Part shown: positions 1 to 64,000 of the stretch, piece by piece
Numbering within the stretch: the stretch's first letter is position 1
Layout: each line of letters starts with the position of its first letter
DNA from: Eremomyces bilateralis CBS 781.70
Taxonomy: Eukaryota
Length of the DNA stretch: 64,000 nt
Direction: 5' to 3' (one strand)
Assembly: GCA_010015585.1 (NCBI GenBank)
Contig: ML975180.1
Notes under the pieces: generated by a model
Databases searched by the model: none
Seen by the model: the letters and a program-made list of their open reading frames with translations, nothing else
Told to the model about the DNA's origin: nothing
Program-made: the position numbers and the translations under genes

Positions 1-1788
1 GTTATGCGAGCCCATCGCCTTCATGTCCATCTTCCCCTACATCTTCTTCATGGTCAAATGGTTCAGCATCACCGAGAATGAAAACGAGATCGCCACCTAC
101 ACCGGTCTCGTCACCGCGGCGTTTGCGTTTGCCGAATTTGTCGCGGCCATGGTGTGGGGGCGGATGAGCGATCGCATCGGCCGGAAGCCGGTCCTGCTGA
201 TGGGGATGTTTGGAACGGGGCTTAGCATGCTGCTGTTCGGATTAGCCCCATCGATATGGGTGGCATTGGTGGCGCGGATACTTGGTGGTCTCCTCAATGG
301 GTAAGAATGCAGAACATTGTTGTATGACATCTGCCTAATTATATCAGGAACATCGGTGTGATCCAAACCACTGTCTCGGAGATTGTCACGGCTCCGGAGC
401 ATATCGGTAGGTTCACTATCCAACAAATCCGGAAAGTTTGCTAACCGTTCATGATAGCCCTTGGGTATTCCATTATGCCGTCAGTGTGGTGCATTGGGTA
501 AGGCAATATCCAAAAATGCCAACAGTTACATGAGCTGACTACTGTCAGGTCCATTATTGGAGGCATCATCGGAGGATCCTTGGCCGATCCAGGAAAGAAC
601 CATCCGTCATGGTTCTCGGCCGACTCCATCTTCGTACGATTCCCTTACTTGCTACCTAATGTATTCTGCACTGGAGTGGTGCTCTTCTCGCTGTCGGTGG
701 GATTTCTGTTCCTCGAGGAGACGCACGAGGAGAAGCGTCATGGACGGGACAGGGGTGTGGAGTGCGGCGATGCCCTTCTGCGGTGCTTCGGCCAAGGTCG
801 CGAAATTCGGCTGAACGAGGAAGAGACGATGCGATTTTTGCAGGATGGAGCGCCGGCCTGCCCATCCACCGATTCGCTACCCACCCTGATTTCGCTGCCT
901 TCTTCCCCGTCGGGACGAACCAGCCCGGAAAATTGCGAACCGCTGCGGCCGAAGACGCCCCCCTTACTTCGAGCTTTGACCAAACAGGTCCTTCTCAATA
1001 TCGCCGCGATCTTCATTCTCGCATTGTGAGTGCCTTGACGCGATATCCAGATACGAAGGCTAACAGACTACAGCCATACCATTTGCTTTGAGCAGCTTCT
1101 CCCGGTTCTGTTCGCCGAGCAACCCTCCCGAACTACACCGCAGCTTCCGTTCAAGTTCGACACGGGGTTCGGCCTGTCCGAGACATCGATCGGCTGGATC
1201 GTCTCCGCTCAGGGAGTACTCCAAATAATCGCCCAACTCGTCGCCTACCCGCGGTTAAGCAATCGATTCGGCTGCCTCCGCGTCTTCCAGGGCGCTGTCT
1301 TCTCCTACCCGATCCTGTACTTCGGCATCCCGTACCTGGCTCTCCTTCCATCCTTCCTCCACGGACCGGGTATCCTTCTCGTCCTCGTCTGGAAAGTGTG
1401 CGCCCAAGCATGCACGTTCCCCTCGCTCAACGTCATGCTTTCCGAAACGGGTGACCGCCGACTGCGGGGCACGCTCCTGGGCATCTCTATGTCCGCGGCC
1501 AGCCTCAGCCGCGGCATCGGGCCGATCGTGTCGGGCGTGGTGCACAGCGCGGGGTCGCGGTTGGGCTATTCGGGTCTGGCGTGGTGGCTGCTCGCGTTCA
1601 TCTCCATCTGCGGCGGAGTGGAGACGCTGTGGATGCGCCGAACGAAGGCCAGCACAGTGATGGACCGGCCGATGGAAGAGGATCCGGACATCGAACGACC
1701 ACTGTCGGCGCCGTTCCTTGGCTCGCACTCCTCTATTTCGCGATCCTCCCACCGTGTGTCGCCTGAGAAAGACGATGGACCTCGCTAA
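1..1788 (+). CDS. Major facilitator superfamily transporter (DHA1/ZIFL-like), multi-exon, 5' end outside the window
   Basis: Hydrophobic ORF pieces with 'LCEPIAFMSIFPY' and MFS motif A 'WGRMSDRIGRKP'. They join across GT-AG introns (e.g. gtaaga at 301; gtgagt 1026 ... ctaacagactacag 1073). Stop at 1786-1788. Confidence 0.9.
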
Positions 1789-3074
1789 CCGGGGGAGGGC
1801 GACATCGACGATGGACATAGATCGGCGCAGGGAGGAGTATGGACGACCCACGAACTGGATTTCTATTGACGGACTTATTTCGCCGTTACACAACGGCATC
1901 TTTTCGATTCGGGGGACGGAGTTATTTCGTATAGAGGCGTCTTTTTTTTCACGGGTTTCGATACCACCCCAGCAGGCATGATTTTAGGGCGCAGAAAGGG
2001 AACCACATTGGCGGGAATCAAACGCATCGGGTTGGCATCATGGTGCCACAGGGAAAGGGTAAGAGGGGACCGCTCCAGAGGCATTATACTACGGACGACA
2101 TGGAGTCGAGGCGACGTTGGAATCGTTTAACGTGCGGATTATATGGAATTCTAGTATTTAGCGCACGAACCAGTTTTGTTTCTTATTTCAGGTCCTCGGA
2201 AACCTCGACTTCATCTGATGCGTTGCAACGGTCCCACAACGTGGTCTGCAGGTCGGAGACTTGTTTCAATCAGTCCATTCATCCATCTCAACGTTTTCGG
2301 TATCGGCATATGCACTCCTGAGTCCTGGTGCATCGAAGTAGCGTCCTGTGTGATAGATCTAAGACAACCGTCCCTTCACAGTCCACATTCAGACATATCA
2401 CAGACGAAAGCCACACGCGGGATATTTTTCGGAATACCTGTATATCGGCAGAAGTTGGCAGTAGAATGAGTGACGGTGACAGTGGAGCGGAAATGGCGGC
2501 AGTCGAATGGGAGCGAGGGGCGGCAAAGGCGCCTATTTCACCGGCTCTACCCGCGCGGTTGCAGCTACTCCAACGCCTATTCGACACCCGCCATTTCCGT
2601 CCCCGCACCATCTCGTCTTTTTGCTTTTGCTCCGACTACTTATCCATACAGCCCGTCTTACCCTAACTCCTATCTTTGTCCCCCAAAGGTCGAACGCAGA
2701 TACGAATGCTTGGCCTCTGGATCGTACCGTAGATTGATTCCTCCTGAAGCCACTTCGCCCCGATGTACCCTGCGATCTTGAACCCGTCAGAACTTCGAAG
2801 CTACCATCCAGTCTCCCGATATCACAGATTCGGTGCGTCGGACCGCGTCCCTCTCCCGCCGTACCGCACTTCCGCGCTATACCGTTGCAGCGCCCCCGTG
2901 CAGCGTCCCAGATTAATCTCCCAGCCTGGTTGATCCCGAGTCCCTGACGCAGCATACCGGAGCAATCTCCTTATTGTTCCCTCGCCTCCCTCCGGCGGTT
3001 TCGCGTCCTTCTGGCCTTGCCGACCGGTGCCGGTGCATGGCCTGGTGCCTCGGCGACGGGAGAAGACCTGAGCA

Positions 3075-6000
3075 ATGCTCAAAGGAGTGAAACGAGAGTT
3101 CCCGGAGGATGACGCTGTCTTGGGGGCTCCCAGCGCACCGAGTCATCCACCTGCCAAAGCGGCGGCATCCCCCACCGCCGCCTCCAGTGCGTCATCCTTC
3201 CGCAATGTCAGCGCCTGCAATCGCTGCCGGTTGCGTAAGCACCGCTGCGACCTCCGCTTGCCGGCCTGCTCGGCGTGCGAGAAGGCGCGGGTGAAGTGTG
3301 TGGGCTTTGACCCCATCACCAAGAGAGAGATCCCTCGCTCGTCAGTGACATCCCGCTGTGACGCGTGCCGTCTCGATACTCAGGAGATGTCGGCTGACCT
3401 TTGGACATGCGTACAGATATGTCTACTACCTCGAAACTCGGGTCGCGTACCTGGAGGGGTTGTTACGAGACAATCGCGTCGAATTCACGCCCCCGGAGCA
3501 ATTTGCCCTCTCCTTTAAACCCGGCCAGAAACCCTCGAACGAATCTCCCAACGGCCAGGTGACTTCCTCGGGGGCAGTCCCAGGGAAGTCGGAGGATGCA
3601 AACCCAGACGGGCAGTACGACCAGGAGAAGCTCAACAAGCTAGTAGATAACATCGGCATGGTGTCCGTGCAAGGGGCATCCGATCCGCGATACCTGGGGT
3701 CCACCTCTGGCATCTCCTTCGCCCGCGTCGTTTTCGCCGCAGTAAAGAGCTCGGTGACAGGCTCCTCATCCGACCGCGGCAGCGTCCGCGCCGGCCGCGC
3801 GATGTCATCCGCAGCTCCGGTAGCAGCAGGTACTGCCTCCATGCGAGATTCGTTCTTCGGGCTGCATACGAGGCCCACCATCAAGCCCGCGCCGTTCCCT
3901 GATCGGGACATTGCGACCCGGTTAGTCGAGATATACTTCGAGCACGCGAATCCGCAGATCCCCATCCTGCATCGTGGCGAGTTCATGGCCATGTTGAACA
4001 CGCTGTATGCAAGCGAGGAACGGGACCGGTCGCCGCGCGACCTTTACATGCTCAACATCGTGTGCGCCATCGGCTCCGGCACGATTCTCGCCCATTCGTC
4101 CGATTCCGACACCCCGCCCCTGCCGGATCAGCCCACCTCCATGCAGCCACCGCATTCCCCACCGTCGCGAAAGCGCCGCCGCATCTCGAGCCAGCAGCAT
4201 CAGCCGGAAGAGTACCACGCGTCGGCCATTGTGCATCTGGAAGCGTTCCTCGGCTCGTCCCCGTCGACGGATCGACCGGAAGGAATCGGCGGCGGATTGG
4301 AGGAACTGCAAGCTGTGCTCCTGTTGGCAGGGTTCGCGTTGCTCCGACCCATCGCGCCGGGCCTATGGTACATCTGCGGCGTGGCCATGCGCCTGGGTGT
4401 CGACTTGGGACTCCACTTCGAGGATCCGCCCGGTGATGAGGGTGCGGACGCCAGGGTCGCGAGGGATCTGGATGTCTCCATGAGGGGGACCAGTTCCGGG
4501 ATGAAAGGGGGGCGGCGGCAGTGGCTGCGGGACTTGCGAAGACGGTTGTGGTGGTGTGTCTACGCATTCGACCGGTTGGTGTCGACCTGCGTCGGCCGCC
4601 CCTTTGGCATCACCGACCAGGTGGTGACGACCGAGTTCCCCTCCCTCCTGGATGACCGATATATCACTCCGGACGGGTTTCTCGCTCCGCCCGGGGGCTC
4701 GGAGACGCCCAGCTACAAGCGGGTCAGTCATCATTATTTCCGACTGCGTCTGCTGCAGTCCGAAATCTTGCAGGTGTTGCAGTATCAGCAAGCGCAGCAG
4801 GCCCGCTCCAGCGGCGTCAACCAGAGCAACGAGTTCATGCACACCAAACTACCGTCCCCGTTCCTGGAGGGCTTCTATTCCTTCAAGTCCTGGCGTTCCG
4901 ACGTGGACCGCCGGTTGCTCGAGTGGAAGGAGTCGGCGCCCACGCAGATCGACACTGGCGTGCAGTTCTCGCCGCTGTTTCTGGAGCTCAACTATTGGCA
5001 GGCCCTCATCATGCTCTATCGTCAAAGTCTAGTGGTTCCCGCGCACCTCGCCAATGACCTGGCGTCTGCGCCGAACGACGTCCATAGCCCGAGCATCGCT
5101 AGCGTAGAGGATCTAGAGGATGAGGAACACGTGTATCTGACGGTGGCGCAGGCCGGGCAGAAGGTCCTTAAGATTTATCGGCAGTTGCATCGCGTTCATT
5201 TGGTCAGCTACACGTATCTTGCAACGCATCATCTGTTCATGGCTGGTATGTGTTCACCCTCCACCCTACGCTTGGTCAAAAGCAACCCCCCTAGATCGTC
5301 AGGGTTGTGGGATCCCGGACAAAGAAAGAGACGTGATCGTGTCGCACTTCGCGTCACGACCGGTACTACAGGGGAATTCTCTAACAAGGACTATAGGTAT
5401 CTCCTTCCTATACGCGATTTGGCACTCCACGATAGTGCGGCAACATTTGGTACGTAAAGGGAACTTGGATCCGCTCTGGTCCCCAACTAATTTATCCCTG
5501 CAGACGCTTGACGATGTGGATTTCACAGTCCTCGCCGCCACCTCCGTATTGGGCGATCTCATCGAGAAATGCCCACCCGCTGAAGCATGTCGCGATGCAT
5601 TCGACCGCATGAGCAAAGCCACGATCCAGATGTGTCTATCGACCACCGGATTCGGTCCCCCCAATAACGCCAAGAGGCCTCGGCCCAATTTCAATCCGTC
5701 GAGCCAAACGCCACTCTCCGAACCGTCGAGGACGCTGAGCTCACCCACATCAGTAATTCAGACCTCGCCAGACACCTTGCCCAACCGCAGTCTCCCGAAG
5801 TTCGACTACGACTTCCGCGACCTCTTCACCGAGGACGAGATCAGTGACCGTTCGTTCCGCCGCATCTCCCAAGCCCTCTCCCGCCCCATGAACCCCCCCA
5901 ATCCGAACATCCCCCCACATCAACCAGGTCCGACGCTTACCTCGTCCGATTCGTTAGTCTCGCATGCCCCGCCGACATTCCCCGGGACCAGCCCGTACGA

Positions 6001-6304
6001 ACTCTCCCCCACGCAGGCGCTTGCGCAACATCCTCACCAGCCACGGTCGCCCTACGAGATGACTCTGGGTCAGGATGGTGGACCCTATCAGCAGCAACAG
6101 GTCCCATATACCGGCCCTTTCACCACTCTGCCGGAACTAGAGTTCATCGATGCATACCCACTGAGCAACGAGGAGTCGAACGGGATGGGTCCCTTGGACC
6201 TTGGATTCGGAATGGGGGGATTCGATGCCAATTTCAACGATGGGGCGGGCGGTAATGGCCAATTGGATTTGTTCGACGGTTTTTTCTTCGGTGGTAACGG
6301 TTAG
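3075..6304 (+). CDS. uaY: Zn(II)2Cys6 transcription factor, UaY/Ppr1-like positive regulator of purine utilisation
   Basis: 'FRNVSACNRCRLRKHRCDLRLPACSACEKARVKCVGFDPITKREIPRS|YVYYLE', 'YLGSTSGISFARVVFAAV', a fungal TF middle homology region ('RRLWWCVYAFDR') and an acidic/aromatic C-terminal tail. Introns 3341-3416, 5246-5396, 5450-5503. Confidence 0.85.
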
Positions 6305-6546
6305 GTTGGAGGAGTTGCTCTTGTGACGGTCCGGTTTTCATCTATTCAGGCGTTACGATAAATACCTCCAGCAATGACAGGCTTGGGCGGGCATGCATCA
6401 CGATCGCGAAGGGGAATGGAGATGCATGTCCGTGGAATCTACATTAATCTAATTCGAAATACTTCTCGGCGCCTCAATGATTCCGATCTATACATTTGCC
6501 ATACCATCAGCGTGCCATGGCACTCTCCAGCGAACTTCTCGAACCC

Positions 6547-8238
6547 TCAGTCCCACCAGAAGCTCACGCTCGCACTGACGCTGAGACTTTGGACATAATG
6601 CCACCACCCCTGTGGAATATACAGGCAATCCCCTTCTTCTATAATGCCCTCGACGTACGGCGTCCCGGGGAATCCAGGGTATTTCCCCCGAAACTCTCGC
6701 CGCGCCTCCCTTCTTGCTTCCAAGAGCCAGTCGACGTCATCGAAGCCATCGTCAGTGAGACAATCTTCATCGCTCTTTTTCTCTTCCGCAACTTCATCGG
6801 CTGTGTCTTCGTTCTGCCTTTCGAACAGCTCGATGAACTCATCGAGATCCACACGGCTCGTATTGTCCATATTCACCCCGTCCTCGCCCAGTCCTCGAGG
6901 GTATAGGGCTTGAGAATGTCCCGGGGAGTACAGTCGAACGTACTTGCTCCCAACCACCTGGCACAAGATGTTGTGGTGCGGGTCCGTATGAAGCGGGGAG
7001 ATGGTGTTGGCCGGTCCAAGCCACATATTAAGCATCGGATCCGATGGCGGCTCTGGGGAGGTGGAGTCCCGCTCTGGGTTACCGCTTGGTGACTGGTCCG
7101 TATTCTTCCCATTCTTCGCGTCGTCACCTTGCCTATAATGCGGTGGAGATGGAGGCGTACAGTAGCAGAAGTCGGGGACGGCAATGTCGTTCCTGAGTGC
7201 CGGTATCTGGTTGAGAAGATCATGCTGCGCGAGGTACCAGACTTGTGCTTCATCTTCTCCGACTCCCTGCATGCCCGCTTCCCCTATGGCGCATTGCCCC
7301 CGGCCACCCTCTCCCCCCATCGACCCGCGTCCGACCGTCCTTGCACCCATCAGCCGGCCCATAAACTCGCCGAACGGCACCAACTTCTGACCCCACCCCT
7401 CTTCAGTATAGCTCTTCCCGATCTCCACCGGGACCAACCTCCGTCCCCCAATGGTCCGCTTCCACCAGTATCTGGGGTCGCCCCACCGCCTGTTAGGATC
7501 GGAGAAGGCAGGCCAGTGCGAGATGTGGTTGGAGATGATGAGCGGGCTGCCATGGCGGTCGAGGTGGCTTTGGAAGGACATGAAGTCCATGTCGATGCTG
7601 TGGGGGATGGGTTTGTGGATGGGTGGACCGGGAATTTGGGTGGGTGAAAAGGAGAGGGGGGGGTTCGGTGATGAATTGAGCGGCTGAAGGGATGATGATG
7701 GAGATGTCAGCTTCCGTCGCTTTGCAGCATGATCTGAAGGCTCGTTCGATCGAGCACCGTCCATTGCAAATGATGCCTCAATCGATAATGTAGAATTGCT
7801 TCCGTAGTCAACCTCGAGCCTCTCCATCACCCCCCTCACCAGCTCTTCCCGTCCACATGCGCCAGCAATGATCCTACCGCGATCCAACTTTGTGATTATT
7901 TCGTTCAACCACCCCTCCACCTCCGCACCGCTCTCTCCATTTTTAATAGCGTTACCAACGAGCTTTTTGACCTCCCAGAGCAGTCCCTCGACGTAGGCTC
8001 GCCGCCATCCCTCCGGCACCTGATCGAATCGAAATGCGTGCAGCTTGGCGTGAGCGAGCCGCGTCACTGCCTCTGGCGCGATGGGGAGCGCTGAAAGCAC
8101 GGCAGGACCGCATACCTGGATCGTATCGGATGGTGAGTAGCCGGTTGAAGGATCCTCGGGTAGGGCTGAGTCAAGGGTGGCCTGGATGGACGTGAGAGTC
8201 TGGTGAGCGCTGTTGCTTGACGTCGGGATGGATGTCAT
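6547..8238 (-). CDS. JmjC-domain 2-oxoglutarate/Fe(II) oxygenase, JMJD5/KDM8-like
   Basis: Single 563-aa ORF with 'VPVEIGKSY', 'YLAQHDL', 'NMWLGPANTISPLHTDPHHN' (HxD) and 'LYIPQGWWHYVQSL..SVSFWW' (distal His). Confidence 0.9.
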   Translation of the reverse strand: MTSIPTSSNSAHQTLTSIQATLDSALPEDPSTGYSPSDTIQVCGPAVLSALPIAPEAVTRLAHAKLHAFRFDQVPEGWRRAYVEGLLWEVKKLVGNAIKNGESGAEVEGWLNEIITKLDRGRIIAGACGREELVRGVMERLEVDYGSNSTLSIEASFAMDGARSNEPSDHAAKRRKLTSPSSSLQPLNSSPNPPLSFSPTQIPGPPIHKPIPHSIDMDFMSFQSHLDRHGSPLIISNHISHWPAFSDPNRRWGDPRYWWKRTIGGRRLVPVEIGKSYTEEGWGQKLVPFGEFMGRLMGARTVGRGSMGGEGGRGQCAIGEAGMQGVGEDEAQVWYLAQHDLLNQIPALRNDIAVPDFCYCTPPSPPHYRQGDDAKNGKNTDQSPSGNPERDSTSPEPPSDPMLNMWLGPANTISPLHTDPHHNILCQVVGSKYVRLYSPGHSQALYPRGLGEDGVNMDNTSRVDLDEFIELFERQNEDTADEVAEEKKSDEDCLTDDGFDDVDWLLEARREARREFRGKYPGFPGTPYVEGIIEEGDCLYIPQGWWHYVQSLSVSASVSFWWD

Positions 8239-9162
8239 CTAGTAGAGAAGTATGAGATTGCGGTTGTAGATAAATCTAATCACCAAATGATTAAAGCGTG
8301 TTTGGGGTTGTGTTTGATGTTCAGTTGCCCGAAATCATTTGCATAGGAGGGTCAATATATTTAAATACCATGGCACGCGTATATTACGAAAAGATCGGGT
8401 CGAATTTATACCCGCCGAGATACAATGTGTCTCGCCCTTAGACGAATTGAATAGAATTGAATCAAATGGTATATCGTGCATCTTTGGCTAGATGGGTATT
8501 GTTGATGTAGTGGAGTCTGGATCAGGGTACCTCAAGATGAATTCCAGCCAACTACAAGTATCGTATCTCCCCAACGCAAAGGCAATATTTCGACCACACG
8601 GCAATCGGTATTGATACACGTTGTAGTTAGAATAGATCCCATCTCGCGCTTCATCTACACCACCTCTTGGTTCGAGACTTGCCTCTTAAGGAATACTGAC
8701 ATATTCTGGGAGTACTACGGTCTACGGGACATTCGGACTACAGTTTGGGCGACAAGCCAAGGTAACTATCTTCGATGGACCTCGTAGGTCCAACTACTAG
8801 TACCAGGTTGTAGGAGGGTATTCGCAATCTCTTCCACGCAAAGGTATTGCATTGATAGCGCGGCAGTTCGAATCTTATTAGGCCGGAGGCATATCCAACC
8901 CAGCGTCCTCCACATGACGTCTGCGAGGCATTGAAAACCAAACGCGACGAGAATGGCGCCCATTCCACGTATCGATGGATATAAAAGCATTATGTTAAAC
9001 CACAAGAGGAACGAAAAACGTCCACGAGCATCGCGCATAAAAAAGGGGGTATCGAGCCATCCACAAAACCAACCGAGCCAAAAAAAATCAAACGCTGTCC
9101 ATGATTCCCAAACGTCATAACCCATTTCGTGACCCGTGTATTCCGTAAATGATTCATCCCCA

Positions 9163-11036
9163 TTATTGCGCGTTCGTGCGCGCATGATGATTCGGAGGCA
9201 CTGTAGAGGACTCCCCGGTTTCGCCCCCATCCAACAAGCCCCCCACATCCTGCAGGTCTCGCACCGTCGCCTCCCGCCGGAGCGTCGGATGTGGGATCCC
9301 GCTCGGTGGCACCGGTTCGTCCTGGCTGGCATCCCTATGCTTCCCGCCCGCGAGCCTTCGACTCGCGCCCTGACTTCGGCTCCGGCTGCGGCTGAGAGAC
9401 CGATTGGCGCGTTTGTCGGATTTAGGGCGATTAGCCAGTTCGATGCTAGAGTGAGAGGCGGAGGCGGTGGGGGGATATTTGTTGAGGAGGCCGCCGAGGT
9501 CGAGGAGGGCACGGGAGGAGGGTTTCTTGCCGAGGGCGAAGTCGTGCGCGATGGGGGAGGTGTGGCTGGTTCTGCGGGAGCGAGAGGGCTCGGGACCGGT
9601 GTCGAGGAGGCCGCCGACGTCGAAGAAGGAGGGTTGGCGGGTTCGTTCGGATGGGGACGTCAGATCGAGGAGCGGACGGGCGGTGGGGTCCGAATGGTTG
9701 GGATCTACAGGTGAGTGCATGGATGCTTTCAGATCGACGCTATCGTCCGACTCCCGGTTTGACTGGGCATTATGGTAATTCCAACTTTTGAATGGTCCAG
9801 AGGTCGTGGGGGGTGGTTGGGCAGGGGAGGCGACAGATGGAGCGTGAGGGACAAAATGAGAATCATGTAGCTCCTCCGGAAGACGGTAGCCTCCCAAGCC
9901 GGCAACGAGATCTTCATCGCTGCCCCATTGCCTGTGGGTGATGGTACTTTGACGTACGGATCGACGGCGCGTCTCGGCGGACTCGGATGCGGATCCGAAC
10001 TTGTACTTGGTCTTCTTCACGCCGCGGTCGCGCAGGAAGGAGCCGAGCACCACGGCGTTCGAAATGGCGGCGGCGGCGACAATCTCCGAGCTGGCCCAGA
10101 CGGTTCGATATTGCTGACGGCCGTTGTGGCGGATGACGGCGGGGATGCGGTAGGCGGTGATTGCGATGAGAATGATGGACATGGAGAACAAGATGACGAG
10201 GGAGATCTTGCGCTTCAGCGGCATGCGGGATTTGATAATGAGGGGAATTGGGAACACGACGAGGACGATATCGGTGATCATATCGCAGACACCCATAGTG
10301 ATGAGTTGTGCGTAGCCCTGGCGACATCGAGGGCCGGGATCTGGAATGACTTGCCAGTAGTGGGTGAATGGCTGGCATTCGGCTAGAGTTGCAATAATGA
10401 CGATGAAGAAGGTGGCGACCAGAAAGATCCGAATACTGTGCAAGATACGCTCGTAAGATTTCTTCCAGATGGTCGATGTCATGCGTTTGAGGAATTCGGA
10501 CACGGTGAACTTGGCTGTCCAAATACTGATGGCTCGTCAGCTATGGATTCCTCATTGAAGTCTGCCTTGCATGGTCTGGCGCGGCGCATAAACTTTGGGT
10601 GAAACTCACAAAAGCGCATAGAATATCCTTGACCCCAGAACCATTCGCGAGCCAATTGACCGTCGATAGGTATCTTCTTCACTCAAGCCAACTGTCTGGG
10701 CATTGTTCGTGTCGTACACGAGGACCACATGGACGAAAGCCATCCGGATCAGCAGCGGGATCAAGCTCAAGGTCATGATCGTGTCTTCGCGGAACATGCG
10801 GTTGTTTCTGATCAGGCGACCGGCCACACGGAACACCACGATGGTGATGGCGAAGATGGTGCCTATTGCACGAAATCATAAGCATCTGTTCTACTATGAT
10901 GTAGCGGACCCAACTGGATCCGCATAGGCCTGGGGATTTACATACAGAACCATGAGTAGAGGAGGGTTGGATTGCGGTCGACCCTTGACTGTGCCTCAGG
11001 GGGAGCATCGCTGAAGGGACCTCGCGAGACCAACAT
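9163..11036 (-). CDS. PTH11-like/rhodopsin-domain integral membrane protein (no CFEM) with a long disordered C-tail
   Basis: Three exons, start MLVSRGPFSDAPP at 11036. Several TM segments with family-typical 'ECQPFTHYWQVIPDPGPRC' and 'DMITDIVLVVFPIP', then a Ser/Arg-rich tail. Confidence 0.8.
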
Positions 11037-13374
11037 GACGGTGATTGAACGCACACACGCTGTTCGCTCAATCGCAAGGTCGTTGCTCACCGCCTCCGTA
11101 GAGGGGTGAGCGCGCAATCGGTCGAGGTGGGAGCCGTCTTTTCAGATATCGCCGCGGTCGTAATGGGAACGGTTTCGGTAAAAATGGGAGAGGAGGACTC
11201 GGAACGTCAAGGTCGGTATCGCCTTGACCTTGGGGATTTAGCGTACGAGTCGATGGGCTGCACCATGTCGAGTTCTGGTTCCGACTTTTGAGAGGTTCGA
11301 GGTGGCGGATAGAACCTATCAACCTGTCAAGGATAGAGGGGCACCGAGGGCCAGCAACCAGGAGGGCGGATAAGGATACTCGAGGGGATCGGGCGACGTT
11401 GGGCGGGTGGATGCAGAGACGAAACGAATGGGAACGACGACGACGGATATAAAGGATGAACAGGAAATGTAGAAGTGAGAAAGGAAATGAGAGAGGGTCA
11501 ACCGGGAGAGAAACGTGGGAGTGGGGTGCGGCAGAGAGACCAAGCAACGGAACTTGATATCGTGGACAGGGTGCAGTGACGACAGATAGCGGGCTCGTCA
11601 CTCGTCACTTGACGGTGTCAGAGAGCTGAAGGGAATTGGATGAAGCAGACCTGTTATTCTTAACAGAAGGATGATAATGCCTGTGGTGATGATCGCTATG
11701 CATGTGCTGGTGGGAGTTGGGCTGCCTTGCTCCCTCGCATCCTGAATTCCTGATCTAGGAGATTGGGAGGGTCTTGGGGTCTTGGAGATAGGGCAGCAGT
11801 AATCTTGTGAAAGGGTCCGCTCAAAGCGCCGGCGGGGCCGCGAGGGCGAACCCGGTGCGGTGATATGGCGATATGGATGACGGGGTTTCTTTCGTTTACT
11901 CGTTCAATGATCCTCCGTGCAAATCACCCGCCCAGACGCTCAGTGTAATCCTTCTTGGGCCGGTGGGACTACCTTGCGTCAGTGGTGGCCGGTGCTGGCG
12001 CCAGGGAAGCCCACAAATCATCTCTCTGCTATCTTTCGCATACTTATTCATGCCGCTTGAATCTCGATAGTAGTACATATAGGACATAATTCCAGACTAC
12101 CAGGGGAATAGGAACAGCAGTACGGAGGTACAGCTGGACAGCATAATAGTTCCTTGACCAACAGGTGAAGAGGCTGGGCAGCCAAACAGCGTCCAACTTT
12201 CATCATCACTGCCGAGCCTGATGCCATGGTTGATGATCCTAGCGGTCTTAGGTCCATCCAGTCTGCGGCAGATTGCGGGGGCGTCAGTATCAGAGAAAAT
12301 CATCCATATAGAGCAGCAATAAGTGGTAAGTACTAGTGAGATCAGAGCTGTCCACTCGAATATTAGTACGGTATGGAATCATTCTATAAAGATTTAAGTT
12401 CGTCCATCTACGTTCGTCCCAAGTGTCGTTCATAATACCACCGGTGAATACCAACCTCGCCACGATCACAGGATGCGGTACGGACTCGCACCCACCGAAT
12501 AGGTACTTGTTCGGATCATGTGCCCACTACTGTAGGCGGTGAAGCTAAGAGAACCCGAATGTACAGCAAACTGTAAATCCGACATGGGGGTCTCATGCGG
12601 ACTGTGGACATGGAGCCGACATTGACGATGCTTGGATAGACTCGAGCGCATTATTGGCGAGAAATGCTGCGATAATCGCATCACTGCAGGACAGGGCATC
12701 GACATGCTCGTTGCTCCCAGTGCTTGCAAATCTAGCAATGGAGCCATCGGCCCACCAGCGCTCGCGTGAGGAAATACCTATTTAGTATTCCGTACATACA
12801 TACCTCATTCAAATGGCGGAGAAATTTCCAACGGAAATGTGCAGCAAACTTGATTCGGGGTGCCTCCGCTTGTTGTTTGAGAACTGTTGTGCGACCATTG
12901 GTCTGAAACAACTGAAAGAATTTATACCGCACAGCATCTGACAGGTGACAAGTACCATATGGACAGCTGCGTTGAGATCGCCCGAAGACTGAAGAATGTC
13001 TCTGTCCTCTGGGACCCTATCCTCGACACCTCTGTCTATGACCCTATGGCCATTTAACCCGTACGAATCCGTTATTACTCCCAGCTCTCTAGAAGCAATC
13101 ACCAATCGGTGAAACGAGATCAAGAAACCACTCCTTCAATCATCCCATAAATCAGGTGGCACCGTTTCGTGCATGCCGCGGTCCATCTCCCGATGCCGTG
13201 TTCCTCGCCATCCACGCTGCTAGCAATGCAAATATTTCATTCATGCATTTCTCCCTTTGCTGTGCTCGCCTGGGTGCACGATATTGAAAGAGGGGGCTGG
13301 AGCCTGGAACTTGGTGCGACCCGACCTCTTGCGTTGCTCAACCGCCATGGCTTGGTACTTCGATTGGTTCGGGA

Positions 13375-13400
13375 TCGAGGTCGAGGTCGAGGTCGAGGTC
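13375..13400. repeat. Hexanucleotide microsatellite (TCGAGG)4
   Basis: tcgaggtcgaggtcgaggtcgaggtc read directly. Confidence 0.85.
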
Positions 13401-14953
13401 CTCGGAGTTCCGGCCCAATTGTGAACGGGGAACGAAGCTTACTTAGTAGCAGTATAATTATCGTGATCCGGGGTCGACAAATGTCAGCGGCGGGGGATCG
13501 CAGCAACCAAGTCGCGTTTGCTTGGAAAGATCAACGTTCAGCAAATCAGTACCTCCTCGTTGCCTGATTCCAATACCGCTTGACCGTGGCCACGACCAAC
13601 CGCGCCGGACAGTAGGACGATTCCAGTATCAAGGTGAAGTCTGTTGAATATCATGTCCCACTCTCGACCACCCCCGACCCTTCTCTAATCTCTCCTCATC
13701 CAACAGGCTATTCTCTCGAGTCTTATATTAGTAGTCTTATCAAAGCCACCACCCACCGCCCACCGTGTAAGTAGGAAAGGTAGGATGTCGACAAGTCGTT
13801 CGGCGACGACCCATCTGGGACAATATTAGGCGACGACCTTTTAGAGTATCCCTGACCTAGCGACTACGCACACCGTTTAAGGTCTTTGGTCCGTTGGAGT
13901 TCGGAGGCGCTCATGAAGAATTCGATGGATGTTACAGAGAATGGTTGGTAATATCACATCCATCGGCCATCCCGATTCCCTTATTCTCTGCCCCACTCGC
14001 ACGCGTGACGCGACGCTGATCAGCTTCCGTCGGACTGGGTTACTATGATCTTCGGAGAATCGGAGGCCAGCGTGGCGACCGCGGACAGTGCTGCTGACTG
14101 CTTTGCCTGTTGCCACCACGTGGCGCGGGGGATTATCTGTAGAAAGGATGCTGCCATGTGAATATCTTGACTGTCCAGCTGTAGCGCTAGCATGAACTGT
14201 GAACTGCCTTCGAACCCGATTCGTAATGAATAATACATCCATTCTTAACCCGTCTGCCACAGATCCTGCTCCTTTTCAAACCAGGAGACGTGTTGCTTTG
14301 CTAAAATGCTTTCAAATCCCCATGGACTGAAGGAGTTGTGATGTGTTTGTTGTTGTCTGATGATATTGCTTGCGATGCGCTGTCAGGCGTGAAACGGTCC
14401 GTTGTCTCAAATCTCAAATCTCAATTGACACGTTCCTCCAACCTAACAGATCCGGATTCCGAAATACACAAACCAAGAGTGTCTGCAAGGGTTCATGGCG
14501 GGTATCAATAATCAAATGCATGTGCCAGAGCTGCAAAACGTCCTCCATGTAATACAGATGAGATCATACTGAATACCAATTACACGCAAACCCGACCGTC
14601 CGTATTACTCGAAATCGCGAAAGAAGTAAGAAGAGGTTGCAGACCGAGGGGAATTGATGACGCTTATTTCATGTGCTTCGTTAGAATCTTAAAGCTCTGA
14701 AAAGGGGGTATCTTGATCAATAATCGACACGGGATGAAGCCCGATTGACACATCCAATGCCACCAAACCACAACCCAGACGCCAGCAACGTCAGGCGAGC
14801 AACGCTGTGCAAAACCAGAATCCAAGACGTGACTCCAATCCAATAGCCCACTGTCCATCTCAATACCCATAGTCCCGCACACCTCCAACACCCGAAACAC
14901 AATCACCTGCAAACGAGCACAACACCATCCCCCTCCCTATCCAGGACGTCACC

Positions 14954-17900
14954 TCACTCCTCCGCCACATCCTCAAACGCAGCAAACGACACCCCCCCCT
15001 TCTTCCCTCTCCCCCCTCCACTCTTCCCCGCCAACCCCCCAGCTCGATACCCCCCAGCCTGCAACTTCCGCTCAAACGGCGTCACGAACGGTGTCCCTTC
15101 CCCCCCCGCCGGTGTCCCATGTCCGGGGTCCGCCCGCACCGCAGGCGTAGACGTAGGGACTCGCGACGATTGCTCGAGCAGCCGCTCCCGCGTCTTCGCG
15201 CGCGCAGCGCTGCGTTTCGAGGGGGTGCGGAGGTAGCCGGGGGTTGTTCCTAAGAGATTAACATCCCGAGTGCCGGCGGGAACGGAGGGCGGGTCGGGGT
15301 GCGGGTCGAAGGGTGGGGCGGGCGGTGGCTTGGGGTCGTCGCGGTCGAAGGCGTCGAGGTGGAGGTCGAGGTCGCGGATTTTGAAGACGGAGTTGTCGAA
15401 CATGGAGAAGTCTTTCTGGGTGGAGGTCGTTTCCGAGGAGCGGGCGGGAGTGGCGAGGGGGAGGGTTTCGACTGTGGTGGCTGGTGCGTCTGCTGTGTAG
15501 GGATTCTCGCCCGGGCCGCTGGTATCGCTGGTTTGATGCCTCGGACGATTCGTGGTTCGTTCGGCCCAGTATCGTAGCATGTTGCGCATGTGTTTCTCAG
15601 TGTTGCGTACGAGCAACGCCATAGAACTCTCGTGGTTCCGCCGAAGCTGGAACAGTCGCCAGTTGAGCTGTCGGAGGCATGTGGTGGTGCTAGCTGCGGC
15701 CAGTTCCAGATGGAATGCAGAGGCATGTAGCTCCAGCTCTTGGAGTTGTCCATGCCTGACAGTGAGTGCGCTAAACGCTCCTTTCAGCAGATGCTGTCGC
15801 CTATGTGTGACGGCTCGCCCGTCTTGCTCGACCACGGACCTGGTTCGATTCACCCACACCGTAATCGCGGTAGCAGCGGTACCGAGCACTCGATCTTCAT
15901 CACGGGCTTCGGCTTCTAGGTCGCCTTGCTCCAGCAATGCAACGCGACCTCTCCATCGGCCAAAGGAACCTCGAAGAATCCTGACTCGGCTGTGGTTCTG
16001 TACGAGGCGGAACCCCTCCTCCCGCCTCCGCTCGCGACTTTGCGTAAACCCACGCTCGAGCATTTGAAACCCGTACTTCGCTAGAAGGAAGAACTGCGCC
16101 AACCGTGCCATCTCTTGCAACTCCCTCAAACGTCCCGCCTGGTGCGGCCAGGTTGCCAAGGCAGCTCTGCTCAATCGTCGAGCATTGGCCGTCTGGGCCG
16201 TCTCGTCGTCTCGTTGGCGAGCCCGAGTCGCGGCCAGCATCCGGTTTAGACACCCACGCGTCCAGACCCTCCGCTTTCGGTCCTCGAACACCTCAGTCGT
16301 GAGTCGTATATCAGTCTCCCGCTCTTGCCTTCGCGCCACCCAGATGCCGAACACGCCTCGTCGGAGCCTTGCCTCACACTCTCGTTCGGTTAGTCGCTCA
16401 TAGTAAGCCATGCGCCATTTGTACAACGACTCGGCTGCGAATCTCCAGTTGAGACGAGTCGGAAATACACGGCAGATGACGGCGGAGAGGAAACGCTGCC
16501 AAATCACTGGAAGTTTCCTCCGACGATAGAACTGCGCGGCTTGAGCCTCTTGCGTAGCCCGAAGATGCCACACACTAAGTGTAGTTCGTGCAAGTCGTCG
16601 ATTCGACCCTTCACAGGCTTGTATGAAGGCGATGCGATGTTGCGAGGCCCGTTCCAGGATCGTGAGGGTCCCAGAAAGTAGTTTTCTTCGTCTCCACACT
16701 TGCGCCGTATCTTCCAATGCGTGATGCTGCCCGCTTCGCTGCAACCACCGGCGGAATAGGTGATCCCGTCGGCTATTCTCGTGAAGATTGATTTGCGAGG
16801 TCGTTGCCAATCGGCGCTTCCTCGCCGCGTCGGCCCATTGATAGAAGATCCGCTGTTTTTGAGTGGACGGTAGCGTTCGTGATGCTTGACGTTCGCGGGT
16901 TGCCAGGGCCCACGATTTGAAGGATCGGCGCATCACGGCGTCCTGGTGACAAGCGATCGCGCGGACGCCCTCTTGCTCCCGGGTCAGCCACCGGTGCCGC
17001 CACTTGAGGAGAAAGTTCTTGCGAATGAAGTTCTGCTGCAGGAGTTCACTGGCAAGTGTCAAACTCAGCCAACTACCAAAGCAACGGTATCGAAGGATGT
17101 GGCGTCGTGCTAACTGCGTCTTGTCGCGACCCATAGTGGTAGTATTTTTCCAGTGCGAGAAAGCCTTGTCCTTCACGAGCAGCGAATTGATGCGATCCAC
17201 GCGCTTCGCAAAATGAAGCAGCGAATACCGCTTCTGCCTGATGCCCCTGCATGCCAGCGACAAAGTGTCCATTGATTGCCGGAGAAGGACGTATCCATCG
17301 TGCGCGCGGGCTTGGTCCTCCACACGCAGAATGTCCCAAGTACGGTTATGCCAATTTTGCAGGCACTGTCGCGCATAGGTCTGAACCTTGCGGTCGTAGC
17401 ATTCATCCGCCCAGGCGATCGCTTCGCCGATCGATAAAGATGGGATATGGGCCGGAACCATTGCAGATGAGTCTCGGTTTTCAGGCATGGGCCGCAGAGC
17501 CAGCTCCCAAGATTCTCCTTGACCAATGGTGTCTGATGGGGGCATTTGGCCGTCGGATGTGGTCGTGGTATCTCCGAATACACGGGGATCCTCGCTCGGC
17601 TCATCATCCGATGTGGACGTCGCATGGGGCGAGGAAGATCGCAGAGGAGAGTGTGGGCTGTCGGTGCCGTCATCTTCGATCAGGTATTGGCTGACGCCTT
17701 CCACAACATCGTCCTGATCGAACTCGTCCAACGCGCCGAGCTCAATGGAGACTCTCTGTTCCTGGAGGGCATCTTTGAGGCGGTCCAGTAGCCTTCTGTC
17801 GGGCAGCTCGTCCGAAGCCACGCGTCCTAAGATGGCGAAAAATCGGGGCTCGTCATCCAGGTGGACGGCGTTATCTGCGGTGTATTGATTGAAGGCGGCA

Positions 17901-18083
17901 TAGAGGGCTGCTGTGGCTCCCTCTTCAATCTCCGGATCGTAGTTCTTGTCGGCTCGGCGGACAATCTGAAAGAGATGGATGACGTCTGTAAATCAAGTCA
18001 GATGATTGCGTGTGGATCGTAGGACGGAGCCATTCACCATCGTCGGATACTGTCGGGGCCTCATTTGGCGCGTTGGTGGTCAT
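14954..18083 (-). CDS. SFI1: Sfi1 spindle pole body half-bridge protein
   Basis: Long Arg-rich helical ORF with periodic F/L-x-x-W repeats ('SFKSW','IFYQW','LFRRW','SFGRW') and C-terminal 'TTPGYLRTPSKR'/'TPFERKL'. A short first exon (MTTNAPNEAPTVSDD) joins through a gtgaat...ctgac...cag intron. Confidence 0.75.
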
Positions 18084-18401
18084 TCGAGAGGGTTAAACTG
18101 AGGGGGACGGACGAGCGCATGCGGTCGGAGACATGCGCGGTCATATACGTGATTGAGAAATGGCAATTGAGCTCCTACATCGAGGGGTCTGCAACAATAT
18201 CATCACTAGAATACGAAAGGGAAAAGTGCAGCTCCACGCATCTTGACCGAGCCGCTTTTGGAGGAATTGACGCGACAAAAGACGAAGATGCGGGACAGCG
18301 ACGGATTGAGGCTGGAACGTGAACAGGCGCGTCGTATGTCAAACATTCATCACGTGATAATATTAATGCCGAGTCGATTACATAATACATATTGATGTAT
18401 T

Positions 18402-21062
18402 CAGGGTGGCTATTTAGGCAAATACAAGCCATTCCGGCGTTGTCTCCACTTTTGAGTGATTTGGCCTGGCTCGTTTCCACCTTGTATCTCTTCATACAAA
18501 ATCGCATAGTACAGTAAGTTCATCGCATTGGTCAAGTCAACAAAATAGGTACATCTTCAATCAACTACGTCTTCTCTTGTCCATCATATCCTCCAGATCT
18601 TTCCTTGAGATTATCTCATTCGCAAACCAATCGCGCAAACAGGCCAACTTCTCCGTTGTAGAAGGCTTCATTCGCGACCTCTCATCATCGAAGATCCTTC
18701 CACAGATAGACCAGATTCGCTCAATACCTGCTGCAGACGCAGGAGTCGCGAAGAGGTCCAGGGCGATAGAGTACAGCGCTGGGTAGCGTATACGATTGTT
18801 GTGCCACCATCCGAGAGGAGTCTCTGTAGAGATAAGACTGTCTGCGAGGTAACAAGAGACCTCGTCTACAGCGGTAGTATCCGGAGGAGAAACATGCGGG
18901 CCATATGTATCCAGGAGTTCCCTGAAGGTATTGTCCGTTTGGTTGCCTTTAGCAAATTCGGCATTCTGCGCGACCGAATCCATTGCCCGTCGCTTGGACA
19001 CTTCTGTGCGGAGGTCCTGTATAACATCGTCCACCGAAGGGGAGCTCGTATCGATACAGCGCAACAAGCGGCTTTTATACCTGGGGTGAAGAATCAAAGC
19101 AAGACGATATACGTCTGTCTCCTCTATTTTAGCCCTGTATTTGATCGCTTTCGCTTGGGCCCGTGCCAACGGATTGAGCAATATCCGCAATACGTTGCTT
19201 TCCGTGATATCCTTCGTTGCCTGCCCTAGCTTTTGGATAATAAGACAGATGGCTAGATACGACTGGAAAAGGCCGCCTTTCTCACCATCAACAGGATCTC
19301 CTTGGACAGACATCGTGGTCGTTTTCATCGGCTCGAGTATCTTGAGGATCGTCGCCAGGACCTTCCATTCTACCTCAGTCGGAGCGTCGACCGTAAGGTC
19401 CGTTTCCTGATCACAATATCGCTCGATTGAGCGACGTAAGAGGAAAGATCTCTTAATCGAGTCATATCTCGCGTTCCATCTCGTCGTATTCTCGCGGATT
19501 AGCCTGAGGGGCTGTTTTTGTTCAAGATCTGCGTGGCCCGACGCCAGAATCTCTTCCTGGATGTTTTGGAATTCTTGCATGCGTTGAGCGCTTTTTTCGA
19601 TATAAGCAATGATTGCGCTGAGTCGTGTAATACATCCCAGATCAAGCTCCGCCGGTTGACCATGAGGATTGTCTTCGAAAGTATCGAGTCTGCCATTTTG
19701 CATAGTATCGGTATTTTCCGTTACAATCTCCGGGTCGATGCGTGGACAGACTTTGACGAGCTCTTGGCATATCAAGTTAATGATATGCGCTATACAACGA
19801 AGTCGTTTTTCAACCAAAGGGATGCCCAAAAGTCTCCCAAGCTCTTTGACCGAAGCGGTGTTGTTTTCTGCGTTATCCGACATAAGATACCCAATTCTGT
19901 GTGTAATACCATAGTCCTGGATAGCCTGATGAAGCACAGAGCCAATATTGACGCCCGTATGGAGTCCCCGGATCTCCTGTAGAGCTAGGAGGACTGATCG
20001 TTGTCGTATAGTATCCTCATCGGAAATATAATGACAGAGAAGTCCAATGAATGGTAACTTGTTCGTAGACGTCCAGATGTCATACGACAAAGAGACCTTG
20101 CTTATACTCTGCGAAATCCTTTGGGAAACAAGAAGACGGCATTCTTTGAATACATCATCGATCCTCGTACTAATTGAAGAATGGTTCCGAAGAGACAATG
20201 TCGGTTTTCCACCATTAATCGCAGCCATCAAATCGTTATGCGCTACAGACGATGCTTGACGAAACGATATCGTATCCATAACGACCCATCGAACGAGCTC
20301 TATCTCAGGATCTAAGGGGCCTTCGTGACGTCCTGTCGGGTTCTCTATCCGATCCCCCGGCGATATAAGACGCCCTAGTGGCCCTTCGACCAGCCCGTGT
20401 GCAGCTTTGAGGTGCCTACGGGAGTTGCTCGTAGATAGGGCCTTGTATATCGCTAGCTGATCTATAGATACCGCCCATCTCCAGCAGACCTTGCAGGCCC
20501 AGAGGGGCGTACGGGGAGCATCGATTCTGTAGACGTGGAACCCCCAGTCCCATATGGAGCTGGTACGACGCTTCCGCGACAGAGGGGCTTGGTGGATGAG
20601 GCCGTAGCGGTATAGTTCTCTCTGTGTAGACGCAGTAACACCGGTTTTTGGAGGACTTTCAGCCTGTGAAGTCGCCTGTGAGGTCGCTTGTGAGGCCTCC
20701 TGTGATGTGTCCCGGTAAGGGGTCTCCTGATCGAAAGATGCCTGCGACGACGTCGCCTGCGAAAATTGTGATTCCATATCAATTGGCAACTTGATCGGAC
20801 TTTACAAAGGTAAGTTCTACTGAAACCTATTTTATTTTGATTCTATCTGAGTGTATTGTGAATCGCTTCCTCTTGCCACCACTTTTTCACAGTAGGAATG
20901 GGATCGCGAGCAATTGATTATCAGAAACCAAGAAGTTATGGTAGGCTAGAGGTGAAGACTGTTTGGCTCGTACCGGCTTGCAAACCGAGTCAATTACAAG
21001 CTGTTAATTCAGGGTCCAAATACAGTTTTACACAAGCCGATCCGGCTTAAATAGCCACCCTG
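18402..21062 (-). mobile_element. hAT-superfamily DNA transposon, apparently full length (2661 bp)
   Basis: TIRs cagggtggctatttaggc (18402-18419) and gcttaaatagccaccctg (21045-21062), 17/18 identical as inverted repeats, enclose an hAT transposase ORF. No 8-bp TSD is visible. Confidence 0.9.
18561..20777 (-). CDS. hAT transposase (BED zinc finger, DDE core, C-terminal dimerisation domain), ~738 aa, uninterrupted
   Basis: BED finger 'IWDWG..CKVC..STSNSRRHLKAAH'; 'SLSYDIWTS' (D), 'SDNAEN' (D), 'RCIAHIINL' (CxxH), 'TRWNA', 'WW..YPAL' and 'PASAAGIERIWS' (E). First ATG at 20777. Confidence 0.92.
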   Translation of the reverse strand: MESQFSQATSSQASFDQETPYRDTSQEASQATSQATSQAESPPKTGVTASTQRELYRYGLIHQAPLSRKRRTSSIWDWGFHVYRIDAPRTPLWACKVCWRWAVSIDQLAIYKALSTSNSRRHLKAAHGLVEGPLGRLISPGDRIENPTGRHEGPLDPEIELVRWVVMDTISFRQASSVAHNDLMAAINGGKPTLSLRNHSSISTRIDDVFKECRLLVSQRISQSISKVSLSYDIWTSTNKLPFIGLLCHYISDEDTIRQRSVLLALQEIRGLHTGVNIGSVLHQAIQDYGITHRIGYLMSDNAENNTASVKELGRLLGIPLVEKRLRCIAHIINLICQELVKVCPRIDPEIVTENTDTMQNGRLDTFEDNPHGQPAELDLGCITRLSAIIAYIEKSAQRMQEFQNIQEEILASGHADLEQKQPLRLIRENTTRWNARYDSIKRSFLLRRSIERYCDQETDLTVDAPTEVEWKVLATILKILEPMKTTTMSVQGDPVDGEKGGLFQSYLAICLIIQKLGQATKDITESNVLRILLNPLARAQAKAIKYRAKIEETDVYRLALILHPRYKSRLLRCIDTSSPSVDDVIQDLRTEVSKRRAMDSVAQNAEFAKGNQTDNTFRELLDTYGPHVSPPDTTAVDEVSCYLADSLISTETPLGWWHNNRIRYPALYSIALDLFATPASAAGIERIWSICGRIFDDERSRMKPSTTEKLACLRDWFANEIISRKDLEDMMDKRRRS

Positions 21063-21530
21063 CATGGGCCTCGCCGAGAGGCCTGACGGGCGTATGAATC
21101 TCTCTCCCTCTCTCTCTGGTTGCCTATCCATCCCACCTATATCCGCGGGGCTGTCAATTCTGCATATAACACGCTCCCGTCCCTTGGGTTTTGCCTTCCA
21201 TTGATCCATTCTCCTACTCATTCTCTGCCAAGATTGATCCTCGAGGATACTTTCAATATTCGTTTTAGACCCTGCCCATTGTCCTCTTCCTCGTCCCTAT
21301 TGACAACGTGGACCATTCACCCCCTCAGTGCTTCGGTTTGACCCTCTGCCACAGGCACGACTGCTCGCAAGCGCTCACCTCACGAGCAATCATACCTTCC
21401 ATCTGAACAGCTCGACCTAGAATTCGCCGGTACTATTCCAAGGACAGATTCTTTCGACGTATACCCACGCCCACCCTATCATCTACCCCTCTTCCTTAGA
21501 CTTTGTCGCCCCCAACTCTCCTGGCACAAT

Positions 21531-22212
21531 ATGTCGGTACTAGCCTCAAAACGACTGGGCAAGGTACTTCCCACTCCCCTCCAATCCGTCCACACGTGCT
21601 AACACCTCCCAGGAGCTCACGAAGGTTAGCCTCCGCCCTCCCACCGTGCTTGCGTTGCGTCGGTTCCCTTAAGGTTGATAAGCGCTGACCGGACCGAATA
21701 CAAAGCTCCACCAAACCACCCCGCCGGGAATCACGCTGATCGACGCCGAGAGCCTGGAGGAATGGACGATGGACATCCAGGTGCTGGACGATAATCCGCT
21801 GTACAAGGGCGAGACGTACCGGTTGAAGTTCCGCTTTAGCAAGCAGTATCCCATCGGTAGGACGCCCTCCCCCTTGTTCCCCCTCGCTCTCCCCCTCCCT
21901 TTTCGATCTAGAAATCCAATCCATAACTCTAAACCCCCATTAGAAGCCCCCGAAGTCGTCTTCGTGCAAGACCCCACGCACCCCATCCCCCTGCACCCGC
22001 ACGTCTACTCCAATGGCTACATCTGCCTGGACCTGCTGGACCGCGCGGGCTGGTCGCCTGTGCAGAACGTCGAGAGCGTGTGCATGAGCCTGCAGAGCAT
22101 GTTGACGGGGAACAGCAAGGGCGAGCGGCCGCCGGGGGACGAGGAGTTCGTGCGCCGGAATAAGCTGCGGCCGCGGGACGTGACTTGGTTGTTTCATGAC
22201 AATACCGTATGA
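21531..22212 (+). CDS. UBE2W: Ubiquitin-conjugating enzyme E2, UBE2W-type
   Basis: MSVLASKRLGK|ELTK|LHQTTPPGI... with 'HPHVYSNGYICLDLL' (HPH in place of HPN, as in UBE2W) and 'WSPVQNVESVCMSLQSML'. Introns 21564-21612, 21625-21705, 21857-21943. Confidence 0.85.
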
Positions 22213-22704
22213 GGCGGGTGGGGCACGACGGTCGCTAGGGGTTCGTTTTAACGCAGCGGGGGTATGGCGAATGGGGAGAAACGGTCATTTCTGGAGTTCT
22301 GCATCGGTTTCGGGGGTTGTTTATTTTACATTTCTCATCTTGCACACGGGATTATGATACCATTGCGGAACGACGCCGCTGTGGAGCGTCATGCGATGGT
22401 TGGCTACAATGGATGGACCGACACGGTCGATGTCTGAGTCCGTCCACCGCCCTCTAGAATACAACCGGTCAAGATGAATTGGCTAGCTATGTCAACCCCC
22501 GGAATGATATGTGATCATGCTGTATCCCTGCCGGTTCCGTAACTTCGTGCGCTGGTCTTCTCCATGTGGTCATGAAATGTGATCCACACTTCCTTTTCCC
22601 CTGGCCTCTGGGTACCATGTAGAGATAGAATCATGCGGATACGTCGTAAGATATGCGCCCAGGACGCGTGCACAAATATGTAAGAACAAACCCCCCATTG
22701 GTAT

Positions 22705-23820
22705 TTAACCCCCGTCCCTCAAGTCCGGCGGAAACGCATTGCTCAATCTCGACGGTCTCATCCCCGTCCGCGCCGCGCCCATCTCCTCGCGAACCAACCG
22801 CAACTCCTCCTTCATCAACTGCATCACCTCTGCCGCCTGCTCGCGCGCCGCCTTGCCGTCGCGCTCCATCTGCACCTGGCGCATCTCCACGCCGCGCAGC
22901 TTGTCGTAGAGCACCTGCAGGTCAGGGAGGAGTTCCTCGACCACCCGCGTCGCCACTTGGTCGACGATCGCTTTGCCGACCGTGTCGGCGATTTCGGCGG
23001 AGAGGGAGGAGAGGGCGGAGCCGAGAGGTTTGGGGGGGGCGGAGGGCTGGTGGGGAGGGTTGGGAGGGCTGGTGGAGGAAGGGGGGTAGGATGCGGTATA
23101 GCCCTCGCGTGTGGGTGGTGCGGTAGTGGGAAGCTTTGCGGGTTGTGGTTGCGACTGTGCGGGTTAGATGGGTTGGGTTGATCTCCGGCGCAGTGTACTC
23201 ACCCTCATCTTCTTGTCCGGAGCGGATGGGCGATCTGCATCGCTGTGACGGCGCTTGACTGTGCCCTTTTTACCCTTGTGGCCGTTGAGGAGGTCGGGGT
23301 GGTAGAGACTCGATCCGGGACCCCCTCGCGCGCGGAAGTCTCCTCCACTCAAATCTGTCGCGTCGCCGGTCAGTCGGGTCCATCAACGTCGGAATGCCTA
23401 GATGTACATACTGCATCGTGCGTGCGCGAACTTGCACCGCGCGCAAATCTTCCCGGTGAAGCCCCGGTCGGACTGGAAGGTGCGGCATCGGAAGCCTCGC
23501 TCACTGCAGCGTTCGCAGGGCGGGTTGGCGTCCTCACCCAACTCGTCGCTCTCGATGGCGTGAACTTTCTCGATGATTGCTTTTCGGAGGGTGGATGTTT
23601 TCTGCCATGTCTCCTCGGAGACGGAGTACCACAGGCCGTTCGGTGGGCGGTGGTGGGGAGATGGGCGCTGGGACGTAGGCGGCTTCGCGGGAACGGTTAC
23701 GGCGGGTTCAGGTGCGAGGAGTTGGGGGGAAGGGTCATCGTCGCTGACGAGGGAGTCTTCGGGGTCAGAGGAGAATTGGAAGACGATGGGTTCGGGGGAA
23801 GCGGAGAGGGATGAGGGCAT
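22705..23820 (-). CDS. Hypothetical ~336-aa protein with an internal atypical Zn2Cys6-like cluster and a C-terminal coiled coil
   Basis: Exons 23820-23412, 23354-23203 and 23154-22705 join in frame via gtatgt..ctgac..cag and gtgagt..ctaac..cag introns. Motif C-x2-C-x6-C-x13-C-x2-C-x6-C. Confidence 0.7.
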
Positions 23821-24243
23821 CGTGATATGGGCGACGTCGCGACTCGCGATTGGCGGTTCACGCGGGGACAACAAAAAGTTAAGGGTGGATTATGGGTGAG
23901 GCCGTGAGGAGAGCGTGACTAATCGATGAAATGTTATTCAACCCTAACGAGATCTAGTTACACAAAACGCGGAAGAAGGATATGTTTATCAAAAGACGAA
24001 AGAAGTTGGGTTGTAGCTAAATAGCACGAAACGAACAAACTAGACGATGGCATGGAATAAACTATATTATGGATCGCGTACGGAGTACATGGGGAGTTAC
24101 GCCGCGCATACGAGGTTTGCAGTAATTACTATATAGTAAACCCGCACGTAACTACGGAATAGCAGATGATAGAAACGTGATTCACGTGCTGCACAGTTCG
24201 GCTGAGGTGTGGCGGACGTGGCTGCAGAGTATTAAGGTATGTA

Positions 24244-25757
24244 CAGAGTGTCAGCCAAAATACGGCATCAGCTGATTGAAACCCTTGCATCACAGGGTCC
24301 TCATTCGACGGTGGCGTCCTGTACAGCTTTATTCTTTTTCTTATTAAAGTATACTGTTTTCTCTATGAATTTAAAAGTCTTTCGAATTGAATTACTCGCT
24401 TCAGCGCTTATCTCGAATAATATGGCTGCGCGTACGCCGCAAGAACCAATTGGTGATCTCCACGTCAACCCGAATAGCCCCTTTATCAAATGGGCTGAAT
24501 TTCCGGATATTGTAGGAGAACAATCCGGAGATCTTACGCATCACCAGCGTACTGTGGTCCTTACCTTATCCGAAATAACCAATATTTCGCAGAGGGATCT
24601 TGCACGGGCCCTGGGCATCAATCAATCTACAGTCTCCCGTATCCGTGCTAATTATGAGTACGGCGGAGCAGATGCAGGGTGTAAGCGGAAACGATCTGGG
24701 CGGCCCGCCACCACCAATTTCACCAAAACGGAGCTCGATTCCGTTGAGTCCCTGATTATGAGGAATCGAGACACAAGGCGAATGAATTACGAACAGCTCG
24801 CGGACCTTTTGAACCAGGAAAATGATACGCCAGGGCGCTGGATCGAATGGCGGTTCACGGAGGCGTCGAAAGAGCTTGGGTTCAAATCCTGTCGACCCGG
24901 AAAAAACCCGCGTTAACGCCACGAGCGAAGAAGGTCAGGCACGCGATGGCGCAAGGTAATCAGCATCGGGGATTCAATGAGTGGGAGCGTGTCATCGCGT
25001 GCGACGAGTTCCGTATTGATACCAATCCGGCGGTCTTAAACGAACGGGTGCTCCGGCGCCCTGGAGAGGAGTATCACCCTGATTGCGTGCACGACGAGCG
25101 CTTCAGTGGTCGTGAGGGCGTCTCCTTTTGGGGGGCCTTCTGCGGCGAGCACCATACACCGTTGCTTGAGATCCCTCTAGGCGTGAAAATGGACTCCGCG
25201 GGTTACGTTACGGAGATCCTAGAGCCTCACCTTTGGCCCTTTTACGTGATGACGGAGCGATATGGGGAGGTCGCGTTGCTTGAGGATAACGCTCCTGGGC
25301 ATATGAAGTTCGCTACTAAATGGAGGATCCGTAACGGCATCAATACAGTGGCTCATTCGCCTGCTTCACCGGATCTGAATTACTCTGAGAATATCTGGAG
25401 TCCCGCCAAGGCGGATTTCACACGCCAATTCTGCCTCCGTACGGGCCCTTCACGGGTCCAGAGATGGGAGGTCGTTGAATGGGCGCACGAACGGTATGAT
25501 CAGATCGCGAATCCAGAGCTTTTGATCAAGCTAGTGGAGTCTATGCCACGCAGGATCCAGGCGGTGATCGACGTGGAAGGTGGGCATACGAAGTATTAGG
25601 TAGATAGATCACTAAAACACCATGAAATCGCTATATACGCATAATTAGAGCTTCAAGTCGTGAAATCACCGTATTTTACTAATTAGGCTGTGTGGGTGGT
25701 GATGCAGGACTTTTGCTCAAAAATCAATATCCATGTCGTATTTTGGCTGACACTCTA
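24244..25757 (+). mobile_element. Tc1/mariner (IS630-Tc1-mariner) DNA transposon, 1514 bp, TA target duplication
   Basis: 25-bp TIRs cagagtgtcagccaaaatacggcat (24244-24268) and atgtcgtattttggctgacactcta (25733-25757), 2 mismatches. TA at 24242-24243 and 25758-25759. Confidence 0.92.
24422..25599 (+). pseudogene. Tc1-like transposase split by a -1 frame change at ~24900 (pseudogene or programmed frameshift)
   Basis: Frame A: HTH 'SQRDLARALGINQSTVSRI' and 'RSGRP', stop at 24914-24916. Frame B (-1): 'RKKPALT', 'VIACDE', 'LLEDNAPGH', 'SPDLNYSENIW', 'SMPRRIQAVIDVEGGHTKY'. Confidence 0.85.
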
Positions 25758-26316
25758 TACAATGTACATAGTACACACGTACTGTACCGAGACCATGGTA
25801 GACGATGGATCACCGTAAGGAGTGCCGCCCGAACGAAAAGATACACACACCACACACCACACAGCCCACAGGAAATGAGGAAAGTGCAAAGTGTAAACAA
25901 GAAAGAGGAAAGACTTGACGGTAGCCTTATCTGCTTATCACTTTATTAGTTTAGTGGCAACGCTCGGATCGCCTCTTGCATGTTTTTTCTGTCGGGTTCT
26001 CAGAACAACAGAAGCGCAGAAGCGCAGAACCGAACCGAAAGTTTTGGTAGAGGAATTGTAGTTCACTCGCTGTTGTGTAAGGGACTAACTGCGCCACTCG
26101 ACCCTCGCCTCTCCCGTCTCCACACTCACTGCACTTACCAGACCCTCCACCCGCAGGAAATTCTCCCGGAAATTCTCCAACACCGAAGCCCAAAAAAAGT
26201 GTGCACCTCCTCCTCCGTTCTACAACTCACTCTCATCTTTCTCAATCCTTCTCCCATCTCCATCCTCCCTCCCTTCCCCTCCACCCACTACATCTCACTT
26301 GATCCCCTCTCTCAAT

Positions 26317-27621
26317 ATGAGCGACGAAGTCTTTGATGGTGCCATTGGCATCGATCTTGGTGAGTGCCCTGTCGCACCGTGAATATCACACCGACTGACC
26401 ATGTCTAGGCACCACCTACTCTTGTGTGGCCAATTACGATGGCAACAATGTTGAGATCAGTAAGTGCAACTGCAAATCCATCGTCCAAGGATTCGCTAAT
26501 TGTCGTAGTCGCCAACGAGCAGGGAAGCTTCACCACTCCCTCTTTCGTCTCATTTACCCCGGAAGAGCGATTGATCGGTGAGGCGGCCAAGAATCAGGCT
26601 GCCATGAACCCCGAGAACACCGTCTTCGATGTCAAGTGAGTACCCTGCCTCCGTGCGCAACCATCCACACCGTACTTACATATCATTGAAAGGCGTTTGA
26701 TCGGACGTCGTTTCGAGGACGAGACCGTCAAGAAGGACATCGAGTCGTGGCCGTTCAAGGTTATCGACCAGGGTGGCAACCCCATGGTGCAGGTCGAGTA
26801 TCTTGGAGAGTCCAAGATTTTCTCTCCCCAGGAGATCTCCGCCATGGTTTTGGTCAAGGTGCGTTCCCTCGCAAATCCCCTATATCCCCCGGCTATGCTA
26901 ACCCCCAACAGATGAAGGAAGTTGCCGAGACCAAGCTTGGCAAGAAGGTCGAGAAGGCCGTCGTCACCGTCCCGGCCTACTTCAACGACAACCAGAGACA
27001 GGCAACCAAGGATGCCGGGTCCATCGCTGGTCTCAACGTCCTCCGTATCATCAACGAGCCCACCGCTGCCGCTATCGCCTACGGTCTCGGCTCCGGCAAG
27101 TCCGAGAAGGAGCGTAACGTCATGATCTACGATCTTGGTGGTGGTACGTTCGATGTCTCTCTGCTCCACATCCAAGGTGGCGTCTTCACCGTCAAGGCGA
27201 CCGCCGGAGATACCCATTTGGGTGGTCAAGATTTCGATACCAACCTCCTTGACCATTTCAAGAAGGAGTTCCAACGTAAGACCAAGAAGGATATCTCCGG
27301 TGACGCTCGCGCTCTGCGACGTTTGAGAACCGCCTGTGAGCGCGCGAAGCGGACCCTGTCCAACGGCACGCAAACCACCGTGGAGATTGACTCGCTGTTC
27401 GACGGCGAGGACTTCAACGCCACCATCACCCGTGCCCGTTTCGAGGAGCTGAACGCCAAGGCGTTCAACGGCACTCTGCTGCCTGTCGAGCAGGTCATTA
27501 AGGACTCCGGCATCGAAAAGAACAAGGTCGATGAGATCGTCCTCGTCGGTGGCTCCACCCGTATTCCCCGGATACAGAAGCTGCTCAGCGATTTCTTCAA
27601 CGGAAAGAAGCTCGAGAAGAG

Positions 27622-27666
<45 letters not shown>

Positions 27667-28426
27667 CGGTATCCTCTCCGGAAAGGCTCAATCGGCCGAT
27701 ACCGCGGATCTTCTTCTTCTCGACGTGGTGCCGCTGTCCCTCGGTGTCGCCATGGAGGGCAACATCTTCGCCCCCGTGGTCGCCCGTGGCCAGACCGTCC
27801 CGACCATCAAGAAGCGCACCTTCACCACCGTCGCCGACAGCCAGACCACCGTCCAGTTCCCCGTGTTCCAAGGTGAGCGCGTCAACTGCGAGGACAACAC
27901 CTCGTTGGGCGAGTTCACGCTGGCCCCGATCCCGCCGATGCGCGCGGGCGAGGCGCAGCTCGAGGTCGTCTTCGAAGTCGACGTCAACGGTATCCTCAAG
28001 GTCACCGCCACCGAGAAGACCTCGGGCCGAAGTGCCAACATCACCATTTCCAACTCCGTCGGCAAATTGTCATCCGCGGAGATTGAGAGCATGGTCAACG
28101 GTATGTCCCTTCCCCCCTCATTCTCTCCACATGTATATCGATGCTAATCCCTCACAGACGCCGCCAAGTTCAAGACCAAGGACGAGGAGTTCAGCAAGAA
28201 GTTCGAGTCCAAGCAGCAGCTGGAGTCGTACATCGGCCGTGTCGAGGAGATGATCTCCGACCCGGGCATGTCCCTCAAGCTGAAGCGCGGCCAGAAGGAA
28301 AAGATCGAGTCCTCGTTGAGCGAGGCCATGGCCCAGCTGGAGATCGAGGATGCCAGCGGCGAGGAGCTGCGACGGAAGGAGCTGGCCTTGAAGCGCGTTG
28401 TCACCAAGGCTTTCGCCACTCGTTAA
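26317..28426 (+). CDS. SSB1: Ribosome-associated Hsp70 chaperone Ssb
   Basis: [21 protein letters not shown]..., '[14 protein letters not shown]', Ssb-type '[12 protein letters not shown]' and C-terminus '[13 protein letters not shown]' without EEVD. Five introns. Confidence 0.95.
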
Positions 28427-29258
28427 GGTTTTCATGGGATGTTGGTTGGTGGTTGCGAGGTGTGAGCACCGTTGTGTTCCGGGTGGTTTCTGGGTTGTCG
28501 TTCGGTCCCCATGGGGGCGGAAACGCCATGCATGTGGGACGGTCCCTGTAGGATTGACGTGGTGGGGACTTTTCTCCAAAATCCTCTCCTTTGCCAAAAA
28601 TTGATTGTTCGCACGGTTTCCTTGTCGTGACGAAGAGTCGACCGTTTCAGCATTCAAATTCCTGGGAATTCGGGGGTCTGTCTTAGACGCGGTAATATGA
28701 TTCAAAAGCAAATTGAATGATACTTCTTTACTTCATGCTGGAGATGCTGAGGATATACATGCACACATGTGCCGTTCTTGAATTGTGTGAAAATACCACA
28801 TTGTGAATCCTTCCACACAGGATATGATTTACATCTCCCTATACTCTATATTCCGTATTATACAGCTTGACTCCTAATTTCCACTGCGGGGAAATTGGCA
28901 CTCGGACGGAACAGGAGCCACCAGCCAGTCCTTTTTCCCATCACATGCCAACTTCCCTCCACTTCTACTCGCCAAACTTCCACACCCATCAGATTGAGGG
29001 GAAGAGACGACAGCTCTACCTACCTAATTCTCCCCCCTTCACTATATTCCGTACTCCATACCCGCAATCCATATTACCCTTCCTTCCCCACACGCCTCAG
29101 ATTTTCCCGCCGTCAGGTCCACTCAGTTCGTCCCGCGTGATGGAGCGTGTATGACCGCTCTACCCTTTTCATCCGCGGATTTCTTTCCGTTCTCCTCCTC
29201 CTCCCGTCCTGCCGCCCACCCCGACCTGCCCTTGCCGACGTACAGGACACTTCCAGAT

Positions 29259-30938
29259 ATGTCCTCCTCCGATCGCGCAAGTCGCGGTATGTCCATTGCC
29301 CCCCGCCCTTGCTTGCTCGACCGCACAGTACTGCTACCTTAAGTCTCAAGCTGCTAACTCCTCCTTTCCCAATTCAGGCCGTGCGAAATGGGACCCCCTC
29401 TCGGACGAATCGCTGGCGCCCCTCCGCGAGTATAAATACACCAGCGTTGACAAGTCTCCGTTCTCATACTACGTCCTTCGACCATACGTTCGTCCCCCCG
29501 CTCCCTAAGACAAACCGAACAGACCCCTGACAACCGCGTAGTGGAACTTCGTCGTCGAGCTGCTGCCGCTATGGCTGGCGCCGAACCTGGTGACCCTGTT
29601 GGGGTTCATGGCCATCTTGGGCAACGTGGGATTGCTAGGGATGTATATCCCGGATTTGATAGGACCGGTGCGGTGGATTGGATCTGTTCCCTGGTGAAGA
29701 ATGTCGCTGACGGTTGGCGAGGGGTGTAGGCATCACCATGGCTATACTATAGCTTCGCTGCGGGCGTTTGGTTGTGAGTGGACCGCGAATCGACCTCCCG
29801 GCATGCACGACTTATGTCTGACTTTCGATATCTAGCTACTCGACGATGGACAATATAGACGGCAAGCAAGCACGACGCACGGGGACATCCAGCCCACTGG
29901 GCGAACTTTTTGAGTAAGATCCACCTCTGCAAATACTCAGAAGGGGCTTTAACCAAGTTTTCCATTGCAGCCACGGGATCGATTCCCTGAACTGCACGCT
30001 CGCCAGCCTGCTCGAGACGGCCGCCATGGGCTTCGGCGCCACCCGACCTGGAGCGTTCACCGCGCTGGTGCCGTGCTTGCCCATGTTCTTCTCCACGTGG
30101 GAGACCTACCATACGCACACGCTATACCTGGGTTATTTCAACGGACCGACCGGTATGCTGCCGTTCGCCGTGCAATCGTGGAGCTAGCTAATCGAGTGCA
30201 GAGGGTCTCACGATCGCCGCGCTGATGATGGTGTTTTCCGGTTACTTCGGGCCGGGGATCTGGAGCGAGCCGCTGGCGGGCTTCGTGCCGGTCCTGGGGA
30301 GCCTGCTCGGCGAGACGACCTCCGTGAAAGATGTGTGGGTCCCGTTCCTCACCATCATGTTCCTCGTGTCCCATCTCCCTGCCTGCATCTACCACGTCGT
30401 CCAAGCGCGGCGCGCCAAGAACCTCCCCGTGTGGACCACCTTCTTGGAGTGGTTCCCCATGGGCGTCTTCTGGGCCGGATGCCTCTCCTGGCTGCAGTCG
30501 CCGCACTCCTCCCTCCTCCGCGAAAACCACCTCATCCTGTTTTGCCTGACCATGAGCCTCGTGTTCGGCCGCATGACCACGAAGATCATCCTCGCCCATC
30601 TCACCCGCCAGCCTTTCCCCATGTGGACCGCCATGCTCACCCCGCTTATCGCCGGCGCCGCGATCGGGAACCTGCCCCTCGTCGGCCTCCCGCCCATCCG
30701 ACCCGACCTCGAGCTGTGGTATCTTCGCGCGTACTTCTTGTACGCATCCGTCGTCTACGGCCGCTGGGCCGTGCTGGTGATCGAGGCGTTCTGCCGGTTC
30801 CTCGGCATCAAGGCGCTGACAGTGCCCCCAGAAAAGGTGCAGGCCGCCAAGGCGAAGCAGGAGTCGGCGAATGGGTACGCGTCGCCGCCTGCGAACCGCC
30901 AGCGCTCCAGAGGCTCGGTCCGACGGCGCGAGGTCTAG
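29259..30938 (+). CDS. Choline/ethanolamine phosphotransferase (CDP-alcohol phosphatidyltransferase, EPT1/CPT1 family)
   Basis: '[10 protein letters not shown]', '[11 protein letters not shown]' and the CDP-alcohol motif '[29 protein letters not shown]', followed by several TM segments. First exon 29259-29286 (MSSSDRASR). Confidence 0.9.
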
Positions 30939-31127
30939 ACCCACGATTTCGCACTCCCCTTGTCGAATCCGCGTGCTCGGATGGCGAGGTGGGGTGGATG
31001 TTCGGGGAGAATCACGAGTTACTCCCCGGAGAGAGAGATGGATAGGTTTGCATATTTTTTGAAAATAGCGTTCGGCATCCGCGCCAGCTGTCCGGCTGTC
31101 ATACCTATACCCCATAGCATCCAATGT

Positions 31128-31943
31128 TCATAGATAACCGCCGCCCGAGAACCGGGACCCCATATCCGCGGCCCGGTGCAGCATTTCCTTCTTCTGCGCG
31201 TGCCCAATCTTCATCCCCGTGCCCATGTCCTTCTCATAATCGAACGCCCGCCCACTCGGATCGTCCTCCTTCTCCCGATCCTTCTTCTCCTGATGCCGAT
31301 CATACAACGACTTCCCCTCTCCCCTCCCCTTCTCCCCAACCCGCTCCCTCCCCCTCCGTACCCCCTCCTCCTCTGCCTGCCTCCCCTTCCGCCCCGCCTC
31401 GGGATCCATCCGCCCCATCACCTGATCCGCCAACCTTTTTCGCTTCTCCTCCGCCGTCTCCGTCCACGCCGACCCAATCCCCTCGCCCGCCCCCGGTGCC
31501 CCCTTCCCTTTAAACTTCCGTGCCGGCCGCTTCGTCGGGTCCATCCGCGCCGCGAGGTCGTCTTGCTGGGGGGGGATCGTCATCCATTCGTCGCGCTGGG
31601 GCTTGGTGTCGGCTTCGGGGACGATGCCTTCATCGCGGTCGAACGCCGACGTGACGTCGTGGGGGTCGGTCGAGCCGGCGGGGGGAGGCCGGGGGCCGAA
31701 ATCGTCGTCGCTGCTGGAATCGTCGGATGCCTGGTTCGGGGAGGGGGGGGACGGGGGGCGTTGGGAGAGGGGGGCGGGAGGGGGAGCGGGGCCGATAGTG
31801 CGGCGTTTCTTGTCGGTGGAATCGAGGCTGGGGGAACGGGAAGTTTGCGATGATGATGCGGCGGAGGTGGTTGGTTTGAGGTCCTCGTCGTCACGCTTAC
31901 GTTTTGAGAGGTGGGGTGGGAGGGTTGGGCCAATGGATGGCAT
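31128..31943 (-). CDS. GPALPP1/DUF3752-family protein
   Basis: Repeated 'IGPTLPP','IGPAPPP','FGPRPPP' motifs, 'RDEWMTIPP', 'SAWTET', 'RAFDYEKDM' and C-terminal 'SRFSGGGYL'. Confidence 0.8.
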   Translation of the reverse strand: MPSIGPTLPPHLSKRKRDDEDLKPTTSAASSSQTSRSPSLDSTDKKRRTIGPAPPPAPLSQRPPSPPSPNQASDDSSSDDDFGPRPPPAGSTDPHDVTSAFDRDEGIVPEADTKPQRDEWMTIPPQQDDLAARMDPTKRPARKFKGKGAPGAGEGIGSAWTETAEEKRKRLADQVMGRMDPEAGRKGRQAEEEGVRRGRERVGEKGRGEGKSLYDRHQEKKDREKEDDPSGRAFDYEKDMGTGMKIGHAQKKEMLHRAADMGSRFSGGGYL

Positions 31944-34900
31944 AGTTGGTTTCTCGGAGTTCGAGCGGAGAGGAAGGTTGATGAGGTATAAGAGCTCTGT
32001 CGGGGTTTGGGTTTCTGCTGTAATTAACCAGGACGACAAAGGTGGGAGGATGCAGTCTGCTATAGAGATGGAGATGGACTGGAGGTTCACGTTGGGAGAA
32101 TCAGGCATGCAGGCATCAATGTTTATATCAACAACCTCTGTACGTGACTACATTCAACTACACACGTGACTCGCGAACACATTATATCGTGGACTTCATC
32201 CAAGACCTCTCCCTCATCATATTATAAAGTACAGACTCCCTTCTATCCGAATATATCAGTAGTTGGGCATCTGTTCTCTGCCCATGTGGCATGCTCGGCG
32301 TCCTTTATGGCTTCGTGTATGACAAACACGAAGTTGTGAATCCTTCGAACCTAGAGACCTTCAGATACGTCTTGTATATCGAAGGTTGGTGCACCATTGC
32401 ATGCGTGTAAGACGTCTCAACTCGAAAGTCCTTCCTCAACTTTTATGTTTTAGCCTCCGTCAAATCCTGCTGTTCGATATCTTCCGCCACCAGGCAAAAG
32501 CAAGGTCAGTGGCTGCATGTAAGACGTCAAGGCTGGTTGCCTTCATCCTTATATCTCTTGCCGATCCAGGACTAGCGGAACCTGCAATGCTGTGCAGCAA
32601 CCAAACCAACAGGTCGAGGATGTCGCTGGCTCGCTTCTCCGTTGACACGGCGATCTAAGCCTTGCGGTTGGGCAACCGTCAGCCTTCCGACCTCACACGA
32701 ACTACGAAGCCCTGAACGAGGGGGATAGTTTAATGCTTCCAGAACGTTACCCAACACGGTAACCCCATCATCAAGGATAAGTCCGCCTGGACATTTTCTC
32801 ACGATCATCTTCTGGACATTGAGAGGATCGGGGAAATTTCCCTCGCACTATAGGTAATAGGATGCATCGGATTATTCGGGAGGCCGCCGAATGGCAAGCA
32901 GATTACGTCACTGAGACTAGAACTATGACACATGACCCGAAGAAGCGCTCGCATCCTCCCAATCCGACAAAGCCATTCACTGGAAGGGGGTACATCCTAC
33001 TCGACTCCGTATACATCAAGTACGGGAAGCGGAAAGGGGCGAAAACTGACCCCCATATTCCGTAAATTTTGGCACTTTTACACCTATTGACAGGGTTTGC
33101 GGCGACTCCGAGTTTCCGAGGCACTTGATCGAGTCCAATACAGATACATAAAACATGGACGTCCTCTCGTGTGTCATTGTTTTGCGTCGGCCGTGGGAAG
33201 ATTGTTGAGTCCGTCCATATAACCTTTGAAAATGGACGGACCAAGATCATATTAGAACTGATGTCGTTAACGGGCACGGATTGTATATGCGACGAAGAGC
33301 CTAATAGCGTGTGAGCTGCGCTGAGAGCTGAAGCCTGGAATGGCTCCTCACATAAACATGTCAACTATTCTTCCCTAACCTCACACCATCAATTGATCAC
33401 TGGGGTTTCCACTATGGAAGTGTGTACTCAGAAATAACTGCCGTATCACCGTGTGGCACACTGGTGCCCGACTCCCCGGTTTGCAGCCAGTGCCAAGCTG
33501 TGGGCAGTGCTTCTTTCTTATTTGTCTCATTTGGACTACTGTATTGGTTGCGGCGCTAAAAAAGTATTTCGATTTTCACATGTCTGCGATCGCACTTTCG
33601 AGCAACCCTGCGATTCCCCTTACTATTACATAGCGGGGTATATTTGAGCCTTGGAGTGGGCTTCTTCAAGTTTAAACCTCTATCCCCTCCAATCATCTGA
33701 GCTGGGTATTTCGGCGACGCACCAAATCCACCGGCTTGTTCGGTACTATGTACAGACTACAGACGAACTGGATGTTTGTTGATATCTCCTGAGCCAGGAT
33801 GTGTTAGTCGATGACGAATCCGAAAAGGCTTTCGAGGATCTGACAGGCGAAGTTAGTGCCCGCATCGAACATTCCGTAGCACGGATGGAAGGAAAAAGTA
33901 ATTATATTAACCCGGATCACTTAACTATCGACTATAATCTACTGTTTACATAGCATCTGGTCGAACCTGAATTTGTCACGTCTAGGACACGTCAATTTGG
34001 CACGGGAGGGAAAGACATAGTACACTATTTCTGTTGCCCTAGATCCGGATCTGAATACCATGGGGAGAGCAGAATATCAAGCCTTCGTATTTCGAAGGAC
34101 TATCGTGTTTGGCACCATCAAGGACATCGAGATGAATCTCAGCATCATGCCTCGGGATGGCGGAACTCCAATGCACGGCCTCGAGCACGACCCGTCCTAT
34201 TTTCTGGTATCTGGTGATATACGTACAATGATCCGTTAGCTACGACGCGACGATATTAGATGGATCTAGGGGCCTCCCTTTTGATGATATACCTACTCGA
34301 GAAGTGCAATTTTGCATACCTTATTGAGACACCAAGCTGGCAAACTCCCGACATAGACGGCCAATCACCAAATGTATGGTTCCCATTTCTAATGTCAGAG
34401 CTGGCACATTGAGAGGGAGAAGGGCGGCTTTGGCAGTAAAATAACGATTGCATAAAACGCAATCTCACCATCCTGTCAGCCTTCAATGCTCCCTTAGCCC
34501 CGGGACAATGTAACGTCCCAGCGTCCCAAGGTGCGGCATCTTTTGCCCCGAAAGGGGGATACAAAGGATACGGAAGCAAAACCATGGGATCATACAGGTC
34601 CTTTTCCGTACCTACCAACTGTGGACTGTAGCGTGACGTTGGAATGTTACCGCCCACAGGGGAAACGTTTTACGTTCCCTGTTCCTATATCGAAACCATG
34701 CATGGCTGGTGAGAGAGCCGGATGGCATGTAGTTTATACTGATCGGCCGAACCGTGGTCGTTTTCTTCATGTTGGATGATCACGACTGAGGTGGAGGAGT
34801 TATTCTGACGTCTGCCACAAAGGGACGATGTTCCAAAGGGCATCCAATTTCCAAAGGGTCCAGCGCATAAGGTATTTACCTCCGGGGAGAGGATACAGTT

Positions 34901-36335
34901 CATACCAAGTATTTGGTAATAAGAGCTGAATCAGGGCGAAAGAAAGGCAACATAGCACAGGACTTTGGGACTTAGGTTCATCCGCTACTTATTGTTATGA
35001 GCCTTGAGTACTTATCGTACTGCTACGTTACCTAGTCTTCTACATTGATCGGGAGCGAGTTTATCGTGTCCCGTCCTGGCTGAAACAGCTACACTTACTA
35101 CTCACTAACCAAGATGTATAATTAATATTTCAGCATTATCTATAATACTTACTTTCTTCCTTGCTCATCAGTTCATCGGTTCGTCTGCCGCCTCGTCTCC
35201 CTTAGACCTTAAGTCCTTAACTTAACTAAATACCATTAGCCTCCCCACTCTCTTCCAGTCCACCCAGCCCTCGACTATCCAACAGGCGCCTCCCGCCGTC
35301 CCGCGGCACCACCTGCTGGAGTCTCGAGTCTTTGTTCTGTTCGCGCTAATCCTGGGTACTTGGGATGATTTTATCATTAATGAGGGGCAGAGGGGGAGAA
35401 AGCTGCGCGCCAGTTTCCCAGTCTCTTGATTACAGGCACACCCGATTCCAGAACCTTTTCTCTCCGACAGTCCGATCAACGGTAAGTAGCGCTTCAGTGC
35501 TTCACCCTTGGAAATTTGCTCCACCCTGGGGCTTATGCATTCCTTGCTGGTGCATAAGTAAAAAGCTCAACTTCGAAACTTTAAGAAGATCATCGTACCA
35601 CATTACAATTACTTAACTACCAGTTCACCAGTTTATCGCTTTACTACATGCGCAAACGCCAAACTGCGATCAAGGAACCCTCTAGGACACCAACTGGAAA
35701 CCCTTGACCTTAAATCCTGCTTCTATTGATCTTCGTCCCCTCCGATATCCGATTGCCCGAATCATTAAGTACGGTGGCTTTGCTCCGACGACTTTGCAGG
35801 AGGCTGCCTGCACCTTGCGACGCCCGCACCCCTCGATATCCCGTCGACCTGGCTCTCTTCCCCGCCGCGGCTTGGATAATTCCCCTTGAACTACGCAGAT
35901 GACCACCAGCGGTTCGCTATCGATAGCCCCTCGAGGAAGGATCGTCACTACTTTTTGTCATCATCGCAAACCGTTTGCCGCCCACCACTATCCGCCTTTC
36001 AACTTGGTCACCAGCCATTGAAGGACTCCTCTTCCTTCGTTTCGACGTGACCAAGACGCGACTTCGACTCCTCGCAACACCCGAAACTGCTAGCCGTGGA
36101 CTGGATCATATTTGTCGGGATCGACACGCTTGGGCACCGCGGCGGCTCGGCACGCAGCTTGAACCTCCACTGTCTTGTCCCATCTGCGCTCACGTCTTCG
36201 CGTCAGATATTGTACAACTTGGACTCGTTGCGATTTTGTCTCGACGGAGGGCATAGTATAATCAACTACGAGGGGTTAATTCCATCATTCGCCTAGAAGC
36301 ACCGTCGCGCCAGATCTGCGCCGGACTATCCCGCT

Positions 36336-39300
36336 ATGTCTGGTGAAGGGCGACCGCTGCTTCCGCACACGGCGCAGATACCAAATCTTACGACCTTTAC
36401 TCCGCAACCCATTGCGCCAAGGGAACAACAAAAGAGTAAGGGATTCTGCAATCGACTACCGTGTGGCAGGTGAGAATGAGGACGAAACTGACCTGGGACA
36501 GATTACGTCTTCGTCGATGAGCATAATCGGCATAAACGCCTCAAGGGTGAATGGCCCCGTGCTTCCCGGCTCTGAACTACAAGCAATGGTATCATCATAC
36601 TGACCAAAGCAGTGATGCGTGCTTGCGAAGGCTGCCGGAGAAGAAAGATCAAATGCGATGCCGCGACGACGAATTCATGGCCATGCGCCGCGTGCACACG
36701 GTTAAAACTCACCTGTATCCCTCCGACGGTGAGCTACGAGAACGATTCGGGACCTGGCTTGCATACATTCGACCTGAACTCTACGCATGCATATCCCCCG
36801 ATGGGTTCGGTTGACACGGACAGCTTGCAACGGCCGCACCATCCGATGCGCGCAAATACCTTCCCATCCGCCGAAGTCCATACGGCCATGTACTCGTCCG
36901 CTCCGGGCGCATACGATCCCGGGCGTCTGTATTCTCAGGGTACCTATGCACCGGGGCGATACGTCGACCCTAACGACCCGTTGCAGTATTCCACGGTTCC
37001 CACAACCCAGGCGGCCGATGATCTAAAGTTCACAGGGCAAGCATTGTACACCAGCCCCACAAGTGAGAGTGGGTGGAGGTCTGATCTTGGAGACACGGGG
37101 ATTGCAGAGGCTCTCGGGCAGCTCAGGATAGACCACGATGCCATCGGTGAGTCCCACGTCGGTTCGTCGAACATCGTCCGTACTAACGCAGACAGCTCCG
37201 TACATCCTGAGCCAAAAGAAGCTAGCCGAAGCGCCCGCCATGCATGAACTGGAGATCGATATCCCAGAGCATACGGGACCTGGCATGACCGTACACATAC
37301 CCTCAGAGATGATGCCTTCGGAGACCAAAGCACTGCATTATTTCGAGTACTTTTTTGCTCACATTCACCCGTTCGTGCCCGTCCTGAACCGAGCGTATTT
37401 CTACCAGCAGTGGCAGGCGGATCGCTCCTCCATCTCACCGTTGCTTCTTGAAGGAATATTCGCCTGCGCATCCCTCATGCTCGGAGAGCAAGATGAAGGG
37501 AACAAATGGCTGGCCTTAGCTTCGAGTAAGTGAACCATCCCCGTGTTGACCCCTGGCTGATCGTTTAGAACACGAGGAGAATTTTCGAGACGTGCCTCGA
37601 TTAAGCACGATCCAAGCAATGATCCTCCTTCTCAAAGCGAGGGAGGGTTCACCGAAACGGGGTTACTTTTACCGCTCATGGATGACGGTTGTGAATGCCG
37701 TCGCTATGTCCAAAGACCTCGACTTGCAGGAGCATCTGGAGACGCACCAGTTGGGCAAACCGTGCGGCTCGTCGTTATACGACTGCGGCATTAAGACGCG
37801 TGTGTGGGACACTCTGTTCGTGTTGGAGGTCATGGTCGGTGGCCCGCAAGGACGCTCCGCGCACGACTTCGGAGTCAAACCGGACACTGTTGAACTGGAT
37901 CCTCCGCAGGGTATCCCGGGGTTCGACGAGCACGAGATGCAGCTGACTCGCCAATTTACCTACTTCATGCGGATCGCAGACAACATCCGTAACACGAACA
38001 AGAGCCATCTTACCCTCCGAAAGAGGCAGAAAGATTGGGCCGTGGATCCTCGTTTCACCGCTCATAACCAGGTCTTTTCGCAGTGGCTTCACGACCTTCC
38101 GCAAGACTTGCAGATCATATACCCCCAAGAGCCATCCTTGCCCTGGATTCCATCGACGTTTGTTGGCCACCTCCACTGCTACCACTACTTGAGCCTCATC
38201 ATGCACCATCGTCCTCAGATTGACTGGCTGTCCGGTGTGAATGATGCCTCGTGGAAACAACATTTCATACTCTGCTACAACGCTGCCAAGACCATGTGCC
38301 GCATTTCTGAGTCTATATGGGAGGGTCATGGGCTTCCTGGACTGGTGAGCATGCTGCGAGGCATCAGCTTTACCATCTACTGCACGCTCACGTGCATCAT
38401 GCTTCATTTGGTAGGCGTCACGCCCTTGGATTGGAAGTTCCTGCTAACGACGGATAGGCCGCGATAACGAGCCCAGACGCCGAGCTCAACCACGATGCGC
38501 GTGAATACTTCTCCCGGCATATGCGGGTTCTCGAGAAGGTCGCGCCCGCGTTCCCGATGCCAGAAATGCAGGCGCAGATCAACGGACTCCGAGAAGCGTT
38601 TTCCGCCGACGTCACGAAGCCCTTCGAGCTGAAGGCCTCGTTCCCGTTCTCCAGCCCCACGCTTCGAAGCGAGGCCAGCCCCATCGGCACCGACAATACG
38701 TATCAGCATCAGCTTTCCGGTCAGGACCTTCCATCCATTGACCCTCCAGGTCAAGTCACCTACCATACCCATCCCATCACCCCACCGATCTCTGCCACAG
38801 GCTCGGATACCAGGGCTGACTCTCCTGTAGTTCAGTCGCTGATGTTGATGGCACAAGGCCAGGGGCCCCCTCAATCGTCGACCGGCATGCCGGCAGTGGA
38901 GCATTGGAACCCGTCAAGAATATTTGAGTGAGTACCGGGCGGTCCCCAGATCCAAATCTGTCTACTGATGTTATCACAGCCAATGGCATGTAGCATTCGG
39001 TACGCCTACTTCCCAGAATACCAACGACTCCTCTTCCCAAGCGTCCCCACCTCTGAGACCACCCCCCCTAGCAAACAACGCGTTCGATCAACGGTCGGTC
39101 CAAGAGCAGGCCCCTCCCAGTGTTGCGGCGGCGCCTCAACCCGCGTATAACCAAGCATACGTTCCCCAACGCGCACCAGGGCAGACACTCGCGTCCAGCC
39201 CCGTGCAACAGGCGCCATCGTACGTCACGCCGAGCATGTGGCAGGATGCGGTGGCCAGTTCGTTCAGCGGGATGAAGCGGCGCTGGGATTACGGCGCGCC

Positions 39301-39337
39301 TAATCAGGCCACTTCGGCCGCTCAACCGCATCAATGA
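36336..39337 (+). CDS. Zn(II)2Cys6 transcription factor with a fungal-specific TF domain
   Basis: Spliced 'NYVFVDEHNRHKRLK|VMRACEGCRRRKIKCDAATTNSWPCAACTRLKLTC', 'YFFAHIHPFVPVL', 'PRLSTIQAMILL' and last exon '...VTPSMWQDAVASSFSGMKRRWD'. Stop at 39335-39337. Confidence 0.88.
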
Positions 39338-39974
39338 GACATAGGAACTTCATAGCGCCTTGTTCGTTACGGATTATGTTACTATGGCATTTGGGTCGCC
39401 TCAAGTGCCTGGTTAGCCAGACAATGTACCTGGCATTCACTGAAAATTCCGAGACATCTCTAGGCGAAGGCCTCACTTGAGGAAAGGATAGCCTTCCATA
39501 GGCGAAGGCCCGACATCCACGAGCTTGGATTTAATGGATATTTATTTGGGATTGGGATTTCATGGACAGTTTTGCAATTAATCAGGTCGCGTTCTATACG
39601 GTTTATAAACGACGGTTATGGAATGCTCGACTGTACAAAATGACGAGAAAATCCTGGGGCGATTTATGACGGTTGGGAAGGGCTTGGATACTTCAGAGCA
39701 ATTTGCAGACGTGCGTGTGTCAGCGCATGCCTGCGAGCCTGCAAATGTACATTTAAACAGCGGCTAGATATTTTAGGTGATATCGGAATCAATTCCGTGC
39801 CTGGACACGGTACACTGTATTTTTCACAGTAGACAGGCCAAAATCTGCGATCCGGTTGGAATAGTAGAAACCGTGATATATGGACGGTCCGGAGCGAGAA
39901 TGGACCGGAGTATCTCATCTAGAAATGCGGATGCATGCCAATTACTGGTATATAATATTAATCAAATGATTTGT

Positions 39975-42900
39975 TTACAAGGCACAGATTGGACACTTGA
40001 TGACGTCGTCATCACCACTAGTCCCTCTTTCGGCAGCGCGTGCCTCCTTTAAACAATCCCCGTGGAAAATATGCCGGCACGCAAATACTATCAGCGGCCC
40101 CAACTCGCGCGATACTTGTTTGCCGCCCGTATCGATGTCCTCCTCCCCCTCCTCCTCCTCATCCGCGCCGTCGTCGTTAACCCGCCCTTTCCCCCTTTCT
40201 TCAGCGCCCCCCGCACGCTCCCTCCACATCTCCCGCCTAGAATCCTCCAACCGTTTCGTCCGCCGCTCCCACGACTCCCACACCTGCCCCCCGACGCCCG
40301 GGCCCCACACGCGGCGTCGGCACTGCTCGCAGGTCTGCCCCTTGGGTCTCCAGCCGCGCTGACGCAGGTCGTGCGCCCGTGCCACGTGCGAGAAGAGGTT
40401 CTTCGCGAGGAAGTCGGACGCGAGGGCCATGATGGCGGATTCGAAGGCGTAGGCGGTGAAGATTTCGGAGAGGAGGTCGCGGAGGTCGATGAGGGTCGCG
40501 GAGGTGGTGGTGCTCGCGAGGCGCGTGAGGAACTCGCGGAAGATTCGGAGGAAGATGGGAGGGGACTCGCTTGGGGTAGCCGTCAGCGGGGCGGGCGGGG
40601 GAAGAGCGCCGTCCGTCGATTTCGATTCGTCCTGGTGGATGCGTGGTTTGGGCCTTCGTTTCTCCGCCGGACGGCTGACGGCGGTGGCGGAAAGGAGGGC
40701 CGTGAAGGTATATTGGATCATGCTCCGCAGAGAGCCGATGATACGAAGCGGATCGGGGGAGGATTGGTCCAGATCTGTTTGTGATACGGAGCTCGCTGAA
40801 GAAACGCCACGGAGGATTCCCACCAAGGAAGTGATGAGGTCCACCCACATTGACTCCATGGGAGAGAGAGAGTTGGGCCCGGTCCTTGGCGTTTGTTCAA
40901 CCCCGTGTATTTCGCTTGACAGCTTCTTGGTGGTGCGTGACCCTCCCTGGCAAAGCCAAATCCCGAGTTTATAAAACTTGTCGATGGCAGATAGGAGATC
41001 ATCGGCGGTTTCCTCGGCATTTGGCCCGTCTGGGTTATCGGCGGCGGCACGCATGAGGCTGGCGAGGGCAACTTCCAATGTGCGCAGGTGATTGATGAGA
41101 CGCGCCATAGCATCCAGGACCAGACCGTCCCGTGCAAGAAGGAGAACGGCAGCGTCAATAGCCCCGGACTCTTCCATGGCAGGGATCAACACCTTGAGTT
41201 GCAAATCGCCCGAGGGCAGGCTGCTGATATAGTCCGCCACATGCTGCGGATCGAAAGAGCACATCAATTGGATATACTGCTCCTGATACTTCGTCCACGG
41301 TCCCATCTGGAGCGTCTCATTGTCCTCCATTGCAGCTTCGGATTCGAAAAGCGCCCGCATGAAAACGAAGCGGTTGTGGGAACCATCATGAAGCGCGGAA
41401 ATAAAACCGTCGATCGTGGCCGGCGTGCACTGCTGCAACGTTTCTGCCGTTTGAGCATTATCAATGTGCATCAAATCCTGAGCGTGTTGAACGATGACAT
41501 TCTCCACCTCCCGGGTCTGCTTGGGGGCGAGCCCGGTTCGTTTCGCGAACAGGGACCTGATGCAGAGGAAAACGGATTGCTTATCGTCAGGATCTTCGAA
41601 ATAAGCCTCGAGAAGCTGTGCGTGCTGCTTGGTGCCGCGATAGATAGATTTCAAGACACGGTAAAAGCCAGCATCGCGCAGCAACGGGATCAACCACTCG
41701 GTGTCTGCGGGGTGGTACTGCGACAAAAGGTACTCCACGCTGAGTTGACAATCTGATGCCAGTTCCTCGGAGGGGAATCGACACAAGCGCTCGAGGACCT
41801 GGTGCAGGGTTGGGGCCGGCAGGAGCAAAAACTGAGGGAACTTCGACATGCTTCTGGCAATGAACATGTCCAAATAGATGAGTTCGTCGGCGCCGAATTC
41901 GACCGACGACATGACGTCGAGCAGGATGCTCACGATGGTCTGTCTTGTCGGCGCTGTCGACGACTTGTGCTTCGTGCCGTTCATGACCGCGCCGTCCGCT
42001 GCCTGGCCAGCGTTATTCAAAAACGCATCCTCAAATGCTTCGTTCATGACGCTCATAAAACTGGGCGCATCGAAATGAAGGATCCGCCGGAGATAGGGGT
42101 ATGGCGCGATATCGTTTTCGGATACAGGGAATCGCACGAGGGTTTGAGAACCAGGAGGCCACTCGACGAGTTTGGACGAAAATATAAATCGATAGAGCTC
42201 GGATTTGGCCTCCCATGCGATGGAATCGTCCATGTCCGCACCGCTGGGATAGACGCGCCCGGTGAGCGCGAACGCTAAGTACGGAAACATTCGGGTTCCC
42301 GGACCAGCGCCTCCATCCTCGTCAGGAATACTTGGGTCAGGACGTTCGTCGATCGTCGATAGCATCTCGATAAGCGGCGTCACAAAATCGCCGAGCGCCT
42401 GGTTCCAAACATATGCCAGAGCGTCGTAGAGCTGAAACTTTTTGCACAGCGCAGTGGTCAGGTTGATGTCCATGTTCTCGGTATCAAGCTGGCAGATGAT
42501 CTCCTCAAGTTTGACGGCGCGATCGTGGGAGGCGTAGAGCGTGATGAGCTTCTGTAGGACCGTCGGCGGTACGGTCGTGATCCGCCTTTCGAGCACGTGC
42601 GGTTCCAAGACATCGAAGAACAACCATTCCAACGCCGTGTCTTCGAAGAAATCAAAAACGTCATCGAATAGAAATGCCGTTTCTCCGATGCTTAAACAGG
42701 CGGTGAAACTGGTGGCCGTGAGCTCCCTCATCCTCTCCACCGCATCTTCGTCAGGTTCGGAGTCTTCGAAGCGCTTGAACGAGTACCTGAACGACGCAGA
42801 GATGAGTTCCAGCAGCCGATCTCGGACGATCCCATGACGGGCATCGTCATCCTCGGGCAGGCCAACCGTCAATCGGTCTGCATCGCCGTTATAATACGAC

Positions 42901-44821
42901 GTGGCAAGTTCGATAGCTCCGATGTAATCGCCGTGTTCCATCAGCGCTAGAAGTCGGTCGGCCCAGTTGGAAAGGGTTCCGAAGGAAATGTCGTCGACCC
43001 CAAGGAGGAAGAGTCGGCCTTTGTATACGCGGAAGCTCATGTAGAATGCGTCTGCAACGACGCCGTGCATCGATGTATCGGAGCCATCAAGGTCTTCTAC
43101 CACAGGTCGCAGCTGACGAGAAAACAGGTCCTGGTGGAAGATGTGCTTATATATCATGTCCGAGGAGTCCGTTACTCGAAGCTCATTGTCTTCTAGGATT
43201 AGAAGTCTTTGGCTGATCGTCAATGCCGCAAGGACCGAACGACTGAGCCATTGGACGCAAACGATGGCTTCATCGCACTTCCACCGACTTCGCGGGCGGA
43301 AACTCACATCTGCCGGCTTGTCGGCATCGCCGTGCTCGACTGCCTCCACGTCTAGGACGGTGACAATGTTTGACCATACAAATGCTAACTTCGTCGTGGA
43401 GACATCATTTTTGGTGCCGAGTGTGGTTCGCTTGAGCCTGACTGCCGGAAACCAGGCAAGACAGCCGCTCAGGGCACTATGCGGAGGCAGGTCTTTTGGC
43501 CGGGCGGCTTTGAACTGGGTTTCTGCGATGGGTGTCGTCGACACGATCACGAGCAGATACGGGGTGAGCAGCGCGGTTAGGCCAAGACCATCGGTCGGTT
43601 GCTCGACGTTCCCGAGAGGGAGTGGGGAGAATGCCAGGACAGAGCTTGGTTTCCTTGCGCGTTCTGTCGACGGGTCCCCGGCAGGATACCGTCCAAGGAT
43701 ACGCGTCGTTTTCACCGTCCTACCCACGGCACCGAGTCCACGTGTGGCAAGGTGAGAGAAAGCCATTCCCCCATTGTCGGCCGAGACAAGGGCAGTGTGT
43801 CGTGTGCCCAGGAAGCCGACATGAATGACAGAGGCATCTGCAACATGGCCGTCGCCTCGTCGCTCGGCAATCCTAGATCTTTCCAGGGGAGGGATATGAA
43901 GAAAGGGTTTCCCCGGTCGCGATAGCTCCCATGTGAATATGTGGCCGCTCGCATGGCCTCCTGCAACGGTCGAGTGATCCGCAGAGATAGCCAAGGACGT
44001 GACAGGCCCGCACTCGATCGCTTTGGTTCCCAAGCCAATGGTTGACAGCAAACTCTGCTGGTAGTCAAACACCAATATCAATCCTTTGGAAGTGCCAATG
44101 GCTATCGAAGCCGCAACAGCGAGGCACGTTGGCCTCCCATAATTCCGCTTTCCCGTCTCGGAGAACACTTGTCCGGACAATCGTTTAAGTTTGGTCCATC
44201 GAACCACATCCCAAGGGTTCTGCGGCGTTTCGGACTCATCTGCAGGTAATAGCTGACCCGCAAGTGACGACTGCCGCGAATGGGTGGAAAAGAAAGCGGG
44301 CGAAAGGTTTCGAGGGGTCTGGAGAGGTGAGGGAGACAAGCGGCTAGTGAAGCGACGGTCGAAGGGTTGGAAATACCCGGCCCTCGTGCGGCCTACCGAG
44401 AGTCTACTGCTGCTGGCTGGGGAGGAAAGGACGGACGCCTGTTCGTACTATGTTAGTGGAGGCAGGGTATTCCATGAACGGAATAGCCTACATGTCTAGA
44501 TGGTGTGGCATCCACTGCGGAGGATGATTCCGCGAGGCTCTGCGGTCGGTCTCCTTCAGAAGGTAGTTGTGCGTCATTGTGGTCTCGCTGCCGCACTGAG
44601 TCGACATCGCTGCCGAAAGGAGAAAGGGGTTCGGATGTAGGGGGAGGTACATTATCGTACTCGTCTTGGTCGAGGGGGGAGGACGTAGGGTCCACGTCGA
44701 TGAATTGCTCCAGATCTCCTTCTATGGCGACTTCGGATATCGAACGATGGGGATCGGACAATGGCTCGGAGTTCTCGCTAACATCGGCGCTCTCGTCCGT
44801 CGCTCCCGGCGTCGAGTTCAT
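39975..44821 (-). CDS. VPS8: Vps8, CORVET complex subunit
   Basis: 1454-aa ORF plus an upstream acidic exon. N-terminal beta-propeller-like region ('IAIGTSKGLILVFD'), alpha-solenoid and a split C-terminal RING-H2 ('CEQC...CRHIFHGDC...CPIC'). Confidence 0.88.
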
Positions 44822-45398
44822 GAGGATCTCTCGATCGGCATCGCTGGGGGACGCCGTCGGTGGTTTCACGGCAATAGAAGTAACCCGATGCTTGTGTTTT
44901 CCACCTGAATCATATCATAGACGTTCGCGTTCTGTGGAAACGGCAGATCGACCATCGAGCGGCTGTATACGGGAAGACAGGCTGGTATCGCAGGATCACT
45001 GGCTTAACACAATACTTGATATTGGTGAGGCGAGGCAGATATCACTGGCGCGGAGGACAGGACGGAGCGATTCGTTTGACAGAACATACAATGCTCCAGC
45101 TCAATAATAGCATTGGAAATTGGAAATCCACAAAACCGACGGATCTATTGCAAGTATACGAACCACTACCGTCGTAATAGTCCGAGATGGATGTTGTGAA
45201 TAAGCTAATTATTGGACTGGTGGTTGGCTATCAACGTAATGAATGTGCGTACTGTGTAGTGCACGTGCTTCCGGCGTGGCCTTGAACTTGCCCGCGCTTC
45301 GGAGCGATTCCATCATCCCCAACATTATTAATACCTAATACCCAACACACATTGACTTCTTCCTCCTGTCCGTCATAAGAGACAACCAGACTCAAATC

Positions 45399-46056
45399 AT
45401 GGACGACAATAAAGATAACGCCAACCCCGTCATCCTCAATGCATCGGATCTGCCCACCCGCCATGGGGAATCGCTGTTGAAGAAGGCCGACGACCCCATC
45501 GGCATCTATCTTGGAGGCCTATTGTCCGCCACCCAACCGATTGACGATCCATTCGATGAAGCCCTCAGTGCTTCGGAGTCGGAAAGCGACCGCGATTTCG
45601 ACGAGGAGATTGACGCGCAGGAAATCTATGGTGCGTTCGCGCAAAGCCATATCCATTCCGTAAATCGCCACTGACATGGTGCTTTTAGATCTCATTGCTC
45701 CCATATCCGACCCGGAACACCCTCTCTCGCTCGGATCGTTGGCCGTCGTCAATCTTCCGGACATCCACATCTCGCGCCCGTCCTCCGCTCGATCCCGCAT
45801 CAGCACCGTGGTTATCGATATCACCCCGACCATCACCCACTGCAGTCTTGCCACCGTGATCGGCTTGGGCGTCCGGGTTCGCTTGGAACAGGCGCTGCCG
45901 CCGCGATTCAGAATCGATGTTCGGATCAAGGAAGGGACGCACAGCACCGGCGACGCGGTGACAAAGCAGCTCGGAGATAAAGAGAGAGTCGCGGCGGCTT
46001 TGGAGAATAACACCCTGAGGGGCGTCATCCGAAGGATGCTCTCGACATGCGAATAG
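45399..46056 (+). CDS. CIA2: Cytosolic Fe-S assembly component Cia2 (FAM96B/MIP18 family)
   Basis: 'DNANP', 'EIY|DLIAPISDPEHPLSLGSL', 'TPTITHCSLATVIGL' and 'KQLGDKERVAAALEN'. Intron 45631-45688. Confidence 0.92.
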
Positions 46057-47490
46057 ACCCATAGAGATGCTTCGACTGATCGAGGAGATACTTGGTTATT
46101 ACGTAACGCGACCTACCATAACGAGAGCCTGATCATGGCCGCGAAAATGCCGTGGGCGATCGAGGCCCCTCATGTTGCCCCACGGGCTCGAACGTCGAAA
46201 CCTCTACCCTCGGAGCCAATGATACAGGGCTGGATCAAATCAGTATCCTGCTCTGAGCAGCGCTTATCTACGACACTGGAGGGCCGCAATGCGTTCTTCA
46301 TACCCGTTGATTTCTCAACTGCGGTGGAGGATAGCCTCCTTGTGCAAACGGTTCCACGAAAACCGCGGAAATCACTTCAAGACCGGACGAAACTGTGTTT
46401 GACCATTCGTCAAGATTGAAATATTCGATGAACCGGTCCTTCATCGAGTCGTCGGGATATCCGGATGTGCGTAGGCATTTGAAGCACCTGCAACTGTACA
46501 TGGCAACAAACAGTTGAGCATTCTCTGAATGGACTCGATCAAGCTAAACAATACCCCATACTATATGACACGAAACGTTTGCCGGGTTCAACTGAAAGCT
46601 TGTCATAAGAGTCGCCGCATTGAAACGCGAACATTGCCCGCCGTACCGCGTAGATGTAAATACCTACCTAGTCTAGAATCAATCGTAGATGCCCTAAGCT
46701 ACTTTGGTTTCTGGACTTGGACAATTCCATGTATCTCACTCAGATTCAGGGCAATCGAGTACATTCGCCTAGCAAGAAAACCAATCGCTTCGTTCCTAGG
46801 TGGTTGACAGGATCGTTTCGGGAAATTCGGTCCGCTCGGGTTGTGGAGAGACTGATATTCAGTTCCATCCAGCACACAGTAACTCACAAGGTTAATAGAC
46901 AATAAAAGATTATAAAGGTTATCCTCGATCTCTCCAAAGAAATACGGGGGGAAGTTTCAACCAACATCAACGATACCAGTATCCGAATTCCCTCCTTTAA
47001 TCACGGGGAAAAGCGACTCTTCTTTGGCGCCCAAGTTTGGTCGGGGAATTAAGTATCATAAAATTCATGATTCGTTTCTCATTTCTCATTTCAGGAGGGT
47101 TAGGTCATGTCGATCGGGGCCAGACCATCCAGACCTTCCACGTGAAGTTTAAAGCACTCCACCCACCTCACCTAGCAAGAAATTAGTAACTCGAACAATA
47201 GACTTATGGAGTAGGCATAAACGGCTTTTCAATTTTAAAAAGGGCGAGCTGACGAGATTCGGTATCTTAGTCGATGGTTTCAGGTCTTGAAATACGGTGA
47301 TCGGCAGCTTAGGCGGCGGTTCAACTCACTCCAATTCGATTAGCGCCTGGGGTGGAGGCGTGGCCGCGCCGGCGATCCACGATGGGAGATCGGACGTTCC
47401 AGAATCTGGGTTAGGGTCGCGTTTCGCATCCCAGCCTCTCGCGAGAGGTCGATGTGGTGTTGTTCGTATTCTCGGTCATTTTAGAGGAAA

Positions 47491-47496
47491 TATAAA
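47491..47496 (+). promoter_or_regulatory. Probable TATA box of the lysozyme gene
   Basis: TATAAA starting 84 nt upstream of the ATG at 47575. Confidence 0.5.
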
Positions 47497-47574
47497 GGTA
47501 TCACGGCGCCAGATCTGCAGTGTCACTCGAAATCCAGTGCACGTCATTTTATACAGACTACAGAGACTTTCAGT

Positions 47575-48604
47575 ATGTTGTTCAAAGCTGGCCTGACCCT
47601 CTGCACCCTCGGGGCACTCTGCTCCACCGTGGTAGCAGAGTCCTGCACCATTTCCTCAGGTATGCCATAGGCACGAACGACTACAATGATACGAGACTGA
47701 ATGTAATCCAGGCGTTGCGGGTGAATGCCTCGCAACCTCAGAATGCTCCGGCACGTCGACCGCAGGGTTCTGCCCAGGAGCCGCGAATATCCAGGTATGA
47801 CAGCTTCCGTATCCCCTCGCCCAACCGGTCAGAAAGGATCGGGCCGTTGATAGGAATCTAGTGCTGCACCTACGGCAGCTGCACATCCGGAGGCGCGGCC
47901 GGCCTGTGTATCCCGACCTCTGGTTGCACTGGGACTTCTACAGCGGGCCTGTGTCCGGGACCGGCGGGCATCCAAGTACTAAATAGCACCGGCCTGAAAC
48001 CATCATGATTGCTGACCGACGCCGTACAGTGCTGCACGTCCGGAACTAGCAGCAGTTGCGATCCCCAGCCAATTAACGCGGCTACCGTGAGCTTGATCAG
48101 GGAGTTTGAAGGCTTCGTTGCTAGCCCGGAGCCGGATCCGATCGGGTTGCCGACCGTCGGCTATGGTCACCTGTGCCAATCGGACGGGTGTGCGGAAGTG
48201 TCGTATTCCTTCCCCCTGACTGAAGAGAATGCGGCAGCACTGTTGCACAGCGACGTGAAGGTAGGAGCCGGAACAATCCAACAGTAGTGTTCGAAGATAC
48301 TGACTTCCACCAGACTTTCGAGGACTGTGTCTACGACTACCTCGGCGCTTCGATAACCCTGAACGACAACCAGTTCGGAGCGATCGTCTCGCTGGCCTTC
48401 AACGTCGGGTGCGGCAACGTCAAGTCGTCCTCGCTCATCAGCCGACTTAATGCGGGCGAGACGCCCAACACGGTCGCGGCAGAGGAGTTCCCTAAGTGGA
48501 ATAAGGCGGGAGGATCCGTCCTGGCGGGCTTGACCCGGCGACGCGCCGCGGAGGTCGTGCTGTTCAAGACCGCGAGCGATGTCACCGCGCACCCGGCGTG
48601 TTAA
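47575..48604 (+). CDS. Secreted GH24 (phage T4/P21-type) lysozyme with two N-terminal six-cysteine repeats, ~267 aa
   Basis: Exons 47575-47659, 47712-47794, 47862-47975, 48030-48260, 48314-48604 join in frame. Signal peptide MLFKAGLTLCTLGALCSTVVA; catalytic E-x8-D-x5-T ('EGFVASPEPDPIGLPTVGYGH'); 'NQFGAIVSLAFNVG'; 'WNKAGGSVLAGLTRRRAAE'. Confidence 0.9.
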
Positions 48605-48969
48605 AAGGGGCCATGGATTCTCCTTGCTCTTCGAGTACTCTGAAATTTGGTTGAGAGAATGCAACCCTAGATCTCATAGAGAATGGAAGGCTAAGCTTGC
48701 TTCGCTTTGACCATCACGGATTTGATAGGCAGGCGTGGCAGGGCAGTTGAATGTGAGCGACTCCGCCTAGGCACAATGGACGACAAAGAATACACAGCAG
48801 TGGTCTATAGGATAATGTCAGTGCCATAATCCACATTCCCTATTATTGTTCAACTTCCATGCAATTAGTGAATACAGCGGTAAGAACCGTGAGATGAAGA
48901 GTGGATCAGTTGTGACAGTCGACAGGCCAGGACCACAGGAGACAATGCGCGATGCTCCAGATGACAATC

Positions 48970-49010
48970 CACGTGATTATACACGTGACACACAATTGAC
49001 GCTCCACGTG
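48970..49010. promoter_or_regulatory. Cluster of three CACGTG E-boxes (bHLH/Cbf1-type sites) upstream of TRA1
   Basis: CACGTG at 48970-48975, 48982-48987 and 49005-49010. Confidence 0.55.
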
Positions 49011-49460
49011 ATACTGACAGGGAATCACCACGCGCTAGTCTTAAAGAAGTCTAGTAGATTTCGGTTTCGACGACTGGCTCTCCCACACTTTTCGACTTTC
49101 GCGCGGAGGAGCTTCAGACCTTGAACTTTCTGCTCCCAGTCGCGTTCTCTGGTCCATTGGGATATCCAGCCTCACCTATACTGCCTTTCTCTCTCACCAC
49201 CACCCACTCCACCTACTCGTTCAGATCCTTCAGAATCCCTCCGAGCTCTCTGAAGTCCTCTTCTCCAGTCAATATCTAATTTGGGATTTGTATCTGCCGT
49301 TTACCTGTGAATGCGAGAAGTCCTAAACTGTCCACCCACCCACCCACATCTGCGCTCCCACTGCTCCATGACCACTTGTACAGTATAGAGCCTATACGAA
49401 CTCCAAGCTAAGAGGGAGATTGATCTCGAAGCCGCATATGCGGCTCCATCAGCTGCAACC

Positions 49461-52400
49461 ATGGCGGAAAAGAACCTAGAAGCATTCGCTGCGAAGCTCG
49501 ACGACCCAAACCTTGGTGAGTTTGAACCAGGACCAGGCTACTTCAGCAATTAAGAGCATACTGACAATGGCATGGTTAGATGTTCGGATAAAGTGTACTG
49601 TCGCGACTGAGCTACGAGATAGCATAGAGATATGGTGTCAAGGCTCGTCTTATGCGACGTTCGTCGAGCGGTTCATCCCCATTTTCATGAATCTATTAGA
49701 TGGCCCGCCAGTCTTCATGAGCAATTCCCCAGAACAGGTTCGTTCGAAGACCCTACCACCTGGCTCCGCTAACCAGCATAGCGACTGCGATTATGTGTCC
49801 TCGAAATCCTCTTCCGACTCCCCATGACACCATCCGCCACATTGGAGCAGCATACGCCGCGGATCGTCGACCGGCTCATGGACCTCGTGCGCATCGAGAA
49901 CGAAGATAATGCGACCCTCTGCATCAAGACGGTCATGGACTTCCTGCGGAATCAGCCGAAGGCGCTCGCGGACCGGGTTCAGCCCTTCTTAGATCTCATC
50001 CAGGAGATGTTTCAACATATGGAGCAAGCAGTCAAGGATACCTTCGACAACCCGGCGCATGGAGGCGCTCAGGGCCTCCCATCGACACCCGGAAATGCTC
50101 AATACTCGAACTCTCCTCGCCCGGGCTCCCCGGTGACTTCAACGTCGTCAGCCGACATCGTTACGGAACAACCGCAGGCCCGCCCGCTGCAGAAAGGGAT
50201 GCAATCCTTCAAAGTGATTGCCGAATGTCCGATTATTGTCGTATCCATTTTCCAGGCTCACCGGGGCTGTGTCAACAAGAACGTACGGCTGTTCGTCCCC
50301 CTGATAAAGAACGTTCTGCTCCTCCAGGCGCAACCGCAAGAGCGAGCGCACGACGAGGCCAGGGCCCAAGGGAAAATCTTCACGGGTGTCTGCAAGGACA
50401 TTCGGAACCGCGCGGCCTTCGGCGATTTCATCCTCGCCCAAGTCAAGACGATGAGCTTCCTGGCATATCTGCTGCGTGTGTACTCTTCGCAGCTAACCGA
50501 CTTTTTGCCAACCCTGCCCGAGATTGTCATTCGCATGCTGCAGGATTGCCCGAGAGAACGGTCAGGTGCACGAAAGGAGCTGCTGGTTGCCATTCGGCAC
50601 ATCATCAATTTCAACTTCCGCAAGATCTTCCTGAAAAAGATCGACGAGCTTCTGGATGAGCGGACCTTGATCGGCGACGGCCTCACCGTGTATGAGACGA
50701 TGCGGCCGCTGGCGTATAGCATGCTCGCGGACCTCATCCATCATCTCCGCGATTCCCTGTCTCGGGAGCAGATTCGGCGGACCATTGAGGTCTACACAAA
50801 GAATCTCCACGACGATTTCCCCGGGACGAGCTTCCAGACCATGAGCGCGAAGCTGCTCCTGAACATGTCGGAGTGCATCGCCAAGCTCGAGCCAAAGGAG
50901 GATGCGCGTCATTTCCTGGTCATGATTCTTGACGCCATCGGAGATAAGTTCGCGGCGATGAACCGACAATATGACAACGCAGTGAAGCTATCCAAGTCCT
51001 ACACTCCTCCACCGATCGAGGCCTCAGCCGAGAACTTCCTCGCGGATCCGACACAGAAGCCCGACTGGGACGAGGTTGACATCTTCAACGCCACCCCAAT
51101 CAAAACGTCTAATCCTCGAGAGCGGAACTCGGATCCGGTGGCCGACAATAAGTTCCTCTTCAAAAACCTTCTCCAAGGGCTCAAGAACCTCTTCTATCAG
51201 CTGCGCGTGTGCAATCCGCAAAAACTGAAGGACGAAATTGACCCCACGAATGCCCCCGCCAATTGGAACGAGGTATCGTTCGGCTATAATGCTGAAGAGG
51301 TCAAGGTCCTGATCAAGCTGTTCCACGAAGGGATCCAAGTCTTCAAGTACTATGGGGTGGACAAGGCGCCCTTGGATAGTAACGATGCACAGTCCGTCAC
51401 GCAGTATGCTGGTTCCAAGGAGGAAAAAGAGCTGCTGGAGGCGTTCGCGACCGCCTTTCACCACATCGATCCCGCGACGTTCCACGAAGTCTTCCAGTCC
51501 GAGATCCCCCATCTGCATCAGATGATTCTCGAGCACGGTTTCCTCATCCACATCCCGCAGTTCCTCCTCGCCAGCGAAGCAACATCTCCCGCCTTCGCTG
51601 GCATGCTCCTGCAATTCCTCATGACCAAGATCGAGGACATTGGGAGCTCTGATGCGAGGCGAACGTCGACATTGCTCCGCCTCTTCAAGCTGTTCTTCAT
51701 GGCTGTCACCCTATTCTCGCAGCAGAATGAACCCGTCCTGCTCCCCCACGTCATCAAGATCATCACCAGGTCATTTGAGCTCTCGACAACCGCGGAGGAG
51801 CCGATGAATTATTTCCTCCTCCTACGAAACCTGTTTCGAAGCATCGGGGGCGGTCGCTTTGAAGTGTCGTACAACCACCTTCTCCCGCTGCTGGAGATGA
51901 TTTTGGAGACGCTGAACAGCCTACTCCGGACAGCACGGAAACAGCAAGAGCGAGACATATTTGTCGAACTCTCGCTTACCGTCCCGGCGCGTTTGAGCAA
52001 CCTTCTTCCGCACCTGAGCTATCTCATGCGGCCGCTGGTTGTGGCCTTGCGGGCTGGCCCCGAGCTCGTGTCTCAAGGCCTGCGCACGCTCGAGCTCTGC
52101 GTGGATAACCTGACCGCAGACTATCTCGATCCAATCATGGGACCGGTCATCGATGAGCTGATGGCCGCTCTCATGGAGCATCTGAAACCCACCCCGTACA
52201 GTCATTTCCATTCCCACACCACGATGCGGATCCTCGGCAAACTCGGCGGGCGAAACCGCAAGTTCTTGACCGGCCAACAGGCGCTCGATTTCAAGGCCTA
52301 CGCGGACGATGAGCCGAGCTTCGACATCCGACTGACCGGCTCCGCGCGTGAGCGGGCGTTGCCAGCATCGCTTGGCCTCGAAGTCGCGATCTCCACGCTG

Positions 52401-55400
52401 ACCGAAGTGCCCCGCCACGTCCAGGCGAAGAAGTTCGACGCCACGCATAAGCAGCAGGCCTTCCGGCTCATCCTCTCGCAGACCAAGCTCCTGATCGGTT
52501 ACGAGCATTTGCCCGACGATTTCACGCAGCTGGTGCGGCTGCAAGCGGACGACGCCTATGCTCGGCACTTTGACATTGGCCCGGATTGCCTGATGGAATC
52601 CTCGCGCGACAAATCGTTCGCGAAGCGAGATGCCCAACGGGATACGCTGCGAAAGCTCCTGAAAGCCATTATCTTCGCGACCTCTGTTCCGGAGCTGTGC
52701 GATGAGGCCACTGTCTTTATCCATGATCTCGCGCGACACTTCACCGTGCTCGATCTGGGCAGATGGCTCGCATACGCCAAACATGGGAGTAAGCCCTTCG
52801 ACGCGAAGGCTGGGGAAGGACCGCTCTTCATCGACACCCGAGTCATTGCGGACGCGATCGCGGACTCCCTCGCCTCCGATAGTCTCGATACCAGAAAAAC
52901 CGCAGAAACGATGCTCGAGACGATTCGAGACGCCGCGGCCGCCATCTTCGGCCCGGGTCGCGCTGCTGAGAAGCTCCCGTTGTTCAAGCACTTTGGCCGA
53001 TTGTTCGCCCACCGTTGCCACGAGGAAGAATGGTTCACCAAGGCGGGCGGGACCTTGGGCATCGAGATCCTGAGCAACCGCCTAGACTTCAGCGACGACT
53101 GGCTCCGCGAACGGCAGCAGGATTTCGTGCGAGCGTTGATGTACGTCCTCAAAGACATGCCGCACGACGTCTCGTCCACGACGCGTACCCAAGCGTTGGA
53201 TGCGCTGCTGGCCACCGTTACGCGGTGCAACCGCAAAGCCGAGAAGAAGGATTTGTCCGATCCCAAGTCCAGCTTGAGCGTGCTCTGCTCGTTTCTCATT
53301 TTCGAGCTGGCGCACATGAGTAAACACGTGCGGAACGCTGCGCAGAAGGCGTTTACGGTGCTGAACGAAACGACGGGTATCGGGACCCACGAGCTCATCC
53401 GGCCATTCAAGGACAAGGTGCTCCAAACCATCTTCTTGAAGCCCCTTCGGGCGCTACCGTTTGGCACACAGATCGGCTACATCGAAGCTGTTACGTTTTT
53501 CCTATCCCTGGGACACAGCCTCGTCGATTTCAATGACCACCTGAACCGGCTGCTGATGGAGTCCCTCGCCCTTGCCGATGCAGACGATGAGACCCTCGCC
53601 TCGAAACCGCTGGAGCACCGGAGCGCCGAGTCCATCGTCCGGCTCCGCGTAGCATGCATCAAATTGCTATCGACCGCACAAGGCTTCGCAGAGTTTGGCA
53701 GTTCGCCTCCGAACCAGCAACGGACGCGAGTTATCGCCGTCTTCTTCAAGTCGTTGTATTCCAAGGCCCCCGACGTGGTCGAGGCGGCCTACACCGGACT
53801 CTCTGGCGTTTTGGTCACCACGAACAAGTTACCGAAAGACCTCCTCCATAGCGGTCTGAAGCCGATCCTCATGAACCTTCAGGACCCCAAAAAGATCACG
53901 GTGGAGGGCTTGGAGGTGCTGGCTCGGCTGCTGAAGCTGCTGACGAGTTATTTCAAACTGGAGATCGGATCACGGTTGCTGGACCACATGAAAACCATTG
54001 CGGACGGTCCCGCCTTGCAACGAACCTCATTCACGCTTATCGAACAACACCGGCCCATGAAAGTAATCAAGGCGATCCTCAACATTTTCCATCTTCTGCC
54101 TCCTACCGCCGTCTCGTTCTTGGGCAGCCTAGTCGCCAAGGTGATGGAGCTCGAGTTGGCACTTCGTCGCACCCGAATCAGCCCGTTCCGCGAACCGCTC
54201 CTGAAGTATCTCAACCGGTACCCGAAAGAGACGTGGGACTTCTTCGCCCCGAAGCTCCCGGACCTTTCCTACAGCCGCTTCTTCGCCCAGCTCCTCGCAG
54301 ATCCCAGCAGCGATCCGTTGCGAGAAGCCGTCTGTAACGACACCGCGCCGGTCGTCAGCGGGTTGGCGGCGGAAAGCGATGGTGAGCGATGGCCGGTGAT
54401 CATTAGCTCTATCCATATCACATGGTCGGTGTGTCAGGCTGACAAGACCAAGAATTTCCTGGTCAGGCGGGAAGGGATCCGAAAAGCGCTCCTCGACGTC
54501 GGCAAGCTCCTCGAGACACGGCTGAGGACCAACAAGATCGACCCGAGCGTTCGTTTGGCCGCCGACCAAGCGGCTCAACAGCTGGTCGACATCTTCACCG
54601 TCACCATGTCGCAAGATCCGCGCAACGTGGACCTCTTTTTCGAAGTCGTGAACGCGGTGACGGCAGATGAACTTCGTGCTTCTCCAACCCTCTTCCACTA
54701 CATATACGAGGCCATTGTGACCAGTGACGCCGTGGACTTTTCGCGGAGTTTATTGATGCGTTGTATCGAGCTTTATGCTGGCCGCGGCGCCTCGCAGAAG
54801 ACCAAAACGTTCTTGTTCCACAACGTCGTCAACCCCATCCTTGCACTGGACGTCATGCGGAATTGGGACGGCCTCTTTGGGAACCAGAAAGGTACCAAGC
54901 TGATGGACCGCGCTATGATAGATGCGGTCAACACAAAGTTGTGGAGACCTCAATCGATGATCGATACCTCGGAGGAAACGGGCCAGATCGGCGTCGATCA
55001 CTCGCGGATGGAGCTGCTGCAACTCACGGCGCTCCTGCTCAAATACCATACCAACCTGGTGCAGGACTTCCGGAAAGACGTCATTCGGTTTGGCTGGAAC
55101 TTCATCAAACTAGAGGACGTGATCAACAAGCACGCCGCATACGTAGTAGTCGCATACTTCGTCGCCCATTACGATACCCCTCCCAAAATCGTCATGCCTG
55201 TGTATCAGACGCTGCTGAAGGCGCACCAGAACGAAGGACGGACACTCGTCACGCAGGCGCTCGAGCTCATGGCTCCGGTCCTCCGAAAGCGCCTGATGGG
55301 CGGCAGCGAGAGCAAATTCCCGGCGTTCGCGCGTATGCCCAAAAAGATCCTCACCGAAGAAAGCCACAATCTGCAACAGCTGATCAGCATTTTCAATTTC

Positions 55401-58400
55401 ATCGTCCGGCATCCCGACCTGTTCTACGAAGCCCGAGAGCCGCTGTCGGTGATCATCATTCCTGCGCTGGCCAAGATCGCCCAGCCTCCCAGCCCCTCCA
55501 ACGAGCACAAGCGGATTGCGATCAACCTGATCAGTCTCATCTTCCAGTGGGAGGACCGTGCCGCTCGAGAGTTCCGGGAAACTAGTTCCCCTGCCGGTAC
55601 GAAACGAAAAGCGGACGGTACACCCATGCCGCGGAGCAACTTCCTCGCCAACCCCGCGTTGCGCATGGTTCTCGTCCAGTACCTCGTCACATTCATCGCA
55701 TCGCTACCAGAGCGGTACCCTGTCGCGTCTCAGCGCACCAAGGACGCGTTGAGCACGCAGCCGCAAAATCTTCCCAATCCCGAAACCTCCAAGATGGCGG
55801 TACGACTATTGCACAAGCTAGTCTCGCCTCCGCACTGGATGGACTTGGATATCCCATCGCTCCTTTCTCCTCACGCGGAGAAGGGCCCGCAGCTCATCGA
55901 GCAGAACCTCGCCACCGATCAAGGAGCCGACGAGAAGCCGGAGATCTGGCTCACGCGACAGATCAACACGCTGGAGATCGTCAAGATCCTCGTCAACGTT
56001 GTGTCGGACACGTGGTTGCTCGAGAACATCGGCCGGGTCCAGAAGCTGCTCGAGAAAACTATGCGGATGGAGAGCTCCGAAGTGCAGGATTGCTTGCACT
56101 CGCCGGAAGCGGCCGAGTCCGGCATCAGCGGGATGGTGCCGACAATTGAGCGAGTCCTTCACATCATTCCCGACAAGGCGGCCGAGGAGGACGAGAACAG
56201 CGACGACTCACCGGGAGCCGAGTTTATCCAATTCTGTGGCACGGTTGCGAACGAAGGCTTGTCCAACGGCCATCTCGTTTCCGCACTTAACGTCCTGTGG
56301 ACGCTCTGCAAGAAGAAGCCGCAGGAGGTTGATCAGCACATTCCCGCTATCATGAAGGTTTTCCAAACCAAGCTGCTGAAGGACCACTTTTCCGCTCCCC
56401 CGGCGCATCCGGCAATACCGCATCCACGAGCTGCGGACTCCACGAACGCTACCCCTGACCCTGTCGAGTATCAAATCCAAATCGGCCTGATCTTGAAGAC
56501 CATCGACATCTTGGATGCACGAATGAACTCTTTGAATGAGAATCGGCGACCCTTTCTGCAAGCGCTGGCGCAACTGGTGGAGCGTTCGCAGAGCACCGTC
56601 ATTTGCACCAAGATCCTGGAATTGGTCGAGAAATGGGTCTTCCACCACACGGGAGAGCTTTTCCCGACCATGAAGGAAAAGACGGCAGTGCTGAGCAAAA
56701 TGCAGGCGTTTGAGCAGAGAGCCGATCCGACGCTGATGCGCCGCTTCCTCGACCTGGTCATCCGAATCTACGAGGATCCCAAGATCACGCGATCCGAACT
56801 GACGGTGCGCATGGAGCCGGCATTTCTGGTCGGAACAAGGGCGCAAGACGTCGACATGCGCAACCGTTTCCTAGGCATCTTCGACCGCCACCTCACCCGC
56901 ACAGCTAGCAGCCGCATCAACGCCTTGCTCGCTTCCCAAGACTGGCTTCCGCTGAGCGACACATACTGGCTGTCGCAGGTCACCCACCTCCTTCTCGGCT
57001 CGGTCGACACAAATCACACGGCCCAACTCCACGATGATGATTTCAAGGTCACGTCCCCGAACCTCGTGTTCGGAACGTACGCCAAAGACTCGCGCATCGC
57101 AAATGTGATCGTGGACGGCGAGTTCGACGTGTTCATGAACTCGTGGAAATCCTTCCACCAGGGCCTCGGCGACGTGAAGGTCAAGGATATTCTGGAGCCG
57201 CTCGGTCAACTGCAGCACACCAACACGACGCTGGCACATGATATATGGGTCGCCTTGTTCCCGATGTTCTGGATCACCGTCCCCAAAGACGACCGCGGGG
57301 ATTTTGAGAAGGCGTTGGTTGCATTGTTGACCAAGGAGTTCAATTACCGGCAGATCGACAAACGACCCAACTGCGTCCAGTCTTTGCTGGAAGGCATTGT
57401 CCGCGCGAAGCCGCGATTGAAGTTTCCGCCGCAGGTTATGAAGTATCTAGCCAAGACATACAATGCGTGGTATACTGCTGCCCATTACATGGAGGAGGCG
57501 TCGATAAATCCGGTCATCGACACCGCGTCGGTACGGGAGAGTACCTCGGACGCGTTGTTGGAACTGTATTCGAACCTCTTAGAGGACGACTTGTTTTACG
57601 GTACTTGGCGTCGGCGCTGTCAATACGTAGAGACCAACGCGGCACTGTCCTACGAGCAAATCGGCATGTGGGAGCAGGCGCAGCGAACATACGAAGCTGC
57701 TCAAATCAAGGCTCGAACGGGAGCGTTGCCGTTCTCGCAAGGCGAGTACATGCTGTGGGAAGATCATTGGGTCATTTGCGCCCAGAAGCTTCAGCAGTGG
57801 GATGTCCTCGCCGATTTTGCAAAGCACGAGAACTTCAACGATCTCTACCTAGAGTCGACGTGGCGACACATCGAGATGTGGAACACGGCCGAGTCACGGG
57901 AGCAGCTCGAATCGATCATCAAGTCGGTGTCGGATGCGCCGACGCCGCGGCGGGCATTCTTCCAGGCCTTCATGTCCTTGTTGAAATACAACGCGAAGCA
58001 AGAGACGCCTCAAGACCTGAACCGATTCACGGACGAGGCCATCCAGATTTCCATCCGCAAGTGGCACCAGCTTCCCAAGCGCATCACCAATGCGCACATC
58101 CCGATCCTGCAGAACTTCCAGAACCTCGTGGAACTGCACGATGCCAGTATCATGTGCACCAGCCTAGGGCAGACCAACCAAGCGAACCTAGAGGTCAAGG
58201 CGCAGGAGTTGAAGCTCCTTCTCGGGTCCTGGCGCGATCGCCTGCCAAATTTCTGGGACGACATCAACGCGTGGCAGGATCTGGTAACCTGGCGGCAGCA
58301 CATCTTCCATCTCATCAACAACGTCTATCTCTCGCTCCTGCAAAATAACCAAGCCACTCCCGGACAAGCGAATTCCTACCACTACCGCGGCTTCCATGAA

Positions 58401-60983
58401 ACCGCCTGGATCATCAATCGATTCGCTCATGTGGCGCGGAAACACAACCTCACCGACGTGTGCATCCAGCAGTTGGGCCGCATCTATACTCTACCCAACA
58501 TCGAGATCCAGGAAGCGTTCCTCAAACTCCGCGAGCAGGCCAAGTGCCACTACCAGAACCGGGCGGAACTGAACCAGGGCTTGGAGGTGATCAACAACAC
58601 CAACCTCAACTACTTCACGGCACAGCAAAAAGCCGAGTTCTTCACTCTCAAGGGCATGTTTTTGGAGAAGCTGGGCGAACGACACGAAGCGAACGGCGCG
58701 TTCGGCAGCGCCCTCTGGTTCGAGATCAAACATCCCAAGGCCTGGGCGGAATGGGGGCGTTACAACGACAACATCTTCAAGGAAAATCCCGCCGACATGG
58801 AGCGCGCCTCCTCCGCCATCGGATGTTACCTAGAAGCGGCAAGCACTTACAAGAACGCCAAGTCGCGGCGGTTGCTCAGCCGTGTGCTTTGGCTCCTGAG
58901 CCTCGACGACGAGCGCCGCACGGTGGAGACGACCTTCCGGGAGTTCAAGGGCGATCATCCCACGTGGTACTGGATCACATTTATCCCCCAGCTCATCCAA
59001 GGCCTGTCCCGACAGGAGGGCGTCGTCGCCCGGATGCTGCTCGCCAAGATCGCCAAGTCGTTCCCCCAGGCCCTGTTCTTCCAGTTGCGGACCGCGCGAG
59101 AGGAGTTTACGAACTTGAAAAAGCAGCAGGACGCCGCGCTAGCTAAGGACCGAGCTGCCAAGGCTCGACAGCATAGCCAGCAACCGAAAAGCTCGCCGAC
59201 ACAAAAGGCCACCCCCGACTCCCGCCCGGCAACGGCATCTGGAACCAAAGAGGACGCCAATACGTCTGCCGGAACCGCTGACGGGACGCCCAAGATGGAG
59301 GCGAAGACCGAGCCGACTCCAGATGGAGTGGCCGCGGCGGATACGCCAAAGAAGCCCTGGGAATATGCCGAGGACATCATGTCGACATTGAGAACGGCGT
59401 TCCCGCTGCTCGCGTTGTCGTTGGAAACCATGGCCGACCAGATGGCCAAGTACTTCAAGTGCCCGCCGGACGAAGATGCATACCGGCTCATCGTTGCGCT
59501 GCTGAACGATGCTCTGTCCTACATCGGCCGCACTCCGCACTCGTACGGGCAAGATGTCAAACTCCCTCCGTCGACGGAAGCGAACATCACCAAATTCGCC
59601 CAATCCATCCTCCCCGCGCACATTCGAGGGTTCTTTGAGTCCGACTTTGTGCTCAAGAAGCCGACCATGTACGAATACATGCAGAAGCTTCGTAAATGGC
59701 GCAACAAGTTCGAGGAGCGACTCGATGCCCGTGACAACCCGACGAGCCTGGAGCTGCAGAGCTCGCATCTCAGCGAGTTCAAGTACGCCAAATTCGAGGA
59801 CGTCGAGGTCCCGGGGCAGTATCTCATGCTCAAGGACAAGAACACCGACTTTGTCAAGATCGAGCGGATTCTGCCGAACGTGGAGCAGGTGCGTGGCAGT
59901 GGTGTGTCGTGGCGACGGATCAGGATCCGGGGACACGATGGAAGCGTCCATATCTTTACGGTGCAGCATCCGGCTACTAAACAGGCTCGACGAGAGGAAC
60001 GGATCATGCAGTTGTTCCGCATCTTCAATGGTACTTTGGTCAAGAAGCGAGAAGCCCGACGTCGGAACCTTCAGTTCACGCTTCCCGTCATTGTGCCGCT
60101 CTCCAACATTGTTCGGCTGATTCAGGAGGACCCGTCCGCTGTCAATCTGCAGCAGATCTACGAGACGTATTGCCGGTTGAATGGCATCAACAAGGACGAC
60201 CCCATCTTGTTCAGCATCGAGAAGATGCGGGGATTGAGTCCAGTAAGTTTTCCGACCTCCGGACGCGGGATCGCTGCTGACCATCTTGAACAGAAATCAC
60301 CCGCCGAGTACTTGAATGCGCTTCGCCTAGAAATCTACACATCTATTCAAGACAAGTTCGTCCCCAACTCGGTGGTGTTGGACTATTTCCAATCCACCTA
60401 CCCGTCGTTCGCCGATCTTTGGTTATTCCGTCGCACCTTTGCCTATCAGTTTGCGGCGCTGTCCTTCATGACCTATATCATGCACATGAACGCTCGCACG
60501 CCACAGAAACTGTTCATCAGCCGGGGCACCGGGCGCGTCTGGGGATCGGAGCCGTTCCCCTCCATCTCCGCGGGCAAAGCCGTCTTCCACAATCCCGAAG
60601 TCGTCCCGTTCCGCCTGACGCCGAATCTCCAAACCCTGATGGGCCCGCTGGGGACCGAAGGCATCTTCGCGCCGTCCATGATGGCGCTCGGGCGGTGCTT
60701 GGTTGAGCCCGACGGCGAGCTGGAAATGCAGCTGGCCATCTTCGTGCGGGACGAGGTGACGTTCTGGCACACGCAGTCGCACCGGCCCGCGCCGAACACG
60801 ACGCAGTTGCGGGAGCTGGTGCAGGGGAACATCGAGCTGGTGTCAAGAAGGGCGATGAGCTTCGCGAAGCCGCCGAATAGTCCGAACCTGCCGGCCAATC
60901 AAACAGTCGTGGACTCCGTGGCGCTTGCCGTCAATCCCAACAAGCTGGCGGTGACGGAACCGCTGTGGATGGGATACTTGTAA
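49461..60983 (+). CDS. TRA1: Tra1/TRRAP PIKK pseudokinase, SAGA/NuA4 subunit
   Basis: ~3.8k aa with HEAT, FAT, PI3K-like and FATC regions ('SFKVIAECPIIVV','WRDRLPNFWDDINAWQDLVTWRQHIF','VPFRLTPNLQ','PLWMGYL'). Introns 49516-49579, 49738-49781, 60243-60293. Confidence 0.97.
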
Positions 60984-61251
60984 TTAATGTACTTTGCTTG
61001 CTTCAGTTGCTGCAGCCGGTATGGCATGGCGTTTTCGGGATAGGAAATGGGAGGAATACTTGCGCCCCAGTTCGGCGTCACGAACTGCGATGACACTCGC
61101 ACCGTTCACAGCCAGTGGACGCAGCGATACTATAACGTGGGCAGGAGTGCATGTTTCTTCACTAATGTATACATATCATGGGTTCGGAAGCCCATCACGG
61201 CCGACACGTAGCTATTGAATGAACTTTAATTCTGAATCGCTGAGGTTCGTG

Positions 61252-61984
61252 CTACTGCCACTTTGTGAGATTACTTGGGATGAGGCGCTTCAAAACTGCC
61301 AGATGCTGCTCATGCTCCTCTTTCTTCAGCGCAAAGACCGTGTCCTTGTTGGTGATCATAGTCATGTCCCGTCGCCGAGCGTTCTGCCCATAGACGACCA
61401 TGAAGTCGTAAATCCACTCATCAGGCTGGACGATCACCATGGGAGCGATCTTGCAGTACTGGGAAATAGTGAGTGAGAGCGACAGTACACAGGTCGAGGT
61501 AACGCACCTTTCCAACGTTTGAGCCCCCTTTGAGATGGCATCCCGCGCCAACGAGACAGCCTTCGTCCACGACCTTGGCCTCGACCACGGCGCTCGTCCC
61601 GACCACGACGTTTCGATTCAACGTCACATCCCGCTCCTTCAGCGCGGAGTCCCCCTGCGCGGCCGTCTCGGTCGTGAACCCGACCACCGCCCGCTCCGCC
61701 ACGATGCATCCCCGCCCGATGGTGACGGGGCCTTCTACCGAGGAGATCTTGCAGTACGGGTGCAGGACGACGTCCGGGCCGATGGTAATGGGGTGGAGCC
61801 CCGTCAGGATGGCGTGGGTGGACACAATGGCGGAGGGATCGATGACGGTGGGAGCTTTGGGGAAGTTGAGCGATTGGCGTTTGGCGGCGAGGGATTGTCG
61901 GGAAGCGGCGGTGGTGGAGGTTCGGCGCCCTTCGGAGGGGGTCCCTTGAGGGGCAGAGATGGACACGCGTTTGGTTTCAGACAT
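61252..61984 (-). CDS. Dynactin subunit 6 (p27), left-handed beta-helix protein
   Basis: Hexapeptide-type repeats ('ITIGPDVVLHPYCKI','GPVTIGRGCIVAE'), one intron (donor at 61507) and C-terminal 'HLAVLKRLIPSNLTKWQ'. Confidence 0.75.
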
Positions 61985-62477
61985 GAGGTTGGTGACGGCA
62001 ATCTAAGAGGAATAAAGGGGGCAATGTGTGGTCATATATTAGATGCTACATTGGGCTTGTCGTCGCCCGATTGAGGTTGTTGATGATATACTGGAGTTGA
62101 AAGGCTGGCCCGATAACAATGATTTAAATTCACGTGCATAAATAGTTGATTCTTCGCCAGTTTCCAATACTACAGGTAGGTGTCCAAGTATTTTACTTTG
62201 AAATAAGTACCAACAGCTACCTATTATTAACTAAGATCCAGCATCAACAATGGTCACTGTATCTGGACTTTGTAGAGCTTGAGACTGTGGCTGTGTGGCA
62301 GGGCTGGAGCCTGGAGACCAGAGATCGCTAATGCCTGACAGCCTTGTAGCCTGAGATCAAGGCACAGATGGAAAAATAGTCAGATGACTCCAGAAGTCCA
62401 GACCGACGATACAGGTTGGTTTAATTAGTTGCCTTTGGTTAAGTTAGTTAGTAGACTGTAGATAAGTTAGCTACGTA

Positions 62478-62865
62478 CTGGAGGGTTTCTGCCAGGAATT
62501 ATGGGCACCTGGAAATTGCGTTTTGTGTAATATTCGACAGCGTAGCGCGTTTTATTTGCCCATACCCAGTTAGCCAACCTAACCGCTAGATATTAGTTCA
62601 TAAGCCGGCTAAATGCAGAGAGTTGACCTGAAAACGATTTCCAGGACCTGAAAATTGTTTTCAGGTCAGGTTCGCCCGATTTCCAGCTCGTTAATTGGCT
62701 GATCTGTTAGCGTACCGTATAATTACAGAAACAGAATCACGTGTGCTTATCACGTGCCTTAAATTTGAAAATAAAAGAGGTATAGCGGCACCGCTTAATC
62801 AGCGGATTACAGCTGTCGAGCCTGATTTTCAGGTGTTCCACATATTCCTGGCAGAAACCCTCCAC
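62478..62865. mobile_element. MITE (non-autonomous TIR element, probably Tc1/mariner-pogo type)
   Basis: Perfect 21-bp inverted repeats tggagggtttctgccaggaat (62479-62499) and attcctggcagaaaccctcca (62844-62864), extending imperfectly to ~38 bp. TA at 62476-62477 and 62866-62867. No ORF. Confidence 0.85.
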
Positions 62866-64000
62866 TAACTCACTAATATTAACTTATTCAGTCTGGAACA
62901 AGCCAAGCGTTTGGGATTTCCAGTTTTCACCTTCGTATCCCTCGGGCCCCGCGAGGTTCTTCTGGACTGAACTCCACGTCCAGCCATGGGAGGGTACGTA
63001 CCCTAACTTCGGGCGCCCTAGAATGCGACGGATGTGGAATGACGAATGGGGAGCATCGCGTACGCCGTCCGACAGCCCCGACGGCCGACGGCCCCCACAG
63101 CGACTGGGAATCCTAATGGTTATGCATTAACCACATTCGATTAGATACAAATCGGTCCGAGATGGAAGTGGGGCACAGTACGCACAATGCTGAGTCAGTC
63201 TGAACTCATCTTTGGCTGATTGTCAGTTGGTCACCATTCATCTTGGTCAATACACGAAGACTTGGCGGAAGCTAAGAAAGGTTGCATTAATGGAATCATA
63301 AGTCATAAAACTGTATGTTTGGTTTTAAGTTCTGACATCGAGAATAGTGATGGTGCCGATCCCAACATGTCTGATCGAGAAGAGCTGATGCGATCGCTCT
63401 TGGTGCTGATTCGTCAAACGTCTGCGGGCTCGGAAGAATCAACGAACTATGTCACCGTCAGGCGAGCGTCAGCAGTCAGATTTGACATTGCGTCTTCGAA
63501 GTTAGAAGTTCGACCATCCATATTATGTATGGTCCAGGTAGTGAGGTGAAATCGCGATGGCCCCCGCCAGGCGACACCTGTCCTTCAGAGTTCAGCATCT
63601 GGGGATCCTCAAAAATGTGAAGTCGATGATGTCTTGCAGCTTGCTTGCATCGAGAATAGAAGGGGAGATTCCCGGGCCCCAAGAGCCTCAATTGCGGGCG
63701 ATGCCACCACACCCGGAGCCCGGGCGTCCGGGATGGTTCGAAAATTAATATCGTCTCCCGCAGGCTGCGGTGCTACATAGGTCCTCCACTGCCCGGGGAG
63801 TTGGGACGGACATAACATCTAAATCTTGGGCCGTGAATTGGGATGCTGGAATCCTAATGGATCAGATTCTCGGGCTGTAGCATTCAGTCCTTTCAGGGAC
63901 CGCCCCAGTCCCACTTAACGTCGGATCTATCGCTGCCGAATTGCACAAGTAGCGGATCCAAGGGTAAACTAAGCGACTAGGTCGGAATTATACAGCAAAT

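Follow-up and report, generated by a model that had tools for sequence, protein, structure and literature searches.

Lysozyme gene of Eremomyces bilateralis and its transcript

The analysed window is a 64,000-nucleotide stretch of DNA of the fungus Eremomyces bilateralis CBS 781.70, and contains a lysozyme gene with five exons on the + strand. The five exons, joined as in the original prediction, form a + strand frame of 267 aa that is identical, letter for letter, to the deposited protein P0001, 'lysozyme [Eremomyces bilateralis CBS 781.70]'. All four introns are of the GT..AG type, with sizes of 52, 67, 54, and 53 nt. The gene is flanked by Vps8 and Tra1, which is an ordinary fungal chromosome setting. 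Contamination and a recent bacterial insert were considered and rejected, given four spliceosomal introns in the gene and Vps8 and Tra1 as its neighbors. The features of the gene, numbered from the first nucleotide of the window, are:

47575..47659, + strand: exon 1; start codon, signal peptide, and beginning of module 1 (first cysteine)
47660..47711, + strand: intron 1; 52 nt, GT..AG, phase 1; splice seen in the transcript contig
47712..47794, + strand: exon 2; remainder of module 1, stopping short of the final CC
47795..47861, + strand: intron 2; 67 nt, GT..AG, phase 0; no CTRAY branch-site motif
47862..47975, + strand: exon 3; 114 nt, 38 codons, phase 0/0; absent from the sole transcript contig
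47976..48029, + strand: intron 3; 54 nt, GT..AG, phase 0; CTGAC branch-site motif 14 nt before its end
48030..48260, + strand: exon 4; closing CC of the last module, short Ser/Thr-rich linker, and first part of GH24
48261..48313, + strand: intron 4; 53 nt, GT..AG, phase 0; joint 48260|48314 present in the transcript contig
48314..48604, + strand: exon 5; second part of GH24 and stop codon

The signal peptide is predicted to span approximately residues 1–21, with cleavage guessed after VVA, based on visual inspection, which shows a hydrophobic core with small amino acids at positions -3 and -1, and on an alignment of homologs. The GH24 profile PF00959 matches the whole protein with 138.7 bits (cut-off 22.3) over profile positions 2–125 of 125. 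Profile positions 2–49 are located in exon 4 (E 1.3e-08) and positions 51–125 in exon 5 (E 1.2e-25); therefore, the GH24 match continues across intron 4. The catalytic motif E121-x8-D130-x5-T136, encoded by exon 4, is intact, as had been predicted for the E-x8-D-x5-T signature, and its three residues are invariant among six aligned fungal GH24s, including that of Trichophaea saccata and two lysozymes of Coprinopsis cinerea. The catalytic residues of T4 lysozyme are E11, D20, and T26. In C. cinerea LYS2, mutation of the aspartate that matches the catalytic one (D131A) gave an inactive enzyme (Kombrink 2019, PMC6461984). The earlier reading of a secreted-type, modular GH24 protein is supported, and we classify the product as a predicted secreted, acidic T4-type GH24 muramidase; activity on peptidoglycan has been measured for homologs. 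The gene very probably encodes a secreted GH24 muramidase of the C. cinerea LYS kind.

The RNA evidence comes from a single run (X1), the RNA type of which is guessed; its contig is spliced. The contig covering the gene is 3044 nt long, has a depth figure of 827, and matches the genome with zero mismatches. It confirms intron 1 (47659|47712) and intron 4 (48260|48314), two of the predicted junctions. At the remaining ones, exon 2 is joined straight to exon 4: the contig connects 47794 to 48030 and bypasses intron 2, exon 3, and intron 3 as a single 235-nt GT..AG unit. The intron 2 acceptor is unused in the contig, the intron 3 acceptor is spliced to the exon 2 donor, and exon 3 acts as a cassette exon. 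Exon 3 codes for the closing CC of module 1 and cysteines 1–4 of module 2. The exon-skipped transcript is in frame and encodes 229 aa with six cysteines, which rebuild one complete module. Collapse of the repeats by the assembler was considered as the origin of the joint between exons 2 and 4. Logan assemblies use a word length of 31 letters, and the joint is not a repeat collapse, because the longest exact run common to the repeat halves is 10 nt.

It is conceivable, at somewhat less than an even chance, that the one-module form is the working product of the gene, with exon 3 rarely used or decaying, and the 267-aa model either being a minor isoform or reflecting a choice made in annotation. 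The joint of 47794 to 48030, with GT..AG borders, is the one present in the sole transcript contig, which leaves exon 3 uncovered, and the short run shared by the repeat halves removes the collapse artefact as its source. Skipping of exon 3 is in frame and restores one complete module, and intron 3 has a CTRAY motif that intron 2 lacks. However, intron 1 likewise lacks CTRAY and is nevertheless spliced. The 38-codon frame of exon 3 is intact and bordered by canonical splice sites, and the exon is conserved as coding sequence among relatives: each of its cysteines has a counterpart in the two-module proteins, and the two-module domain is 61–69% identical to seven proteins of ascomycete, basidiomycete, and metagenome origin. 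The X1 assembly contains neither a two-module mRNA nor coverage of exon 3, but it represents one RNA sample, and a two-module mRNA may exist nonetheless, because contigs retain one path and drop rarer forms. We hypothesize that inclusion of exon 3 would set the number of module copies to one or two. The exon-skipped isoform offers a natural comparison of one module against two.

Cysteine modules and their predicted fold

The modules are 35–40 residues long, contain six cysteines each, and are arranged in tandem on the N-terminal side of the GH24 domain. Their cysteine spacings are those given in the original prediction, C-x9-C-x5-C-x8-C-x7-CC in module 1 and C-x8-C-x5-C-x8-C-x7-CC in module 2. 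None of the 12 cysteines varies across an aligned set of 18 two-module proteins, P0026 of C. cinerea among them. The net charges of the modules are -3 and 0, and the pI of the N-terminal domain is 4.05, in keeping with the proposal that the repeats are near-neutral and not cationic. Pfam defensin families gave no match to the modules at E<=10; the only Pfam matches were Thionin (E 0.62 or 0.053) and DUF6691 (E 0.2), none of which came near its cut-off. The Pfam CLIP family (PF12032) had no match in the E. bilateralis protein, and its best value, E 0.39, was found in P0127 only. The cysteine framework of neither module contains the CxxxC and CxC elements that characterize the CSalpha-beta (cis) defensins (PMC5234102).

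AlphaFold models of the two-module and one-module forms have pLDDT values of 89.5 and 94.3, respectively. Both models consist of strands only, without a helix of four or more residues. A structural search with the one-module-type fold returned 10 of 48,161 PDB representatives at Z>=2, comprising four defensins, two CLIP domains, three sea-anemone peptides, and one luciferase, with Z values of 2.0–2.8 that are low in absolute terms. The closest is helianthamide (Z 2.8, rmsd 2.1 A, 34 aligned residues, 41% identity), followed by APETx1 (Z 2.5), the Grass CLIP domain (2xxl_B; Z 2.4, 37 aligned residues), a consensus beta-defensin (Z 2.3), and the second clip domain of PAP2 (2ike; Z 2.2). The defensins hBD4, oyster big defensin, and platypus Int-DLP each have Z 2.1, and ShI and Cypridina luciferase each have Z 2.0.

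In Foldseek searches of the PDB, the two-module model had no match with an E value under 2, and the one-module model matched nothing; in the viral models of BFVD, no match had an E value under 2.9. The two-module profile matched, among PDB sequences, only cysteine-rich stretches of P2X3 and BMP receptors (E>=0.75). The one-module profile gave no significant PDB match, the best being a zinc-finger protein (E 0.35) and the second-best the PAP2 clip (E 0.4). A feature search of the ESM Atlas yielded no usable match. The structure search of the same Atlas found the module in other fusion clusters, as well as arthropod CLIP proteases and CUB proteins, with TM scores of 0.45–0.50 and a score of 0.47 for the module against a CLIP-protease cluster.

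Based on the models, the modules are probably small disulfide-locked all-beta units of beta-defensin/CLIP-like type. The beta-defensin-like fold that had been proposed for the repeats agrees with the all-beta AlphaFold models and with the defensins, CLIP domains, and anemone peptides found at Z>=2. Beta-defensins pair their cysteines as C1-C5, C2-C4, and C3-C6. The modules may have the same pairing, judged from their likeness to helianthamide (41% identity over 34 residues). The predicted all-beta fold does not fit the CSalpha-beta fold, with an alpha-helix pinned to a beta-sheet, that was guessed by Kombrink (2019).

Distribution, fusion partners, and putative role of the modules

The gene as such is ordinary, being annotated and belonging to a family already in print; the main interest of the locus is the module. 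Searching with a profile built on the two-module region gave at least 952 representative clusters, formed at 50% identity, at E<=0.001, and 316 of them at E<=1e-10. The six-cysteine pattern is not a product of chance, because the profile finds 952 clusters. The module has no Pfam model of its own and is an undescribed family. Its hosts include, among fungi, Dikarya, Mortierellomycota, and Neocallimastigomycota; outside fungi, the module occurs in a streptophyte alga, in a choanoflagellate, and, among bacteria, in myxobacterial-type MAGs.

The original prediction had called for a search with the repeat profile to list partner domains, and the partners are mainly peptidoglycan hydrolases. Leaving P0001 aside, a Pfam partner (E<=1e-5) is present in 35 of the 149 best representatives, and it is a peptidoglycan hydrolase in 25 of these 35. 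The hydrolases are GH24 (8), NlpC/P60 (5), PF18013 (4), VanY/M15 (3 more), GH25 (2), Amidase_2 (1), M23+GH19 (1), and an Rv2525c-like domain (1). The 10 partners that are not clear peptidoglycan hydrolases are RNase T1-type (3), DUF7223/DUF7029 alone (2), and Peptidase_C39_2, BSP, PPC, GH18, and papain (1 each). The module is also fused to GH184 muramidase, as in P0123, which matches 8b2h with E 2.7e-44 and 8b2e with E 5.2e-35, and in 3 of the 149 best representatives. A GH25 enzyme with three modules is encoded on a 145-kb bacterial MAG contig, and in the bacterial GH25 and PF18013 enzymes of myxobacterial-type MAGs the module is C-terminal. The number of module copies per protein ranges from 1 to 21. 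Stand-alone forms of no more than 150 aa account for 25 of the 149 best representatives, and because stand-alone module proteins are common, it appears that the module can act alone. The C. cinerea proteins DLP1-10 are stand-alone module proteins, and none of the DLPs could be produced (PMC6461984).

We hypothesize that the module has a targeting function, not a catalytic one, and would bind a component of the bacterial envelope, with peptidoglycan or a molecule anchored to it as the likeliest ligand. Such binding would retain the enzyme on the cells of competitors or prey, with an avidity set by the number of module copies. We give this envelope-targeting role nearly an even chance. The best overall explanation, to which we assign a probability of about 0.5, is that the E. 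bilateralis protein is a secreted GH24 muramidase with one or two targeting modules of beta-defensin/CLIP type. The partners, which are mainly peptidoglycan hydrolases, agree with the earlier proposal of wall-targeting modules, but a deletion in C. cinerea LYS2 does not. LYS2 without its N-terminal domain lysed bacteria equally to the full form at 20 ug/ml, in buffer only (PMC6461984). Unchanged lysis and binding after removal of the repeats had been named as grounds for abandoning the proposal; for LYS2, it was lysis that came out unchanged.

The modules themselves could be antibacterial effectors that bind, for example, lipid II or membranes, in which case the protein would be a fusion of two weapons and the stand-alone DLPs the same weapon alone. 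We consider this unlikely. The predicted beta-defensin-like fold and the frequency of stand-alone module proteins speak for it, as does the induction by bacteria of four C. cinerea dlp genes, together with the enrichment of three DLPs in the induced secretome (PMC6461984). However, the modules are acidic or neutral, LYS2(D131A) with an intact N-terminal domain showed zero lysis in the same source, and the many different wall-hydrolase partners, with up to 21 module copies, suit a binder better than a toxin. It is also imaginable, but quite unlikely, that the modules serve the producer, as disulfide knots for stabilization or secretion, tethers to its own wall, CLIP-like domains for regulation or protein-protein contacts, or shields against bacterial inhibitors or proteases. 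CLIP domains are regulatory in arthropod proteases and helianthamide is an enzyme inhibitor, and the likeness of the module to both points in this direction, as do the unaltered lysis by truncated LYS2 and the non-wall partners RNase T1-type, papain, GH18, and BSP. Against such a service stand the 25 of 35 Pfam partners that act on peptidoglycan and the C-terminal modules of the bacterial GH25 and PF18013 enzymes from myxobacterial-type MAGs, for which a fungal-wall tether would be senseless. Furthermore, in the 120 GH24 homologs compared, the module is never found together with the proven wall-binding domain that occupies the same position.

Targeting of the bacterial envelope is our preferred reading. 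At least eight kinds of peptidoglycan hydrolase, from different kingdoms, carry the module, which makes it a strong candidate for a wall-targeting (CBM-like) family that would be new and of use in muramidase engineering.

Comparison with LYS lysozymes, SH3-like domains, CLIP domains, and defensins

The lysozymes LYS1-5 of C. cinerea are composed of a 12-Cys defensin-like domain and GH24 (Kombrink et al. 2019, ISME J, PMC6461984). The original prediction had left open whether the architecture of the E. bilateralis protein was described; the combination of a defensin-like domain and GH24 is already published there. Like LYS1-5, the E. bilateralis protein has a signal peptide and then 12 conserved cysteines, which a short linker connects to a GH24 domain that retains the catalytic E/D/T, and it aligns over its full length with the C. 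cinerea proteins P0026 (54% identity) and P0053 (58%). According to the same text, LYS1-3 are secreted and induced by bacteria, and LYS2 and LYS3 are lytic (PMC6461984). The view of the E. bilateralis product as an antibacterial protein is in line with these bacteria-induced and bacteriolytic homologs of the same architecture. The LYS paper describes one 12-Cys domain with a helix and two strands in a CSalpha-beta fold guessed by PHYRE2, whereas the E. bilateralis protein is predicted to have two tandem all-beta modules. Moreover, the second E. bilateralis module depends on a cassette exon that the observed RNA leaves out, and the mRNA contig carries six, not twelve, cysteines. New with respect to the publication are the all-beta fold prediction, the spread of the module, and the exon-3-skipped transcript.

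The GH24 of T. saccata belongs to the same catalytic family, is 55% identical overall to the E. bilateralis protein, and also has an N-terminal accessory domain and a short linker. The accessory domains are unrelated: that of T. saccata is SH3-like. Among GH24 homologs of more than 168 aa, the 120 best comprise 46 with the cysteine module, 22 with the SH3-like domain, and 0 with both; carriers of the SH3-like domain were identified by phmmer with residues 18-95 of P0036, the T. saccata CWBD. The original prediction had expected fungal GH24s to carry the SH3-like domain more often; among these homologs, it is the module that is commoner. Likeness to the T. saccata CWBD is absent from P0001 and from every module carrier among the 120. 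Both domains are N-terminal in the GH24 homologs, where the module and the wall-binding SH3-like domain exclude each other at the same site. The two domains are alike in occurring on GH24, GH184, and other wall hydrolases (for SH3, PMC10394673). The SH3-like domain binds cells of M. lysodeikticus and its removal causes a loss of activity (2023, PMC10394673; PDB 8b2e, 8b2h), whereas the one published deletion of the cysteine module, in LYS2, brought no loss.

CLIP domains resemble the module in being N-terminal, disulfide-locked, sometimes tandem, and in preceding a hydrolase. In contrast to CLIP domains, the module is combined with wall hydrolases and not with trypsin-like proteases, and has a shorter central loop.

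In beta-defensins, big defensins, and the sea-anemone peptides, as in the module, CC closes the series of six cysteines and a G-x-C stands ahead of cysteine 2. They also have a small antiparallel beta-sheet, as is predicted for the module, and defensins and sea-anemone peptides make up 7 of the 10 PDB representatives at Z>=2. The loops of the module (x8-9, x5, x8-11, x7-8) are longer than those of beta-defensins. Unlike beta-defensins, the module has no Pfam defensin match, is acidic or neutral, and occurs in tandem inside enzymes, with carriers among fungi and bacteria as well as in an alga and a choanoflagellate. One publication places trans-defensins only in vertebrates and some invertebrates (2024, PMC11561630), and another places the trans-defensin fold in animals only (PMC8877149). 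Literature outside subscription journals and patents yielded neither a beta-defensin-type fold in fungi nor a follow-up of the DLP domain. We speculate, with more doubt than belief, that the module may represent the trans-defensin superfamily well outside animals, as a repeatable envelope-binding unit of peptidoglycan hydrolases, the copy number of which would be changed in E. bilateralis by exon skipping, and that animal beta-defensins and CLIP domains may be descended from, or convergent with, an ancient microbial accessory module. If the fold is confirmed, a trans-defensin-type fold would be present in fungi and bacteria as well, which bears on the origins of defensins.

Gene model and transcript of the lysozyme

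The lysozyme gene was spliced by script from window positions 47200-49000 and consists of five exons.

Exons of the spliced gene model
47575-47659, +, exon 1
47712-47794, +, exon 2
47862-47975, +, exon 3 (114 nt)
48030-48260, +, exon 4 (PF00959 positions 2-49)
48314-48604, +, exon 5 (PF00959 positions 51-125)

The frame comprises 804 nt and 267 codons, and all four introns (52, 67, 54 and 53 nt) have GT..AG ends. The product is identical, letter for letter, to the database protein P0001, 'lysozyme [Eremomyces bilateralis CBS 781.70]', so the five-exon splicing of the original prediction agrees with a gene model that had been annotated before. PF00959 (GH24) scores 138.7 bits on the whole protein in Pfam, and the exon boundaries show that the domain match continues across intron 4. 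The predicted E-x8-D-x5-T motif is intact, with E121, D130 and T136 invariant in an alignment with the GH24 of Trichophaea saccata, two C. cinerea lysozymes, and sequences from Pyronema and Coniosporium. The two modules have the anticipated cysteine patterns C-x9-C-x5-C-x8-C-x7-CC and C-x8-C-x5-C-x8-C-x7-CC.

Genes flanking the lysozyme gene
39975-44447, -, Vps8 homolog (Beta-prop_VPS8, E 6e-84; TPR_Vps8)
49782-60983, +, Tra1/TRRAP homolog (Tra1_ring, Tra1_central)

These neighbors place the lysozyme among core housekeeping genes of an ordinary fungal chromosome, which rules out a contaminant origin of the locus.

Transcript evidence comes from the single contig of one public run (3044 nt, no mismatches). 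The contig is spliced, and its joints 47659|47712 (intron 1) and 48260|48314 (intron 4) agree with the model, whereas a joint from 47794 to 48030, with GT..AG ends, connects exon 2 directly to exon 4 and skips 235 nt, namely exon 3 with its flanking introns 2 and 3. Exon 3 has phase 0 at both ends and encodes the closing CC of module 1 and cysteines 1-4 of module 2. Leaving it out therefore preserves the frame and restores a single, complete module ahead of GH24, in a product of 229 aa. No two-module mRNA was seen in the run's single contig, but contigs drop rarer paths, so such an mRNA may still exist. Repeat collapse during assembly was rejected as the source of the 47794|48030 joint, as the longest exact run common to the repeat halves is 10 nt. 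The CTRAY motif is present in intron 3 and absent from introns 1 and 2; the difference between introns 2 and 3 is a weak hint at skipping, weak because intron 1 also lacks the motif. The RNA contig covers a putative TATAAA (47491-47496) and the intergenic region and extends ~1.9 kb upstream of 47450, which may reflect overlapping neighbor-gene transcripts or a far upstream start.

Predicted fold of the six-cysteine module

The AlphaFold2 model of the two-module region has a pLDDT of 89.5, and that of a single module of the Geopyxis module protein P0123 (26 aligned modules) a pLDDT of 94.3. Each modelled module is composed of four short strands, with no helix of at least 4 residues. VIA-align comparison with 48,161 PDB representatives gave 2 chains with Z of at least 2 for the module pair, one being helianthamide on module 1, and 10 for the single module.

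VIA-align matches of the single module
helianthamide, Z 2.8 (rmsd 2.1 Å, 34 aligned, 41% identity)
APETx1, Z 2.5
Drosophila Grass clip domain, Z 2.4
consensus human β-defensin, Z 2.3
PAP2 clip domain, Z 2.2
hBD4, oyster big defensin 44-93 and platypus Int-DLP, Z 2.1 each
ShI and Cypridina luciferase, Z 2.0 each

The three sea-anemone peptides among these presumably have the β-defensin-type fold. The Z scores are low because the module has only 38 residues; the list belongs almost wholly to one structural class. The cysteine framework contains neither CxxxC nor CxC. Given the strand-only models, the one-class list and this framework, we read the region as two tandem, predicted β-defensin/CLIP-like modules and not a CSα-β domain, disulfide pairing aside. 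The β-defensin-like fold proposed originally thus agrees with the all-β model and the low-Z matches, but Foldseek found no structural match for the modelled modules, and no membership in a defensin or CLIP family was found by sequence.

Spread and partners of the module

We probed the 120 top-ranking GH24 homologs above 168 aa in length with a local module profile and the T. saccata SH3-like domain: the module occurs in 46, the SH3-like domain in 22, neither in 52, and both together in none. The expectation that fungal GH24 enzymes more often carry the SH3-like domain does not hold in this set. The C. cinerea lysozyme paralog P0053 (262 aa) has a shortened second module with two cysteines missing in the alignment, which may be natural variation or a missed small exon. 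P0010 (259 aa) and P0015 (285 aa), from two Coniosporium species, are alike to mid-module 1, after which P0010 is Pro/Ala-rich until they rejoin at GH24; this looks like a gene model misreading module exons, or true module loss.

Of 90 candidates from a word-seeded search with P0001 residues 22-100, 16 reached E<=0.01; their fusion partners include VanY, NlpC/P60 (Klebsormidium nitens), the phage-tail lysozyme PF18013 and an FGE-sulfatase-like domain. Those of Entomortierella, Geopyxis and Tilletia have an unnamed C-terminal domain matching GH184 structures 8b2h (E 2.7e-44) and 8b2e (E 5.2e-35). A profile of 18 two-module regions matched 952 of 1.84 billion representatives at E<=0.001 (316 at E<=1e-10, 13 at E<=1e-30). 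Besides P0001, the best 149 of the 952 matches were listed; a Pfam family reaches E<=1e-5 in 35 of them and in none of the other 114, three of the latter being GH184-like.

Pfam partner census (number of proteins)
GH24, 8 (two also with VanY)
PF18013, 4
NlpC/P60, 5
further VanY/M15, 3
GH25, 2
Amidase_2, M23+GH19 and Rv2525c-like, 1 each
RNase T1-type, 3
DUF7223/DUF7029 alone, 2
Peptidase_C39_2, BSP, PPC, GH18 and papain, 1 each

The search for partner domains suggested with the original prediction thus returns peptidoglycan hydrolases (GH24 through Rv2525c-like) for 25 of the 35 among the 149 listed. Twenty-five of the 149 are at most 150 aa long, and module copy number by pattern ranges from 0 to 21. 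Named carriers include Aulographum hederae (module and RNase T1), Entomortierella, the choanoflagellate Bicosta minor (M23+GH19), a Minicystis MAG and Cryphonectria parasitica (three modules and GH24). P0136 and P0284 of the rumen fungus Neocallimastix californiae (1244-1245 aa) have ~21 tandem modules by pattern; their UniRef name gives a Peptidase C39-like domain, and no Pfam family was found at E<=0.001. The 145-kb contig L001 of an uncultured deltaproteobacterial MAG encodes a bacterial carrier:

1990-3393, +, 467 aa: GH25 (E 9.8e-44), long Ser-rich linker, three C-terminal modules

A Byssovorax MAG contains a related stretch. Modules follow the catalytic domain in the bacterial proteins examined (the L001 protein, P0128 and P0132) and precede it in the GH24 and GH184 enzymes of fungi that were examined. 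P0137, P0140 and P0177 combine the module with a secreted RNase T1-type domain (PF00545), two of them also with DUF7223/DUF7029 (e.g. Aulographum hederae); cell walls are not the target of this partner, which is at odds with a simple wall-hydrolase account.

Role of the module and published relatives

The catalytic domain calls for no unusual explanation. We speculate that the module would target the enzyme to the bacterial envelope, as originally proposed, with a probability of roughly 45%. This reading is favored by the predominance of peptidoglycan hydrolases among partners, by its mutually exclusive occurrence with an established wall-binding domain that takes this place in both muramidase families, and by variable copy number together with modules that are acidic or neutral, not cationic, as foreseen (net charge -3 and 0, pI 4.05). 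In Moroz et al. 2023 (PMC10394673), the SH3-like wall-binding domain is the alternative N-terminal partner on GH24 and the new GH184 family, and its removal lowers activity. Weighing against envelope targeting, LYS2 of C. cinerea without its N-terminal domain equals the full-length enzyme in lysis and peptidoglycan cleavage, according to Kombrink et al. 2019 (PMC6461984). Under the assay conditions of that study, we take this as real evidence that the module does not contribute to lysis. Proteins that carry the module alone suggest that it can be active by itself. An autonomous antibacterial role seems unlikely, and a producer-side function in stability, tethering or regulation somewhat less likely still.

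In the openly accessible literature, as distinct from subscription journals and patents, we found neither the β-defensin/CLIP-like reading, nor the module's breadth beyond fungi with many wall-hydrolase partners, nor the cassette-exon isoform. The lysozyme gene itself is of a kind already described. Kombrink et al. report that expression of C. cinerea lys1-3 rises in response to E. coli and B. subtilis, that LYS1 and LYS2 are in the induced secretome, that LYS2 and LYS3 are lytic to several Gram-positive bacteria, and that a D131A mutant is inactive (PMC6461984). The domain recurs in ten stand-alone DLPs, and production succeeded for none of them (PMC6461984). In LYS1-5, a 12-Cys 'defensin-like domain' follows the signal peptide and is joined by a linker to GH24, the fold of the domain being a PHYRE2 guess (PMC6461984). 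Whereas that domain is described as a single 12-Cys unit of a helix and two strands, the E. bilateralis lysozyme is predicted to carry two tandem all-β modules.
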